Source: Rhodospirillales bacterium RIFCSPLOWO2_02_FULL_58_16 (GTDB taxonomy: Bacteria > Pseudomonadota > Alphaproteobacteria > Rhodospirillales > 2-02-FULL-58-16). Taken from it: a stretch of DNA of 64,000 bases. Position 1 is the first letter of the stretch; the number at the start of each line of letters is the position of its first letter. Made by a program: the position numbers and the translations under genes. The notes beneath the pieces are model-generated. The model was not told the DNA's origin, searched no databases, and saw only the letters and a program-made list of their open reading frames with translations. The stretch is taken from NCBI GenBank assembly GCA_001830425.1, contig MIAA01000016.1, positions 236,015-300,014 of the forward strand, read 5' to 3'. Below are positions 1 to 64,000 of this stretch, piece by piece.

Positions 1-614
1 TACATGGCCTTGATTTTTTGAGTGTCATAAGCGGTCAGACCGACGAACACCAGCACGCCGACCACCGAAATCACAAAATGCATGGCCGAGCTTTGCAGGA
101 AGATGTTGACCACGCCGGCGATAATGATGCCGATCAGCCCCATGAACAGGAACGAGCCGAAACCGGACAGGTCGCGCTTGGTGGCGTAGCCGTAGAGGCT
201 CATGCCGGCGAAGGCGCCTGCCGTGATAAAGAACACCCTGGCGATGCTGGCGCCGGTGAACTGGATGAAGATGGATGCCATGGACAGGCCCATGACGGCG
301 CAAAACGCCCAGAAAACCATTTGAGCGGTCGAGGCCTTCATTTTGTTGATGCCGAAGGAAAGGACCATGATAAAGGCCAGCGGCGACAACATGACGACGA
401 AGGACAGGCCGGAGCCGAAGATCATCTGCATGGCCGTTTCCGACGATGCGACCCAGAGGGCGACTATGCCGGTCAGCGTCAGGCCGGAGGCCATGTAGTT
501 GTAGATGCCGAGCAGATACTTGCGCAGGCCGACGTCCACGCCGGCGTCTATGGCCTGGGCGGCGCTCATCCGCGCGGTTCGAAGTTCAAACTGGTTATTA
601 GGTTCGAAAGCCAT
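1..614 (-). CDS. BAX inhibitor-1/YccA family inner-membrane protein (3' end lies outside the window)
   Basis: My own minus-strand translation from the ATG at 614 gives MAFEPNNQFELRTARMSAAQAIDAGVDVGLRKYLLGIYNYMASGLTLTGIVALWV..., followed by multiple hydrophobic helices. This is the typical YccA/BI-1 N-terminus. It is missing from the ORF track because it has no stop in the window. The + ORF 18..635 is its antisense shadow. Confidence 0.8.
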   Translation of the reverse strand, partial: MAFEPNNQFELRTARMSAAQAIDAGVDVGLRKYLLGIYNYMASGLTLTGIVALWVASSETAMQMIFGSGLSFVVMLSPLAFIMVLSFGINKMKASTAQMVFWAFCAVMGLSMASIFIQFTGASIARVFFITAGAFAGMSLYGYATKRDLSGFGSFLFMGLIGIIIAGVVNIFLQSSAMHFVISVVGVLVFVGLTAYDTQKIKAM

Positions 615-743
615 GGGGAACACCTGTTCAAATAAAAAAGGCGGTTTCAACGAATATCATCATCCTTGATTAATATGGCACAAATGGGGCAAAACTCAAT
701 AGGCTTACCGGCGGCGCGCTCATCCGCGAGAAAAGGGTCGTAA

Positions 744-1943
744 ATGAAAAAAGTTAAAACTATCGACACCCTTGACCTTTCCGGAAAACGGGTGTTGGTG
801 CGGGCTGACCTCAATGTTCCCATGCGCAACGGCAGGATTACCGATTCCACCCGTCTTATGCGTATGGCGCCGACGGTAAAAGAACTGGTCGCAAAAGGCG
901 CGACGGTTATCGTTATATCCCATTTCGGGCGCCCCAAGGGAGTAGCGGCGGAGGGGTTTAGTTTGCGTCCCCTCGTCGAAGCCCTGAGCGGCGTGGTCGG
1001 GCGACCGGTGACTTTTATCGAAGATTGCGTCGGGGCGAAGGTTGAATGGGCCTTGTCGATCATGCCCGAGGGCCATGTCGCCCTGCTCGAAAATCTGCGC
1101 TTTCATCCCGGAGAGGAAAGGAATGCCGCCGGGTTCGCCGGTGGACTGGCCGCCCTCGCCGATTGCTACGTCAACGATGCTTTTTCCTGCGCTCACCGCG
1201 CCCATGCCTCAACTTCGGCCATTGCCCATCTGCTGCCCGCCGCCGCCGGGCGTCTGATGCAGGCGGAACTGGAAGCTCTCGGCAAGGCCCTGGACGACCC
1301 GCAAAGGCCGTTGGCGGCAATAGTCGGCGGCGCCAAGGTCTCCACCAAGATGGAGGTGTTGGGCAATCTGGCGGCCAAGGTAAATTTACTGATCATCGGC
1401 GGCGCCATGGCCAATACGTTTCTTCATGCCGAGGGGATTGATGTCGGCAACTCTCTTTATGAACATGATATGGTGGATTCCGCCCATGCTATAATGACGG
1501 CGGCAAAGGCGACAGGCGCCGAGATCATGTTGCCCAGAGACGCCGTGGTGGCGCTGGAAGGCGCGGCCGGCGTCGAGCATCAAACCGTATCCGTAACCGC
1601 CGTTCCCAAAAACGCCAGGATACTGGATATCGGCCCGGGGACGGCGGCCGCCGTAACCATGCGCCTGAGCCGGTGCCGGACCCTGGTGTGGAACGGGCCG
1701 TTCGGCGCTTTTGAGACGCCTCCTTTCGACGCCGGCACCAATGAAGTAGCCAGGGCCGTGGCCCGGATGACGATGAAGGGCGACCTGATCAGCGTTGCCG
1801 GCGGCGGCGACACCGTGGCGGCGCTGGCCAATACCGGAGCGGGAAGCTCCTTCACCTACGTTTCAACCGCCGGCGGCGCTTTTCTTGAGTGGCTCGAAGG
1901 CAAGGAATTGCCGGGCGTCAGCGCGCTGTACGAGGATAGTTAA
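744..1943 (+). CDS. pgk: phosphoglycerate kinase
   Basis: 399-aa ORF. 'LSGKRVLVRADLNVP', 'ISHFGRPKG' and the C-terminal 'AGGGDT' are hallmark PGK motifs. Confidence 0.97.
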   Translation: MKKVKTIDTLDLSGKRVLVRADLNVPMRNGRITDSTRLMRMAPTVKELVAKGATVIVISHFGRPKGVAAEGFSLRPLVEALSGVVGRPVTFIEDCVGAKVEWALSIMPEGHVALLENLRFHPGEERNAAGFAGGLAALADCYVNDAFSCAHRAHASTSAIAHLLPAAAGRLMQAELEALGKALDDPQRPLAAIVGGAKVSTKMEVLGNLAAKVNLLIIGGAMANTFLHAEGIDVGNSLYEHDMVDSAHAIMTAAKATGAEIMLPRDAVVALEGAAGVEHQTVSVTAVPKNARILDIGPGTAAAVTMRLSRCRTLVWNGPFGAFETPPFDAGTNEVARAVARMTMKGDLISVAGGGDTVAALANTGAGSSFTYVSTAGGAFLEWLEGKELPGVSALYEDS

Positions 1944-4033
1944 TTTTTGGAAGGCGCTTTATGCGGATTGCCGGGGCGTTGAATATTGGCGACCAGGGAA
2001 TCAAGCATTTCCCGTAATTGCTCCGATTGCGCTAAAAGCTCGGCAGTGATTTCCATGGCTTCGGTTGAGGACGCGGCGGCGATTGCAGAGGCGATTTCCT
2101 TGATCTCGCTGATGATGTCGGCGATATCCTTGACTGTCCACGTCGCTTGTCTGGTCGTTGCGCGGATAGCGTCGAAGCGCTGGCCGATGGCGTCGTCCTT
2201 GGTTTCCTTCAGCTTCTGGCCGACCGCTTTTTTGTAGTCGGCGGTTAAGGCGAGGAGGCTGCTGTCGGTCTCGCCGCGTTTAAGCTCGCCGGCGTCCGTT
2301 TGAGGCACAAGGAAATTCGTCTGGTTGGTAATGACGGCGAGCAGCGCGTCCAGTTCATTGATCTTGCCGGCGACATCGGCCAGTCCGTTGATCAGGGCGC
2401 CCGTTCTTTCGGCTTCGTAAGCCGCCTCCGAAACATTTTGTGATGATCGGGCCAGTTGCCGGCTGGCAATGGTTATCTGTGCCGACAGAGTGTCCGATGC
2501 GACGGGCTGCGGCTTTTCCGGCGTAAGCTGAGGCGTGGGCAGATTGACGACGGCGGCCTCTTTTTCTTTGCTTTCCAGGATGGATTTGGCTTCGTCGGCG
2601 GCTTTCGCCAGCTCGGCCTTGGTCGCTTCCAGATCGATGCGAAGCAACGCCGCTTCGATCAATGCCGTTTCGCCTTTCATTAATTCTTTTTTGGTTTCAT
2701 CAAGCTCCTTGCGCAGCGCGTCCGCTTCGGCGGCGGCGGCGGCGCTGTTTCCGGCCGTGCTTATATGGGTTTCCAGTTCCATGCGAAGCCGGGTGGCTTC
2801 GGCCATGGCGGCCTCGCCCTTTCTGGTTTTTTCGCTCGCTATTTCGAGTTCCGAGCGCAGTCGCTCTATTTCGGCAAGGGCATTTTTGTCTTCTTTATCC
2901 TCCCGGCGCAGGGCTTCGTCTGATCCCAATCGCAGTCTGGCCAGGGCGCGGGCGATGTCACCCGTTTCGTCCTTGTTGCCGAGCGCCGGAATGCCTACGT
3001 TTTTATTGCCGTCCGCCAGCGTTATCGCCGTTATTGCAATGTCTTTGACGGGAGAAATGATGGATCGCATCATGATCAGGCCGAACAACATGAGCGCAAG
3101 TACGATTGCCGCGCCGCCGGCCGGCAGCGACAGGCGATATAGTCTGCGAAGCTGTTGTTCTTCTTTGGACGCCTCGATCAGGTTGTTCCCGGCAAAAGTG
3201 ACAAGTCCGTTAATGCTGGGAGCGATATAGGCGAAGATTTCATCGAGACGGCTGATTTCCCTATCCCGCTTCAGCCGGCTTTTGGCGAAGGCGGTAATGC
3301 TGTCCTGATAGGATTTCAAAAGATTGCCGATCAACGCTTTATCTTCCTCCGGCAGTTTGGCGGAGGCGAGAAGGGCGGCAAACTCGTCGATGCTTTTGTT
3401 TAATTTCACTATGTCCTGCATCTCGCCGAGCCGGACGAATTCTTTTTCGTGCTCACGGATCGTCGCCAGCGATCCGATGAGAAGAGTTATCCTGGTATTG
3501 GCAATCCTGGATTCCACATTATGCGCCGCTTCCCGCAGCCCGTCGGCAAGACCGCCGGCTTTGCCGGTTACTCCTTGAGCGGCGACGGCATTGGCGAATT
3601 CCGCAGTGTATTGGGCGAGGCCTTCATTGATCGTGGTGATATGCTCCTTGATCGGCGCCGCCGCGAGCAGGGAATAAAGGGCGTTCAACCGGGCGGAAAG
3701 AAGGTCGGCATTTATCTTGTGGCTGTTGATGTGTTGAGGATTTTTGCGCAGGAAGAAGTCTTTTTCTTCGATGCGGATGTTCCAGACGATTTTCTCGACG
3801 GAAAAGATTGAATCAGCCAGTTCCCTGGATAACATCAAGCGGCTTTGCGCCGTCGAAAGCCTTTTATCGGCGATGAAAAGTCCGCCCGCCGCTGAAACAA
3901 GGGCAAAAACTCCGAACAGGAAAAAGAGAGTCGTGCGCACGGAAAGACGACCCCCGCCCAGAAAGGTCTTTCCTTCGTAATTATCCATAATGGAATCATG
4001 TAAATCGGGGTGAAGGTGGTTTCTTTTCGTCAT
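1940..4033 (-). CDS. HAMP-domain, methyl-accepting-chemotaxis-like membrane protein with a degenerate signalling tip
   Basis: 697-aa ORF with two hydrophobic segments and a HAMP-like stretch (SPVKDIAITAITLADGNKNVGIP...GDIARALARLR). A long Ala/Glu/Leu coiled coil follows. The C-terminal region resembles an MCP signalling domain, but the hairpin-tip consensus is not conserved. Confidence 0.7.
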   Translation of the reverse strand: MTKRNHLHPDLHDSIMDNYEGKTFLGGGRLSVRTTLFFLFGVFALVSAAGGLFIADKRLSTAQSRLMLSRELADSIFSVEKIVWNIRIEEKDFFLRKNPQHINSHKINADLLSARLNALYSLLAAAPIKEHITTINEGLAQYTAEFANAVAAQGVTGKAGGLADGLREAAHNVESRIANTRITLLIGSLATIREHEKEFVRLGEMQDIVKLNKSIDEFAALLASAKLPEEDKALIGNLLKSYQDSITAFAKSRLKRDREISRLDEIFAYIAPSINGLVTFAGNNLIEASKEEQQLRRLYRLSLPAGGAAIVLALMLFGLIMMRSIISPVKDIAITAITLADGNKNVGIPALGNKDETGDIARALARLRLGSDEALRREDKEDKNALAEIERLRSELEIASEKTRKGEAAMAEATRLRMELETHISTAGNSAAAAAEADALRKELDETKKELMKGETALIEAALLRIDLEATKAELAKAADEAKSILESKEKEAAVVNLPTPQLTPEKPQPVASDTLSAQITIASRQLARSSQNVSEAAYEAERTGALINGLADVAGKINELDALLAVITNQTNFLVPQTDAGELKRGETDSSLLALTADYKKAVGQKLKETKDDAIGQRFDAIRATTRQATWTVKDIADIISEIKEIASAIAAASSTEAMEITAELLAQSEQLREMLDSLVANIQRPGNPHKAPSKN

Positions 4034-4138
4034 GCCGTTCTCTTAAAAACTTATGTAACCCGGCGCCCATTATATAAAGAACTCCCGTGGAGTGTGGCTA
4101 TATTTTGCGTTTTGAGAATCCATTAACCTTTTTCGGTT

Positions 4139-4375
4139 ATGCTGGTCGCCATGAATGATACGTTAAATATAGCAAGTCAGTTGCTTTCCCGTCTCGGTAA
4201 CGATGCCGGTCGTCTTGGAACGGCCGGTGAAGCCGTCATTCGCGCCAAGGCGATTCCGCAAGGGATCACGACTGAAGAGCAAATAGGGATTATTCGCCTC
4301 AATCGGGCGGCTGCTTCCGGCGCGCCTTTCCGAAGCGACGCGCCGCGCGGATATTATTTGAACATTCGCGTTTGA
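4139..4375 (+). CDS. hypothetical small protein (weak call)
   Basis: It is the only ORF in the 400-bp gap between divergent genes. There is no clear Shine-Dalgarno sequence and I recognise no family. An alternative ATG lies at 4151. Confidence 0.3.
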   Translation: MLVAMNDTLNIASQLLSRLGNDAGRLGTAGEAVIRAKAIPQGITTEEQIGIIRLNRAAASGAPFRSDAPRGYYLNIRV

Positions 4376-4433
4376 CGTTTCCATCATAAAGCATCATTTT
4401 AGGGCGCTTCAGAAAGGGCGCCTGTCTGCCGTT

Positions 4434-4871
4434 ATGCGTTTTCATATATATTTTCCCGCTTTTATCCTGTCGTCATGCGCAGCCTTCGGGGCGAACGCCG
4501 CCGATCTGTGGATTGATGTAAGCGAAATGCGTTCCGGCAGAGGGGACGTGCATGTCGCCGTCTATGCCGATCCGAAAACCTTTCCGAGCAGCAAAGGCAT
4601 GATCGCCGATGTGATCGTGCCGGCTCGGGAAAAGGGGACGGAGGCGGTTTTTACCGGCCTGGCTCCCGGAACCTACGCGCTGGCGGCTTATCATGACGAA
4701 AACGGCGATCACGAATTCAATCAGATATTTTGGGGCCTTCCCATTGAAGGCTTCGGCTTCAGCAACGGCGCCAAGGTATTTTTCGGCCCCCCCGATTTTG
4801 AGGAAGCCGCTGTGAACGTAGGCGAGGGCGTTTCAAGGATCGGCATTGCCATGGATTATTGGCTTCAATAA
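4434..4871 (+). CDS. DUF2141-like secreted protein
   Basis: 145 aa with an N-terminal signal peptide. 'G.V.VAVY....FP' and 'DENGD.E...N..G.P.EG.GFSN' match my memory of the DUF2141 family. Confidence 0.7.
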   Translation: MRFHIYFPAFILSSCAAFGANAADLWIDVSEMRSGRGDVHVAVYADPKTFPSSKGMIADVIVPAREKGTEAVFTGLAPGTYALAAYHDENGDHEFNQIFWGLPIEGFGFSNGAKVFFGPPDFEEAAVNVGEGVSRIGIAMDYWLQ

Positions 4872-4875
4872 TCCT

Positions 4876-6162
4876 TCAACCGTACAGATACAGGCAGATC
4901 GCCATCGACCCGATAACTCCCGCCAGATCGGCGCAAAGGCCGGCCGCCAGGGCATGGCGGATGCGCCTTACGTTCACCGCGCCGAAATAAACGGCAAGCA
5001 CATAAAAGGTGGTTTCCGTCGATCCCTGAATGGTGCCGGCCAGGTAGCCGAGATAGCTGTCCGGCCCGATTGCCGGGTCGTTGACGATGGAAGCCAGAAG
5101 GCCGTAGGCCCCGGAGCCGGAAAGCGTCCGCATCAGGGCCATGGTCAGGGCTTCCGCCGGCAACCCCAGGGGAGTGGTGATTACCGACAAGGGAGTGACC
5201 AGCATGTCCATGGCGCCGCCGGCGCGGAACATGCCGACGGCGACCAGGATAGCAACCAGATAGGGGATGATGCGCAGCGCCACCTCGAAGCCGTCTTTGG
5301 CCCCTTCGACGAAGGCTTCGTAGACTTGAACCTTGCGCGCCGCGCCGAAGCCCAGAAAGCCGACCATCAGTCCGGGGATAATCCACGGCGCGATCTGATG
5401 ACCGTAGGCGATGGTCAGCGGGATCAGGGCGACCACCGCTCCCAGCAAGGCGAACGACGCCCATGTCGGATAGGCGGCGTCGGCGCCGCCGATGTCCGGG
5501 GAAACTATCGGCGGCGCGGTTTGAGGCTCGGCGGCGGACGGCGGCGCGCCCATGGGCCAATAGCGTTGACAGGCCTTGGCCACAATAATGGCGACAGCGG
5601 TTGAAAATATGGTGGCGAACAGCGTCGTCGGGATGATTCCCGCCGGATCATTGGAGCCGGCGGCTGCCCTGAGCGCGATCACGCCGGTCGGCACTATGGT
5701 GACGCTGGAGGTGTTGATGGCCAGAAACAGCACCATGGCGTTGGAGGCGACGCCTTTTACCGGATTCAGCTTATCCAGTTCCTGCATCGCCCGGATGCCG
5801 AAAGGCGTCGCCGCGTTGCCCAGTCCCATAATGTTTGCCGACAGGTTGAGGATCATCGCTCCCATAGCCGGATGGTCGGCGGGGACGTCGGGAAAAAGCC
5901 GCTGCATCAGCGGACGCATGGCGCGGGCGATGATCACCAGCAGGCCGCCGGCCTCAGCCACCTTCATAAGTCCCAGGAACAAGGCCATCACCCCGATCAT
6001 GCCGATGGCGAGGGTGACCGAGGCGGCGGCCGAGTCGATCATGGCGACGGTCAACAATTCCATCGGCGCTTTGGCGCCGTTGCCCGGATCAATCCAGGTT
6101 ATTTGATGAAATCCGGCGACGGCGAAGGATATCAGCACAATGGCGAAGAAGATGCCGTTCAT
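4876..6162 (-). CDS. nucleoside-recognition (SpmA/SpmB-like) membrane protein
   Basis: 428-aa polytopic membrane protein. The N-terminus (MNGIFF.IVLISF..A) and overall pattern match fused SpmA/SpmB nucleoside-recognition domain proteins. Confidence 0.78.
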   Translation of the reverse strand: MNGIFFAIVLISFAVAGFHQITWIDPGNGAKAPMELLTVAMIDSAAASVTLAIGMIGVMALFLGLMKVAEAGGLLVIIARAMRPLMQRLFPDVPADHPAMGAMILNLSANIMGLGNAATPFGIRAMQELDKLNPVKGVASNAMVLFLAINTSSVTIVPTGVIALRAAAGSNDPAGIIPTTLFATIFSTAVAIIVAKACQRYWPMGAPPSAAEPQTAPPIVSPDIGGADAAYPTWASFALLGAVVALIPLTIAYGHQIAPWIIPGLMVGFLGFGAARKVQVYEAFVEGAKDGFEVALRIIPYLVAILVAVGMFRAGGAMDMLVTPLSVITTPLGLPAEALTMALMRTLSGSGAYGLLASIVNDPAIGPDSYLGYLAGTIQGSTETTFYVLAVYFGAVNVRRIRHALAAGLCADLAGVIGSMAICLYLYG

Positions 6163-6174
6163 GGCCGGAAGCCT

Positions 6175-6684
6175 CTAATTATTTTTCTTTTTTCTCTCGT
6201 CGTCGTCGTCATGCCCATGATCATCGTCGTAGTTTCCATTGTCGGCGTCCTGGTGGCAGGAGACGCAGTCGGCGTTGGACTTGGCCTTGGTCGCTTTCAT
6301 CATAAGCGCGTAGTCGCCGCCCTTGTGTTTGCGTTGCCAGTGCGGCAGGCCGGTAATGCGCAGAGGCGTCTCATCCGTTTTTACGTTACGCATAATCTTG
6401 ACGCCGGCTTTGCTGAGGGTGACATCGGCCGAGCCTCCGGTCAGATAGCCGAGAATCTCGCGGCGGTCTCCTTCGTTCAGATTTGCCGATTCGCCGAAAT
6501 GATCGGATAGATTGCCCATCAGCAAAAGCCATGACCGTTGAGGCAGAAGCAGCGGTTGAAACGCCATGTGACAGCCGCCGCATTCGCGCTTGACGATCTT
6601 GTTGGCGACCGGCGGAATGCGATCATCGGCCTGCGTCGGCGCGGGGAGAAGAAAGAGCGCCGCCGCGATGACAAGGATGCGCAT
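6175..6684 (-). CDS. dihaem cytochrome c family protein (paralog 1, acidic His/Asp tail)
   Basis: Signal peptide and two CxxCH motifs (CGGCH, CVSCH). It is collinear with the neighbouring paralog. The C-terminus reads DDDHGHDDDDERKKKNN. Confidence 0.75.
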   Translation of the reverse strand: MRILVIAAALFLLPAPTQADDRIPPVANKIVKRECGGCHMAFQPLLLPQRSWLLLMGNLSDHFGESANLNEGDRREILGYLTGGSADVTLSKAGVKIMRNVKTDETPLRITGLPHWQRKHKGGDYALMMKATKAKSNADCVSCHQDADNGNYDDDHGHDDDDERKKKNN

Positions 6685-6695
6685 GAAGGTTGGTT

Positions 6696-7184
6696 CTATT
6701 TGCCGTCGGGAATTTTGGCGTTCCTGGCTTCGTAGTCGCCTTTAAGGGCGCCGACATGGCAGGATACACAGTTGTTTCTGGCCTTGATTCCCTCGCGGCT
6801 CCATACGTCGGCGGCGATGCCCTGGTGTTTGTCCTTGAAGCGCGGCGTATCAATGATCCTGAGCGGCGGCTCCTCGCGGTTAATGCCTTCCATGAAGGTG
6901 CGGCCGTTTTGCGAGCCGCTCATATCCGACGAGCGGCCGGTAAAATAAGACAGGATCTTGCCGACGGTTGCTTCATCAAGGCCGACTTCCTTTCCGAAGT
7001 GATTCTTAAGCCCCTTCATGATGGTTTCCCATGACTTGGCGGGAAGCATCTCCGGGTTGAACACCATGTGGCAGGAGCCGCATTCCTTCTTGACGGCGCG
7101 GTCAAACACCTCGATGAACGGCTGGCCGGCGGACGCCGACACGGCGATGATCGATAACATCAATGCCGGAAAGATTTTGTGCAT
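6696..7184 (-). CDS. dihaem cytochrome c family protein (paralog 2)
   Basis: Signal peptide and two CxxCH motifs (CGSCH, CVSCH). 'LPA.SW..IM.GL..HFG' is shared with paralog 1. Confidence 0.78.
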   Translation of the reverse strand: MHKIFPALMLSIIAVSASAGQPFIEVFDRAVKKECGSCHMVFNPEMLPAKSWETIMKGLKNHFGKEVGLDEATVGKILSYFTGRSSDMSGSQNGRTFMEGINREEPPLRIIDTPRFKDKHQGIAADVWSREGIKARNNCVSCHVGALKGDYEARNAKIPDGK

Positions 7185-7325
7185 GATTCCCCTCCTTGCC
7201 CTTCGATGAAAGGTTATCAGGTTAACGGCGGATCATTCAAGGCCGACTTTTTCGGAAGGTCGCCTGCGCCCGAATTCTGAAACTACTGGGAAATGACGGG
7301 GGATGGTTGTAGAACCGTATTCATC

Positions 7326-7994
7326 ATGATCGCCGCGTTTCTCAAAGCCATTGACCAGATAAGCGACAGGTCTACCCGTCGCGTGGTGTGGATCAGCCTG
7401 GGTTCGACGCTGGCCGTCTTTATCGGCCTGATGTTGGTCGTGATATTCCTGCTTTCCAGCACCGCCCTGTTCTCGTGGGGATGGCTGGAGACGATTGTCG
7501 ATTTCCTGGGCTGGCTGGCGGCGTTGGTAATCACCTGGTTTTTGTTTCCCGGCGTGGCCGGCGCCTTTACCGGCCTGATGCTGGACAGAGTCGCCGACGC
7601 CGTGGAGGCCCGTCATTACCCCGGATTGCCGCCGATCAAAGGGGCGTCATTCAGCGAGGCGTTGTTGTCGGCGGCTAAATTTCTTGTCATCATGATTTTT
7701 CTCAACATCTTTTTATTGGCGTTTCTGATTATCCCGCCGCTTTTCCCTTTTGTCTTCTACGGCGTTAACGGCTATCTTTTAAGTCGTGAATATTTTGCGA
7801 TGGTGGCCTTGCGCCGTGTCGGACTGGCGGAAGCGGAGAGATTGAGAAGGGCGCATCGGGGACAGCTTTTTTTCTCGGGCGTCCTGATCGCGCTGATGTT
7901 GACCATCCCGGTGGTTAATTTATTGGCTCCCATCGTCGCCACCGCCGCCATGATCCATCTTTTCGAGGGGTGGCGGTCGCAAGGGAAACACTAA
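7326..7994 (+). CDS. CysZ/EI24-family membrane protein
   Basis: Polytopic membrane protein. The N-terminus MIAAFLKAIDQISDRSTRRVVW is typical of this family. I chose the ATG at 7326, although the ORF is open from 7293. Confidence 0.68.
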   Translation: MIAAFLKAIDQISDRSTRRVVWISLGSTLAVFIGLMLVVIFLLSSTALFSWGWLETIVDFLGWLAALVITWFLFPGVAGAFTGLMLDRVADAVEARHYPGLPPIKGASFSEALLSAAKFLVIMIFLNIFLLAFLIIPPLFPFVFYGVNGYLLSREYFAMVALRRVGLAEAERLRRAHRGQLFFSGVLIALMLTIPVVNLLAPIVATAAMIHLFEGWRSQGKH

Positions 7995-8013
7995 GTCTTG
8001 AGGGGCAAGAAAA

Positions 8014-8625
8014 ATGTTCAAGAAAAATGACGACAAGGAAAGCCGGGACCGGCTTCAGAGCGAAGAAAGTTCCGGCGGCATCAGCGCGCCGCCGTTGAAG
8101 CCTTTTTCAAAAAAAGGGTCGCATCAACCCGCCAAGCAGATTTCAGGCGCCTCGTTCAGTCATGAAATTCCCAACCGCCCCGTCGACAGCCCGAACCCGG
8201 CGCGGCGCATGGAGCGGTCGCGCCCCGGCGACATGGAAAGTAAAAAACTGATTGTCGGCCGGGAGATTTGCCTCAAAGGCGAAATCACCTCCTGCGATAA
8301 ACTCGTGGTCGAGGGCCGCGTCGAGGCGGCGCTGACCAACGCCCGCATTATCGAAGTAGCGCCCAGCGGTTTTTTCAAAGGCAACGCCCAGGTCAAGGAG
8401 GCCGACATCAGCGGCCGCTTTGAAGGTGAATTGACGGCGGATGACAAGCTGACCGTGCGCAACGGCGGGAAAATCAGCGGCATCATCCGCTATGGAAAGA
8501 TCATCATCGAGGCCGGCGGCGAGATCGACGGCGAGATGGAGACCCTGGAGAAGCCCGCACATGGGGAAGATGAAGGGAAAGCGGCGTCGGGAATCAGGTT
8601 CAAGTCGCCGAATATAAATATATGA
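8014..8625 (+). CDS. bactofilin-family cytoskeletal protein
   Basis: Disordered N-terminus followed by a beta-helical repeat region (LIVGREICLKGEITSCDKLVVEGRVEA...GKIIIEAGGEIDGEM), as in bactofilins. Confidence 0.85.
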   Translation: MFKKNDDKESRDRLQSEESSGGISAPPLKPFSKKGSHQPAKQISGASFSHEIPNRPVDSPNPARRMERSRPGDMESKKLIVGREICLKGEITSCDKLVVEGRVEAALTNARIIEVAPSGFFKGNAQVKEADISGRFEGELTADDKLTVRNGGKISGIIRYGKIIIEAGGEIDGEMETLEKPAHGEDEGKAASGIRFKSPNINI

Positions 8626-9071
8626 GTTTTCGTCATGCCTTGTTGATCGCGGGACTCCTCGTCGTTTCCGGCTGTGCGTCGGGCGGCCCGCCGGAAGCGG
8701 CGCCGGGCGAGCCGTCAGCGACGGAAGAACCGGAACAAGAGCAATCCGTCGCCTCCGGGGCTACGCCGAAAGAGACCGCCGCCCGCAGGCCCGGACCCAT
8801 AGACGCGCCGGGCAAACTTGCCGGCCTCAGCGGCGAGCAAGTGGCGACCTTGCTGGGAGTGCCTTCCTTCAAGCGTCACGATTCGCCCGCCCAGGTTTGG
8901 CAGTACGGCGGCGAAACCTGTTTGCTGGATGTTTTCCTTTATGAAAATAAGGGCGGCGAAACCCTTACCGTGGCCCATTCGGAAGCGCGGGGCCGCGACG
9001 GCGCGAAAATTACGCACAAGGACTGCATAACGCGCCTGATCGAGAAAAAACAGAAGGCGGCGCAGGGGTAA
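8622..9071 (+). CDS. hypothetical lipoprotein, translationally coupled to the bactofilin gene
   Basis: ATGA start/stop overlap at 8622-8625. Lipobox LLVVSGC, then a Pro/Glu-rich linker and a small C-terminal domain. Confidence 0.65.
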   Translation: MSFRHALLIAGLLVVSGCASGGPPEAAPGEPSATEEPEQEQSVASGATPKETAARRPGPIDAPGKLAGLSGEQVATLLGVPSFKRHDSPAQVWQYGGETCLLDVFLYENKGGETLTVAHSEARGRDGAKITHKDCITRLIEKKQKAAQG

Positions 9072-9110
9072 ATCGGTTTTCGGATTATGCCGGCGGCCTC
9101 AATCATTTTT

Positions 9111-9185
9111 CCCTCCTTACCAAGGAGGGGTGAGGGGAGGTTGCTGCCGATACCCCCTCTAACTCCCCCTTAAAGCAAGGGGGAG
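9111..9185. repeat. two adjacent GC-rich stem-loops (CCCTCCTT-acc-AAGGAGGG and CTCCCCCTT-aaagc-AAGGGGGAG)
   Basis: Perfect 8-bp and 9-bp inverted repeats read directly at 9111-9129 and 9163-9185, between convergent genes. The CCCCTC/GAGGGG flavour recurs at 11.9 kb. Confidence 0.55.
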
Positions 9186-9200
9186 AATTTTTCATTTTTT
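9163..9200 (+). terminator. probable rho-independent terminator of the bactofilin-lipoprotein unit
   Basis: A 9-bp GC-rich stem with a 5-nt loop is followed by aatttttcatttttt. Confidence 0.5.
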
Positions 9201-9213
9201 ATAATCGCCGGCA

Positions 9214-9852
9214 TCACTTCAGCGTCGCTTTGCCCGCGAATTCACAAAGGTCGTAAACGATGCAATCTTCACACAGCGGTTTGCGGGCCTTGCAGACGTA
9301 ACGACCGTGAAGAACCAGCCAATGATGGGCATGCGGTTTCCACTCTTCCGGCGTCAGCCTTTCCAGCTCCCGCTCCACCGCCGCCGGCGTTTTGCCGGGG
9401 GCCAGACCGGTTCGGTTGCCGACGCGAAAGACATGAGTGTCAACGGCGATCACCGGCAGGCCGAAGGCTACATTCAACACCACGTTGGCGGTCTTGCGCC
9501 CGACTCCGGGCAGGGCTTCGAGAGCCTCGCGGTTCCGAGGCACTCGGCCGTCATATTGATCGGCCAGAACGGCGCTGAGAGCGATGATGTTCCCGGCCTT
9601 GTTGTTGTAAAGGCCGATGGTCTTGATGAAATCCTTAAGCCGCGATTCGCCTAACGCCAGCATCTTTTTCGGCGTATCGGCGACGGGAAACAGCGCCGCC
9701 GTCGCCTTGTTGACGCCTTTATCGGTGGACTGGGCCGACAACACCGCCGCCACCAGCAAGGTATAAGGATTTGTGTAATCCAACTCGCTTTTGGGATCGG
9801 GGTTAGCCGTGGACAGCCGGCGGTAAAACTGATCGATGTCGGCGCGGTTCAT
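9214..9852 (-). CDS. nth: endonuclease III
   Basis: HhH-GPD pattern and the C-terminal 4Fe-4S cluster Cys motif (C.ARKP.C..C). I chose the start at MNRADID (9852) to avoid overlapping dapB. The ORF is open to 9924. Confidence 0.93.
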   Translation of the reverse strand: MNRADIDQFYRRLSTANPDPKSELDYTNPYTLLVAAVLSAQSTDKGVNKATAALFPVADTPKKMLALGESRLKDFIKTIGLYNNKAGNIIALSAVLADQYDGRVPRNREALEALPGVGRKTANVVLNVAFGLPVIAVDTHVFRVGNRTGLAPGKTPAAVERELERLTPEEWKPHAHHWLVLHGRYVCKARKPLCEDCIVYDLCEFAGKATLK

Positions 9853-9866
9853 CGGGAAACGGCTTT

Positions 9867-10664
9867 TCAGAATCCCAAAACATTGCGCATGGAATAAAGC
9901 CCCGGCGGGCGGCCCTTGGTCCACAACGCCGCCTTGACGGCGCCGCCGGCGAAGATGGTGCGCGACGATGCCTTGTGGGTGAGTTCGATGCGCTCGCCTT
10001 CGGCGGCGAAGATGACCGTATGATCGCCGACCACGTCACCGCCCCGCAGCGTTGCGAAACCGATCTCTCCCCGGTTGCGGTCTCCGGTATGGCCGTCGCG
10101 CACCCGCCGCGACACCATGTTCAGATCAACGCCCCGGCCTTCGGCGGCGGCAGACCCCAGGGCCAAGGCCGTTCCCGACGGCGCATCCACCTTATGGCGA
10201 TGGTGCATTTCCACTATTTCGATGTCGTAATTATCGCCGAGAACGGCGGCGACGCGCTCGGTCAATCCCAGCAACAGATTAACGCCGACGCTCATGTTGG
10301 CGGCCTGTACGATAACGCATGACCCGGCGGCCCGGCGCAGGGCGTCCTGGTGTTTTGCCTCCAGGCCGGTGGCGCCGACGATCAACGCCGTTTTGTGGTC
10401 GGCGGCGAGGGCGGCGTTGGCGGCGGCGACGGCGGGAGTGGTGAAATCGATGACGGCGTCGGCGGCGGCAAACAGCGCTGCCGCATCTTCTCCCACCGGC
10501 AGTCCCAGCGCCCCGACTCCGATCAGTTCCCCGATGTCCTGACCGATGAATTCACTGCCCGCCTGCTCGGTTCCTCCCAATAACCGGCAGTTGTCGGCGG
10601 CCAGGACCTCGGCGACCAACATGCGGCCCATGCGACCGGCGCACCCGATTATTCCGATCCTCAT
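9867..10664 (-). CDS. dapB: 4-hydroxy-tetrahydrodipicolinate reductase
   Basis: MRIGIIGCAGRMG Rossmann N-terminus and 'E.HH..K.DAPSGTA'. GGAGGAG lies 5 nt upstream of the ATG at 10664. Confidence 0.93.
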   Translation of the reverse strand: MRIGIIGCAGRMGRMLVAEVLAADNCRLLGGTEQAGSEFIGQDIGELIGVGALGLPVGEDAAALFAAADAVIDFTTPAVAAANAALAADHKTALIVGATGLEAKHQDALRRAAGSCVIVQAANMSVGVNLLLGLTERVAAVLGDNYDIEIVEMHHRHKVDAPSGTALALGSAAAEGRGVDLNMVSRRVRDGHTGDRNRGEIGFATLRGGDVVGDHTVIFAAEGERIELTHKASSRTIFAGGAVKAALWTKGRPPGLYSMRNVLGF

Positions 10665-10684
10665 GAGTTCTCCTCCCCGTTCCA

Positions 10685-11827
10685 TTAGTCGTTAATATCT
10701 TCCCACAGCTCCTTGACCTTGGAGAAGAAGCCATGAGCTTCCGGGCTGTGGGTTTCGCCGGGAGATTCTTTGGTAAATTCCTTGAGCAGCTCTTTTTGTT
10801 TGGCGGTCAGATTCACCGGCGTCTCGACGACGGTTTGAACAAACATGTCGCCGAGAACCTTGGAATTCAGAACCGACATGCCTTTGCTTTTGAGACGGAA
10901 CTGTTGCCCGGTTTGAGTCCCCGGCGGGATGGCGACCCGAGCGCGGTTGCCCTGGATGGTCGGCACCTCAATGGAGCCTCCGAGCGCCGCCGTCGACATC
11001 GGAATGGGCGCCCGGCAATAAATGTCGGCGCCGTCGCGCTGGAAAATACGATGCGGTGACACGGCCAGAAAAATGTAGAGGTCCCCGGTCGGCGCTCCCC
11101 GCAGACCGGCCTCGCCCTCGCCGGAAAGGCGAATGCGGGCGCCGTCCTCGACGCCGGGCGGGATGGCGACCGACAGAGTCTTTTCCTTTTTTACCCTTCC
11201 CGATCCGCCGCAGTTATGGCACGGCTCCTTGATGACTTTGCCGTTGCCGTGACATGACGGGCAGGTGCGTTCGACGGTGAAGAAACCGGATTGGGAGCGA
11301 ACCTTGCCGTGACCATGGCAAGTCGCGCAGGTTACCGGGGCCGAGCCGCCGGCGGCGCCGCTGCCTTTGCACTCGCCGCAGGGGATTGAGGAGGGGACGC
11401 GAATATTTGTCTTCTTGCCGGCGAAGGCTTCCTCAAGGGAGATCTGCATATTGTAGCGCAGGTCGGAGCCTCGGCTCTGCGCTCCGGGGCCGCGCCGTCC
11501 GCCGCCGTGGGCAAAGTCGCCGAACATCTCATCAAAGATATCGGCGAAGCCCGAGGCAAAGCCGTTGCCGCCGGCGCCGTGACCGCCATGACCGCCCTGT
11601 TCAAACGCGGCATGGCCGAAACGGTCATAAGCGGCGCGTTTTTGTTCATCCTTCAGGATTTCATAGGCATGGCTGATTTCTTTGAATTTCTTTTCCGCGT
11701 CCGCATCGCCGGGATTGCGATCAGGATGATGCTTCATGGCCAACGTGCGATAGGCTTTCTTTATATCGTCCGCGTCGGCGTTCCGTTTAATTCCGAGAAG
11801 CTCGTAGAAATCCGGTTTGGACATCAA
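10685..11827 (-). CDS. dnaJ: molecular chaperone DnaJ
   Basis: J domain (HPDRNPGD), G/F-rich region and four CxxCxGxG zinc-finger repeats. Confidence 0.97.
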
Positions 11828-11895
11828 AAAAACCTATAATAAACTGACGCGCCCGTTTCTGTCCGGGCGTTACCGGCACCCATTTTGAAAGATTA

Positions 11896-12053
11896 GAGCA
11901 TTATTCGACCAAATTGAACCATCCCCCCCCTCACCCGGCTTCGGGTAAGGCGCATCGAGCCGACGCGCCAACCCTACGCAACCCTCTCCCCCAGCAATTT
12001 GCTGGGGGAGAGGGAAGGGTGAGAGGGGCGACGCCATTTGGTCGGATAACGCT

Positions 12054-12054
<1 letters not shown>
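11896..12054. mobile_element. MITE-like nested palindromic element in the dnaK-dnaJ spacer
   Basis: Terminal inverted repeats GAGCATTATTCGACCAAAT (11896-11914) and ATTTGGTCGGATAACGCTC (12036-12054) match at 17 of 19 positions. An internal perfect 15-bp stem lies at 11982-11996/12000-12014 (CCCTCTCCCCCAGCA-att-TGCTGGGGGAGAGGG). There is also an imperfect outer CCCCTCACCC/GGGTGAGAGGGG pair. Confidence 0.55.
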
Positions 12055-13988
<1,934 letters not shown>

Positions 13989-14150
13989 ATCATTCCTCTT
14001 CTATGCTTCCGGCGGATGCTTGCGGCGCCTGAAAAGGCGCGACGCAGACTCCCCTCGTTAAATACAAACAGCCGTGCTGATTTTCGCAAGCGGGCTTCCG
14101 GCGTTATATAAGTCGATCCCCCCGTTCGCGCAACCGTCGCCGCCATCAAA

Positions 14151-14873
14151 TTATAATTCTTCATTCAATTGCGAGCCTGAAGCATTGGACTGAGCATCCG
14201 CTTGTTTCTCGTAAACCGACTGGCCCTTTGCCGACAAATCGGGGCGGATTTTTTCCATAGCTTCCCCCGGGATCGTCGCCTTGGGGCCGCCTTTTGAAAT
14301 TCCCACCCGAGCCGGGCGCAACGGGCGGTCAAACAAAAGATATCCGGTTTCCACCACCTGAACAACGGTGCCGGCAGGCTGGCCGCCGTCCTCTATCTCA
14401 AACATGGCCTCATGCAGATTAGGGTCAAATTTCTTGCCGACGGCGTCAATGGGCTTGATGCCGGCGCGCTCGAAGGTGTTCATAATTTCCCGTTCCGATA
14501 ATTCCAGGCCGACGACCAGATTCTCCAATGCGTCGCTTTCCTTGCGGGCGTCCTTATCAACGCTTCCCAGCGCCCGGCGCAGGTTGTCATTTACCTGAAG
14601 CATCTCGCGGGCAAAGCCGGCGATGGCGAATTTTGAGGCGTTCTCCCTGTCGCGCTCGGCGCGGCGACGCACATTTTCAGACTCGGCCATGGCGCGCAGA
14701 AGCTTGTCCTTGAGTTCGGCAATTTCGGCTTCCGGCTTGCCGGCGACCTCGGCATTTGCCGAATCTCCGGCGGCGGCGGCGCTTTCAGAGGCATCTTCGG
14801 CCTCGGAAATAACCGGCGATTCATTCACCTTTGCTGTCTTCTCACTGGTGTTTTCGTTTTTGTCTTCGGCCAT
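14151..14873 (-). CDS. grpE: nucleotide exchange factor GrpE
   Basis: Acidic N-terminus, coiled coil, and the 'LR..AE.EN.R.R' pattern plus the C-terminal beta domain typical of GrpE. It sits directly downstream of hrcA. Confidence 0.95.
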   Translation of the reverse strand: MAEDKNENTSEKTAKVNESPVISEAEDASESAAAAGDSANAEVAGKPEAEIAELKDKLLRAMAESENVRRRAERDRENASKFAIAGFAREMLQVNDNLRRALGSVDKDARKESDALENLVVGLELSEREIMNTFERAGIKPIDAVGKKFDPNLHEAMFEIEDGGQPAGTVVQVVETGYLLFDRPLRPARVGISKGGPKATIPGEAMEKIRPDLSAKGQSVYEKQADAQSNASGSQLNEEL

Positions 14874-14880
14874 TTAAAAG

Positions 14881-15915
14881 TTATCCTAACATACGACTGA
14901 TGAGTTTGGCGGTGTAATCGACCATGGGGATGATTCGCGCATAGTTCATGCGGGTCGGGCCGACCACTCCGATAGCGCCCACCACCTGTTGGCGGGCGTT
15001 GCTGTAAGGGCCGACGATCATCGAGCATCCGGCAAGGCCGAATAACTTGTTGTCGGCGCCGATAAAAATCTGCACCCCTTCCGCAAGTTCGGTCATCGAC
15101 AAAATCCTGATCATGGTTTCCTTGGTCTCCAGGGCGGTGAACAGGGAGCGGATATGTTCAAGATCGGCGGTGGCGGTGATATCGTCCAGCAGGTTCGCCT
15201 GGCCGCGCACGATCAGCGAGCCGCCTTTGTTGCCGCCGGCCCAGGTGGCGAGGCCGGATTCAACAACGCGGGTCGTCAGTTCGTCAAGTCGGGCGCGGTG
15301 AGCCGCAAGTTCCTTTATGATTTCGTCATGAGCCTCGCCGATGGTGCGCCCGACCAGCCGGGCGCTCAGGAAGTTGGTGGCTTCAACCAGCGCCGATGAG
15401 GGCAGCCCGGCGGGCGTTTCGATAATGCGGTTCTCGACCACGCCGTTTTCGGTAATGATGATCACCAGCGCCCGGCCCGGACTAAGGCTGACGAACTCTA
15501 TGTGGCGAAGCGGGCTGTCCGTCTTCGGCGCCAGCACCAGCCCGGCGCACCGCGACAGCCCGGAAAGCGCCGAGATGGCTTCTCCCAGCAGGCCCTCGAA
15601 ATTGGCGTCGGCGCCGGCGCAACGGCTGTTGATGTTCTTTTGCTCATCTTCGGTCAGATTGCCGACCTCAAGAATTCCATCGACAAATATTCTTAACCCG
15701 GCTTCCGTCGGCAGCCGCCCGGCGGAGGCGTGGGGCGCGTATAACAATCCCATATCCTCCAGATCGGCCATGACGTTGCGGATGGTCGCCGGGGACAGGC
15801 CCATTTTCAGCTTTCGCGACAAGGTGCGCGAGCCGATAGGCTCTCCCGTATCGACGAAGGCTTCGATGATATGCCTGAAAACTTCGCGTGATCGTTCGTT
15901 AAGTTCGGAAATCAT
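14881..15915 (-). CDS. hrcA: heat-inducible transcription repressor HrcA
   Basis: The N-terminus LNERSREVFRHIIEAFVDTGEPIGSRTLS is typical of HrcA. The hrcA-grpE order is conserved. Confidence 0.95.
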   Translation of the reverse strand: MISELNERSREVFRHIIEAFVDTGEPIGSRTLSRKLKMGLSPATIRNVMADLEDMGLLYAPHASAGRLPTEAGLRIFVDGILEVGNLTEDEQKNINSRCAGADANFEGLLGEAISALSGLSRCAGLVLAPKTDSPLRHIEFVSLSPGRALVIIITENGVVENRIIETPAGLPSSALVEATNFLSARLVGRTIGEAHDEIIKELAAHRARLDELTTRVVESGLATWAGGNKGGSLIVRGQANLLDDITATADLEHIRSLFTALETKETMIRILSMTELAEGVQIFIGADNKLFGLAGCSMIVGPYSNARQQVVGAIGVVGPTRMNYARIIPMVDYTAKLISRMLG

Positions 15916-15920
15916 GCCTG

Positions 15921-15949
15921 AATTTATGTATCCCGCCGCCCGGCGTCAA
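15921..15949 (-). promoter_or_regulatory. candidate sigma-70-type promoter of hrcA (TTGACG-17 nt-TAAATT), implying a leaderless or near-leaderless mRNA
   Basis: Read on the minus strand: -35 at 15949-15944 and -10 at 15926-15921. Only 5 nt separate the -10 from the hrcA ATG, and there is no Shine-Dalgarno sequence. Confidence 0.35.
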
Positions 15950-16014
15950 CAGAATGGCTATTGCCTGTTCTTTACGTTAGCCTACCGGCGCGATAATCAA
16001 CATAGGGATTAGTC

Positions 16015-16734
16015 ATGAGACCTTCGGGCCGCGCCGTTGACCAGCTTCGCTCCATCGTTCTGGAACCGGATTACAGCAAGTATGCCGAGGGGTCATGTAT
16101 GGCGCGCTTCGGCGACACTCATGTGTTGTGTACGGCCAGCGTCGAGCCGAAGGGGCCGCCGTGGCTGCGCAACTCCGGGCGCGGTTGGGTCACCGCCGAG
16201 TACGGCATGTTGCCCCGCGCCACCGGCTCGCGAACCGACAGAGAGGCGGCGCGCGGCAAGCAGTCGGGACGCACCCAGGAAATTCAGCGCCTCATCGGAC
16301 GATCCTTGCGCGCCGTTACCGATCTTACGGCGATGAATGAAATGCAGATCAAGGTGGACTGTGACGTTATCCAGGCCGACGGAGGCACCCGCACCGCCGC
16401 CATTACCGGGGCCTATGTGGCCCTGCACCGGGCCTTTGCCAAGGTGGTCGGTCTCGGCGTATTGAAGGCTTCGCCGCTGACCGGGCAGGTGGCGGCTGTT
16501 TCCTGCGGCGTCTACAAGGGCGCGGCGGTGCTTGATCTGGACTATGAAGAGGACAGCAACGCCGAAGCCGACGCCAATTTTGTTCTCACCGCTGTCGGCG
16601 GCATTGTCGAAATTCAGGGAACGGCGGAGACCGCGCCCTTCACCAAGGATCAATTCATCGAAATGATGTCTCTGGCCCATAAAGGCGTGGCGGAACTGGC
16701 GGCTATGCAATGCCTGGTTTTAGGGCTGAAGTAG
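16015..16734 (+). CDS. rph: ribonuclease PH
   Basis: 239 aa, with 'RPSGR...LR' and '[14 protein letters not shown]'. Confidence 0.96.
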
Positions 16735-16745
16735 TCTCGCCGGCG

Positions 16746-17345
16746 ATGGCCCGCATTTTTCAAGGCGGAAAGCTGGTCATCGCCAGTCATAATCCCGGAA
16801 AGGTTCGCGAGTTTGCCGATCTGCTTGCTCCTTTCGGCGTTCAGGTAGTTTCGGCGGCCGACTTGAATCTGCCGGAACCGGAAGAAAGCGGAGAGACCTT
16901 CGTCGATAACGCCCGGATCAAGGCGCGAAGCGCGGCGCGGCTATCCGGACTGCCGGCCCTGGCCGATGATTCCGGCCTGGCGGTTACGGCGTTGGGCGGC
17001 GCTCCCGGCGTTCATTCGGCGCGCTGGGCGGGATTGAACAAGGACTTCCGGGAAGCGATGAACAGGGTGCAGGCCGCACTTGCCGGCAAGGATGACCGGA
17101 GCGCCTGTTTTGTCTGTTCCCTGGCGCTTTGCCGACCCGACGGCGTCGAAGAAACTTTCGACGGCGTTGTCCATGGCCATATAGCCCGGACGCCTCGGGG
17201 GAGCGGGGGCTTCGGTTATGATCCCATCTTTATTGCCGACGGCTGCGACATCACTTTCGCCGAGATGGAGCCACAGGAAAAACACGCCATCAGCCACCGC
17301 GCCGATGCGTTCAGCAAGCTGATCAAGGCTTGCTTCAGAGAGTAA
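16746..17345 (+). CDS. rdgB: dITP/XTP pyrophosphatase (RdgB/HAM1 family)
   Basis: '[15 protein letters not shown]', 'EE.G.TF..NA..KA' and 'GFGYDPIF'. I chose the ATG at 16746 just downstream of the rph stop. Confidence 0.92.
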
Positions 17346-17351
17346 TCCGCC

Positions 17352-18494
17352 TTGGACACGGTGCTCACCATATATATTCACTGGCCGTTTTGCCGATCCA
17401 AGTGTCCATATTGCGACTTTAACAGTTATGCGGCCGCCGATGTTGACCACCCGCGCTGGCGGGCGGCGCTGTTGCGCGAACTGGATTATTTCGCCGTTGA
17501 AACGGCGGGTCGGCGGGTCGGCAGCGTTTTTTTCGGCGGCGGCACGCCATCACTGATGGCGCCGGAAACGGCGGCGGAATTGATCGCCCTCATCCGGGAG
17601 CGCCGGGGATTTAGCGAGGATGTCGAGATTACGCTTGAAGCCAACCCCACCTCGGTGGAAAGCGGACGCTTTCACGCTTTTCGCGAGGCCGGAGTCAATC
17701 GTCTGTCGCTGGGGCTACAAGCCCTTGATGACCGGGCGTTGCGCTTTCTCGGACGCGGCCACACGGCGGCGGAGGCGTTGTCCGCCCTTGATCTGGCCAA
17801 GCGGCATTTCCCCCGCGTTTCCTTTGACATGATTTACGGACGTCCGGGGCAGACGGTTTCTTCCTGGCGATCCGAGCTTGCCGAGGCGCTTGCCTTGGCC
17901 GGCGGCCACCTTTCCCTTTACCAGCTCACCGTCGAACCGGGTACGGCCTTTCAGGCAAGAGGCGTCGTTGAGACGGACGAAGAGAGCGGAGCGATGCTCT
18001 ACGAAACTACTGATGAGATGCTGAAAGCGCATGGTTTTGGGGCCTATGAAGTTTCCAACTACGCCCGGCCCGGCGAGGAGTGCCGTCACAATCTGGCCTG
18101 CTGGCAAGGCGGCGATTACCTGGGAATAGGCCCCGGCGCTCACGGCCGCCTCACGTCGGCGCGGGGGACCGAGGCCTTGGAGCAGATTGCCGCTCCCGAA
18201 CAGTGGCTTAAAATGGTGGAGGAGACCGGCTGTGGGACGGCCCATCGGAGCGTCCTTAGTCCTCATGAGCGCCGTCAGGAACTGCTTTTGTGCGGCTTGC
18301 GCCTGACCGAGGGCGTCCGCCGTGATCGATTTTTACATCTTGCGGGAATTGACCTTGAGCAGGCCGTGGACAACAACGCCCTCAGGCGGATGGTTGAAGG
18401 CGGCTTTCTGGAGATCGACGGCAAGGGCCTGCGGGCGACCGGCGCCGGACGCCTGCGCCTGAACGCCGTGCTTGCCGGTCTTTTGAGTGGTTAG
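17352..18494 (+). CDS. hemW: radical SAM family haem chaperone HemW (HemN-like)
   Basis: The CxxxCxxC motif 'CRSKCPYCDF' near the N-terminus, and the rph-rdgB-hemW order. Confidence 0.9.
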   Translation: MDTVLTIYIHWPFCRSKCPYCDFNSYAAADVDHPRWRAALLRELDYFAVETAGRRVGSVFFGGGTPSLMAPETAAELIALIRERRGFSEDVEITLEANPTSVESGRFHAFREAGVNRLSLGLQALDDRALRFLGRGHTAAEALSALDLAKRHFPRVSFDMIYGRPGQTVSSWRSELAEALALAGGHLSLYQLTVEPGTAFQARGVVETDEESGAMLYETTDEMLKAHGFGAYEVSNYARPGEECRHNLACWQGGDYLGIGPGAHGRLTSARGTEALEQIAAPEQWLKMVEETGCGTAHRSVLSPHERRQELLLCGLRLTEGVRRDRFLHLAGIDLEQAVDNNALRRMVEGGFLEIDGKGLRATGAGRLRLNAVLAGLLSG

Positions 18495-18560
18495 GGCGCG
18501 TCAGGATTGACTGGAATCGCTCAAAACCGCTGTGGGCCATGCCTTATCGTCTTTGCGAGG

Positions 18561-18660
18561 ATTGCGAGAAGCGAAGCGACGAAGCAAGACGAAGCAATCC
18601 AGAGAGCGCCACCGGCCACTGGATTGCTTCCCGTGTCGCTGACGCTCTCACGGTCGCAAT
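18561..18660. repeat. imperfect inverted-repeat element between convergent genes
   Basis: Perfect 10-bp inverted repeat GAAGCAATCC (18591-18600) / GGATTGCTTC (18621-18630) around a 20-nt loop. Outer 7-bp inverted repeat ATTGCGA (18561-18567) / TCGCAAT (18654-18660). It resembles the 'cgcaatgac...ggattgcttc' intergenic repeats I remember from other alphaproteobacteria. Confidence 0.45.
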
Positions 18661-18706
18661 GACGCCAAGGCGCGACGCGGGTGATCCTGATCGATCCTGA
18701 CGTGCT

Positions 18707-20167
18707 CTAGTTTGTCGCCTTCTCGAAGGTTTCAGGCGCTTTGTCGATAACCGTTGAATCATGACGAAGCACCTTGAGAACGGCCAGCCCCCGTTCGACG
18801 GCGCCGTTGTTGAGAAAACGGAAAATACCGTCACGGCCGAAAAACCCGCCGGGATTGGTCAACGCCCGGACGCCGAGATCGGCGCCGGCTTCGGCTTGCG
18901 CCAACCAGGCCGCCATGGCCGTAGCGTCATAGGCCAAAGTGGCAAGGCGCGGCGGCGGTTGGCCGTAGACTTCCTGGTACTGTTTCTCGAAATCAATGCG
19001 GGCCGAAGGCGGCGGCGCCGCGAACCAGGCGCCTACCAGCGCCGGCTCGGCGCCGATCTCCGGAACATCCATCCTGCCGGTGCCGAGGATATGGACTTTC
19101 GCCGGATCAATATCATAAAACGGCAGTAACGCGGCGATGGCCTGGAGTCTTTTCCCGCCGTCCGCCAGCAACAATGCCTCAAACGGCGGATCGCCGATGG
19201 TTTGCATTTTCGCCAGACGCTCAAGGGCGCGTCTGGAAATTTCATCGTCTTTTGATTCCAGCGTAGTCTTTTGATCAAGCAAGGCCCTGCGTCTTTCGTC
19301 GTAATTAGCCAATTTGCGCACGATGCCGGAGAAATCGCCGGTCTCGGGATCATAGAACTGGATTTTACTTATCCTCGCGCCATGGGTTTCGGCGGCGCGT
19401 TGCAGGGCGCTGACCACCGCTTTTCCGTTTTCGTCTTCCGGCGCCAGCGCGGCAAATGTCGTGATCCCGCGTGAGCGGGCAAAGGCGACGACCCTTTCGA
19501 CCTCGGATTCGGGATAAAAACCCATGGTGAAAACGCCCTGTCCGGCTACCGTCCGATCACTTGAGAAAGAGACCATCGGCACATTGGCGGCGCGCGCGGC
19601 GGGAGCCGCCGCTCTTACCGATGTTCTGAGCAAAGGCCCCAGAATCAGATGAGCGCCGTCACCGATGGCCGATCCCACCGCCTCGACGGCGCCTTCCGGC
19701 GTTTCCTTGGTGTCATGAATCAGCAATTCGAATTTATCATCGGCAAAAGAAAACATCGCCAGTTGGGCGGCGTTTTGCATGGCGATGCCGAGCGCGGCGC
19801 TGGGACCGGAAAGAGGCAGCAGCAACGCAACCCGCACCGTAGCCGATTTGGGCAGCGCCGTTGCCGACGCTTGTTCCGGCTCGTCCTCTTGCGGACGTTC
19901 GCGGAGAGAGGGCGCACGGTCCCGATTCGGTTCGGGAGTCGCAGACGGCGGCGCGTAAGGCGGTAATTCGGCGCGGCGCGGCTGTCCTTGATTCTCCGGC
20001 GTCGGCGGTTTCAGCGTTTCTTTCTTCTTGCCGGAAGCCTGGGAGGTCTTATCATCCTGAAATACGGATTTTTGTCGTGGAGACTCGCACCCGGCATTCA
20101 ACAGCACGACGGCAATCAGCCATGGCGCCAAAGCGTATCGCATCCGGGAAAATTTCGTATCGGTCAT
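18707..20167 (-). CDS. LpoA-like penicillin-binding-protein activator (type-1 periplasmic binding fold lipoprotein)
   Basis: Lipobox LLNAGC, a Pro-rich linker, then a LivK-like fold (VALLLPLSGP.A..G......A..LA). It is divergent from rsmI, as lpoA is in E. coli. An alternative start lies at 20143. Confidence 0.75.
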   Translation of the reverse strand: MTDTKFSRMRYALAPWLIAVVLLNAGCESPRQKSVFQDDKTSQASGKKKETLKPPTPENQGQPRRAELPPYAPPSATPEPNRDRAPSLRERPQEDEPEQASATALPKSATVRVALLLPLSGPSAALGIAMQNAAQLAMFSFADDKFELLIHDTKETPEGAVEAVGSAIGDGAHLILGPLLRTSVRAAAPAARAANVPMVSFSSDRTVAGQGVFTMGFYPESEVERVVAFARSRGITTFAALAPEDENGKAVVSALQRAAETHGARISKIQFYDPETGDFSGIVRKLANYDERRRALLDQKTTLESKDDEISRRALERLAKMQTIGDPPFEALLLADGGKRLQAIAALLPFYDIDPAKVHILGTGRMDVPEIGAEPALVGAWFAAPPPSARIDFEKQYQEVYGQPPPRLATLAYDATAMAAWLAQAEAGADLGVRALTNPGGFFGRDGIFRFLNNGAVERGLAVLKVLRHDSTVIDKAPETFEKATN

Positions 20168-20193
20168 TGACAGACCCTACTCATGTCAACGCC

Positions 20194-21066
20194 GTGAGTA
20201 AACCATCCGATGATCCGGTGACGCCGGGGCTGTATCTGATCGCCACCCCTATCGGCAACGCGGGGGACATCACGTTGAGGGCGCTTCATGTCCTGAAAAA
20301 TGCCGATGTCATCGTTTGCGAGGACAGCAGGGTGACCTCCCGGCTGTTGGCCATTTACGGCATTTCCAAACCTCTCAAGCCCTACCACGAGCACAACGCG
20401 GACAGGGTAAGGCCTGTAATCATCAAGTTGCTGAAAGACGGCAAAAAGGCGGCGCTGGTGTCGGATGCCGGAACGCCGCTGATCTCCGATCCGGGTTATG
20501 ATCTCCTCAGGGCCTGTATCGATGAAGGGCTGCCGGTCACCACCCTGCCCGGTCCATCGGCGCCGCTGGCGGCGCTGGTGCTTTCGGGCCTGCCTGCGGA
20601 TCGTTTCCTGTTTGCCGGGTTTCCGCCGTCGCGGGCGACGGGGCGGCGCAAGGTCTATGCCGAATTGGCCGTTATCCCGGCCACTTTGATATTCATGGAA
20701 TCGCCCAAAAGGCTGGCGGCGGCGCTGGCCGACATGGCGGAAATCCTGGGACCGCGCCAAGCGGCGGTAGGCCGCGAACTGACCAAGATGTTTGAAGAGG
20801 TGCGACGCGGCGCGTTGGCCGAACTGGCCGCCTATTACCAGACCAAGGGTCCGCCCAAGGGCGAGATAACGGTGGTGGTGGCGCCGCCGTCGTCCGTCGG
20901 CGTGATAATTGATGATGACGAGCTTGACCGCCGATTACTTGCCGCCCTTGACGGCCATTCCGTGCGCGATGCGGCGGCGAAGGTGGCCGCCGCTGCTAAT
21001 CTGCCCCGACGCCGGGTCTACGCCCGCGCCCTCCTCCTCAACAAAAAAATTAATGCGCGGGCCTGA
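20194..21066 (+). CDS. rsmI: 16S rRNA (cytidine1402-2'-O)-methyltransferase
   Basis: 'GLYLIATPIGNAGDITLRAL..L...D.I.CEDSR' is the RsmI N-terminus. The start is ambiguous between the in-frame GTG at 20194 (chosen) and the ATG at 20122, which would overlap the divergent gene. The ORF is open from 19861. Confidence 0.88.
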   Translation: MSKPSDDPVTPGLYLIATPIGNAGDITLRALHVLKNADVIVCEDSRVTSRLLAIYGISKPLKPYHEHNADRVRPVIIKLLKDGKKAALVSDAGTPLISDPGYDLLRACIDEGLPVTTLPGPSAPLAALVLSGLPADRFLFAGFPPSRATGRRKVYAELAVIPATLIFMESPKRLAAALADMAEILGPRQAAVGRELTKMFEEVRRGALAELAAYYQTKGPPKGEITVVVAPPSSVGVIIDDDELDRRLLAALDGHSVRDAAAKVAAAANLPRRRVYARALLLNKKINARA

Positions 21067-21424
21067 GCAGAAGCGGCGCGCCTGGCGCTACGGCCGATTC
21101 GCCGAAACTCTTTGCGTTTGGAGCTTGAGGCTCAGAGGCTATCGCATCCTGGAGCGGGACTTTCGCGTTCACGCCGGCGAGATCGACATCATCGCCCGTC
21201 GCGGCCGCATCATCGCCATGATCGAGGTCAAGGCCCGCCGTGACATGGGAGAGGCGGCGCACGCGCTGGGACTGCGTCAGCGCCGACGCATCGCCGCCGC
21301 CGCCGGGGCCTTCCTTCGATCACGCCCGGAATATGCCGGCCTTGACGCGCGCTTTGACGTTATGCTGGTAAGCCCCGGACGGCTGCCGACCCATCTGACC
21401 GGCGCCTGGATATGCGGCGATTAG
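21053..21424 (+). CDS. YraN family protein (UPF0102, predicted endonuclease)
   Basis: 'GE.DIIA......I..EVKAR' motif. It follows rsmI. I chose the ATG at 21053. Confidence 0.85.
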   Translation: MRGPEQKRRAWRYGRFAETLCVWSLRLRGYRILERDFRVHAGEIDIIARRGRIIAMIEVKARRDMGEAAHALGLRQRRRIAAAAGAFLRSRPEYAGLDARFDVMLVSPGRLPTHLTGAWICGD

Positions 21425-21477
21425 GATTTGATTAGGGTGTATTATGAAATAACTACGCTGAACCTGATTTCCAAAGG

Positions 21478-22077
21478 ATGTTTCAAATGATTCGAACGCA
21501 TCGTCAATTTTTGTTGCCGGCCGTGGGGCTGCTTGCCGTAGCGACTATGTTCGGCGGGTGTGCCGGAACCGGGGCCGGGGCCGGGGCCGGCGTTGTCGCT
21601 TATCAGGAGCGCGGCATCGAGGTCGCCGCCGATGACCTTAAACTTGAAATGAAAATTATTGAGCTGTGGCTGAATCACGATAACTCCCTGCCGATCAAGG
21701 TCAGCACCGAACTCTACGAAGGCCGCGCCTTGCTGACCGGAATCGTCGATAAGCCCGAAATGCGCGCCGACGCCGTGCGCCTCGCCTGGAAAGTGCATGG
21801 CGTCAAGGACGTCATCAATGAAATCCAGGTAAAAGATGACAATACCTTCATGGATATGGCCCGCGATTCGTGGATCACCACCAAGCTGAAATCCAAACTG
21901 ACCGTGGATAAATATGTCATGGCCGTTAATTACGCTATCGAAACGGTCGGCGGCGTCGTTTATATGATCGGCATCGCCCAGAACAAGGAGGAACTTGACC
22001 GGGTGATCTCCCATGCCCGCAATATCGAATATGTGCGCAAGGTGGTCAGTCATGTGCGCCTGAAAGACAAGGCATGA
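21478..22077 (+). CDS. BON-domain lipoprotein (OsmY/DolP-like)
   Basis: Lipobox FGGC and two BON-like repeats (...V.V....G.V.L.G.V....). Confidence 0.85.
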   Translation: MFQMIRTHRQFLLPAVGLLAVATMFGGCAGTGAGAGAGVVAYQERGIEVAADDLKLEMKIIELWLNHDNSLPIKVSTELYEGRALLTGIVDKPEMRADAVRLAWKVHGVKDVINEIQVKDDNTFMDMARDSWITTKLKSKLTVDKYVMAVNYAIETVGGVVYMIGIAQNKEELDRVISHARNIEYVRKVVSHVRLKDKA

Positions 22078-22913
22078 GGCTGCCTGCCGACATTCACGCC
22101 AGGCTGATGCGGCTCGGCGGGCTGCCGGACGAGCAGATAAATCCGGCGGAGACGGCCCTTGTTCTGGCGTCGATTGAGCGGCCCGGAATGGCGATTGACC
22201 CGTATCTCCGCCACCTGGAACGGTTAAGCGATGAAGTCCGCGTTTATGTCGACGCCGGCGGCGGGGCGGCGGGGCTTGATCAGGCCGTCGAGGCTTTGTG
22301 TCAGGTTATCGCCAGACGCTACGGCTACAAGGGCGCTGAAACCTCTTACGAGGACCCCGATAACACCAACCTGATGCGGGTAATTGACCGGCGGGTCGGC
22401 GCCCCGGTAGCTCTGGGAATTATTTATATTCACGTTGCGCGCGCCCTTGGGTGGACGATTTCGGGACTCGATTTTCCCGCCCGTTTCATGGTGCGCCTGG
22501 AAGACGAGGGCCGGCGCGTCATCCTTGATCCTTTTGACGGCGGCCGCGTCGTGACGCCTAAAGACATGCGCGATCTTTCCAAGGCGGTCATCGGCAACCA
22601 GGCCGAATTAACCCCCAACCATTACCGACCCCTGGGTAACCGTGGGGTTTTGTTGCGCCTTCAAAATCATATAAAATTTCGCCTGATTCGTTCCGAGCGG
22701 CCGGAAGACGCTCTTGACGCCATCGAGACCATGCTGCTTTTCGCTCCGGCGACGCCGTCGTTGTGGCGCGAGGCGGGCATGCTCAACGCCCGCCTTGATA
22801 AAATAAAAGAGGCGGTGGCGGCGCTGGAAGAGTATTTACGCCGCAACACCGGCGATTCGGCCAGATATCGCACGTCCGTTTTTTTGCAGGAACTGCGGGG
22901 CCGTCTGGTCTAG
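22074..22913 (+). CDS. SirB1-like transglutaminase/TPR-fold protein
   Basis: 279 aa. The N-terminal '[11 protein letters not shown]...P......YL.HL' region and C-terminal TPR-like helices match the SirB1/YchA family. ATGA overlap with the upstream gene. Confidence 0.72.
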
Positions 22914-22938
22914 ACGTTATTATAAAAGGAACGGCGGC

Positions 22939-23880
22939 ATGGGCCTGCGAGTAGCCATTCAGATGGACCCCATCGAGAGCATCAACATCGATGCCGACAG
23001 CACTTTTGTCCTGGCGCTGGAGGCGCAACGGCGGGGACATGTCCTTTACCATTACCTGCCCGACGGTCTTGCCTTTACCCAGGGAAAGGTTTTGGCGCGG
23101 GCGCGCTCCCTCAAGGTGCGTCGTTCCAAGGGGGACCACTTTTCGCTGGGGCCTGCCCAAACCGTCGATCTTAAAGATTTCGACATTGTGCTGATGCGTC
23201 AGGACCCGCCTTTTGACATGGCTTACATCACCGCCACCCACCTGCTGGAGCATATCCATCCCAAGACTCTGGTGGTCAATGATCCGGCCGAGGTCCGCAA
23301 TGCGCCGGAGAAGCTTTTTGTCACGCAATTTCCGGACCTGATGCCGCCGACCCTGATCGCTTCGGATCGGGAGCGCATCGCCGCTTTCCGGGACGAACAC
23401 AAGGATATTATCGTCAAGCCCTTGTTCGGCAACGGCGGCGCCGGTGTCTTTCACATTCCGCCGGGGGATGAGAATCTGAATTCACTGCTGGAGATGTTCA
23501 CCAGATTCTACCGCGAGCCGGTCATCGTCCAGGCCTACCTGCCGGAGGTGCGCGCCGGCGACAAGCGCATCATCCTTATCGACGGCGAGGCGGCGGGCGC
23601 CATCAATCGCGTGCCGTCGGCGGGCGAGGCCCGCGCCAACATGCACGCGGGGGCCACGCCCTTCAAGGCGGAGCTGACTGCGCGGGACCGTGAAATATGC
23701 GAAGCTATCGGACCAAGCCTCAAGGAGCGCGGATTGATCTTTGCCGGCGTCGACGTTATCGGCGGCTGCCTCACCGAGATCAACGTCACCTCTCCCACCG
23801 GACTTCAGGAAATCAATCGCTTCGACGGCGTCTGCCTTGAAGCCCGCATCTGGGACGCTATCGAGGATCGGCGCGGCTGA
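22939..23880 (+). CDS. gshB: glutathione synthetase
   Basis: 313-aa prokaryotic GSH synthetase ATP-grasp pattern ([10 protein letters not shown]...T..LE, GDKRI.LI.G). Confidence 0.96.
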
Positions 23881-23895
23881 ATATCTGTAATTCGA

Positions 23896-24180
23896 CTATC
23901 CCTTGGGGAGAACCTTTTTCCATGGACGGATGGCGACGGTTTCAAACAATCCGGCCTTGTTGTAGGGATCGTTCGCGGCAAAAGCCTCGGCGGCGGCGCG
24001 GTCGGCGAATTCGATGATCAGGACGCTGCCGGTCATGCCTTGGCCGTCATCGGTCAGGGTCGGCCCGGCCCCGAAAATCCGGTCGTTGAAAGCGTTCAGA
24101 TATTCCAGGTGGGCCGGACGCACGGCGGCGCGCACTTGTTGGTGGTCCGGCTTGTCGGCGCAGCAGAAAACGAACAGCAT
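23896..24180 (-). CDS. YciI family protein
   Basis: 94 aa, with the 'R....HL..L......GP' pattern of the YciI-like fold. Confidence 0.82.
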   Translation of the reverse strand: MLFVFCCADKPDHQQVRAAVRPAHLEYLNAFNDRIFGAGPTLTDDGQGMTGSVLIIEFADRAAAEAFAANDPYNKAGLFETVAIRPWKKVLPKG

Positions 24181-24191
24181 GGAGACTTCCT

Positions 24192-25178
24192 TTATTCATT
24201 TCCGGGGGGGCGGGCCAGCAGCCCGGCGATGGTCAGGTCGATGTCCAGTCCGCCGTGAAGGATGCCGTCAACAGCCAGACAGATCGGCATGTCGATGCTC
24301 ATGCTCCGCGCCAGACTGCTCACCGACGAAGCGGTAGCCACGCCCTCGGCCACCGAGCGGCGACGGCTCAGGATATCTTTCAGGCGCTCGCCCTTGCCCA
24401 AGGCCGCGCCGAGCGAGAAGTTGCGCGACTGCATGGCGGTGCAGGTCAGAATCAGATCGCCGAGGCCGCTCAGTCCCATCAGGGTCTCCGCCTTGCCGCC
24501 CTTGGCGGCGCTGAGTCGCGCAATCTCGGCCAGTCCCCTGGTGATCAGGGCGGCGCGGGCGTTGTCGCCCAGGCCCCGTCCTTCGACAATGCCGCTTGCT
24601 ATGGCCAATACGTTCTTGACGGCGCCGCCGATCTGGGCGCCGATGACGTCATCGCTTCCGTAGATGCGGAAGCGGGGGGAGCCGACGGCTTCGGCGATGT
24701 CGGCGGCCAGTTTTGCGTCGGCGCAGGCCAGGGTCACGGCCGTCGGCAATCCGCAGGCCACCTCGGCGGCGAAGGTCGGCCCGGAAAGAACGGCGACCGG
24801 AGTTCGGGGCAGAATCTGATTGACGATCTCGCCGGGCAAGGCGTTGCTTTGCCGCTCGATGCCCTTGGCGCAGATGACGACCGGAAGGCCTTCCCCGATG
24901 ACGGCGGCGAGTCTGACGCAGGCGGCGCGCAGGAATTGGGCGGGAACCGCCAGCATCAGGGCGTCGGCGTCAACCGCTGCGGCCATATCGGCGGTGGCGG
25001 CAATCTTTCGGTCAAGGGCGACGCCGGGAAGATAGGAGATGTTCTCGTGGTCGCCGTTGATGGCGGCAACGACTTCGGGTTCAAAGGCCCAGATTATCGC
25101 CTCCCGTCCGGCTCGCCGGGCCACCATGGCTAACGCCGTTCCCCATGCTCCCGCGCCGATAATGCCTATTTTTTTCAT
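24192..25178 (-). CDS. gpsA: NAD(P)H-dependent glycerol-3-phosphate dehydrogenase
   Basis: 'IGIIGAGAWGTALA' Rossmann motif and 'GA.KNV.AIA.G'. Confidence 0.95.
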   Translation of the reverse strand: MKKIGIIGAGAWGTALAMVARRAGREAIIWAFEPEVVAAINGDHENISYLPGVALDRKIAATADMAAAVDADALMLAVPAQFLRAACVRLAAVIGEGLPVVICAKGIERQSNALPGEIVNQILPRTPVAVLSGPTFAAEVACGLPTAVTLACADAKLAADIAEAVGSPRFRIYGSDDVIGAQIGGAVKNVLAIASGIVEGRGLGDNARAALITRGLAEIARLSAAKGGKAETLMGLSGLGDLILTCTAMQSRNFSLGAALGKGERLKDILSRRRSVAEGVATASSVSSLARSMSIDMPICLAVDGILHGGLDIDLTIAGLLARPPGNE

Positions 25179-25216
25179 CGTTCAGTTATGCCCCGATTGA
25201 GATTGGGGGACAAGAG

Positions 25217-27284
<2,068 letters not shown>

Positions 27285-28007
27285 TTGCGCGTTTTGGTTA
27301 CCCGCCCCGAAGAAGACTCAGACCGGTTGGCGGTCTGCCTCGGCGCTATCGGCGTCGAGGTTTTGCCGGAGCCTCTTTTATCTATTGATTACCTGGACGG
27401 TCCGATGCTGAATCTGGACGGCGTACAGGCGTTGCTGGTGACCAGCGCCAACGGGATACGAGCCTTGGCGCGACGTTCGACGGCGAGGGGGACGCCGGTC
27501 TATGCCGTCGGCGACGCTTCCGCCGGGGCGGCGCGTGATGTAGGCTTTACGGACGTCGCCAGCGCCTCCGGCGATGTCGGGGCGCTGGCCGAACTGGCGG
27601 CGGCGCGTCTTGACATAAACGGCGGGAGTTTGTTGCATGTTGCCGGTTCCACGGTCGCCGGCGACCTTAAGGGGATGGTGGAGAAACACGGGTTCGCCTA
27701 TCGCCGCGAGGTTCTGTACGAGGCCCGCAAGGCCGAAAGGTTTTCCGATGAAACGATGCTGGCCCTGAAGGATGGCGCCGTGGACGGGGTAATGTTCTTT
27801 TCGCCGCGCACCGCCGCCGCCTTCGTTGCGCTGGCGCGTACGGCTGGTTTGACTGAAGCCTGCCGGGGCATAATCGCCTTTTGTCTCAGCCCCGCCGTCG
27901 CCGACAAGCTTAAAGATATTGCCTGGCGGGACGTGCGTTCGGCGGCGCGCCCCGAACAGGCGGCTCTTTTGGCAGTCGTCAGCGACGTTATTAAAGAAGG
28001 TTTTTGA
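27285..28007 (+). CDS. hemD: uroporphyrinogen-III synthase
   Basis: TTG start directly after the hemC stop. The 'VLVTRP' N-terminus matches the HemD fold pattern. Confidence 0.85.
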   Translation: MRVLVTRPEEDSDRLAVCLGAIGVEVLPEPLLSIDYLDGPMLNLDGVQALLVTSANGIRALARRSTARGTPVYAVGDASAGAARDVGFTDVASASGDVGALAELAAARLDINGGSLLHVAGSTVAGDLKGMVEKHGFAYRREVLYEARKAERFSDETMLALKDGAVDGVMFFSPRTAAAFVALARTAGLTEACRGIIAFCLSPAVADKLKDIAWRDVRSAARPEQAALLAVVSDVIKEGF

Positions 28008-28063
28008 CATACCGGGCGTTTCTTGTTCTTCTTTGCCTGGGAAGAGAGGATATAGTTGGAGTC

Positions 28064-29311
28064 ATGAAAAATCCCGAACAAAAGAAAAGCCCGTCGGCGC
28101 GGCGCGATGATGATGAACTACAAGCGGCGGCGAAGGAGGCTTTTGCCGAAGAATCCGCCTCGCCGACCACGGATGAGCCGGGGCCTGATTCCGTTCCCGT
28201 CGTTGATGACGCCTCCTCGCCGGTCAAAAAATCACGCGGCGTTTCCGGGGTTCTGATAATGGTTGCCGCATCGGCGGTTGTCGGCGCCGCCGGTTATCTG
28301 ACGTGGCCCAGATGGTCTCCGATTATTGCCTCCTATCTGCCCGACCCGCGCGTTGACGGCGTGGACAACCGATTGAAAACCCTGGAAGAGCAGACAAAAG
28401 TCCGTCTCGACACCGATCAGGAAATCAAGGGAATGGAGGCGGAACGGACCCGCTTGCGCGGACAGGTGGAGGCCTTGATTCAGCAGGTTGATTCACTCGA
28501 TCAGGCCTTCAGGTCGGTAAGAAAGGTGGCCGAGGCCACGGCGCTGTCGGCGGAAACGGCGGATGCCGAGGCCTCTTTGAAGCAGCTTTCGCAGCGTTTT
28601 GCCAAGCTGGAGGAACGCGACGAGGCGATGGGCGGTCTGCTGGACCGGATCGGCAAGCTGGAACAAGAGAGGCTTATCGCCAAGGGCGATTCTTCTTCGG
28701 GTGAGAATGATATCGCCGAGATTTCCAAACGCATCGGCGCCCTGGAGGCGGCCAAGGACACGGCGCCGCCGTCGGCGTTGCCGGCGGGGTCTCAGGCGGT
28801 ATTGCTTGCGGTGAACCGGTTGCATGATGACTTGCGCGGCGCCGCTCCGTATGCGGAAAGCCTGGAAGCCCTTAAAGCCGCAGCCGAAGGCGACCAGGGC
28901 GTCATGACGGTCATTTCCGTTCTTGATCCTCTCGCCGCCGTCGGTATCCCGACCCAGGCCGCCCTGCGTGATCGGTTCGACGCCATGGCGGTCAAGGTCG
29001 CCAACTCTTTCATGGCCGTAGAAGGCGACGGCTGGGTCGCCAAGACCATCACCCGGTTGACCTCTTTAGTCAGCGTGCGTCGCATCGGAGCCGATGCCGG
29101 CGCCGCCGACGCCGCTCTTGCCGCCGCCGAAACCGGTCTTAAGTCCGGCGATTTGCCGGCGGCAGTCAAGGCGCTTGAGAATCTTGCCGGTTCACAAGCC
29201 GTTATCGCAGAGCCATGGCTGAAGGATGCGCGGGCGCGGCTGACGGCTGAACGGGCGATGACCACGCTGCATGTTCTCGCCGCATCTCCCCTGTCTCCCG
29301 CGAAAGAGTAG
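28064..29311 (+). CDS. Mic60 (mitofilin)-like membrane protein
   Basis: N-terminal TM segment, a long coiled coil, and a C-terminal mitofilin-like segment (...SLVSVRRIG....A..AL..AE..L..GDL..AV..L..L.G.......WL..A..RL.). It occupies the hemC-hemD-X-hemY position described for alphaproteobacterial Mic60. Confidence 0.75.
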   Translation: MKNPEQKKSPSARRDDDELQAAAKEAFAEESASPTTDEPGPDSVPVVDDASSPVKKSRGVSGVLIMVAASAVVGAAGYLTWPRWSPIIASYLPDPRVDGVDNRLKTLEEQTKVRLDTDQEIKGMEAERTRLRGQVEALIQQVDSLDQAFRSVRKVAEATALSAETADAEASLKQLSQRFAKLEERDEAMGGLLDRIGKLEQERLIAKGDSSSGENDIAEISKRIGALEAAKDTAPPSALPAGSQAVLLAVNRLHDDLRGAAPYAESLEALKAAAEGDQGVMTVISVLDPLAAVGIPTQAALRDRFDAMAVKVANSFMAVEGDGWVAKTITRLTSLVSVRRIGADAGAADAALAAAETGLKSGDLPAAVKALENLAGSQAVIAEPWLKDARARLTAERAMTTLHVLAASPLSPAKE

Positions 29312-29316
29312 AACCC

Positions 29317-30672
29317 ATGTTTCGCGCTTTAAGATTTATGGTGGTTATCGGGGCGTTGTCGGTCGTTGCCGCATGGCTGGCCGATAATCCCGGATCGGTG
29401 ACCATGCAATGGCGGGGCTACCGGCTCGACACTTCATTTTCATTGTTGTTGACGGCGATCATCATCATTGCCGTTACGGCGGCGCTTTTTTACCGGTTCT
29501 GGCTTTTTATTTGCCGCTCCCCCGCCGATATCAGCCGTCTGTGGCGCGAGGGACGCCGCCGCAAAGGATATATGGCGTTGACCAGGGGTCTGGTGGCGGT
29601 CGCCGCCGGAGATGTCGAGGAAGCCGGTCGCCAAAGCAAGCGCGCCGAAGCGTTGCTGGAAGACCCGCCGCTGACCATGCTTTTGTCAGCCCAGGCCTCG
29701 CAGCTCGGCGGCGACGAGATGGCGGCCGGGAAGTTTTTCAACGCCATGCGTGAAAAAACGGAGACCGAGTTTTTAGGGCTGCGCGGCCTGTTGACCCAGG
29801 CGATGAGGCGGCGCAATTGGAACGAGGCGCTGCAACTGGCCCAAAGGGCCTACGCGCTCCGTCCGAAAAGCGGCTGGGTGGCGGCGAACCTGTTTGATTT
29901 GCAGGTTCGTTCCGGTCACTGGCAAGACGCCATGGCGACTCTCAAGGACGCCGTTGATAACAAGCTGGTGACGCCGGCGGTCGGCGTTCGCCGCCGCGCC
30001 GTTCTCGAATATCAATTAAGTTTGGCGGCAAGCGGCGCCGGCAATGTCTCGCAGGCTATGAAACATGCGGGCAAGGCCCATGACCTGTCCCGCGAGTTTG
30101 TTCCGGCGTCGATTCGTCTGGCCCGGCTGTATGTGGATGCCGATAAAATGCGCAAGGCGACAGGGGTCATCGAGAGCGCCTGGAAGTTCAATCCCCATCC
30201 CGATCTGGTGGAAATCTACCGGCGGGCGAAGTCCGCCGATGACGCCATGGCCGGGGTGCGCGCCGCCCAAAGTCTGGCCAGGCACAATCCCGGCCATATG
30301 GAAAGCCGCATCGCCGTCGCTGCGGCGGCGCTGGAGGCCGACCTGTGGGGCGAGGCGAGGAAACACCTGACGGAGATAGCGAACATCGACGCGCCGGTCG
30401 GAGTGTGCCGACTGATGGCGGAACTGGAGGAGCGTGAGCACGGCAACCTGACGGGCGCCCGCGAATGGTTGATGCGCGCCTCGACGGCCGAGGCTGACCC
30501 GGCCTGGGTATGCGAGCACTGCGGCAATACGGTGGAGGAATGGAGCGTCCTGTGCGGCAAGTGCGAACAATTCGATCCGTTCTCCTGGCGAACGCCGTCT
30601 CATGTCGCCTGCCTTGCCGCCCAAGCTCCGCCGCCTGCGGCTCTTCCGGCGCTGGAAGGCGAGGCGGATTAA
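29317..30672 (+). CDS. HemY-like N-terminal domain / TPR membrane protein
   Basis: The N-terminus MFRALRFMVVIGALSVVAAWLADNPGSVTMQWRGYRLDTS is typical of this family. C-terminal Cys pairs (CEHCG...CGKC). Confidence 0.85.
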   Translation: MFRALRFMVVIGALSVVAAWLADNPGSVTMQWRGYRLDTSFSLLLTAIIIIAVTAALFYRFWLFICRSPADISRLWREGRRRKGYMALTRGLVAVAAGDVEEAGRQSKRAEALLEDPPLTMLLSAQASQLGGDEMAAGKFFNAMREKTETEFLGLRGLLTQAMRRRNWNEALQLAQRAYALRPKSGWVAANLFDLQVRSGHWQDAMATLKDAVDNKLVTPAVGVRRRAVLEYQLSLAASGAGNVSQAMKHAGKAHDLSREFVPASIRLARLYVDADKMRKATGVIESAWKFNPHPDLVEIYRRAKSADDAMAGVRAAQSLARHNPGHMESRIAVAAAALEADLWGEARKHLTEIANIDAPVGVCRLMAELEEREHGNLTGAREWLMRASTAEADPAWVCEHCGNTVEEWSVLCGKCEQFDPFSWRTPSHVACLAAQAPPPAALPALEGEAD

Positions 30673-30673
30673 T

Positions 30674-30841
30674 ATGATCCTAGAGACGAAGAAAAAGGTA
30701 GATGCCGCCGAACCATCTAAAGAACCCTCAAAGGAGTCCGCCAACGATCAAGACAGTGGTTGTAGCCGCCACGAAGGTCAAAAAACCATCACCAAATCTT
30801 ACCTCGCCAATTGGGACGTCATCTTTGGCAGAAAGCGCTGA
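30674..30841 (+). CDS. hypothetical small lysine-rich protein (weak call)
   Basis: 55-aa ORF (MILETKKKVD...ANWDVIFGRKR) starting 2 nt after the hemY-like stop. Its GC content is visibly lower than the flanks. I recognise no family. Confidence 0.3.
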   Translation: MILETKKKVDAAEPSKEPSKESANDQDSGCSRHEGQKTITKSYLANWDVIFGRKR

Positions 30842-30901
30842 TACAACAAATCGCCCTCCTTTCCCCCCTTATTCACCTTATTATTCATAAACATGCGATC
30901 C

Positions 30902-30930
30902 TTGCAATGTCCGGCATATTGCCGTACACT
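30902..30930 (+). promoter_or_regulatory. candidate promoter of the toxin-antitoxin operon (TTGCAA-17 nt-TACACT) with an embedded palindrome GGCAtatTGCC
   Basis: Read directly from the sequence. The palindrome at 30913-30923 lies in the spacer, where antitoxin operators typically sit. GAGG lies 9 nt upstream of the ATG at 30959. Confidence 0.4.
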
Positions 30931-30958
30931 TTAATGTGGCAGGTTGAGGTAAGCTAAG

Positions 30959-31270
30959 ATGATTTCTTTTACTGACGTGACGACGGCGGTTGACGAGGCC
31001 AAGACCGTACGCATGGAGCAGAGAACAAAACCTCATGTGAAGGCTGAGATTCAAAAGGCCGCCGCATTAATGGGCATTGATGAAACGGCGTTCGTGACCG
31101 GTGCGGCTTATGAGCGGGCGCGCTTGGTCCTTCGAGATCATGAACGCACGGTTTTAACGGTCGAGGATCGGGATGTGTTTCTCGCCGCTCTGGACGCGCC
31201 GGTTGGGCCGAGCGCGGCGATGCGCCAAGCGCTTGACCTTCATCATCGAATGGTTGTTGATGACCAATGA
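30959..31270 (+). CDS. DUF1778-family (TacA-like, RHH) antitoxin
   Basis: 103 aa. The pattern '...R......I..AA...G...T.FV...A...A......' and its pairing with a GNAT toxin 11 nt into its 3' end support the call. Confidence 0.86.
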   Translation: MISFTDVTTAVDEAKTVRMEQRTKPHVKAEIQKAAALMGIDETAFVTGAAYERARLVLRDHERTVLTVEDRDVFLAALDAPVGPSAAMRQALDLHHRMVVDDQ

Positions 31271-31838
31271 CGCCGCCGATGATCTAAAAGTCTCGATTGA
31301 GTCGTTTGATCCGGCGATACATGATCGAACGGCTTTCTCATGTGGCGCCGCCTGGATTGATAATTTTATCAAAAAGACCGCGAAAAAGCATCAAAAAGGT
31401 GATTTCTCGCGGGTTTGGGTCGCGGTTGCTTCAGGCCGGTCGCGCGTACTCGGCTATTACGCGATCAACAGCCATGTAATCGAGGCGGCGGATTTGCCCA
31501 CGGAGTTGACGAAGAACGCCCCGAACCACGGCTTAATTCCAGCCGCCTATCTTTCTTTCCTGGGCATTGAATCGGTCTGCCAAGGCCAAGGCCTTGGGCG
31601 TGTCTTGTTAGTGGACGCCTTGAAACGGATCGTCGGTATATCCGAACAGATGGGGTTGGCGGCCATTGTTCTTGATATTTTGGATGATGGCGACATCAAA
31701 GCGGTCAAGAAGCGTAAGCAATTCTATGTGAAGTTTAATTTTACGTCCTTTCCGTCTCACCCAATGCGAATGTTCCTGCCGATCAAAAACATTCACCATC
31801 TGCGTGAATGGTTGCAATTTCTTTCTTCACAGGCATGA
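31260..31838 (+). CDS. GNAT-family acetyltransferase toxin (TacT/AtaT-like)
   Basis: Starts inside the antitoxin 3' end (ATG 31260, antitoxin stop 31268-31270). 'F.CG....D.F......H.....SR..V' and the GNAT motif 'Q.QGLG..LL.DAL.R' are present. Confidence 0.86.
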   Translation: MTNDAADDLKVSIESFDPAIHDRTAFSCGAAWIDNFIKKTAKKHQKGDFSRVWVAVASGRSRVLGYYAINSHVIEAADLPTELTKNAPNHGLIPAAYLSFLGIESVCQGQGLGRVLLVDALKRIVGISEQMGLAAIVLDILDDGDIKAVKKRKQFYVKFNFTSFPSHPMRMFLPIKNIHHLREWLQFLSSQA

Positions 31839-32860
31839 TCCGGCGAATGGTTCGTCTGGTTATTGAAAATTTCGCCCAAGATAATTGGAACCGGCTGGTC
31901 GGCGGCTTTCCTTCGCTTAGTCTGGGGCAGTGCTGGGAATACGCCGAAGCCAAGGCGCGCACCGGCCCGTGGCGCGTAGAGCGAGGCCTGTTCCTTGATG
32001 GCGATCAGCCGGTCGGCGCTTTTCAGGCCTTGGTTCGCCTCCTCCCCGCCGGACTCCCCGGCGGCTTGGTCTGGATTAATCGCGGGCCGTTGTGGCGCGG
32101 CGGCGAACAGACGCAGTTCCTTGAAATCATGAAATCGTTGCGTAGCCATTATGCCGACAAGCGCGGCATGTATCTGCGCGTAGCGCCGCCCGTTCTTGAC
32201 GGCGCGTTGACCGTCGGCGATATACGCGCATCCGGCTTTATGCCTACGAAAACGCTCGGCTGGGCCTCGGCGGCGCTTGACCTGACGCCGCCGGAGGAGG
32301 ACTTGCGAAGAAACCTGAAAAGCAAATGGCGCGGCCCCCTCAACCATAGCGAACGGGGCGATCTGGAAATCAAGACGGGGTCGCAAGGAAAGGTCTTTCA
32401 GAATTTTCTTGAAGAACATGACCGGCTGATCGCCGGCAGGGGTTTTGCCACCAGCGTTACCGGCGAACTGCTCGCCGCCCTTCAGGACCTGTTGCCGGTC
32501 GAGCGCAAGATGGAAGTCTTTTCCGCTTACCATCAGGGGGCGGCGGCGGCCTCGGTGCTGATGGTCAAATACGGAGATGCCTGCGAGTATCTGGCAGGCA
32601 ATCTGAGCGCCGAGGGGCGGCGGCTGAACGCCGGACAATTCGTGCTGTGGCGGGCGATCATGGCAATGAAGGCTCTGGGTTGCCGGCGCCTTGATGTCGG
32701 CGGCATGGACCCGAAGCTGACGCCGGAGGGTATTTATAAATTCAAGGCGGGCGTGGCCGCCGAGCCTTACCGGCTGACCAACGAAGTCGAAGCCGTCGGC
32801 GGCGGACTTCCAGGCCGATTGGTGCGCCGGCTTGTCAATCGCGCCCGCTCCGACGGATAG
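31835..32860 (+). CDS. FemAB-family (aminoacyl-tRNA-dependent peptidyltransferase-like) GNAT-fold protein
   Basis: 'LDLTPPEEDLRRNLKSKWRGPLNHSERGDLEI' and 'YLAGN.S.EGRRLNAG..V.W.AI..MKALGCRRLDVGG......GIY.FK.G' match the FemA/B/X-like pattern. Possible starts are 31808, 31835 (ATGA overlap with the toxin stop) and 31847. Confidence 0.72.
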   Translation: MIRRMVRLVIENFAQDNWNRLVGGFPSLSLGQCWEYAEAKARTGPWRVERGLFLDGDQPVGAFQALVRLLPAGLPGGLVWINRGPLWRGGEQTQFLEIMKSLRSHYADKRGMYLRVAPPVLDGALTVGDIRASGFMPTKTLGWASAALDLTPPEEDLRRNLKSKWRGPLNHSERGDLEIKTGSQGKVFQNFLEEHDRLIAGRGFATSVTGELLAALQDLLPVERKMEVFSAYHQGAAAASVLMVKYGDACEYLAGNLSAEGRRLNAGQFVLWRAIMAMKALGCRRLDVGGMDPKLTPEGIYKFKAGVAAEPYRLTNEVEAVGGGLPGRLVRRLVNRARSDG

Positions 32861-32870
32861 GAAAGGGACC

Positions 32871-33707
32871 ATGCCAATTCTGACCCGGCTTTCCCTGCCC
32901 TGGCTATCGGCCTTGAGAACATGGCGGCTGTTCAGCGGCGGCGGAGGAGTCAGGATACTATTGTTCCACGATACGCCCAGGGACGGGTTTGAGGACTTCG
33001 GGCGTTTTGTCAAATATGTAAAACAAACCCACGGAATTTTATCTCCGCAAGAAGCGGCGGCGCGGCTTGCCGGCGGGGGGGAGGAAAACAGCAAGGAGCG
33101 GACTCCTTGCCTGTTCACTTTTGATGACGGCTTTGCCTCCAACTTCGAGTTGGCTTCCGAGGTGCTGGCGAGCCACGGGGTGACGGCGCTTTTCTTTGTC
33201 TGCCCCGGCCTCATCGGCCTCGGGGCGGACGAGCAAAGCCGACTGATCGCCGCCAATATCTTTGACGGACGGCGGCAAGCGGCCGGCAAGCGCCTGATGT
33301 CCTGGGATGAGATCGCCGAACTTAAATCCGGGGGCCATGTCATCGGCGCCCACGGCATGAATCATCTTCGTCTTACAAAATTGTCGGGGGAGGCGCTTGG
33401 CCGGGAGATTCTCGATTCCGGCGTTCAGCTCGAAGACCGTCTGGGCGACAATATCGACTGGTACGCTTACGCCTTCGGCGATATCGACAGTATTTCCGTG
33501 GATGCGTTAAAAATCATTTCGCAAAAATTCCGTTTCTGCCGCAGCGGCGTGCGCGGGGTTAATTTCCCGACTACCGATCTCCACGCCCTGCGGGCCGATC
33601 ATGTGGAAATGACGGCCCCCGCCGCCTACCGCAAGCTGATCGTCGAGGGGGGACTTCAGTTCCGCTACGCCGGGGCGCGACGGCGGCTGGACGAGATGGT
33701 TTCTTAA
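32871..33707 (+). CDS. polysaccharide deacetylase family protein
   Basis: 'FTFDDGF.SN', 'GHVIGAHG..H' and the downstream 'YAFG' are NodB-type motifs. GGAAAGGGA lies upstream of the ATG at 32871. Confidence 0.85.
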   Translation: MPILTRLSLPWLSALRTWRLFSGGGGVRILLFHDTPRDGFEDFGRFVKYVKQTHGILSPQEAAARLAGGGEENSKERTPCLFTFDDGFASNFELASEVLASHGVTALFFVCPGLIGLGADEQSRLIAANIFDGRRQAAGKRLMSWDEIAELKSGGHVIGAHGMNHLRLTKLSGEALGREILDSGVQLEDRLGDNIDWYAYAFGDIDSISVDALKIISQKFRFCRSGVRGVNFPTTDLHALRADHVEMTAPAAYRKLIVEGGLQFRYAGARRRLDEMVS

Positions 33708-34864
33708 AGTATTTTCTCACAGCAGGCGATCAGTTCGTTCATCCCCGCCGTCTGGTGGACGGGGAGCAGGACCAGGGTGCGGCGCAGGCGAATGGCGGCT
33801 TGGTGGCGGCCAGGCTCGGCCCATGCCTCCGGCGGCAGGTCGGGCCAGCTTTCCGCCGGGCAACCCCCGGCATGTAAACTATCGAACAAGGCGGCGGCGG
33901 TCGCCTCGTCGTCGCAACGCAGGACAAAGCGGTAAGGCGTGGCCTGATCGGCAATTTCCAGGGGACGACAACCCTTGAGGCCGTTCAAGGCCTGGCGCAA
34001 CGCCAGCCAATTGCGCCGCCGCGCCTTCGCCGCTGCGGGCATGATTTCCGCCGCGTCGGCCAGCATGGCGCGGGCCGTGGAGCTGATCCGGGTTTCGGGC
34101 GGCAACGGCTTGTAGGGCGGATCGTCGGCAAAGGCCGGCTTTTGCCGCCGCGCCCGCCGGGCGAGCAGCGGTTCCGGCAATATCTTTTGAAGCGTTCGCC
34201 TGATTATCCAGGCGCCGGTCAAGGCCTTTGAATAACCGCCGCCGTTTGCCGCTTCCCGTATGATCCCGGCGCCGTCCTTGGGGCGCATCAGCAAAAGCGC
34301 TCCGTCGGGGACGGCGAGAATCTTGTGAGGGCTGTAAAAAATGAAGTCGCCCTGTTCGCCGATGCCGGGCGCCGGGCCTAAGGCGTGGGCGGCGTCCTCG
34401 ATCAAATACGCGCCTGTCTCGTCGCAGAAAGAGCGGGCCGCAGCGGCGTCCGCCGGTATTCCGAAATAATGGACGATAACAAACAGGTCGGGAGCGGCAA
34501 GCGCGGCCATGGCCCGGCGCGCCTCCCGGTCGGGCCTGAGGTCCATATCTATCGGGTAAAAGACCGGCGTGACGTTTATTTCGCGCAAGGGGTAGGTGGA
34601 CTGGTTGCAGAAATAATCGGGAAGCCACAGCACGGGCTTGCGCCCCTCATGCAGGGACGACCACCAACGGACGATGGCTTTCATCGCCCATGCCGAGCGT
34701 GAAAACCAAAAGGCTTGGCCTTCGCCGCCGTCTTTTCCCCGCCACGGCGCCGCCGACGGCTCGTCATCAAGGGCGGGGCGGGCGAACGGGGCCGCCAGTT
34801 CTTTCCATGTCGGCAGGGGAGTCGTCGTTATCATTTCGCGCCTTTGGCCGGGGTTGCCATTCAT
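33704..34864 (-). CDS. DegT/DnrJ/EryC1/StrS-family PLP-dependent aminotransferase-like protein
   Basis: 'YLIEDAAHALG' and 'F.FYSPHK...' (Schiff-base Lys). Convergent with the deacetylase, sharing a TTAA stop overlap. Confidence 0.78.
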   Translation of the reverse strand: MNGNPGQRREMITTTPLPTWKELAAPFARPALDDEPSAAPWRGKDGGEGQAFWFSRSAWAMKAIVRWWSSLHEGRKPVLWLPDYFCNQSTYPLREINVTPVFYPIDMDLRPDREARRAMAALAAPDLFVIVHYFGIPADAAAARSFCDETGAYLIEDAAHALGPAPGIGEQGDFIFYSPHKILAVPDGALLLMRPKDGAGIIREAANGGGYSKALTGAWIIRRTLQKILPEPLLARRARRQKPAFADDPPYKPLPPETRISSTARAMLADAAEIMPAAAKARRRNWLALRQALNGLKGCRPLEIADQATPYRFVLRCDDEATAAALFDSLHAGGCPAESWPDLPPEAWAEPGRHQAAIRLRRTLVLLPVHQTAGMNELIACCEKIL

Positions 34865-34949
34865 TCCACCATATTGTTCTATGCCCTGATATGCTACCGT
34901 GAAACGGAGCGTTGACGCACTGAAGACGGCGAAGTATTTAACAATTATC

Positions 34950-35025
34950 GCCGCGTTAGCTCAGTTGGTAGAGCATCGCATTCGTAATGCGAGGGTCGCA
35001 AGTTCGAGTCTTGCACGCGGCACCA
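34950..35025 (+). tRNA. tRNA-Thr (anticodon CGU)
   Basis: Manual cloverleaf: acceptor GCCGCGT/ACGCGGC, D arm GCTC-AGTTGGTA-GAGC, anticodon arm TCGCA-TTCGTAA-TGCGA, T arm GCAAG-TTCGAGT-CTTGC, with an encoded CCA. Confidence 0.95.
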
Positions 35026-35046
35026 TTTGTTTTCGGGAGGATCGAG

Positions 35047-35403
35047 ATGTCCGGTAAGGATAACAGCGGCCCCGACAATGCTTCCTCCGAGTTTCTGGAG
35101 CAGTTGGAGGAATCCGGCTTTTTCCGGCAGATCAAGGACCTGGAAGGCAACCTGAGAAGAATTTCTATGGATATAAAGTCTCTCGGCGAGACCGCCACCC
35201 AGCGCCTTGAAGAAACGGAAAGTCTGGCTGCCCATATTCTTGCCATTGAGGCGATTTTGGCGGTGATGATTAAAAACAATCCTCTTGATGAGAAGGAACT
35301 GAAGGCGGCTATCGAGGATAAAACCGCCGCCCTCTCCAAGGAAGCCGCCGGAAACTCCGCCGTGCGGGTTATCGCTGAAAATATATCAAACGGCAAAGGT
35401 TGA
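35047..35403 (+). CDS. hypothetical coiled-coil protein
   Basis: 118 aa starting 21 nt after the tRNA. GGGAGGA lies upstream of the ATG at 35047. I recognise no family. Confidence 0.5.
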   Translation: MSGKDNSGPDNASSEFLEQLEESGFFRQIKDLEGNLRRISMDIKSLGETATQRLEETESLAAHILAIEAILAVMIKNNPLDEKELKAAIEDKTAALSKEAAGNSAVRVIAENISNGKG

Positions 35404-35430
35404 TAATGAATAAAGTCTGCTGATATATAT

Positions 35431-35457
35431 ATTTAGAGCTATTCTAAATGATATAAT
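35431..35457 (+). promoter_or_regulatory. perfect palindrome ATTTAGA-gctat-TCTAAAT abutting a TATAAT box upstream of the peroxiredoxin gene
   Basis: Read directly: palindrome at 35431-35449 and TATAAT at 35452-35457, in an AT-rich 80-bp spacer. The regulator is unknown. Confidence 0.35.
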
Positions 35458-35482
35458 ATGATTTAATTTGGAGGGGGTTTCC

Positions 35483-36043
35483 ATGAAGAAAGCGGTCACG
35501 AAAAAAGTGGTTGCAAAGAAAGTTGTCGCAAAGAAAGCGGGCATTAAAAAAGCCGGCCAAAGAGTTCCCAACGTAACTTTCCACACCCGCGCCGACGGCA
35601 AGTGGGTCGATGTAACCACCTCGGAAATATTCGGCGGCAAGACGGTTGTCGTTTTTGCGCTGCCCGGCGCCTTTACCCCGACCTGCTCGTCCACCCATCT
35701 TCCCGGCTACAAGGCCATGTCCAAGTTCATCAAGGCCGAAGGGGTCGATGACATTTACTGCCTGTCGGTCAATGACTCGTTTGTCATGAACGCCTGGGGG
35801 AAAGACCAGAAAATAAACAACGAAATAAAATTCATCCCCGACGGCAGCGGCCGTTTTTCCAAGGGCATGGGCCTTCTGGTCAACAAGGATGTGATCGGGT
35901 TCGGCCACCGTTCATGGCGGTATTCCATGCTGGTCGTTAACGGGGTCATCGAAAAGATGTTCGTTGAAAATTCCAAAGAACCAGGCGATCCCTTCAAGGT
36001 CAGCGACGCCGGAACCATGCTTGAGTACCTGAAGTCGCGTTAG
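35483..36043 (+). CDS. Prx5-type peroxiredoxin with a lysine-rich N-terminal extension
   Basis: '[43 protein letters not shown]' is very close to Prx5/PrxGrx-type enzymes. GGAGGGGG lies 5 nt upstream of the ATG at 35483. The first ~25 aa read [24 protein letters not shown]. Confidence 0.9.
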
Positions 36044-36690
36044 TGGCGGGGGTGCTTATCGACTTCAGAACGGTGCAACTTCTGTGTTCGCGTCTTTGCC
36101 ATGACCTTATCGGCCCCGCCGGCGCCGTAAATGCCGGATTGGAAGTCCTGGAAGATGCCGCAGACGATGATGGAGAAGCAGCGGCCCTGGTCGCTGACAG
36201 CGCCCGTCAACTGTCCGGTCGTTTGGCTTTCTTCCGCATGGCCTTCGGCCAGGGCGCCGGCGCCGTTGCCTCGCTCGTTCAAACCCGCAGTCTGGCTGCG
36301 GGTTTGATTGACGGCAACCGCGTAACCATGGACTGGCCCGAAGATACATACGCCGCCGGGAACCTGCCGCGAGGCGGAGCGGCGCTCATTCTCAACCTGA
36401 TTCTGCTGAGTATGGATTCCCTGCCCCGTGGCGGCGAGTTGAGCGTCCGTCCGGCCGATCTTTCCGAGGGAATGGGAATCGCCGTCACGGCGAAAGGCCC
36501 GGGAGCGCGCCTCAGGGATGACATCCGCGCCGCCATGGCCGCCGATGTGTCTTCGGGCGATCTCACGGCGCATAATGTCCACGGCTATTTCACCATGCGT
36601 CTGGCCGAGAGCCTTAATACCGATATCGAAATTTCCGACGACATGAAAAATGAGGTGCGCATGGCCGCCCTGATGTCCGTCGGCAAATGA
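36043..36690 (+). CDS. ChpT-like histidine phosphotransferase
   Basis: 'LLCSRLCHDLIGPAGAVNAGLEVL' matches the ChpT/HPTransfase motif around the phospho-His. The GTG start overlaps the peroxiredoxin stop (TAGTG). Confidence 0.8.
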   Translation: MAGVLIDFRTVQLLCSRLCHDLIGPAGAVNAGLEVLEDAADDDGEAAALVADSARQLSGRLAFFRMAFGQGAGAVASLVQTRSLAAGLIDGNRVTMDWPEDTYAAGNLPRGGAALILNLILLSMDSLPRGGELSVRPADLSEGMGIAVTAKGPGARLRDDIRAAMAADVSSGDLTAHNVHGYFTMRLAESLNTDIEISDDMKNEVRMAALMSVGK

Positions 36691-36793
36691 TTTCTTTTTG
36701 ATAATTAAAGACTTATGTGGTTATATTGCGCTCACAGTCGGTTAGTTCGGATATTTTTCGCCGACTTGTCCGTTCCGCAAGAGGAAAATAATT

Positions 36794-39529
36794 ATGGATG
36801 ACCTGTTAACTGAATTCCTTACGGAAACTACCGAAAGTCTGGCCGTCATTGACGCCGAGCTTGTCAAGTTCGAGCAAAATCCCAACGACAAGGCGATTCT
36901 TTCCAATATTTTCCGCCTGGTGCATACCATCAAAGGCACCTGCGGGTTCCTCGGTCTGCCGCGCCTGGAAAAGGTCGCTCACGCCGGAGAGGACGTGCTT
37001 GGCCTGTACCGTGACGGAAAACTTAAAGTAACTCCCGAGTCGGTAACGGTTATCCTTAAATGCATCGACAGAATTAAGGCGCTTCTGGAAAAGCTTGAAG
37101 CCTCCGGCGAGGAACAGGAAGGCGAAGACAGCGAGCTGATCAGCGAATTAAGGGGCCTGATCGGCGGCGCCTCGACGCCCAAGCCCGTGCCGTTGGGAGC
37201 GGCCCCCGTATTCAGCGCTCCCGGCATTGCGGTAAACGCCACCGGCGCTCCCGTAGCGGCCGAACTGCTGGCCGAAGTCGAAGCCGCCATGGCCGCCGGC
37301 GCCAAAGCGGCAAGCGATGAGCAAATCGCCGCCGAGAATGCCGCCAAGCTCGCCGCCGAGAAAGGCGAATTGCCCGCCCCCGTCGATGAAAAGTCCGTGG
37401 CGACGGCAGAGGCAAAGGTTCCGGCGGCGCCGAAAAAGACGGCTCCTCCCGCCGAGAAGAAGGACGGCGAATCCAAGGAATCCGCCATTGCCGCCCAGTC
37501 TATCCGCGTCAACGTCGATCTGCTTGAGAACCTGATGACTCTGGTCAGCGAATTGGTGCTGACCCGCAACCAGCTTTTGCAGATGGTGCGCGGTCACGAC
37601 GACAGTGAATTTCATGTGCCGTTGCAGCGCTTGAGCCATATCACCAGCGATCTTCAGGAAGGGGTGATGAAAACGCGCATGCAGCCTATCGGCAACGCCT
37701 GGGCCAAGCTGCCGCGCATCGTGCGCGATCTTTCGGTTGAAACCCACAAGAAGATCGACCTTCAGATGATCGGCCAGGAGACCGAACTTGACCGGCAGGT
37801 TCTGGAATTAATCAAGGACCCGCTTACCCATATGGTTCGCAATTCCGCCGATCACGGATTGGAAACTCCGCCCGACCGCACGGCGGCGGGCAAGCTCGAA
37901 ATGGGCAAGATCGTTCTCGAAGCCTTCCATGAAGGCGGTCATATTATTATTCGCATCGCCGATGACGGACGCGGCCTCAATATGGGCAGGATCAAAGCCA
38001 AAGTTATCGAGAACGGGCTGGCCGGCGAGTCCGAACTGGAGGCGATGACCGATGAACAAATCCAGCAATTCATCCTTCGGCCCGGCTTCTCCACCGCAGC
38101 GAAAATCACCAGCGTCTCCGGTCGCGGCGTCGGCATGGATGTGGTAAAGACAAACATTGAAAAAATCGGCGGCACCATCGAATTCAAGTCGGTGGAAGGA
38201 AAAGGTTCAACCTTTACTATCAAGATTCCTCTGACTCTGGCTATCGTCTCGGCCCTGGTCGTCGCCTGCGGCAACGAACGCTTCGCCATTCCTCAAATCA
38301 GCGTTCTGGAGTTGGTGCGCACGTCCGCCCATTCCGATAACACTATTGAGATGATTAATGACTCTCCCGTGTTGCGGTTGCGCAACAGACTGTTGCCGCT
38401 GGTGTCCCTGCAAAATCTTCTGAAGCTTGGCGACAGGAAAGATGCGACCCGGGAAGAACTCTTTATTGTGGTTACCCAGGTCGGCAGTTATACATTCGGC
38501 GTCATTGTTGATCGGGTTTTTGACACTGAAGAAATCGTGGTCAAGCCGGTTTCGCCGATCTTGCGGGAAATTCCTTTTTATTCGGGCAACACCATCCTCG
38601 GCGACGGCAGCGTTATCATGATTCTTGATCCTAACGGCATTGCCGCCGCTTCCGGCCAAGGCGCCGGCGGCGATGCGGCATCCTCGGAACCTGTCGCCAT
38701 CGAGCATGGCGATGAGAAAACCTCCATGCTCATTTTCAGCGCCGGCGGAAAAGAGCTGAGGGCGGTGCCGCTGGCTCTTGTGGCAAGGCTGGAGGAAATC
38801 GACATGGCGTCCACGGAGGTTTCTCATAACCAGATCGTGGTCCAATACCGTGATCACCTGATGCCGCTGATCCCCTTCAACACGGCTCACCAGTGGAAAA
38901 AAGACGGCCGGCAACCGATTTTGGTCTTCACTGATCGCAAGCATTCCATGGGGCTGGTGGTTGATACTATCGTTGACATTGTCGAGGAGCGCCTCAATAT
39001 CGAGTTGGCCTCGAATATGCCCGGCATTATCGGCAGCGCCATTATCAACGGCAAGGCTACCGACGTTATCGACGCCGGTTTCTTCCTGACCCAGGCTTTC
39101 TCCGATTGGTTCGGCGCCGAGGAATCAAAAAACCCCGCCGGCAAAGACAATCACAGCAAGCGTGTGCTGCTGGTGGATGACAGTCCGTTTTTCCGTAATC
39201 TCCTGGCGCCGCTCCTGTCGGTTGCCGGATACAAGGTGACAACCTCCGAGAGCGCCCAGCTTGCGCTCAAGTTGCTTGAGGGAGGCGCCGCCTACGACGT
39301 CATTATCAGCGATATCGAAATGCCCGGGATGAACGGATTTGAATTCGCCGAGACGGTGCGCGCCGACGCCAGATGGAAAAACGTGCCGATGATCGCTCTT
39401 TCCTCGCACGCGACCGAGCAGGATTTTGAGCGGGGCCGCAAGGTCGGCTTTAATGACTATGTCGCCAAATTCGACCGCGAGGCTTTGGTCGGCACGCTTG
39501 CCGGCACCGTGCTTGCGGCAACATCGTAA
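36794..39529 (+). CDS. cheA: hybrid chemotaxis histidine kinase CheA (Hpt-dimerisation-HATPase-CheW-CheW-REC)
   Basis: Hpt domain 'FRLVHTIKG' and an HATPase domain with N/G boxes (HMVRNSADHG, GRGVGMDVV). Two consecutive CheW-like segments follow. The C-terminal receiver reads VLLVDDSPF...DVIISDIEMPGMNG. Confidence 0.95.
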   Translation: MDDLLTEFLTETTESLAVIDAELVKFEQNPNDKAILSNIFRLVHTIKGTCGFLGLPRLEKVAHAGEDVLGLYRDGKLKVTPESVTVILKCIDRIKALLEKLEASGEEQEGEDSELISELRGLIGGASTPKPVPLGAAPVFSAPGIAVNATGAPVAAELLAEVEAAMAAGAKAASDEQIAAENAAKLAAEKGELPAPVDEKSVATAEAKVPAAPKKTAPPAEKKDGESKESAIAAQSIRVNVDLLENLMTLVSELVLTRNQLLQMVRGHDDSEFHVPLQRLSHITSDLQEGVMKTRMQPIGNAWAKLPRIVRDLSVETHKKIDLQMIGQETELDRQVLELIKDPLTHMVRNSADHGLETPPDRTAAGKLEMGKIVLEAFHEGGHIIIRIADDGRGLNMGRIKAKVIENGLAGESELEAMTDEQIQQFILRPGFSTAAKITSVSGRGVGMDVVKTNIEKIGGTIEFKSVEGKGSTFTIKIPLTLAIVSALVVACGNERFAIPQISVLELVRTSAHSDNTIEMINDSPVLRLRNRLLPLVSLQNLLKLGDRKDATREELFIVVTQVGSYTFGVIVDRVFDTEEIVVKPVSPILREIPFYSGNTILGDGSVIMILDPNGIAAASGQGAGGDAASSEPVAIEHGDEKTSMLIFSAGGKELRAVPLALVARLEEIDMASTEVSHNQIVVQYRDHLMPLIPFNTAHQWKKDGRQPILVFTDRKHSMGLVVDTIVDIVEERLNIELASNMPGIIGSAIINGKATDVIDAGFFLTQAFSDWFGAEESKNPAGKDNHSKRVLLVDDSPFFRNLLAPLLSVAGYKVTTSESAQLALKLLEGGAAYDVIISDIEMPGMNGFEFAETVRADARWKNVPMIALSSHATEQDFERGRKVGFNDYVAKFDREALVGTLAGTVLAATS

Positions 39530-39669
39530 TTGAAACGCCGTCTGCGCCGTCGCCGTTTGTGCTTGACGCAGCAGGGGTTTTGTTGATTTTAGTAACTATA
39601 ATTTAAACGGCTCGGGCGGATTTCGGCAAACGGGCCGTTGTTTTGCCCTTGGGGGGGACGAAGAAGCAC

Positions 39670-40035
39670 ATGAAGACTTGTCTGATCGTTGATGATTCCA
39701 AGGTCATTCGAATGGTGGCCCGGAAGATCCTGCAGGAGCTGAAATTTGAAACGGTGGAAGCTGCGGACGGCAAGGCCGCCCTCGATTCCTGCAAGAGCAA
39801 AATGCCCGAGGCGGTTCTGCTTGACTGGAATATGCCGATAATGAGCGGTATTGAGTTTCTCAGAGAAATGCGCGCATTGCCCGGGGGCAACACGCCGGTC
39901 GTAGTTTTCTGCACCACCGAGAACGATATTGAACACATTCAGGAAGCCATTGAGGCCGGGGCTAATGAATACATAATGAAGCCCTTTGACAGCGAGATCA
40001 TTCAGGCAAAGTTTGCTCAAGTCGGTTTGCTGTAA
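39670..40035 (+). CDS. cheY: chemotaxis response regulator CheY
   Basis: 121-aa single receiver domain (LIVDDS...LLDWNMP.MSG....K). I chose the ATG at 39670. Confidence 0.92.
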   Translation: MKTCLIVDDSKVIRMVARKILQELKFETVEAADGKAALDSCKSKMPEAVLLDWNMPIMSGIEFLREMRALPGGNTPVVVFCTTENDIEHIQEAIEAGANEYIMKPFDSEIIQAKFAQVGLL

Positions 40036-40054
40036 ATTTCCCTGGGGGTAGCCC

Positions 40055-41212
40055 TTGGCGATTAATCTGGAAAGTATCGTGTCGGAAACAACACAAAATT
40101 CCTCCTCGGAGCAGATCCGGGTCATGGTCGTGGACGACTCTGCGGTTATTCGCGGACTGATAACCAAAATGCTTGAGGATGATCCGGCTATTACCGTCGC
40201 CGTTTCCGCAGGCAACGGCGAGGTAGCGGTAAGCAACCTTGCCCGTCATGACATTGATGTCATTATCCTCGATATTGAAATGCCGGTGATGGACGGCCTG
40301 ACGGCGTTGCCCAAGCTTCTTGAGGTAGACCCGAACGTCAAGATTATCATGGCTTCCACGCTGACTGCGCGCAACGCCGATATAAGCCTGCGCGCGCTCG
40401 AAGCCGGGGCCGCCGATTATGTGCCTAAACCGACTTCCGCACGCGAAATCGGCATGGGCGGAGAATTCCGCAGGGAGCTTCAGGAAAAGGTCAAGGCGCT
40501 GGGACTCGCCCGAAGGCGCGCCCGCATTTTACGGGGAGCGTCCGAACGGCCCAAGGGGGCTGCTTCCGCGCCGATCAAGGCGGCCATAGGACCGATCGGC
40601 CCCGTTTCCTTGCGCAAGCCGGGAACGGAAAAACCGGACGTTCTGACTATCGGCAGTTCGACGGGCGGCCCGCAAGCCCTGTTCACCTTTCTCGGCAAAC
40701 TCGGGAAAGATATCAAGCTGCCGATCCTTATCACCCAGCACATGCCGGCGACCTTTACCGCTATTCTGGCCGATCATATCAACCGTCTGACCGGTTGGCC
40801 GTGCAGCGAGGCCAAAGACGGCGACGTAATCACCTCCGGACATATTCATCTGGCTCCCGGCGGCTATCATATGTTGGTGACGACCAAAGGCGCTCAGCGG
40901 GTGTTGAGCATTAACGACGGCCCGCCGGAAAATTTTTGCAAGCCCGCCGTTGATCCTATGTTTCGAAGCATTGCCAAAACCTTCGGCGCCCGCGTGATGG
41001 CGGTAGTTCTGACCGGCATGGGGTCCGACGGGGCCAAGGGCGGGACGGAGATTGCCGATGCCGGCGGCACCCTTATCGCCCAGGATGAAAAAACCAGCGT
41101 CGTTTGGGGCATGCCCGGAGCGGCGGCGGCGGCCGGAATATGCAGCGCCGTGCTCCCGCTTGAAGAGCTTGCGTCCTATGTTGCAAAACATGTCGGCAGG
41201 GGTCACTCATGA
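40055..41212 (+). CDS. cheB: protein-glutamate methylesterase/glutaminase CheB
   Basis: Receiver domain plus a methylesterase domain (GSSTGGPQAL, ...HM.). TTG start as listed in the ORF track. Confidence 0.94.
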   Translation: MAINLESIVSETTQNSSSEQIRVMVVDDSAVIRGLITKMLEDDPAITVAVSAGNGEVAVSNLARHDIDVIILDIEMPVMDGLTALPKLLEVDPNVKIIMASTLTARNADISLRALEAGAADYVPKPTSAREIGMGGEFRRELQEKVKALGLARRRARILRGASERPKGAASAPIKAAIGPIGPVSLRKPGTEKPDVLTIGSSTGGPQALFTFLGKLGKDIKLPILITQHMPATFTAILADHINRLTGWPCSEAKDGDVITSGHIHLAPGGYHMLVTTKGAQRVLSINDGPPENFCKPAVDPMFRSIAKTFGARVMAVVLTGMGSDGAKGGTEIADAGGTLIAQDEKTSVVWGMPGAAAAAGICSAVLPLEELASYVAKHVGRGHS

Positions 41213-42033
41213 AACCTGAAGACTTTTCCTTTATCAGCAAGCTCATCAAGGAACGATCCGGGTTGGTCCTGACCGAAGACAAGGCCTATCTGCTTGAGAG
41301 CAGGCTGATGCCGGTGGCCCGCAAGCGCGGCATGAAAAGTTTGGATGAATTGATTCCCGTCATGCGGGCCAGCCCGGAAGAGGCTCTTATCCAGGAAGTC
41401 ACGGAGGCGATGACCACCAATGAGTCATTCTTCTTCAGGGACATCAAGCCGTTTGACATATTCCGCGAATCGATCCTGCCCAACCTTATAAAAACCCGCG
41501 CCGATAAAAAGTCGTTTCGTATCTGGTGCGCCGCCGCCTCCAGCGGTCAGGAGCCTTATTCTCTGGGTATTATCCTCAGGGAAGAAGCCGCCAAACTGGT
41601 CGGATGGCGCACCGAAATCATCGGCACCGACATCTCAAAGGATATTCTCAAAAAAGCGAAGGCCGGTCTTTATTCGCAATTTGAAGTGCAAAGAGGACTG
41701 CCTATCCAGTTTCTGCTGAAATATTTTATCAAGCAGGCCGACATGTGGCAGATCCATCCGTCATTGATCGCCATGGTTCAATTCAGGGAATACAACCTGC
41801 TGAACAGCCTTCAGGCATTGGGTAAGTTCGATGTGGTGTTTTGCCGCAATGTGCTGATTTATTTTGATCAGCCGACCAAGACCAAGGTTCTTGACCAGAT
41901 CAGCAGTTTGTTGCCCGAAGACGGCATGCTTTTTATGGGCGGCGCAGAAACGGTTTTGGGCATTTCAGATAAGTTCAAGCCGGTTCCCGGACAACGGGGC
42001 CTTTATTGCCTCACTCAGAATAAAAATATCTGA
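41209..42033 (+). CDS. cheR: chemotaxis protein methyltransferase CheR
   Basis: 'T.NES.FFRD', 'R.W.AA.SSGQEPYS' and 'D..FCRNVLIYF'. ATGA overlap with cheB. Confidence 0.95.
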   Translation: MKPEDFSFISKLIKERSGLVLTEDKAYLLESRLMPVARKRGMKSLDELIPVMRASPEEALIQEVTEAMTTNESFFFRDIKPFDIFRESILPNLIKTRADKKSFRIWCAAASSGQEPYSLGIILREEAAKLVGWRTEIIGTDISKDILKKAKAGLYSQFEVQRGLPIQFLLKYFIKQADMWQIHPSLIAMVQFREYNLLNSLQALGKFDVVFCRNVLIYFDQPTKTKVLDQISSLLPEDGMLFMGGAETVLGISDKFKPVPGQRGLYCLTQNKNI

Positions 42034-42051
42034 AAAATCCGGAGATATTGA

Positions 42052-42990
42052 TTATTTTTTTACCATCGCCAATGGATGTGATTGCTTGACCAGACGGGTC
42101 AGACGGCCCTCCAGGACATGAGTATATATTTGGGTGGTTGATATATCCGAGTGTCCCAGCATCTGTTGAATCGAGCGCAGGTCGGCCCCGTGCGCCAGCA
42201 GGTGGCTGGCAAATGAGTGCCGCAAGACATGAGGCGAAACGCGCGTGGGGTCAATTCCGGCATCCGCCGCAGTCTCTTTGAGCATCTGGGCGAAGCGGGC
42301 GCGCGTCAGATGGCCGCTTTTGGAGCTTGAAGGAAACATCCAGGGCGAATGCCCGCCGGTCTTTTGTTTGCCGGAAATGAAATTTTCCCGCATCAGCTTA
42401 TAATCGTTAAGCGCCGATGACGCCTCCTCGCCCAGCGGGATCATGCGTTCCTTGCCGCCCTTGCCTTTAACGATCAGCATCAAGCCGTCGCGGGAGAGGG
42501 CCGACAACGGCAGCCCCACCAATTCTGAAACCCTGAGGCCGGTGGCGTAGAGCGTTTCGATCAGCGCTATCCGCCTCAGCCCCTCGGCGCCTTGCCGCAG
42601 CCGAGTCGTTGACAGCAGTTGTTCCACATCTTCCTCGCTTAACAGTTTCGGCAAAGACCGCCCCGATCCGGGGCCGTCGATGACGGCGCAGGGGTTGTCT
42701 GCGCGCAGCCCTTCCGCATAAAGGAAGTTATAGAATTGGCGCAGGGCGGACAGACGCCGGGCGGCGGTGCCGGGGGTCATGCCGGCGACGGATAAATATT
42801 TGAGGTAGGACTTGATAATCTCCGAGCTTGCATTTTCAAGGGTGCCTCCCTGTTTTTTGGAGGTTATAAACTCGGAAAAACTCACCAGATCATGTCGATA
42901 GGACAAAATGGTGTTGGCGGATGCGCCGCGTTCCGCCACAAGCATTTCCAGAAAGCTTTCTACGCGAAGCGGCGTAAGGCGCTCGACCAT
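42052..42990 (-). CDS. xerD: site-specific tyrosine recombinase XerD
   Basis: 312 aa, with 'HVLRHSFASHLL..GADLR.IQ..LGH.DISTTQIYTHV' and the XerD-type N-terminal SAM-like domain. Confidence 0.92.
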   Translation of the reverse strand: MVERLTPLRVESFLEMLVAERGASANTILSYRHDLVSFSEFITSKKQGGTLENASSEIIKSYLKYLSVAGMTPGTAARRLSALRQFYNFLYAEGLRADNPCAVIDGPGSGRSLPKLLSEEDVEQLLSTTRLRQGAEGLRRIALIETLYATGLRVSELVGLPLSALSRDGLMLIVKGKGGKERMIPLGEEASSALNDYKLMRENFISGKQKTGGHSPWMFPSSSKSGHLTRARFAQMLKETAADAGIDPTRVSPHVLRHSFASHLLAHGADLRSIQQMLGHSDISTTQIYTHVLEGRLTRLVKQSHPLAMVKK

Positions 42991-42991
42991 T

Positions 42992-44851
42992 TTAAAGGTC
43001 TGCGGCCAACGCCGCTTCCACGGCCAGCATGCGGGCTTCGGACTTCAGGCCGGAGGCGTAAAGGCCGGCCAATGCTTGTCTTAGAATTATCGGATCGGTT
43101 TTATCCAGCCCGTCCTTACCCAGCGCCAGCAGTGAAATAAGCACCGTTTCGCCCGGACGTTCGCCTGCGGCGCCGTGGGCCGTTTTTTCCAGGCGATGCC
43201 GAAGGGCCGGAAGAGGCGCGGTCACCGTTATGCGTTCACGGCCGTTAATTAATTTGTCCCATATTTTATCGGGAACAGGCTCGCCAAGGGCTTCAAACAG
43301 GCTGTAAAGAAGGGTTGCGCGCTCTCGCGCCCCGTCATTTTCCTTCTCGGTTTCCCACCAGTCGGCCAGATTATCGGTAGTCCAGTCCCCGGCTTCGACG
43401 GAGCCGGCAAGACGGGCAATCGGCATAAGGGCCTTAAGCGCGGCTTTGGAATCATCGTTCAGCACGGCGCCGGAGCGCAGCAGGGAGAACCATGCCCCGG
43501 CGGCCTCATGTTCGCCTCCCGCCAGCAGCGAACGCGCCGCCTCGGGGGCAAACCACGCCAGGTCGGGGGACGGCGGGACGCGCAGGAGCGCCGGCATGAA
43601 CACTCTTGCCGTGGATTTGTAGCGGCCGTCTTGCCGGGCCAGAGACAAGGCGCGCGCCAATAATTCGGCCTGCGCCGCCGGCGCCGTTTGCGTCAAAGAC
43701 GCACGGTAAAGCAGCGCGCGGCTCATCGGGCTGCTTTCGGCTTCCGCCTTGGAAAGCGGGTTGGCCATCTCTTTATCGGAGAACGAAATGTCAGTATAAA
43801 GTTGACGCAGGGTATCGACGTGCAGAGCGCCGGTCGCTTCGGCTTTTTCCGCAGCATTCAGACGCAGATCAACTGACGAGCTTGGGTTGACGGCGACAGC
43901 GCTTAATATCCCCGGAAGATTCGAAGACATCACATCCATCGGCAGGGACGCCTTGGCGGCGCGCGCCATTGCCAAATGCATCGGCGACGGATCGGGCAGG
44001 CGTTCAACGGCGACAACCTCGCCGTTAATCAGCGCGCCGGCAAGTTGCAGAAAAACCGCATCCTTTTCGCCTAACTCGCGCAGAATAGAGATGCCGAGGG
44101 ATGCTTTCTCCTTCTCTCCCGCCAACGCCTGACAAAAGATAAATGCTTTTTGCCAGTAGTCGTTCGCCCCGGCGGTGATTTGATCGACGGCTAATGCGCA
44201 GGCGCGGGCGTTGTCGTTGGACAGGAACCGGACATCGGCTTCAATGCGCACCAGTTCATTATTCCGGGCGTGGTCCGGGGTGGCGCCGATGAGCCGGTCG
44301 GCGCCGTTAAGATCACCCATATCCACAAGCAGTCTGGCCCTTATCGCCATCAGACCGCCTCCTTGGGCGGCGGCGGCGTCACCCTGCGGCGGCGTGGCCG
44401 AGGACAACAACAGGCGACGCATCAGTTCCCGCATCGTTATGGAATTGGCGGCCACGGGTAATTGCGGAAGCAGGGCGAAGACCATTTCGCGACCGGCGCC
44501 GGCCCACATATCGACCCCGAATCCGCCCTTTCCTTCACTCAGCACGCCTGTTGCGTCGGGGTCGATTGTTTGAAGCGAATCCACTTCAATCAGATTGCTC
44601 GGCGCGGCGGGCGAGGAGGCTTTCGACGATCCGGGGGCCGGAGCCTCCTGTTTGGCGGCGGGAGACGGCTTTTGAGGCGCCGGCGACAGCGGTGGGGCCT
44701 TCGGCGGCGCCAGACGCACGGGAGCGCTTGAAGAAGGGGAGTCTTGAGCCATGCCCAGTCCGGGAAATCCCGCCCCGGCGATAAGGACGGCAAAACCCGA
44801 TGCGAAAATCGCTGACCTGAACTGGAGGGCGTTACTTGGGGAAGCGATCAT
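42992..44851 (-). CDS. conserved hypothetical exported protein with a Pro/Ala/Ser-rich N-terminal region
   Basis: 619 aa with a signal-like N-terminus, a low-complexity PAPS stretch, then an Ala/Leu-rich helical body. Its stop is 1 nt upstream of the xerD start. Confidence 0.7.
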   Translation of the reverse strand: MIASPSNALQFRSAIFASGFAVLIAGAGFPGLGMAQDSPSSSAPVRLAPPKAPPLSPAPQKPSPAAKQEAPAPGSSKASSPAAPSNLIEVDSLQTIDPDATGVLSEGKGGFGVDMWAGAGREMVFALLPQLPVAANSITMRELMRRLLLSSATPPQGDAAAAQGGGLMAIRARLLVDMGDLNGADRLIGATPDHARNNELVRIEADVRFLSNDNARACALAVDQITAGANDYWQKAFIFCQALAGEKEKASLGISILRELGEKDAVFLQLAGALINGEVVAVERLPDPSPMHLAMARAAKASLPMDVMSSNLPGILSAVAVNPSSSVDLRLNAAEKAEATGALHVDTLRQLYTDISFSDKEMANPLSKAEAESSPMSRALLYRASLTQTAPAAQAELLARALSLARQDGRYKSTARVFMPALLRVPPSPDLAWFAPEAARSLLAGGEHEAAGAWFSLLRSGAVLNDDSKAALKALMPIARLAGSVEAGDWTTDNLADWWETEKENDGARERATLLYSLFEALGEPVPDKIWDKLINGRERITVTAPLPALRHRLEKTAHGAAGERPGETVLISLLALGKDGLDKTDPIILRQALAGLYASGLKSEARMLAVEAALAADL

Positions 44852-44972
44852 CGGGTATAACTTTCTCCACCTTGGCTGACGGCGGGGGAATATCCCAGGT
44901 GACGAGGAAAACTGCGCCGCCGATAAGCATGACGAGAACAGTGAATAAAACGATTCTTGGAAAATTTCTCAT
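44832..44972 (-). CDS. candidate 46-aa single-pass membrane protein (below the ORF-track size cut-off)
   Basis: My own translation is MRNFPRIVLFTVLVMLIGGAVFLVTWDIPPPSAKVEKVIPDDRFPK*. The stop lies 20 nt inside the downstream 619-aa gene. A weak AAGGT lies upstream. Confidence 0.45.
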   Translation of the reverse strand: MRNFPRIVLFTVLVMLIGGAVFLVTWDIPPPSAKVEKVIPDDRFPK

Positions 44973-45144
44973 AGAATACCTTGAAAGCGGTTATTTATAG
45001 CGGAATCATATTATCTTTACGGTAAGTTTCGACTATGGCGAATTTTCGGCAGTGTATAGGCTCGCATAAATGCTTTCAACGTCCCGGCGTCAAGGGCGGC
45101 GGTTTGTTTTATGCTTTGCCTTGTGAATCGTTGCGGGGAGAGGG

Positions 45145-45711
45145 ATGCCTGTGGTGATTTGTCTTCCTCCTGACAAGTCTATCGTCCTGATCGGTCTGAT
45201 GGGGGCCGGCAAGACAAGCGTCGGACGCCGGCTCGGCATGCAGCTCGGCCTGCCGTTCATTGATGTCGATGAGGAAGTGGTTATAGCCGCCGGATGCTCT
45301 ATTGATGACATTTTTGAACTCTACGGCGAAGCGTCATTCCGTGAGGTGGAGAAAAAAGTAATCTCCAGATTGTTGAGTAACGGCCGGCAAGTGCTGGCCA
45401 CCGGCGGCGGCGCCTTCATGGCCCCTGAAACCCGCGCCATGATCAGGGACAAGGGCATTTCGGTCTGGCTGAGGGCCGACATCGAGACTCTGTTCAAACG
45501 CACCCGGCGCCGGGGGGGACGGCCTCTTCTTGAAACCGATGATCCCTACGCGACTTTGGAAAAATTGATAAGCATCCGCTATCCGGTTTACGCCGAGTCA
45601 GACATCGTTATCGACAGTAATGATGAAACGCCGACGACGACCACCAAGCGCGTTGCCGAAGCCGTAGACGCCTTTATCAAACGCAAAGTCGGCCCCCGGG
45701 AGAACCCATGA
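45145..45711 (+). CDS. aroK: shikimate kinase
   Basis: P-loop 'LIGLMGAGKTSVGR.L' plus 'FRE.E'. Confidence 0.93.
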   Translation: MPVVICLPPDKSIVLIGLMGAGKTSVGRRLGMQLGLPFIDVDEEVVIAAGCSIDDIFELYGEASFREVEKKVISRLLSNGRQVLATGGGAFMAPETRAMIRDKGISVWLRADIETLFKRTRRRGGRPLLETDDPYATLEKLISIRYPVYAESDIVIDSNDETPTTTTKRVAEAVDAFIKRKVGPRENP

Positions 45712-46859
45712 CCGGCCGCGATGACATAAAACGGCCGGCTGTTGACAGCCTGAGGGTAGAGCTGGGGCCTCGCAGCTATGATATTATCATCGGGGAGCGT
45801 CTGCTGGCCGACGCCGGTCGTTACATGTCCTCGCTGAAGGACGTGGTTGTAGTCACCGATTCGACCGTCGCCGGGCATTATCTGGCGGCGGTGGAAGAGT
45901 CCCTGGGCGACGCCCGCATCCGCCGTTCCAGCATCGTTCTTGAGGCCGGCGAGAGGACCAAGGACTTTGACCATCTGCGGGAATTGACGGACGGATTGCT
46001 GGACAGAGGCGTGGAGCGGACCACTACCCTGATTGCGCTGGGCGGCGGCGTGATCGGCGATATTACCGGCTTTGCCGCCGCCATCACCTTGCGCGGACTT
46101 CCCTTTATCCAGATTCCGACCACCTTGCTGGCTCAGGTTGACAGCTCGGTGGGCGGCAAGACCGGCATCAATTGTCGTCACGGCAAGAATCTGATCGGCG
46201 CCTTTCACCAGCCGGCGCTGGTGCTGGCCGACATCAAAACGCTGGACACCCTGACGCCGCGTGATCTGCTTGCCGGATATGCCGAGGTGGTAAAATATGG
46301 CTTGATCAACGACGCCGATTTTTTTTCATGGCTGGAAAATAACGCCGCCGGCATGCTTGAAGGCGACAGCGCGGCCAGACGTCACGCCGTTCTGACAAGT
46401 TGCGCCGCCAAGGCCGCTATTGTCGCCGAGGACGAGAGGGAAGCGGATCGCCGCGCCCTGCTCAACCTGGGGCACACCTTCGGTCATGCCCTGGAGGCCG
46501 AGACCGGCTATTCCGGCGCGTTGCTTCACGGCGAGGCGGTGGCTGTCGGCATTTGTCTGGCCTTTAGTTTATCGGAGCGCATGGGCCTGTGCCGGCCTGC
46601 GGATGCCGAGCGCGTACGCAGGCATCTTGACGCCGTAGGCCTGCCGACCGGCCTCGGCGACATCGCCGCTCCGTCGTGGACAGCCGACGGCCTGATCGCC
46701 CACATGGCGCGGGACAAGAAGGTCAGGGACGGCAAGCTTACCCTCATTCTGGCTCACGGCATCGGCCGATCTTTTATTACCGGCGAAGCGACGCACAATG
46801 ATATTCACGCCCTGCTGAAGGACGCTCTTATTAAACCTCGCCCCATCAACATCATTTAG
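45708..46859 (+). CDS. aroB: 3-dehydroquinate synthase
   Basis: 'LGGGV.GD..GFAA....RG..F.Q.PTTLLA.VDSSVGGKT' motif. ATGA overlap with aroK. Confidence 0.96.
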   Translation: MTGRDDIKRPAVDSLRVELGPRSYDIIIGERLLADAGRYMSSLKDVVVVTDSTVAGHYLAAVEESLGDARIRRSSIVLEAGERTKDFDHLRELTDGLLDRGVERTTTLIALGGGVIGDITGFAAAITLRGLPFIQIPTTLLAQVDSSVGGKTGINCRHGKNLIGAFHQPALVLADIKTLDTLTPRDLLAGYAEVVKYGLINDADFFSWLENNAAGMLEGDSAARRHAVLTSCAAKAAIVAEDEREADRRALLNLGHTFGHALEAETGYSGALLHGEAVAVGICLAFSLSERMGLCRPADAERVRRHLDAVGLPTGLGDIAAPSWTADGLIAHMARDKKVRDGKLTLILAHGIGRSFITGEATHNDIHALLKDALIKPRPINII

Positions 46860-46869
46860 GGTCCAAACT

Positions 46870-48165
46870 ATGATGGTTTCCATGATCGCCATCGCCGTTT
46901 TACTGTTGTTTTCCGCCTTTTTCTCCTGCTCCGAAACGGCGCTGACCGCCGCCTCGCGGCCGTTGATGTACCAACTGGAAAAGAAAGGCAGCGCCCGCGC
47001 CGCCGTCGTCAACCGTCTGCGCGAGAAAAAAGAACTGCTGATCGGCACTATTCTTCTCGGCAACAATCTGGTGAACATTCTGGCGTCGGCCATGGCCACC
47101 AGCATTTTTATCTCACTCTACGGCGAAGCCGGCGTTGTCTACGCCACCATCTCGATGACGCTGCTGGTGCTGATCTTCGGCGAGATCATGCCCAAGGTCT
47201 ACGCCTTCAATAAAGCCAATCGCGTGGCGCTGGTCGTCGCGCCGTTAATAAGTGGTCTGGCGCTGATGTTGGCGCCGGCGACCAGAACGGTGAATCTGGT
47301 GGTGCGCGTTATTATGAAGATCGCAGGGGTCGATATCAGGGATGACCATGGGCTGGCCGCCACCGAGGAGGAATTGCGCGGCGCCATTGAACTGCACGGC
47401 GGCAAGGAACATTCGGTCGGGCATAAGCGCGACATGTTGCACAGCGTCCTCGATCTGGACAACGTACAGGTGGGCGAGATCATGGTGCATCGCAAGAACA
47501 TGGTGACGATCAACGCCGATCAGCCTGTTCAGGCGATAGTCGATGAAATGCTGTCGAGTCCTTTTACCCGCATCCCGCTGTGGCGCGGACAACCCGATAA
47601 TATCGTCGGCGTCCTGCACGCCAAGGCGCTGCTGAAAGCGGTGCGGGAACGCGGCGAGAAGCGATCTCCGCTGGACATCATGGCTCTGGCGACCAAGCCG
47701 TGGTTTATCCCTGAGTCAACTACCCTGCTGAATCAGCTTAACGCTTTTCGCCGCCGCCGCCAGCACTTCGCCTTGATGGTTAACGAGTACGGAAGCCTGA
47801 TGGGCATCGTTACCCTTGATGACATTCTTGAGGAAATCGTCGGTGAAATCTCCGACGAACACGATATCGCCGCTACCGGCATTCGTCCTCAGTCCGACGG
47901 CAGTTACATCGTTGACGGCGTTGTCACCATCCGCGACCTTAACCGCCAGTTTTCGTGGAGCCTCCCTGATGAGGAGACGGCCACCATCGCCGGATTGATT
48001 ATTCATGAATCGCGCCGCATCCCCGAGAGCGGACAGGCTTTTATGTTCCATGACTTCCGCTTCGAGATACTGAATCGCGTCCGTCATCAGATAACCTCGG
48101 TGCGCATAACTCCTCCCCGGCGAAAAACAGAAAAAAAGTTGGAAAAGGAAGCGCCTGCCCCATAA
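46870..48165 (+). CDS. HlyC/CorC-family transporter (CNNM/DUF21 TM domain + CBS pair + CorC_HlyC)
   Basis: The N-terminal DUF21-type membrane region, a CBS pair and the C-terminal transporter-associated domain are all recognisable. Confidence 0.9.
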   Translation: MMVSMIAIAVLLLFSAFFSCSETALTAASRPLMYQLEKKGSARAAVVNRLREKKELLIGTILLGNNLVNILASAMATSIFISLYGEAGVVYATISMTLLVLIFGEIMPKVYAFNKANRVALVVAPLISGLALMLAPATRTVNLVVRVIMKIAGVDIRDDHGLAATEEELRGAIELHGGKEHSVGHKRDMLHSVLDLDNVQVGEIMVHRKNMVTINADQPVQAIVDEMLSSPFTRIPLWRGQPDNIVGVLHAKALLKAVRERGEKRSPLDIMALATKPWFIPESTTLLNQLNAFRRRRQHFALMVNEYGSLMGIVTLDDILEEIVGEISDEHDIAATGIRPQSDGSYIVDGVVTIRDLNRQFSWSLPDEETATIAGLIIHESRRIPESGQAFMFHDFRFEILNRVRHQITSVRITPPRRKTEKKLEKEAPAP

Positions 48166-48234
48166 AAGTAATGATACGCCGCGAGGCATTTGGTGGTAAA
48201 CTATGCTTGTTGCTTTGAGAAGGATGCGCAGTTC

Positions 48235-48675
48235 ATGTATGTGAAAGATATTTTGAAAGCAAAAGGCTCCAACGTCATTGCCGTTGACCTTTTGATGACC
48301 GCTCAATCCGTGGCGAAGATTTTTTCCAACGAGAAAATCGGCTTTGCCATCGTCCGCGATAAAAGCGGCAAAATCGTCGGCACCGTGACCGAGCGGGATA
48401 TCGTTCACAACATAGCGGCGAAAGACGCCGGATCGATGTCAACGCCGGTCAAGGATTTTATGACCAAAAAGATCGTCACTTGCGCTCCCGACGACTCTCT
48501 GCCCAGGGTGATGAGTTTGATGACCGTGCGGCGCACCCGCCATGTTTTGGTTATGAACGGCGATGAGGTCGCCGGAGTAGTCAGCATCGGCGACGCGGTC
48601 AAGGTTCGTCTGGAGGAATCCATGCTGGATGAGGCGTCGCTGCGCGACTATGTTTCGGGCATGGGCTATAACTGA
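48235..48675 (+). CDS. CBS-domain pair protein
   Basis: 146 aa with two CBS repeats (V.DIL......V..V.........; G.VS.GD.V). I chose the ATG at 48235. Confidence 0.85.
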   Translation: MYVKDILKAKGSNVIAVDLLMTAQSVAKIFSNEKIGFAIVRDKSGKIVGTVTERDIVHNIAAKDAGSMSTPVKDFMTKKIVTCAPDDSLPRVMSLMTVRRTRHVLVMNGDEVAGVVSIGDAVKVRLEESMLDEASLRDYVSGMGYN

Positions 48676-48688
48676 ACGTATCAGAGCG

Positions 48689-49228
48689 CTATCCGAACAG
48701 CTTGTCGATATCGCTCTGCGAAACCCCTTCGTTGTTCAATTGCGGGCCGGTCATGACGACGTCGCCGTCCGATCCGTCATTGATTTTCTTTTCATCCAGC
48801 GGCAGCGCCGCCAGTCCGCCTTCGCCGAGGATAACGACCAGGGAATTCAAGGTGCCCTCGATCAGGTTCATCTCCTTGACGATCTTGGCGATGCGCTGGC
48901 CGGTAATGTCCTGGAACGAACAGGCCTCGAAAATAAGACTGATCTTGCCGGCCATCTTGTCGAAGTAATAGGCGGCGCCGGCATATTTAATTTGTTCACG
49001 CAATTCCAGGATTACGTCGTTGATGCCTTCGGTGGATTCCATGATCGTTTCGGTGGCGTCTTCGGTCGCTTTGGCGATGGCGGTCAACTGATCGGCGACC
49101 GTGCCGAAATGATCGATGTTCAAGTTGGGGTGCTTGATCGACGCCACCTCTTTTTTGATCTTTTGCAGATGCTCGAAAAGGTGAACGACCTCCTTTTTCA
49201 GGATATCGTACTGATTGTTTACGCTCAT
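48689..49228 (-). CDS. cheZ: CheZ-like CheY-P phosphatase
   Basis: 'CSFQDITGQRIAKIV' matches the CheZ active-site motif (FQD.TGQ.I.K). The C-terminal 'SQSDIDKLFG' resembles the CheY-binding peptide. Confidence 0.78.
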   Translation of the reverse strand: MSVNNQYDILKKEVVHLFEHLQKIKKEVASIKHPNLNIDHFGTVADQLTAIAKATEDATETIMESTEGINDVILELREQIKYAGAAYYFDKMAGKISLIFEACSFQDITGQRIAKIVKEMNLIEGTLNSLVVILGEGGLAALPLDEKKINDGSDGDVVMTGPQLNNEGVSQSDIDKLFG

Positions 49229-49346
49229 TTTGTGGTCCCCACCCGCCGATTTTACTGATTACTATCCTACCCGGCCTTCGTTCCATTGGCAAAACTATAA
49301 GCGCCTCTTTATGATGTAATTTAAATTGAAGCGTGGAGTAATCGTT

Positions 49347-50543
49347 ATGGGCGGCGGCAAATCCAAAAAGAAATCATGGCGCACGGCGACCAAGCTGGTT
49401 CGCGGCGGAGCGCAACGATCCGACTTTGACGAAACCAGCGAGGGCCTGTTTCTGACCTCGGGCTACGTCTATAAATCCGCCGAGGAGGCCGAGCGGACCT
49501 TCAAGGGCGAAATTTCGCGCTACCAGTATTCCCGCTACGCCAATCCCACCGTCGCCATGTTCGAAAAAAGGCTGGCGCTGCTGGAAGGCGCCGATTATTG
49601 CTTCGCCACCTCCAGCGGCATGGCCGCCGTCTTTGCCTCGCTGGCCTGTCAACTAAGCTGCGGCGACCGGGTGGTGGCGTCACGCGCCCTGTTCGGATCG
49701 TGCAAGATCATCATCGACAAGGTGCTTTGCGCTTTCGGCGTAACGTGTCAACTGGTGGACGGCCTGGACCTTGATCAATGGAAGGCGGCCCTATCGAAAA
49801 AAACCAAAGCCGTGTTTCTGGAAACGCCGTCAAATCCGACGCTGGAGATCATCGACCTCAAGGCGGTCAGCGATCTGGCCCGCGCCGCCGGCGCCCTTCT
49901 GGTGGTCGATAACGTTTTCGCCACGCCGGTGCTGCAAAAGCCGATAGAATACGGCGCCGACATTGTCGTCTACTCCGCCACCAAGCACATCGACGGCCAG
50001 GGCCGGTGCATGGGCGGCGCCGTCCTTACCAATAACGAGGACTATTTCAACAACCTGCTGATTCCGTTTGTCCGCCATACCGGCCCCTGCATCAGCCCGT
50101 TCAACGCCTGGGTGATGGTGAAGAGTCTTGAGACCATGGAGCTGCGGATGACCCGCCATTGCGAAAACGCGCTGGCCGTCGCCCGCCATCTGGAAGGCCA
50201 TCCTGCCGTTGTTAAGGCAATCTATCCCGGATTGGCGAGTCACCCTCAGCATAAACTGGCGATGAGGCAGATGAGCGGTCAGGGCGGCTCTATCGTCACC
50301 TTCGAGGTTCCCGGCGGCAAGGCGGCGGCGTTCAAGGTTCTCAACGCCATGAAGCTGATCGACATATCCAACAATCTCGGCGACGCCAAGAGTCTGACCA
50401 CTCACCCGGCGACCACCACCCATATGCGCTTTACCCAGGAAGAACGCGACAAGGTCGGCATCACTGACGGCCTGGTCCGCCTGTCGGTGGGCCTGGAAGA
50501 CGTGGAAGACATCAAGGACGATCTGAATCAGGCGCTGGGCTGA
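49347..50543 (+). CDS. metZ: O-succinylhomoserine sulfhydrylase (Cys/Met-metabolism PLP enzyme)
   Basis: 'YSRY.NPT', the 'S.TKH.DGQGR' PLP-Lys motif and 'RLSVGLED..D...DL'. ATG at 49347 with GGAG upstream. The track start at 49326 is a TTG. Confidence 0.88.
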   Translation: MGGGKSKKKSWRTATKLVRGGAQRSDFDETSEGLFLTSGYVYKSAEEAERTFKGEISRYQYSRYANPTVAMFEKRLALLEGADYCFATSSGMAAVFASLACQLSCGDRVVASRALFGSCKIIIDKVLCAFGVTCQLVDGLDLDQWKAALSKKTKAVFLETPSNPTLEIIDLKAVSDLARAAGALLVVDNVFATPVLQKPIEYGADIVVYSATKHIDGQGRCMGGAVLTNNEDYFNNLLIPFVRHTGPCISPFNAWVMVKSLETMELRMTRHCENALAVARHLEGHPAVVKAIYPGLASHPQHKLAMRQMSGQGGSIVTFEVPGGKAAAFKVLNAMKLIDISNNLGDAKSLTTHPATTTHMRFTQEERDKVGITDGLVRLSVGLEDVEDIKDDLNQALG

Positions 50544-50547
50544 TGCT

Positions 50548-50958
50548 CTAAGGACTTTGCGTGGCGAAGGCGATCCGGGTGATGCCGCAATTGCGAACCA
50601 GGGACAGCAGTTCGGTGATGTCCTGGTAGGGAAGCGTCGCGTCGCCGCCCAGCCGCAGCACCAGCTTTTCGGAACGGGTCCGCACCATTCCGCTCAGGAC
50701 GTTATGCAGTTCGCCGTAAGTGATCGGCGATCCGTCAAGCTCCAGGCTTTTGTCTTTGCGCATGACCAGATCGGCGACTTCCGGGTCTTGCGACGCGGCG
50801 GCGGCAACGCGGGGAAGATCGATTCTCAACGCCTGGGCCATCAGCGGCGCGGCGATAATAAAGATCACCAGCAGAACCAGCATGACATCCACCAGCGGGG
50901 TGACGTTGATTTCCGAGAGCGGTTGGTCAAAATCGCCGCCGTCAATATTGAACGCCAT
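50548..50958 (-). CDS. exbD: biopolymer transporter ExbD/TolR
   Basis: 'INVTPLVDVMLVLL.IF' motif, 136 aa. Confidence 0.9.
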   Translation of the reverse strand: MAFNIDGGDFDQPLSEINVTPLVDVMLVLLVIFIIAAPLMAQALRIDLPRVAAAASQDPEVADLVMRKDKSLELDGSPITYGELHNVLSGMVRTRSEKLVLRLGGDATLPYQDITELLSLVRNCGITRIAFATQSP

Positions 50959-50959
50959 T

Positions 50960-51613
50960 TCAGCTCTTCCTTTCGGCAGGAGGAAAAAAGGCGTCCAGGA
51001 TGCGCATGGCGTTGCCTTCGATAATGCCCATGATGCGTCTCAGGCGGCGCAGCAGCAGGTTATACCCGACCACGGCGGGAATGGCGACGAACAGACCCGC
51101 CGCCGTTGCCGTCAGGGCCTCGGCGACCGGACCGGCGATCATATCCATAGAGAGGGCGGCGTCGCCCCCCAGCCCTTGCAGGGCGTGCATGATTCCCCAT
51201 ACCGTGCCGAACAGGCCGATAAAGGGCGCGGCGTTGCCGGTGGTGGCAAGAAGGGTGAGAAAGTTTTCCATTTCCATGCGGCGTTCTTTAAGGATGTGCG
51301 AGAAAACCGCCTCTGTTCGGCTACGGTCGCCGGCATTAAAAACCGCCGCGCCGCCGCCGTCGGCCGCCCGCAACAAATGGACTGAAGGAACATGTTCGGG
51401 CAAGGCGGCGGCCAGATTCGCCGGCGGCGCGCCGCCGATTATTCCGACGCCGAGGCGTCGTTCATGACGATGAATCGAGGCGAACTGCCAGACCTTGAAG
51501 ACAATAACGGTCCAACTGGCGAGCGAAAGGGCGAGCAATAAAAGAAAAACCAGACGCACGATCCAGTCCGCTTCACTCCACCATGCAAGCCAGGAAATAT
51601 TTTCAACCGCCAT
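50960..51613 (-). CDS. exbB: MotA/TolQ/ExbB proton-channel protein
   Basis: Three TM segments, with 'L..IA...P..GL.GTV.G' and 'A...A..TTA.GL..AIP'. Confidence 0.9.
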
Positions 51614-51627
51614 TGAACGGACCTTTA

Positions 51628-52278
51628 CTAACTGTTTTGAAGCACAAAACGGATGGGGATTTCGACGAAGGCGGCGACCGGCTTGCCGCCTCGGGTGGCG
51701 GCGACGAATTTCCAGCGCCGGACCGATTCGACGGCGGCGTCGTCAAGAAGATTAACCCCGGAGCTTTCCTTCACGGTCAGGCTTAACGGCAAGCCCTCGG
51801 CGCTGACCTCCACCGTTAGCAGGACGGCGCCTTGCAGGCCTTTTCGCCGCGCCTGGGCGGGGTATAAAGGATGGGGATTCTGAAGATAGGCGGCCCTGTT
51901 GTCGGGAGGAACATAAGAGAGCGATTCGTCCTTCTGCGCCACGGTCGTTGATGAGGCCGCAGGCGTCGGCTCCGGTTTCGGCGTTGATGTTTCCTCTTTC
52001 GGCAATGTATCTTTCACGGGCGGATGCGGCTTGCGGATCGGCGCTTTCAGTTCCGCGACTTCGGCTTTAACGGGTTCGGATTGCCTCGCCGTTTCAGGTT
52101 CAGGCTCCGCCTTCGGCGCCGGGACAGGCGTCGGCGCGGGCAGATCGACGACCTCGAAATTACCGGCTTCAATGGACGTCGAAGTTGAAGGGAGAGTTTG
52201 CTGATAAAGCGCGAAGGCGATGCCTGCATGAAAAACTACGGCTATTCCCAGCGATATCGACGTTCGCAACGCGGTCAT
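51628..52278 (-). CDS. tonB: energy transducer TonB
   Basis: N-terminal anchor, a Pro/Glu/Lys-rich spacer and the C-terminal 'YP..A...G..G.V.L...V...G' domain. Confidence 0.88.
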
Positions 52279-52760
52279 TTTACTTGCCCCTCAAGCCATT
52301 TCGAGAGGGCGGACTCATCAAGGAGGCCGGATTCAACTTTGATCTCTCCGTTGACTCCGATGAGGTAGGTTCGCGGAAGTTCTCCGCTCCAGTTCTTATC
52401 AACTTCGTAGCGCAGCCTCTCGACGAAGGTATCCGCAAAAACCCATTTTTCGGCCTTTGCCGGGGCGTATTTTTCCAGTGTTCGGAGAATGCGCGGGATA
52501 TCGTTCTCGGCATCGGTGGAAACCATGGTCAGGCGGACATCCGCCCCGCTCTCCAGTATTTTTTTCAATATCGGCATCTCGGCAAGGCAAGGCGGGCAAC
52601 CGATGGACCAGAAGTTGACGATGTGGGGCCGGCCCCGTCCGGCCTCAACGATGGCGGCGAAGCTGCCGCGAACGAAAGGGCGTACTATTGTTTCCTCTGC
52701 CGGTGCGGCAACGGCGGTAGAGGCAAGAAGAAACACGACTAACCCCAAAGTCCGCATCAT
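52275..52760 (-). CDS. TlpA-like thioredoxin-fold protein (CPPC active site), exported
   Basis: Signal peptide MMRTLGLVVFLLASTAVAAPA and 'VNFWSIGCPPCLAEMP'. ATGA overlaps at both ends (52757-52760 and 52275-52278). Confidence 0.8.
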   Translation of the reverse strand: MMRTLGLVVFLLASTAVAAPAEETIVRPFVRGSFAAIVEAGRGRPHIVNFWSIGCPPCLAEMPILKKILESGADVRLTMVSTDAENDIPRILRTLEKYAPAKAEKWVFADTFVERLRYEVDKNWSGELPRTYLIGVNGEIKVESGLLDESALSKWLEGQVK

Positions 52761-54013
52761 GGCGCGTTTCCGCCCACTTTGAACAAGCGCCAGCCTTCCG
52801 CCAGCGTCGCCCACGACAGGTAAACTGAGCGTCCGTCATGAACCAGCAGCGGATGATCCGATGTGTCGGCGGTGGTCGAAATGCGTAACGGCTTTGACCA
52901 TGTGCGTCCGTCATCTCCTGATTCCATGACAAAAATTTCGCCGGTCTCGCCGGTGAATTCCTTCCATGCCACGAACGTCTTTCCTCCGGCGGCCAGGACA
53001 TGAGGGCGCGCCGCCCGGTTGGAACGGTTGCCGAAGCCGTAGGGCGCGGAGAAGGCGTTGCCTCCGTCTTCGGAGTGTGCGTAAAACAGCCCCTTGCGCG
53101 CCGCGCCGTCGGTAAACCAGACAATGTGCAAAACGCCGTTGTCGCCGATGGCAAGCGCCGGGCCGTGATGAGGACAGCCGTCAAGCTTCCAGAGGTCTTC
53201 GCTTACCCGCGTCAGGCGACCGGGGGAGCCGTCGGCGTTCAGTTTCATCAAGGCATGGTCGCGGATATTGCCTTCAAAGACATGCCGCCAGGCGATCACA
53301 GGCGATCCGGCGCCGTCAATAGCCATGGTGATTCGACAACATTCACAACTGTGATCGGCCAGCTTTATGTTGGCGGAAAAGCTTTTTCCGCCGTCGTCGG
53401 AATAAGCGTAATAAATGGCGGAACCGGCGTACTTTTTCTGTTGTTGTTTGGCCGCCTCTCTATCGCGCTTGTCGATCCATGAGATATGGATGCGGCCGTC
53501 GGCGCCGACGTTAAGCGTTTCAAAGCTCTGGCTCACCGGCTTGTCCTCGTCGGTGATGACGACCGGCGGGGAGAAAACCTTGCCGCCGTCCGTCGAGCGG
53601 CTGAAATAAACAATGCCGGAGTATTTCTGCTCGCCTTTAACAGTGAAGGCGACATAGAGCGAGCCGTCCGGCGAGACCGCTATCTTGGGACGGTTTTCTC
53701 CGTTCTTTTCGATGTCGAGCGGCTTGGGCGCGACCTTGGCCGACGCGGCGAACGACGCGCCGCCGTCTTCAGAGCGGGCAACATATACATATCCGTTTTG
53801 CGTCCATGTCAGCCATAGATGCCCCTTGGCGTCGAACAGGGGCGTCGGCGTTTCGGCGCAGCGCGGTGACGGTTCGGCTTGCGGGCCGACACATTCAGAA
53901 GCGGCTTTTTCGTGTTTGGGCTGATGGGCGACCGCTTGGCCGCTCATGACAAGGCCGGCGCCGGTTACAGACAGGCTTAAAATAGTCGGCAGGATGTATT
54001 TCATTTTTTTCAT
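52757..54013 (-). CDS. BNR/Asp-box repeat beta-propeller protein (sialidase-fold), exported, Cys/His-rich
   Basis: Signal peptide and five Asp-box-like motifs (SEDGGASF, STDGGKVF, SDDGGKSF, SEDGGNAF, SGDDGRTW). Clusters HSCECC and DGCPHHG are present. I chose the ATG at 54013. Confidence 0.8.
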   Translation of the reverse strand: MKKMKYILPTILSLSVTGAGLVMSGQAVAHQPKHEKAASECVGPQAEPSPRCAETPTPLFDAKGHLWLTWTQNGYVYVARSEDGGASFAASAKVAPKPLDIEKNGENRPKIAVSPDGSLYVAFTVKGEQKYSGIVYFSRSTDGGKVFSPPVVITDEDKPVSQSFETLNVGADGRIHISWIDKRDREAAKQQQKKYAGSAIYYAYSDDGGKSFSANIKLADHSCECCRITMAIDGAGSPVIAWRHVFEGNIRDHALMKLNADGSPGRLTRVSEDLWKLDGCPHHGPALAIGDNGVLHIVWFTDGAARKGLFYAHSEDGGNAFSAPYGFGNRSNRAARPHVLAAGGKTFVAWKEFTGETGEIFVMESGDDGRTWSKPLRISTTADTSDHPLLVHDGRSVYLSWATLAEGWRLFKVGGNAP

Positions 54014-54020
54014 TATCCGA

Positions 54021-56069
54021 TCACCACTTGGCGCGAATGCCGGCAAAAGCGGATCGGCCATCGCCGGGATTAAACTGCGCGGAAGCCGAGGTGGCCCGGT
54101 TAATCACGCTTGCGTTGGAGATATAGGCGGTATTTCCGAGATTACGACCCTCGACATACGCGGAGACGTTCTCATTGAAATCCTGAACGGCCTTCATTCC
54201 GAAGATCACATAAGGATCGGTTTGCAGCGTATTGGCGTTGTCGGCGTAGTAGCCTTTAGGCACCCATTCCATATTCGGTCCGATCGATAAACCGATCGGG
54301 TGCTTGTAGAGCATTTCGCCGCGAAGGAAATGACGAGGCGCTCCCGGAAGCTGGTTGTCGTTGTAGTTGCGGTCGCTGTCGAACGTAAAGTCATTGAACG
54401 TATAAGCAAGATTCAGCCCTATTTTATCTTTTTGGCTGAAAAGGTCATGGAGAAAATCGGCGCCGCCGCCTAATTCCAATCCCTGGTGAATGGTCCTGTG
54501 AACGTTCGTTACATTACACCCGGCGACGGCGCTTTGCAGACATTGCAATTCGTTATGTATTTCCGCCCGATAGGCCGCCAGATTCCACTTGTAGTTTGAC
54601 CGTTGCCCCCGCGTGCCGACCTCGTATGTCGTGGCGGTCTGTTCCTTGACGGTGGTGAACGGAACGGCGGCTCCGCCGCTTTCGCCGAAACTGGGAACTT
54701 CGGCGCTGCGGGAAATATTGGCGAAGGCCTGCCAGTCGGGGTCCACATCCCACAACAGGCCTACTTTGGGACTCAAAAGGCTGAAGCTGTTGCGACCCGA
54801 CGCATCGCCGTTGGACAGGAAGGTATCCTTCCGGTCGCGCACCGCATGGAGGAATTGCAAGCCGCCGACGACCGCCACGTTCGGAATTATGGAAAATGAG
54901 TCCTCTCCATAGGCGATATAGTTTTCCGACGAATCAAATGATGATGACTGGAGAGCGCCTCTTAGCCCTTTTGCGTTCGCGTACTGTCTGTTGTCGATCC
55001 TGCCGTTGATAATATTGAATCCGACAACGGCCCTGTTCTTGTGGCCGAGAATTGACCGCCCGTCTACCGCCCGGATAAAACCGCCATAGTCTTTATAACT
55101 GTAGTCGATCAACTGGAATATGGGATGCAGCAGTTGTCGATCAACGCCGAACGCCCCTAAATCGACGGTCGTCGATTCAAAGCGCAGCGTCGTTTTATTG
55201 GCGACTCGAACCGTATCGATATTACGTTGATAATCGTTTGTTTTATTGGCGTTCGCTCCTCCCTCCGGGAATAACAAGGCGGCGGCTTTTGTTACTTCGC
55301 CGGGGATGCGTTGATGAACATTGTTGGCGTTGACATAAAAGCGCGTCTCGATGTCAGGCGTCAGTTGATAGCCCAGATTCACCGAGCCGCGATATGAATC
55401 GCCCCCCGTATGATCGCGCCAACCTTCTTGCTGTTGACGGGCGGCGGTGACGAAGTAATCAACCGGCCCGACAACCGCTCCGGAACTTGCCTGCTGACGG
55501 TTGAAGCCGAAGCTGCCGACATCGGCGCTGACGGCGGCAATCGAGGCGTCGCGTCCGCTGGGGGTGACGAAATTGATGGCTCCGCCCAGCGAATTGCCGC
55601 CGAACTGAAGCGCATTTGCACCCTTGTAGACATCAACGTGCCGATAGGCGCCGGGATCGATCTCCTGAAAATCGCCATAGCCGTCGGCGGTGTTGATCGG
55701 GATTCCGTCCATATACAACTGGATGCTGCGTAAGTGGAAATTGCGGGACAAGCTGGAGCCACGGATTGAAAGTCTGGTGTCGGCGCCCCATTTCGGCTGA
55801 ACGAACACGCCGGGGACATAGTCCAGCACGTCCTTGAGCGTGGCCGCCGGCCCGTTCTTGAAGACCGTATCGGCGATCACTTCAACGGCGCCCGGCGTCC
55901 GCCGGATTTCTTCTTGCGCCTGCTCCGTCGTCGGAACCGTAAGGCTTTCATTCAGGGGAGCGCCGACCACGGTTACCGCCGGCAGTTCGGTCGCCGATTG
56001 GCTGAAGGCGGGATTGGAGATCGCGATCATGGCGGTTGTCGCCATAAGCGCTTTACTAATGTGTTTCAC
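54021..56069 (-). CDS. TonB-dependent outer-membrane receptor
   Basis: Signal peptide, a TonB-box-like 'LPAVTVVG', a plug domain, a long beta-barrel and the C-terminal 'AF.GIRAKW'. GTG start with GGAGGGGG upstream. Confidence 0.93.
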   Translation of the reverse strand: MKHISKALMATTAMIAISNPAFSQSATELPAVTVVGAPLNESLTVPTTEQAQEEIRRTPGAVEVIADTVFKNGPAATLKDVLDYVPGVFVQPKWGADTRLSIRGSSLSRNFHLRSIQLYMDGIPINTADGYGDFQEIDPGAYRHVDVYKGANALQFGGNSLGGAINFVTPSGRDASIAAVSADVGSFGFNRQQASSGAVVGPVDYFVTAARQQQEGWRDHTGGDSYRGSVNLGYQLTPDIETRFYVNANNVHQRIPGEVTKAAALLFPEGGANANKTNDYQRNIDTVRVANKTTLRFESTTVDLGAFGVDRQLLHPIFQLIDYSYKDYGGFIRAVDGRSILGHKNRAVVGFNIINGRIDNRQYANAKGLRGALQSSSFDSSENYIAYGEDSFSIIPNVAVVGGLQFLHAVRDRKDTFLSNGDASGRNSFSLLSPKVGLLWDVDPDWQAFANISRSAEVPSFGESGGAAVPFTTVKEQTATTYEVGTRGQRSNYKWNLAAYRAEIHNELQCLQSAVAGCNVTNVHRTIHQGLELGGGADFLHDLFSQKDKIGLNLAYTFNDFTFDSDRNYNDNQLPGAPRHFLRGEMLYKHPIGLSIGPNMEWVPKGYYADNANTLQTDPYVIFGMKAVQDFNENVSAYVEGRNLGNTAYISNASVINRATSASAQFNPGDGRSAFAGIRAKW

Positions 56070-56194
56070 AGGAGGCCCCCTCCATTTAGATGGTTATGGT
56101 TTTCCGCTTATGCGTCTGTTGCGGAAGTCGTGCGCAAACAGGCGCAAGGCCCGGTCGCGGGCTGACAACGTCAAAGACGCTTTAACTTATGGAT

Positions 56195-56653
56195 TTAAGC
56201 GGAAAGGGAGGGAGGGGCGCGTGGCTGGAGAGGTCCGGCCGGAACGGCGGAGGCGTCGGCGCTGCCGATAATCGGAAAGCGCAGGCGGGCGACGGTGAGG
56301 TCGAGCGCCGAAGAATCGATTGTTTGTTGCGGCGCGAGTAAAACAAGTTTCGAGAACGGCAGACAGAAATCGCAGAGTTTTTCTGCGGCTTTTTCGTTGG
56401 GGACGGGCATCCCGTTTGCGTCGACCTTGACTAACTGGGGACCATTCGCCGTGCAGAATACGCTGAATGATGTCCGGTCTTTGGAAGGTGACTGGGCATT
56501 GCCGATCTTGGCGCCGGGCAGGGCCGACGCCGCCAGAATATTGAGGGCGAGTACGGACGTCAGCAGCCATGAGGTCAGCCGACGGCCCAGGCGCCGCCCG
56601 AAGAAAAGGCGGCCCCCGGCTGAACCGATTATATTATGATCACCAAGCTGCAT
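56195..56653 (-). CDS. DUF2946-like small protein
   Basis: N-terminal hydrophobic segment, then 'FCTANGPQLVKVD' and 'LCDFCLPF'. These resemble the DUF2946 'CT..G ... C.FC' pattern as I remember it. The start is ambiguous (56653, 56698 or 56797). Confidence 0.5.
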   Translation of the reverse strand: MQLGDHNIIGSAGGRLFFGRRLGRRLTSWLLTSVLALNILAASALPGAKIGNAQSPSKDRTSFSVFCTANGPQLVKVDANGMPVPNEKAAEKLCDFCLPFSKLVLLAPQQTIDSSALDLTVARLRFPIIGSADASAVPAGPLQPRAPPSLSA

Positions 56654-56781
56654 GCGCGCCAATCTATATCGGGCCGATGCCCAAGTAAAGTCGGACATCC
56701 CCAAAAGAGTTGACCTGCCTGACGGCATGGACCAGATTCGCGTATTCCAGGTTTGTTTTGCCGAATATAAACGGAAACAAA

Positions 56782-57300
56782 ATGAGCGATGCGACAAACA
56801 GTCATGACCCTCCCGAGGGCGATTCCGAGAAATTTCTTGCCTTTCAGAAGAAGGCCAAGGCCGCCAATCTTAACGAGCAGACTCTTCTCGCCACCGACTA
56901 TCTCAACCATTTTAACGAGATCGTCATGACCATCGAGATGATTCCCGATATGCCGGAGCTGCTTGAAGAAGCGCGGGAATGGCGCCCCAAATCATATCAG
57001 GATCACTTTCGCGACAGCACGTTCGCCGGCAAGGATATGGCCATCGAAGCCTACGAATATGTTCCCGCCAGATACCGCACGCCTTTCGAGGCCAACATCG
57101 CCGCCATTAACCGTTTTATCGCCATGACCGTAAAAAATGCCGAAGACGCCGTGGCCTCCGGCGATAACGACAGGCTGAGACTGCTTATGACCGACGCCTC
57201 GCACAGCATCCAAAAGATTATGGACATGGCCAGCGCCAATATCCACGGCAGCGAGCACGCCCTGGATCAGGCTGAAGTCGATGCGTTACTGGGGGTTTAG
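56782..57300 (+). CDS. conserved hypothetical protein
   Basis: 172 aa from the ATG at 56782 ('TLLATDYLNHFNEIVMTIEM...'). It has good coding character, but I recognise no family. Confidence 0.6.
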   Translation: MSDATNSHDPPEGDSEKFLAFQKKAKAANLNEQTLLATDYLNHFNEIVMTIEMIPDMPELLEEAREWRPKSYQDHFRDSTFAGKDMAIEAYEYVPARYRTPFEANIAAINRFIAMTVKNAEDAVASGDNDRLRLLMTDASHSIQKIMDMASANIHGSEHALDQAEVDALLGV

Positions 57301-57663
57301 ATTCTCGTCCTCGCCCGCATAGACGCAGCCTGCGGTGCAGGTTTCGCGGATCGCCACCTTGGACAGTTTGGGCAGGCGGGGTTTCAGGTTTCGCCATATC
57401 CAGCGGGCGATAATTTCGCTGGTGGGATTCTCCAGCCCTTCGATGTCGTTGAGATAGTAGTGGTCCAGCCGCAGGCGGATGGGTTCATAGGCTTCCTTGA
57501 CGTCGGCAAAGTCCATCACCCAGCCGAGCTTGGGGTCAAGATCGCCGGCGACGTGAATCTCGGCCTGGAATGAATGGCCGTGCAGCCGCGAGCACTTGTG
57601 GTTTGCAGGCAGGTTGGGCAGACGATGAGCCGCCTCGAAGGTGAATGTCTTGTAGATGTCCAT
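57286..57663 (-). CDS. queD: 6-carboxytetrahydropterin synthase
   Basis: 'F.F.AAH.LP......KC..LHGHS' motif. Confidence 0.93.
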   Translation of the reverse strand: MDIYKTFTFEAAHRLPNLPANHKCSRLHGHSFQAEIHVAGDLDPKLGWVMDFADVKEAYEPIRLRLDHYYLNDIEGLENPTSEIIARWIWRNLKPRLPKLSKVAIRETCTAGCVYAGEDENLNPQ

Positions 57664-57665
57664 GG

Positions 57666-58301
57666 TTATCTGATGCCGAGTTGTTTCTGTATTTGCAGAC
57701 TAAGACGCCACTTGGGACGCTCCAGACAGAAGCGCATGGCCGATTCGGTGTTCTTCGCCAATTCCGCGCCGTCCATGGGCTGAAGGAAGAAGTGCCGGAA
57801 GTCAAGGTTTTCATACCATCGGGGATCGGCGTCCGGCTGGGGATAAACCAGCTTTAGCTCATCGCCGGCGGTCAGGACAAGGTTGCTCCCGGCCTTGGGG
57901 CTGACGCAGACCCAGTCCAGCCCGTCCGGCGCGGGCAGGGCGCCGTTGGTCTCGGCGGCGACTTCAAAACCGGCGTCATGAAAAGCGGCGATCAGTTTTT
58001 TATCGAGTTGAAGAAAAGGTTCGCCGCCGGTGCACACCACCATCGGTCGGCCCGTTGTTGTCTTCGGCCACAGGGCGAACGCGGCGCGGGCCAGTTTGTC
58101 CGCCGTCCTGAAGCGCCCGCCGCCGCCGCCGTCAACGCCGATAAAATCGGTGTCGCAAAAGGAGCATGTCGCCGAGGCCCGGTCATCTTCCCGGCCCGAC
58201 CACAGGTTGCAGCCGGCAAAGCGGCAAAAGACGGCGGCGCGTCCGCTTTGCGCCCCTTCGCCTTGAAGGGAATAAAACATTTCTTTTACGGCGTAGCTCA
58301 T
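57666..58301 (-). CDS. queE: 7-carboxy-7-deazaguanine synthase (radical SAM)
   Basis: 'F.S.QGEG...G....F.RF.GCNL' and the extended Cys motif (...C.FCDT.F). Confidence 0.92.
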
Positions 58302-58990
58302 GGCGTATCAGCCGGGTCGGCAAGCCCCGCCTCCGCGAAGCCCTTGCGACGCAGACGGCAAGCGTCGCATTCGCCGCAGGGGACGGCGCGGGGGCCGGGA
58401 TCATAGCAGCTCAAGGTCAAACCGTAGTCAACGCCGAGTTCCAGGCCCCGAATGATGATTTGCCCCTTGGTGAGGTTGATCAGCGGCGCATGGATGGTGG
58501 TTTTGCGCCCTCCTTCGACGGCGGCCTTGGTGGCGAGATCGGCCATTGCCTGAAAGGCGGCGATGAATTCAGGGCGACAATCGGGGTAACCGCTATAGTC
58601 CAGCGCGTTGACGCCGATGAAGATGTCATCGGCGGCCATCACCTCGGCCCAGCCCAGCGCATAGGAAAGAAAGATGACGTTGCGCGCCGGAACATAAGTC
58701 ACCGGCACGCCGGATTTCATTTCCTCATCCGAGCGTCCCTTGGGCGCCTCTACGCCGTCGGTCAGCGCCGAGCCGTGAAAGGCTTCCGGGCCGATATCGA
58801 CGATCTTGTGTTCAGCGGCGCCGGCGGCGGCGGCGACGGCGCGGGCCGCCTCAATCTCCAGGCTGTGGCGCTGACCATAGCGGAAGGTCAGGGCATGGGC
58901 CTCAAACCCCATGTTCATGGCGATGGCCAGCACGGTGGCGGAATCCAGTCCTCCGCTGAGCAGCACCACGGCCTTTGTTTTTTCTCTCAT
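58298..58990 (-). CDS. queC: 7-cyano-7-deazaguanine synthase
   Basis: '[11 protein letters not shown]' PP-loop and the C-terminal 'CG.CD.C..R..GF'. I chose the ATG at 58990. Confidence 0.95.
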
Positions 58991-59040
58991 AATCGTGCTT
59001 TTATTGGTTTTCGGGATTTTATGATAGAGCGCAGACGATA

Positions 59041-60075
59041 ATGAAAAAAGCGAAACAAGCCATTCGCGCCGAAGCATCGGCGCTGGGCTTTGACGCCGTG
59101 GCCTTTTGCGCCGCCGTCGATGCGCCCGACGACGAGGCTAACCGCCGCCATTTGAAGGCTTATCTGGCGCGAGGAAATCACGGCTCGATGGAGTGGATGG
59201 CCGAAACCGCCGGGCGTCGCTCAACGCCGACCGCCTTGTGGCCGGAGGCGCAGAACATCATTGTGCTGGGGGTTAATTACGGACCTGAAGGCGATCCCCG
59301 GCAGGCCCATGGCGATCCGGCCAAGGGCGCGGTCAGCGTTTACGCCCAAGGGCATGAATATCAGGACGTTATCAAGAAACGTCTCAAGCATCTGGCTCGT
59401 TGGATGGTCAAGACCTACGCCTGCCAAGTCAAGGTGTTCGTCGATACGGCGCCGGTAATGGAGAAGCCGTTGGCGGCGCGGGCCGGTCTGGGCTGGCAAG
59501 GCAAACACACCTGTCTGGTCTCGCCTGAGTTCGGCTCATGGCTGTTCCTTGCCGAGATATTCACCACTCTCGAACTGGAGCCGGACAAGGCGGGGGTTGA
59601 TCGGTGCGGTTCGTGTCGGGCCTGCATCGACGCCTGTCCCACCGGCGCCCTTTACGAGCCGTATCGTTTGGATGCCCGACGCTGCATCTCCTGCCTGACT
59701 ATCGAACATAAGGACTCCATCGATCTCGAATTGGCGGCAAGGATGGGCAATCGCGTCTTCGGTTGCGACGACTGTCTGGCGGCGTGTCCGTGGAACAAGT
59801 TCGCTACGCCGACCGGAGAGGGAAAATTTCAGCCCAGGGAGGGCGCCGCCGACCTCTCTCTGGCCGAGTTGGCGACGCTGGATGACGCCGCCTTCCGTCG
59901 TCGCTTCGCTAAAAGCCCCCTCAAGCGCACCGGCCGGGACCGGATGGTACGCAACGCCCTGATCGCCGTCGGCAACAGCGGCGACCCTTCTCTTGCCAAG
60001 ATTGCCGAGAAGTTGCTGAATGACGATTCAGCCCTGGTGCGCGAGGCGGCCGAACGGGCGCTGGAACGATTTTAA
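59041..60075 (+). CDS. queG: epoxyqueuosine reductase
   Basis: Two ferredoxin-type Cys clusters ([23 protein letters not shown]) and C-terminal HEAT-like repeats. Confidence 0.92.
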
Positions 60076-62042
60076 TGTTTTTCGGCTTTGTCGGCGTGTC
60101 GGGTAAGAAATTTCTGTGCGCCGTGCTTGCGTCCGGTGCGCGTTCCCTCGCCGCCGTCGCCGCCTGTGCCCTTGGGCTGCCATGCGGGGACCAGATGTTT
60201 CTTGCCGGGTCCGATCAAGTCCTGACGGCCCATTTTTTTCAGCGACTCCCGAATCTGCGGCCAGTTTTCAGCGTCGTGATAGCGTAGGAAAGCCTTGTGC
60301 AATCGGCGCTGTTTTAATCCTTTGGCGGTCTTTACCTCTTCGCCGGCGTTGCGGCGCACCGGCTTGAGCGGGTTGCGCCCGGAATAATACATGGCGGTGG
60401 CCAGACTCATGGGCGAGGGCAGAAAGGTCTGCACCTGATCGGCGCGCAGGTTGTTGTTCTTCAACCACATGGCCAGATTCATCATGTCTTCGTCGGTCGT
60501 GCCGGGGTGGGCGGCGATGAAGTACGGGATCAGGTAGTACTCCTTGCCGGCTTTCTTCGCCGCCTGATCGAACATTCTCTTGAAGCGGTCGTAAGCGCCG
60601 ATGCCCGGCTTCATCATTTTGGACAACGGACCCGGCTCGGTATGTTCCGGGGCGATTTTCAGGTAGCCGCCGACATGGTGAGTGACCAGTTCCTTGACAT
60701 AGGCGGGGCTTTCCGCCGCCAGATCGTAGCGTAACCCGGACGCTATATGCACCTTTTTGACGCCGTCAACGGCGCGGGCTTTTCGGTAAAGTTCGATAAG
60801 CGGGCCGTGGTCGATGTCCAGATTACGGCAAATGACCGGATAAACGCACGACAAGCGGCGGCATACGGCCTGGATATCGTCGTCCTTGCAGGCCATACGG
60901 TACATATTGGCCGTCGGCCCGCCGAGGTCCGAGATATGGCCGGTGAAACCTTCCACCTTGTCGCGGATGTCTTTTATTTCCTTGATGATCGAGTCCGGCG
61001 AACGGTTTTGAACGACGCGGCCTTCGTGTTCGGTGATGGAGCAGAACGTACAGCCGCCGAAACAGCCGCGCATGATGTTGACGGAAAAACGGATCATCTC
61101 CCATGCCGGGATGCGCCTTCCGGCATATGCCGGGTGCGGCGCACGGGCATAGGGCAGGTCGTAAACGCCGTCCATCTCCGGCGTCGTCAGGGGAATGGGC
61201 GGCTGGGTGAGCCATATCTCCCGCCCGCCCTGATTCTGAATCAACGCATGGGCGTTGCCGGCGTTGCTTTCCTGATGCAGGATGCGCGACGCATGGGCAT
61301 ACAGCTCAGGTTTTGCCGTCACTTCGTCGTAACCCGGCAGGCGAATCACGGCGGCGCATTCCGCGCCGTTCATTGAATTGCAGGCAAAGGCGACGCCGCG
61401 AATGTCGCGCATATTCTTCGGCGCGATTCCCTTGGCCGTTCTGTGTGCGATTTCGACTATGGCGCGCTCGGCGTTGCCGTAAACCAGCAGGTCGGCCTTG
61501 CTGTCGATCAGGATGGAGCGCCGCACTTTATCCGACCAGTAGTCATAATGGGCGACGCGGCGCAGCGACGCCTCGATCCCGCCGATGACGATGGGGACAT
61601 CGTGAAAAGCCTCGCGGCAACGCTGGGCGTAGACGATGACGGCGCGATCCGGGCGCTTGCCGCCCTCATCTTCCGGCGTATAGCTGTCGTTGTGGCGCAG
61701 ACGGCGGTCGGCGGTGTAGCGATTGACCATCGAATCCATGTTGCCGGAGGTCACGCCCCACATCAGGTTGGGCGGTCCCAGCGTCGTGAAGGCCTCGGCG
61801 TTCGACCAGTCGGGCTGGGCGATAATGCCGACGCGAAACCCCTGGGCTTCCAGCAAACGGCCGATGATGGCCATGCCGAAGCTGGGGTGATCGACGTAGG
61901 CGTCGCCGGTCACCAGGATGATGTCGCATGAATCCCAGCCCAGCCTGTCCATCTCGTCCCGCGACATGGGCAAAAACGGCGCAACGCCGAAACGCCGCGC
62001 CCAATAAGGGCGATAGCCGAAAAGATTCTTCGCCTTGATCAT
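60072..62042 (-). CDS. YgiQ-family radical SAM protein (UPF0313)
   Basis: 656 aa, with '[13 protein letters not shown]' and the basic C-terminal tail typical of YgiQ. Confidence 0.9.
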
Positions 62043-62057
62043 GCCGGACGCCGCGAC

Positions 62058-63062
62058 TTATGAACCATCACCTCTGTTCTCGACGATATATTCGGCCCAG
62101 GCGGCCATGCCGGTGACGCCGGCGTCGCCGCCCAGTTCGGCGACGGCGACCTTGAAGATTCCCTCCATGGATGACATGACGCGGGCCTTGATGGCGGATT
62201 CGATTTCGGAGCGGAAGATGTCGGGCATCGCCTCGACCAATCCGCCGCCGAGCAGCACCACGTCCGGGGCCAGCAGATTGACAACCCCGGCCATGCTCCA
62301 TCCGATGCGCCGCGCCGCCTCGCGGACGATGCGCTCGACAGCCGCGTCCCCGGCCCTTATGGAAGCGGCGATGGCGCCGCTGCGGATGTCATTCATGTCG
62401 CCGTCGGCGGCTTCCATCAGGCGCGGAGCCTCGCCCCGGCGGGCGGCGGCGGCGCAGGCGGCGGCAATAGCCGGACGGGCGGCGTAGGTCTCCAGGCAGC
62501 CGCGCCGCCCACAGCCGCAAAGCGGGCCGTCGGCGGTCACCGGCAGGTGGCCGATTTCCATGCATGATCCGATCTTGCCGCGAATGATCGACCCTTCGTA
62601 GACGCAACCGCCGCCGATGCCGGTTCCGGGGAAGACGCCGACCACGCAACGCGCCCCCCTGGCGGCGCCGAAGCGGTATTCGCCGTAGACCCCGGCGTCC
62701 ACGTCATTGGCGATGACGACGGGACAATTAAAGGCGGCGCGGATGACCTTTGCGACGGGGACATTTTTCCATCCCATGTTGGGAGTTTCGAGCACTATGC
62801 CGCGATCCAGGTCGAGCGGCCCCGGACAGCCGATGCCGATTCCGGCCAACCGGTCGGGGGCGACTCCGGCGTCGACGAGGGCCTCGTTGATGGTCTTGAT
62901 CATGCGCTGCAAGCCGGCTTCGGCGCCGATATGGGCTTTGGTCTTTTTGCGTTTCCGGCCCTTGACGACGAAATCGTTGCCGTAGACGCAGGCCAGCATC
63001 TTGGTGCCGCCAAGATCAAAACCGATCCAGTGGTCTTTCTTTTTCGCCGCCGCCATGGGCAT
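62058..63062 (-). CDS. ROK-family sugar kinase
   Basis: 'IGFDLGGTK', 'ANDVDAG..GE' and the Zn motif 'H......GP.CGCG..GCLE'. Confidence 0.88.
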   Translation of the reverse strand: MPMAAAKKKDHWIGFDLGGTKMLACVYGNDFVVKGRKRKKTKAHIGAEAGLQRMIKTINEALVDAGVAPDRLAGIGIGCPGPLDLDRGIVLETPNMGWKNVPVAKVIRAAFNCPVVIANDVDAGVYGEYRFGAARGARCVVGVFPGTGIGGGCVYEGSIIRGKIGSCMEIGHLPVTADGPLCGCGRRGCLETYAARPAIAAACAAAARRGEAPRLMEAADGDMNDIRSGAIAASIRAGDAAVERIVREAARRIGWSMAGVVNLLAPDVVLLGGGLVEAMPDIFRSEIESAIKARVMSSMEGIFKVAVAELGGDAGVTGMAAWAEYIVENRGDGS

Positions 63063-63070
63063 AGGCCTTG

Positions 63071-63649
63071 TTACTTTACGGCCAGTATGCCGAAGGCTCT
63101 TTCCGCTCCGCCGGAGCCGACGGCGATATCTTCCTGGAAAAAGAATTTATTTTTCGGGTCGGGCATTGCCGGGGACAGGGCAAGACTGTCCGGGTAGGCG
63201 TCGCCGAAAACGATGGGATCATCGGTAAAATAATAGCCGCCCGGCTCGACGGTCACCAGCCTGATCTCCGCCGTTTTGAGAGGGGCGATGTTGACGGCGC
63301 CGGGGCAGTTTCCGGCAACCTCCTTGCCGTCATGAGACACCTTGGCCACGGCGACCGAGCTGAATAACTCCCTGGCCCTGAAGCCGCGAAGGGTTTCATC
63401 CTTGTTGGCAACGCGCACGATGTAGGGTTTGTTGACGGCCAGGTTGGTTATCAACGGCGTATATCTGCCGTTGCGGTAGGTTATGTGAACGGCCTCGGCC
63501 TTGCTCCAATCTACCCCTTTAAGGTATGTGCCGCTGTTGGCCAGACAGGCCGTAGGCATGGGATTGGCGATCACTCCCTCCTCGGCGGCGCAGGCGGCCA
63601 GCGCCGCCATCCCTGCGGCAAGAAATACCGAACGCCGGGTTATTGTCAT
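63071..63649 (-). CDS. hypothetical Tat-signal lipoprotein
   Basis: 'TRRSVFLAAGMAALAAC' combines a twin-arginine motif and a lipobox. GGAGGA lies upstream of the ATG at 63649. Confidence 0.6.
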   Translation of the reverse strand: MTITRRSVFLAAGMAALAACAAEEGVIANPMPTACLANSGTYLKGVDWSKAEAVHITYRNGRYTPLITNLAVNKPYIVRVANKDETLRGFRARELFSSVAVAKVSHDGKEVAGNCPGAVNIAPLKTAEIRLVTVEPGGYYFTDDPIVFGDAYPDSLALSPAMPDPKNKFFFQEDIAVGSGGAERAFGILAVK

Positions 63650-63803
63650 TTTATCCTCCATGGCGACAGGCAAGGCTCTCAAGGCAGACGCCGACTATAC
63701 CGGATCGTGTATGACAGCCAAGAGAAAACATGCCCTCGTATTGCTAAGACGAGAGGCGGCGGGTAAAGTGATCAAGCAAAAATAGACAGGGGGGGGGTTA
63801 ATT

Positions 63804-64000
63804 ATGGCCGGCTTTATCGACATTCTTATCGCCCATCATCAAAAGAACAAGGTCAGGGCGCGCAAGCTGCCTATTCTCAAAGCGAGCATGGCGGCGGCGG
63901 CGATAGTGGCGGTTGCCGACGGCGAGGCAAGTCGCCGCGAGAGCCTTCGTGTCCAACGGCTGATAAAAATTCTGGATACGTTGAGTATCTACAATACCGA
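63804..64000 (+). CDS. TerB-like protein, N-terminal part (runs off the window)
   Basis: My own translation is MAGFIDILIAHHQKNKVRARKLPILKASMAAAAIVAVADGEASRRESLRVQRLIKIL... The 'A..VA.ADGE.S..E' pattern resembles the TerB family. Confidence 0.5.
   Translation, partial: MAGFIDILIAHHQKNKVRARKLPILKASMAAAAIVAVADGEASRRESLRVQRLIKILDTLSIYNT

Follow-up and report, generated by a model that had tools for sequence, protein, structure and literature searches.

A Sec-exported seven-bladed propeller with invariant cysteines in a TonB operon: a candidate thiol-based copper site in the periplasm

What does an exported Asp-box propeller that databases call a sialidase do in a TonB operon, between the genes for an outer-membrane transporter and a thioredoxin-like protein? 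The propeller family is large, uniformly mislabelled as sialidase, and concentrated in methanotrophs, iron/sulfur oxidisers, nitrite oxidisers, and rhizobia, and the question may bear on a poorly understood step of metal homeostasis, namely how copper is handled on its way from the outer membrane to the periplasmic chaperones that serve the assembly of cytochrome oxidases, N2O reductase, and methane/ammonia monooxygenases. The sole specific bacterial cupric reductase listed in a 2020 review is CcoG, which acts on cytosolic copper (PMC7558416), and a candidate facing the periplasm, CrpH, was not described until 2026 (PMC13038864).

The operon and its leader

The propeller gene lies in the window, the 64,000-nucleotide stretch of DNA analysed here, as the third element of an operon that runs from a CruR-type leader ORF through a TonB-dependent transporter, the propeller, and a CPPC thioredoxin-like protein (hereafter the redoxin) to TonB, ExbB, and ExbD, in agreement with the initial annotation, which had placed it inside a TonB operon and adjoining a CPPC redoxin gene. 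The features are listed in the order of transcription.

56195..56653, minus strand: predicted CruR-type leader ORF (DUF2946), counted from Met49 of a frame that is open up to 56797; Pfam DUF2946, CDFC, and RAPP
56070..56194, minus strand: spacer of 125 nt between the leader ORF and the transporter gene, from the sequence
54021..56069, minus strand: TonB-dependent outer-membrane transporter, 682 aa; Pfam Plug (E 6e-20) and TonB_dep_Rec_b-barrel (E 1e-37)
52757..54013, minus strand: propeller, 418 aa, with a Sec signal peptide; translation, Pfam BNR_2, and AlphaFold2
53891-53893 and 53858-53860, minus strand: N-terminal Cys41 and Cys52 of the propeller, in ECVGPQAEPSPRCAE (residues 40-54)
53336-53347, minus strand: CECC of the propeller, residues C223-x-C225-C226, in ADHSCECCRI (219-228)
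53165-53176, minus strand: CPHH of the propeller, residues C280-P-H282-H283, in LDGCPHHGPA (277-286)
52275..52760, minus strand: exported thioredoxin-like thiol:disulfide oxidoreductase (the redoxin), 161 aa, CPPC at 52587-52598; weak Pfam/NCBIfam matches
51628..52278, minus strand: TonB, 216 aa, its start overlapping the end of the redoxin gene; Pfam TonB_C (E 9e-22)
50960..51613, minus strand: ExbB, 217 aa; Pfam MotA_ExbB (E 3e-29)
50548..50958, minus strand: ExbD, 136 aa, the last gene of the operon; Pfam ExbD (E 9e-25)

Beyond ExbD lies a convergent gene for a PLP enzyme of Cys/Met metabolism.

Translation of 52757-54013 on the minus strand gives 418 aa that contain all the strings quoted in the initial annotation, including both Cys/His clusters, the two N-terminal Cys, and the five Asp-boxes (SEDGGASF 81-88, STDGGKVF 140-147, SDDGGKSF 205-212, SEDGGNAF 314-321, and SGDDGRTW 365-372). 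The protein has six Cys in total, all of them inside HSCECC, GCPHHG, and the N-terminal pair. The ATG at 54013 is the better start because it lies 7 nt past the transporter stop, whereas an ORF lengthened to the upstream ATG at 54061 would run into the 3' end of the transporter gene and have 16 extra residues before a normal Sec signal peptide. In public data, the identical protein (P0001) is called from the next ATG, with 415 aa. At the other end, the redoxin ATG overlaps the propeller stop codon as ATGA, an arrangement that predicts translational coupling of the two genes, and the redoxin is called as 161 aa on the public contig.

The leader ORF, missed by the gene caller on the identical public contig, scores 23.7 bits with DUF2946, exactly at the Pfam cut-off. 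In the full open frame of 200 residues, a hydrophobic signal-peptide-like segment precedes CDFC (codons 56363-56374, residues 142-145), RAPP (56210-56221, residues 193-196) is followed by SLSA and the stop, 47 residues lie between the two motifs, and RAPP stands 4 residues from the C-terminus. The hallmarks of CruR are CXXC, a C-terminal RAPP, and a spacing of 45 +/- 1-2 residues; long spacers are typical after cruR homologues, with a Rho-dependent attenuation site in B. pertussis (PMC9426467). By its sequence, which carries these hallmarks, the ORF is classed as CruR-type. No Rfam family matches the 125-nt spacer, no cobalamin or other riboswitch was detected in the window at E <= 1 or in seven related loci without CruR, and no Fur-like or Zur-like box upstream of the operon scores above the window background. 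That copper represses the operon is presumed from the B. pertussis operon, which also contains a transporter gene; the direction is a presumption, since DUF2946 leader peptides can also switch genes on with copper, as in cutFOG (PMC7558416).

The nearest solved relatives of the transporter are YncD/PqqU (1e-33 over the N-terminal part), and its NCBIfam matches are of siderophore type. The copper-receptor model TIGR01778 gives 19 bits against a 472-bit cut-off, so that the protein is not OprC-type; it has no match to a CrtA structure, and at 682 aa versus 707-911 aa for CrtA orthologues the pairing of a CrtA-type transporter with a PepSY_TM CrpH is not found here.

Seven blades and the sialidase name

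The initial annotation had foreseen that automatic annotation would say exo-alpha-sialidase, and public homologues are indeed named "exo-alpha-sialidase" or "sialidase family protein". The name has a basis: Pfam BNR_2 (PF13088) matches residues 190-382 with 43.8 bits (cut-off 31.4), BNR_4 is also above its cut-off, the five Asp-boxes are those expected of GH33, Foldseek E-values of the model to sialidases lie at ~1e-10 to 1e-12 and reach 4e-12, and the invariant Arg described below could bind a carboxylate sugar. With GH33 sialidases and BNR_2 proteins the propeller shares blades of four strands and Asp-boxes (S-x-D-x-G-x-T/F-W/F) between the third and fourth strands, and Asp-boxes are not sialidase-specific. 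However, sialidases have six blades and no invariant CxCC/CPHH, whereas the AlphaFold2 model (pLDDT 88, pTM 0.85) has seven, delimited by its DSSP strands at residues 54-93, 110-152, 162-222, 229-269, 286-327, 335-381, and 389-415, and the context is one of metal uptake rather than sugar. The description "sialidase-fold" therefore stands for a beta-propeller with Asp-boxes and falls on the number of blades.

The structure prediction and fold search that had been proposed as a check place the model closer to seven-bladed non-sialidase propellers (Foldseek TM 0.55-0.59) than to sialidases (0.43-0.51), and the best superpositions include the uronate-acting seven-bladed enzymes GH145 and PL25. RIP, FRIP, and (F/Y)RIP are all absent from the translation, as noted before for FRIP-type motifs, and the nearest string is an invariant E-N-R-P-K at 106-110, past the first Asp-box. 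The family profile matches solved sialidases only locally, at the Asp-boxes (best 22 bits, E 5e-4), and leaves the catalytic positions (Arg triad, Tyr/Glu pair, and Asp acid/base) uncovered. Moreover, no sugar genes, whether for transport or catabolism, occur among the families conserved around the propeller gene, and the carriers are for the most part chemolithotrophs and methanotrophs, with oxidisers of iron, sulfur, and nitrite and Bradyrhizobium among them. Together these results uphold the judgement that the protein is probably not a sialidase: it is very improbable that the database names are right and that the protein is a true sialidase, or a related glycoside hydrolase, with an imported glycan as its substrate, and such a function would leave the CxCC/CPHH motifs, the fused thioredoxin domains, CruR, and PCuAC unexplained.

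In the model, the CECC and CPHH strings are part of the loops that precede the innermost strands of blades 4 and 5, and E106/R108, D386/H387, and R251-D252-H253 occupy equivalent loops of other blades. Residues were assigned to the propeller faces from strand order and known propeller topology, and on this placement the conserved Cys/His/Arg/Asp loops lie on the face opposite the Asp-boxes, which in propellers of sialidase/Asp-box topology is the active-site face. A metal site at such a place would have a counterpart in the CuZ domain of NosZ, a Tat-exported, periplasmic seven-bladed propeller with a central copper-sulfide cluster and seven His. By analogy, a copper site with several ligands, put together after export, would lie in the axial loops of the present seven-bladed periplasmic propeller, but the family differs from NosZ in its four Cys plus His, its Asp-boxes, and its Sec export, and NosZ is absent from the top Foldseek matches. 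The signal peptide, being Sec-type and not Tat-type by sequence, argues against a pre-assembled Fe-S cofactor. E. coli likewise has the gene of such a transporter, YncD (PqqU), beside one for an exported seven-bladed propeller, YncE; yet YncE has neither Asp-boxes nor a Cys cluster, is divergently transcribed, and is absent from the top 50 Foldseek matches. PQQ uptake, an idea raised by the PqqU-like transporter and by the vicinal Cys of PQQ dehydrogenases, was rejected: the PqqU equivalog scores 140 against a 1200-bit cut-off, YncE is dispensable for PQQ uptake, and the rest of the operon context is unrelated to PQQ.

Invariant cysteines and the thioredoxin-like partner

The propeller family is matched by 1,748 clusters (50% identity) below E 1e-30; literature searches found no paper on it, and a BNR mention in a mutant-fitness preprint concerned an unrelated Ycf48-like protein. 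Conservation of CECC and CPHHG, the other check proposed at the outset, was read from an alignment of 241 propeller homologues, among them representatives with pairwise identities of no more than 50%. C223, C226, and C280 are present in all 241 and C225 in 240; among the residues around them R243 reaches 100%, H253 94%, and H282 92%, while H283 is kept in 85% and replaced by Gln in the rest. H282, H253, H296, R243, R251, D252, and W275 are all conserved in at least 92%, and six Arg are invariant. Because they are kept across so divergent a set, the CECC/CPHH motifs are not a product of chance. The N-terminal Cys pair, counted with them in the initial annotation, is not family-wide: it is clade-specific and occurs in about 40-45% of the sequences. 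An N-terminal "HDMxxMW" was considered as a Met-based stand-in for the pair and rejected, as it occurs in just 34-42 of 234 sequences, with 91 having neither; N-terminal His enrichment in the family is modest, at 1.8 versus 1.0 expected per 28 residues.

The redoxin carries a signal or anchor sequence and WSIGCPPC, as an exported CxxC protein of the thioredoxin fold. Its profile matches are weak, both in Pfam (AhpC-TSA, Redoxin, and Thioredoxin; AhpC-TSA 23.5 against a cut-off of 26) and in NCBIfam (ResA, DsbE, StoA, and TlpA; TlpA equivalog 22.6 against 230 bits), and its solved relatives include a redoxin-domain protein (8e-7), Sco1/YpmQ, StoA, DsbE, ResA, and CycY. With all matches below the equivalog cut-offs, it is assigned by sequence to the superfamily only. 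The association with the propeller extends to fusion: 22 of 150 family representatives are single polypeptides in which the propeller is followed by a C-terminal CxxC thioredoxin-like domain, with a dipeptide that differs among them (CPPC, CAPC, CVYC, CPHC, and others). The suggestion that the Cys/His clusters form a metal, cofactor, or redox site thus gains support from four invariant Cys, adjacent loops on the active face, and the coupling or fusion to a CxxC domain.

Two other uses of these thiols have to be weighed. The four Cys may be structural, for example forming one inter-loop and one vicinal disulfide in a propeller that binds or processes an imported organic substrate, with the redoxin as a dedicated folding oxidase or isomerase. 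Invariant Cys of exported proteins are often disulfide-bonded, the varying CxxC dipeptide among the fusions would permit different redox roles, and the many invariant Arg/Asp/Trp on the Cys face resemble a pocket for an anionic organic ligand; the superpositions on GH145 and PL25 also speak for it. This explanation is nevertheless doubtful, since the proteins closest to the redoxin (ResA, DsbE, StoA, TlpA, and Sco) are reductive, DsbD_2, an electron importer, neighbours the propeller module in four loci (directly upstream in two), CPHH and other conserved His flank the Cys, and the links to CruR and PCuAC indicate a metal rather than an organic nutrient. Alternatively, propeller and redoxin together could reduce a non-metal substrate (organosulfur, sulfoxide, or peroxide) in the periplasm, as a thiol-dependent reductase or peroxidase whose link to copper is regulatory only. 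The Trx-MsrA-MsrB protein PilB of Neisseria is a precedent for fused periplasmic Trx-reductase proteins, the redoxin matches AhpC-TSA and Redoxin profiles, and AhpC_TSA genes in cruR operons have been interpreted as peroxide detoxification (PMC9426467). The AhpC-TSA match is, however, below its cut-off and the motif is a CxxC, not a peroxiredoxin active site; a non-metal substrate would also not explain why the pair is so closely coupled with a TonB-dependent transporter and with PCuAC, and a function of this kind is improbable.

Links to copper and the proposed role

The gene order of the window recurs in related loci. The transporter gene lies directly upstream of the propeller in at least 62 of 71 loci, TonB/ExbB/ExbD are frequent neighbours, and the redoxin gene is directly downstream in 58 of 81 loci, or in 31 of the 42 groups obtained when loci are merged by 70% propeller identity. 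CruR-like leaders precede the module in 23 of 86 loci. In 22 loci, among them those of Bradyrhizobium, of a Thiohalomonadaceae genome, and of a Nitrospiria bin, the gene immediately after the redoxin encodes the copper chaperone PCuAC (PF04314, E 4e-42). Many carriers (methanotrophs, iron/sulfur/nitrite oxidisers, and rhizobia) depend heavily on copper enzymes. The CruR leader in the window and PCuAC in related operons point specifically to copper as the predicted metal.

The same loci are compatible with another thiophilic metal (zinc, nickel, cobalt, or iron(II)) at the propeller site and as the cargo, copper being just a regulator in some lineages. Most groups sampled have neither CruR nor PCuAC (one or the other occurs in only 9 of the 42 dereplicated groups), DUF2946 genes are also found beside czrCBA Zn/Cd efflux genes, and the transporter's NCBIfam matches are of siderophore type. 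In the methanotroph clade, the place of the redoxin is taken by an ABC-2/DUF3526 transporter that resembles the Zur-regulated znuGHI of Caulobacter (PMC4176598), which by this analogy hints at zinc. Such a role is unlikely all the same: the window operon itself has a canonical CruR leader, PCuAC is copper-specific and belongs to the operon in three lineages, and the upstream region has neither a Fur-/Zur-like box above the window background nor a cobalamin or other riboswitch. Zinc in particular is disfavoured by the ligands, as periplasmic zinc proteins normally use His/Asp/Glu and not Cys.

The best reading of the propeller is that of a periplasmic thiol-based copper acceptor or cupric reductase, with copper as its presumed ligand. 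Specifically, C223-x-C225-C226, C280-P-H282-H283, and the nearby His/Arg/Asp would build a thiol-based copper site downstream of a copper-regulated transporter, a proposal whose chances of being right and wrong are about evenly balanced. When copper is scarce, the CruR leader peptide would stop triggering premature termination, and the whole operon would be expressed; the transporter, driven by its own TonB-ExbB-ExbD, would then carry copper to the periplasm, probably as a small chelate. There, the Cys/His site would receive it, in the role of a Cu(I) acceptor or of a cupric reductase that uses thiols to free copper from the chelate, and the co-translated thioredoxin-like protein would hold the Cys reduced in the oxidising periplasm, or re-reduce them, with electrons that may come from a DsbD/CcdA-type membrane protein. 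Copper would pass on to chaperones such as PCuAC, and from these to copper enzyme assembly. If the propeller is such an acceptor or reductase, it fills a step of copper acquisition with no assigned protein, corrects thousands of annotations, and adds a new type of metal site on the Asp-box propeller fold.

CrtA imports carboxylate-chelated copper (PMC12914433), a cargo that by analogy would fit the six invariant Arg. A narrower version, itself rather unlikely, can be put forward tentatively: propeller and redoxin would act as a hitherto unrecognised periplasmic, thiol-driven cupric-chelate reductase and decomplexase, in which an Arg-lined pocket binds the carboxylate copper chelate, the CxCC/C/His set reduces Cu(II) and captures Cu(I), possibly in a Cys-bridged multicopper cluster, DsbD/CcdA and the thioredoxin-like protein regenerate the thiols, and Cu(I) goes to PCuAC. 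Were this true, the pair would parallel the PepSY_TM reductase CrpH without using haem, and theirs would be the first catalytic metal site known from a BNR/Asp-box propeller.

Among the closest known systems is the characterised cruR-crtA-crpH operon of B. pertussis, in which a putative periplasm-facing copper reductase is encoded after the transporter (PMC13038864). ExbBD/TonB genes are sometimes in that operon and PCuAC/ScoI genes in some relatives (PMC9426467, PMC12914433, PMC13038864), but the window transporter is not demonstrably CrtA-type, and a soluble Cys/His propeller and a thioredoxin-like protein stand here where B. pertussis has the haem protein CrpH of PepSY_TM type. By analogy, propeller and redoxin may use thiols in place of haem at the same step. 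A CxCC motif is also conserved in CopG (DUF411), which like the propeller is exported and lies in copper operons, including the DUF2946-led cutFOG. CopG is a periplasmic copper oxidoreductase whose CxCC holds a Cys-bridged tetranuclear copper cluster and for which Cu(I)/Cu(II) interconversion has been proposed (PMC7558416). However, CopG has a small thioredoxin fold and belongs to resistance/efflux clusters, whereas here the CxCC is on a propeller, the CxxC is on a separate protein, and the context is uptake; a PDB profile search with the propeller family returned no CopG match, and the fold is not that of DUF411.

Lastly, ScoI has a copper site built on Cys, and TlpA holds it in the reduced state. 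The TlpA-ScoI-PcuC pathway resembles the proposed one in its Cys-based periplasmic copper site, its dedicated membrane-anchored thioredoxin-like reductase, and PCuAC as Cu(I) chaperone, and Bradyrhizobium loci have the order CruR-transporter-propeller-redoxin-PCuAC. In contrast, Sco proteins have a thioredoxin fold with CxxxC and His, whereas here four Cys and several His would form the site, on a propeller of 400 aa that is linked to an outer-membrane importer.

Operon and translation of the propeller

The propeller gene belongs to a minus-strand operon of the window, listed here in transcriptional order.

56195-56653, extendable to 56797, minus: CruR-type leader ORF (DUF2946)
125 nt, minus: spacer between the leader ORF and the transporter
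54021-56069, minus: TonB-dependent transporter, just upstream of the propeller
52757-54013, minus: propeller, 418 aa by translation
52275-52760, minus: thioredoxin-like protein with CPPC, its ATG overlapping the propeller TGA
in order after the thioredoxin-like gene, minus: TonB, ExbB, ExbD

This order agrees with the TonB operon and CPPC redoxin neighbour of the initial annotation, whose quoted strings are all present in the translation: the five Asp-boxes, HSCECCRI (residues 221-228), DGCPHHGP (278-285) and the N-terminal Cys-pair segment ECVGPQAEPSPRCAE (40-54), with all six cysteines lying inside the last three. The propeller ATG (54013) lies 7 nt past the transporter stop and opens MKKMKYILPTILSLSVTGAGLVMSGQAVA, a signal peptide of the Sec type that lacks twin arginines, while an alternative longer ORF from ATG 54061 runs into the upstream gene. 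The tail after the signal peptide (residues 30-40, ~53894-53926, minus) is disordered and mildly His-rich, also in homologues (HxxH-type strings in 110/227 sequences; 1.8 His per 28 residues vs 1.0 expected).

The DUF2946 ORF encodes a signal-like hydrophobic segment and CDFC, with RAPP 47 residues on and four residues before the stop, and is classed as CruR-type because these features match the published CruR hallmarks. CruR is a leader peptide whose CXXC senses copper and whose RAPP-dependent translational arrest is released; in Bordetella pertussis, this release leads to Rho-dependent termination before the transporter gene (PMC9426467). Automatic gene calling skipped the leader ORF (56195-56797, minus) on L089, the identical public contig, leaving a 713-bp "intergenic" gap (223-936), beside which an opposite-strand 172/196-aa ORF (window 56710-57300, plus) with no Pfam or NCBIfam match was called instead. 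No Fur-like or Zur-like box upstream of the operon scored above the window's background, and no riboswitch was found in the window or in the loci without CruR that were checked. Housekeeping genes flank the operon (queC/D/E-like, queG, YgiQ-type radical SAM, Cys/Met-metabolism PLP enzyme). Immediately upstream, a queuosine cluster (57286-62042), probably unrelated to the propeller finding, comprises a QueD-like PTPS, a probable QueE with no Pfam match at 1e-5, QueC and a divergent QueG, followed by the YgiQ-type protein (Radical_SAM_N + DUF3362).

Fold and conserved residues

The family is a mis-annotated, widespread and so far uncharacterised propeller, predicted to be seven-bladed, with an invariant Cys4/His site. 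At 90% identity its matches fall into over 3,385 clusters, and 1,748 proteins scored below E 1e-30 when 1.84 billion representatives were searched with a profile; named members are always annotated as sialidase or glycoside hydrolase, as had been anticipated for automatic annotation. The strand pattern of an AlphaFold2 model (25-sequence alignment, pLDDT 88, pTM 0.85) indicates seven blades, of which 1, 2, 3, 5 and 6 each have an Asp-box linking their third strand to the fourth. Foldseek found no close structural relative in the PDB; the top query-normalised TM-scores, 0.55-0.59, belong to PHL/PLL2 lectins, GH145 and PL25, all seven-bladed propellers, vs 0.43-0.51 for sialidases. The propeller with Asp-boxes described initially stands, but the term sialidase fold fits it only approximately, given the seven predicted blades. 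Moreover, the family profile matches solved sialidases locally, at the Asp-boxes only (at most 22 bits), and the sequence has no RIP motif, as the reported lack of sialidase motifs implied. That the protein is a true sialidase, as the names of its homologues would have it, is extremely improbable; blade number, motif content, hosts and context all speak against it.

Residue conservation in the 241-sequence alignment
C223, C226, C280: 241/241
C225: 240/241
R243: 100%
R251, W275: 99%
D252: 98%
H296: 96%
H253: 94%
H282: 92%
H283: 85%, Gln in the remainder

Conservation of the proposed Cys/His clusters is thus confirmed for the CECC cysteines and C280, invariant or nearly so, and for the histidines (85-96%), but not for the N-terminal Cys pair, found in only about 40-45% of sequences. 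In the clade without the pair, the tail after the signal peptide often has H-D-M-x-K-M-W. From the model strand order, CECC(R) and CPHHG would lie in the loops entering the innermost strands of blades 4 and 5, respectively, with E106/R108, D386/H387 and an RDH triplet in equivalent positions on the top face of other blades. This top face is the one opposite the Asp-boxes, where Asp-box propellers have their active site.

The thioredoxin-like partner across loci

Using the two propeller motifs as search patterns, 80 genome loci were retrieved from Magnetovibrio, Methylobacter, Methylomonas and other Methylococcales, Gallionella, Sideroxydans, Nitrotoga, Sulfuricella, Sulfurimicrobium, Thioalkalispiraceae, Acidiferrobacterales and many Bradyrhizobium strains, and neighbours were counted with iterated profiles built on the window's own proteins. 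Within TonB-dependent uptake operons, the propeller comes with a thioredoxin-like protein, either as a coupled gene or as a fusion: the gene directly before it encodes a transporter in at least 62 of the 71 loci with room for one, the gene directly after it a thioredoxin-like protein in 58/81 loci (31/42 groups after merging at 70% propeller identity), and TonB, ExbB and ExbD are frequent neighbours. Across L001-L086, identity to the window copy is 41-55% for propellers and 20-28% for partner transporters, except for a Nitrotoga transporter (L031, 41%), which marks the propeller as the constrained element of a module that pairs with several transporter subfamilies. The Methylococcaceae contig L053 carries two propeller paralogues (5865-7046 and 9758-11098) separated by 2.7 kb, the upstream one much more divergent (E 7e-61 vs 9e-112).

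In 22 of the 150 best representatives (P0128, P0137, P0138, P0148, P0164 and 17 others), the propeller and a Pfam-supported C-terminal thioredoxin-like CxxC domain share one chain, and these fusions speak for a direct partnership. The two residues inside their CxxC differ (CPPC, CAPC, CVYC, CPHC, CGPC, CIWC, others), and the exact CPHH string is lost in five fusions. Such a pair could also mean that the cysteines form structural disulfides made by the partner as a dedicated oxidase, which is rather unlikely, or that propeller and partner together reduce a non-metal substrate through thiols, which is quite improbable. Four loci contain a DsbD_2 (CcdA-like) gene, which in two of them lies immediately before the module; at L087, this gene (5944-6618) directly precedes the transporter-propeller pair, and a 98-aa redoxin remnant without the CxxC-bearing N-terminal half follows the propeller (10431-10727). 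Just before this unit, at 1547-5762, come a second transporter, then a 282-aa protein without assigned function and a polyferredoxin-like membrane protein with Fer4_5, a domain also present in the cupric reductase CcoG.

Copper links and candidate function

The operons are marked as copper systems in the window and in several lineages. Specifically, a CruR-like leader (CxxC, 35-55 residues, then R[AG]PP at the ORF end) precedes the transporter in 23/86 loci, including Bradyrhizobium, Magnetovibrio, Nitrotoga, a Thalassospiraceae and an alphaproteobacterial genome, while neighbour-ORF clustering and Pfam show a gene for the copper chaperone PCuAC (E 4e-42) as the next one after the redoxin in 22 loci (Bradyrhizobium, a Thiohalomonadaceae genome, a Nitrospiria bin); either link is present in 9/42 dereplicated groups. 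The CruR-regulated B. pertussis transporter CrtA imports small-carboxylate-chelated copper for haem-copper oxidases (PMC12914433). There, the gene after the transporter is crpH, whose PepSY_TM product is proposed as a periplasm-facing copper reductase; combined with ccoG, the gene of a putative copper reductase, crpH gives a synthetic growth phenotype (PMC13038864). The window operon has the propeller gene in the crpH position. CopG, part of the DUF2946-led cutFOG operon, holds a Cys-bridged tetranuclear copper cluster via CxCC (PMC7558416). The cited CruR/CrtA, CrpH and CopG papers do not mention the propeller family; what is new is a known copper-regulated transporter operon type with a propeller accessory module.

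The observation first made on the Cys/His clusters is real, and its reading as a metal, cofactor or redox site is supported and becomes more specific. The most economical reading from context and conservation, with about an even chance of being right, is a periplasmic thiol-based copper-handling protein in CrpH's place; thiol-driven cupric reduction as its mechanism is a tentative possibility. The propeller would take copper from transporter-delivered material, its cysteines possibly reducing Cu(II), and would hand Cu(I) to PCuAC; a carboxylate chelate would be a fitting ligand for its six invariant Arg. Its dedicated thioredoxin-like partner would hold the propeller in the reduced state, much as TlpA acts on ScoI.

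Alternatively, the candidate site may bind another metal, which is unlikely but suggested by the methanotroph clade. In the Methylobacter/Methylococcales loci without redoxin (L005 9514-15798, L012, L016, L018, L025, L027, L067), genes for an ABC ATPase, two ABC-2/DUF3526 permeases, VTT (DedA-like) and TonB-ExbB-ExbD come after the propeller, a set resembling znuK-znuGHI, a locus under Zur control in Caulobacter. Overall, 22/28 loci without redoxin have the N-terminal Cys pair vs 25/58 with it, a contrast confounded by phylogeny.
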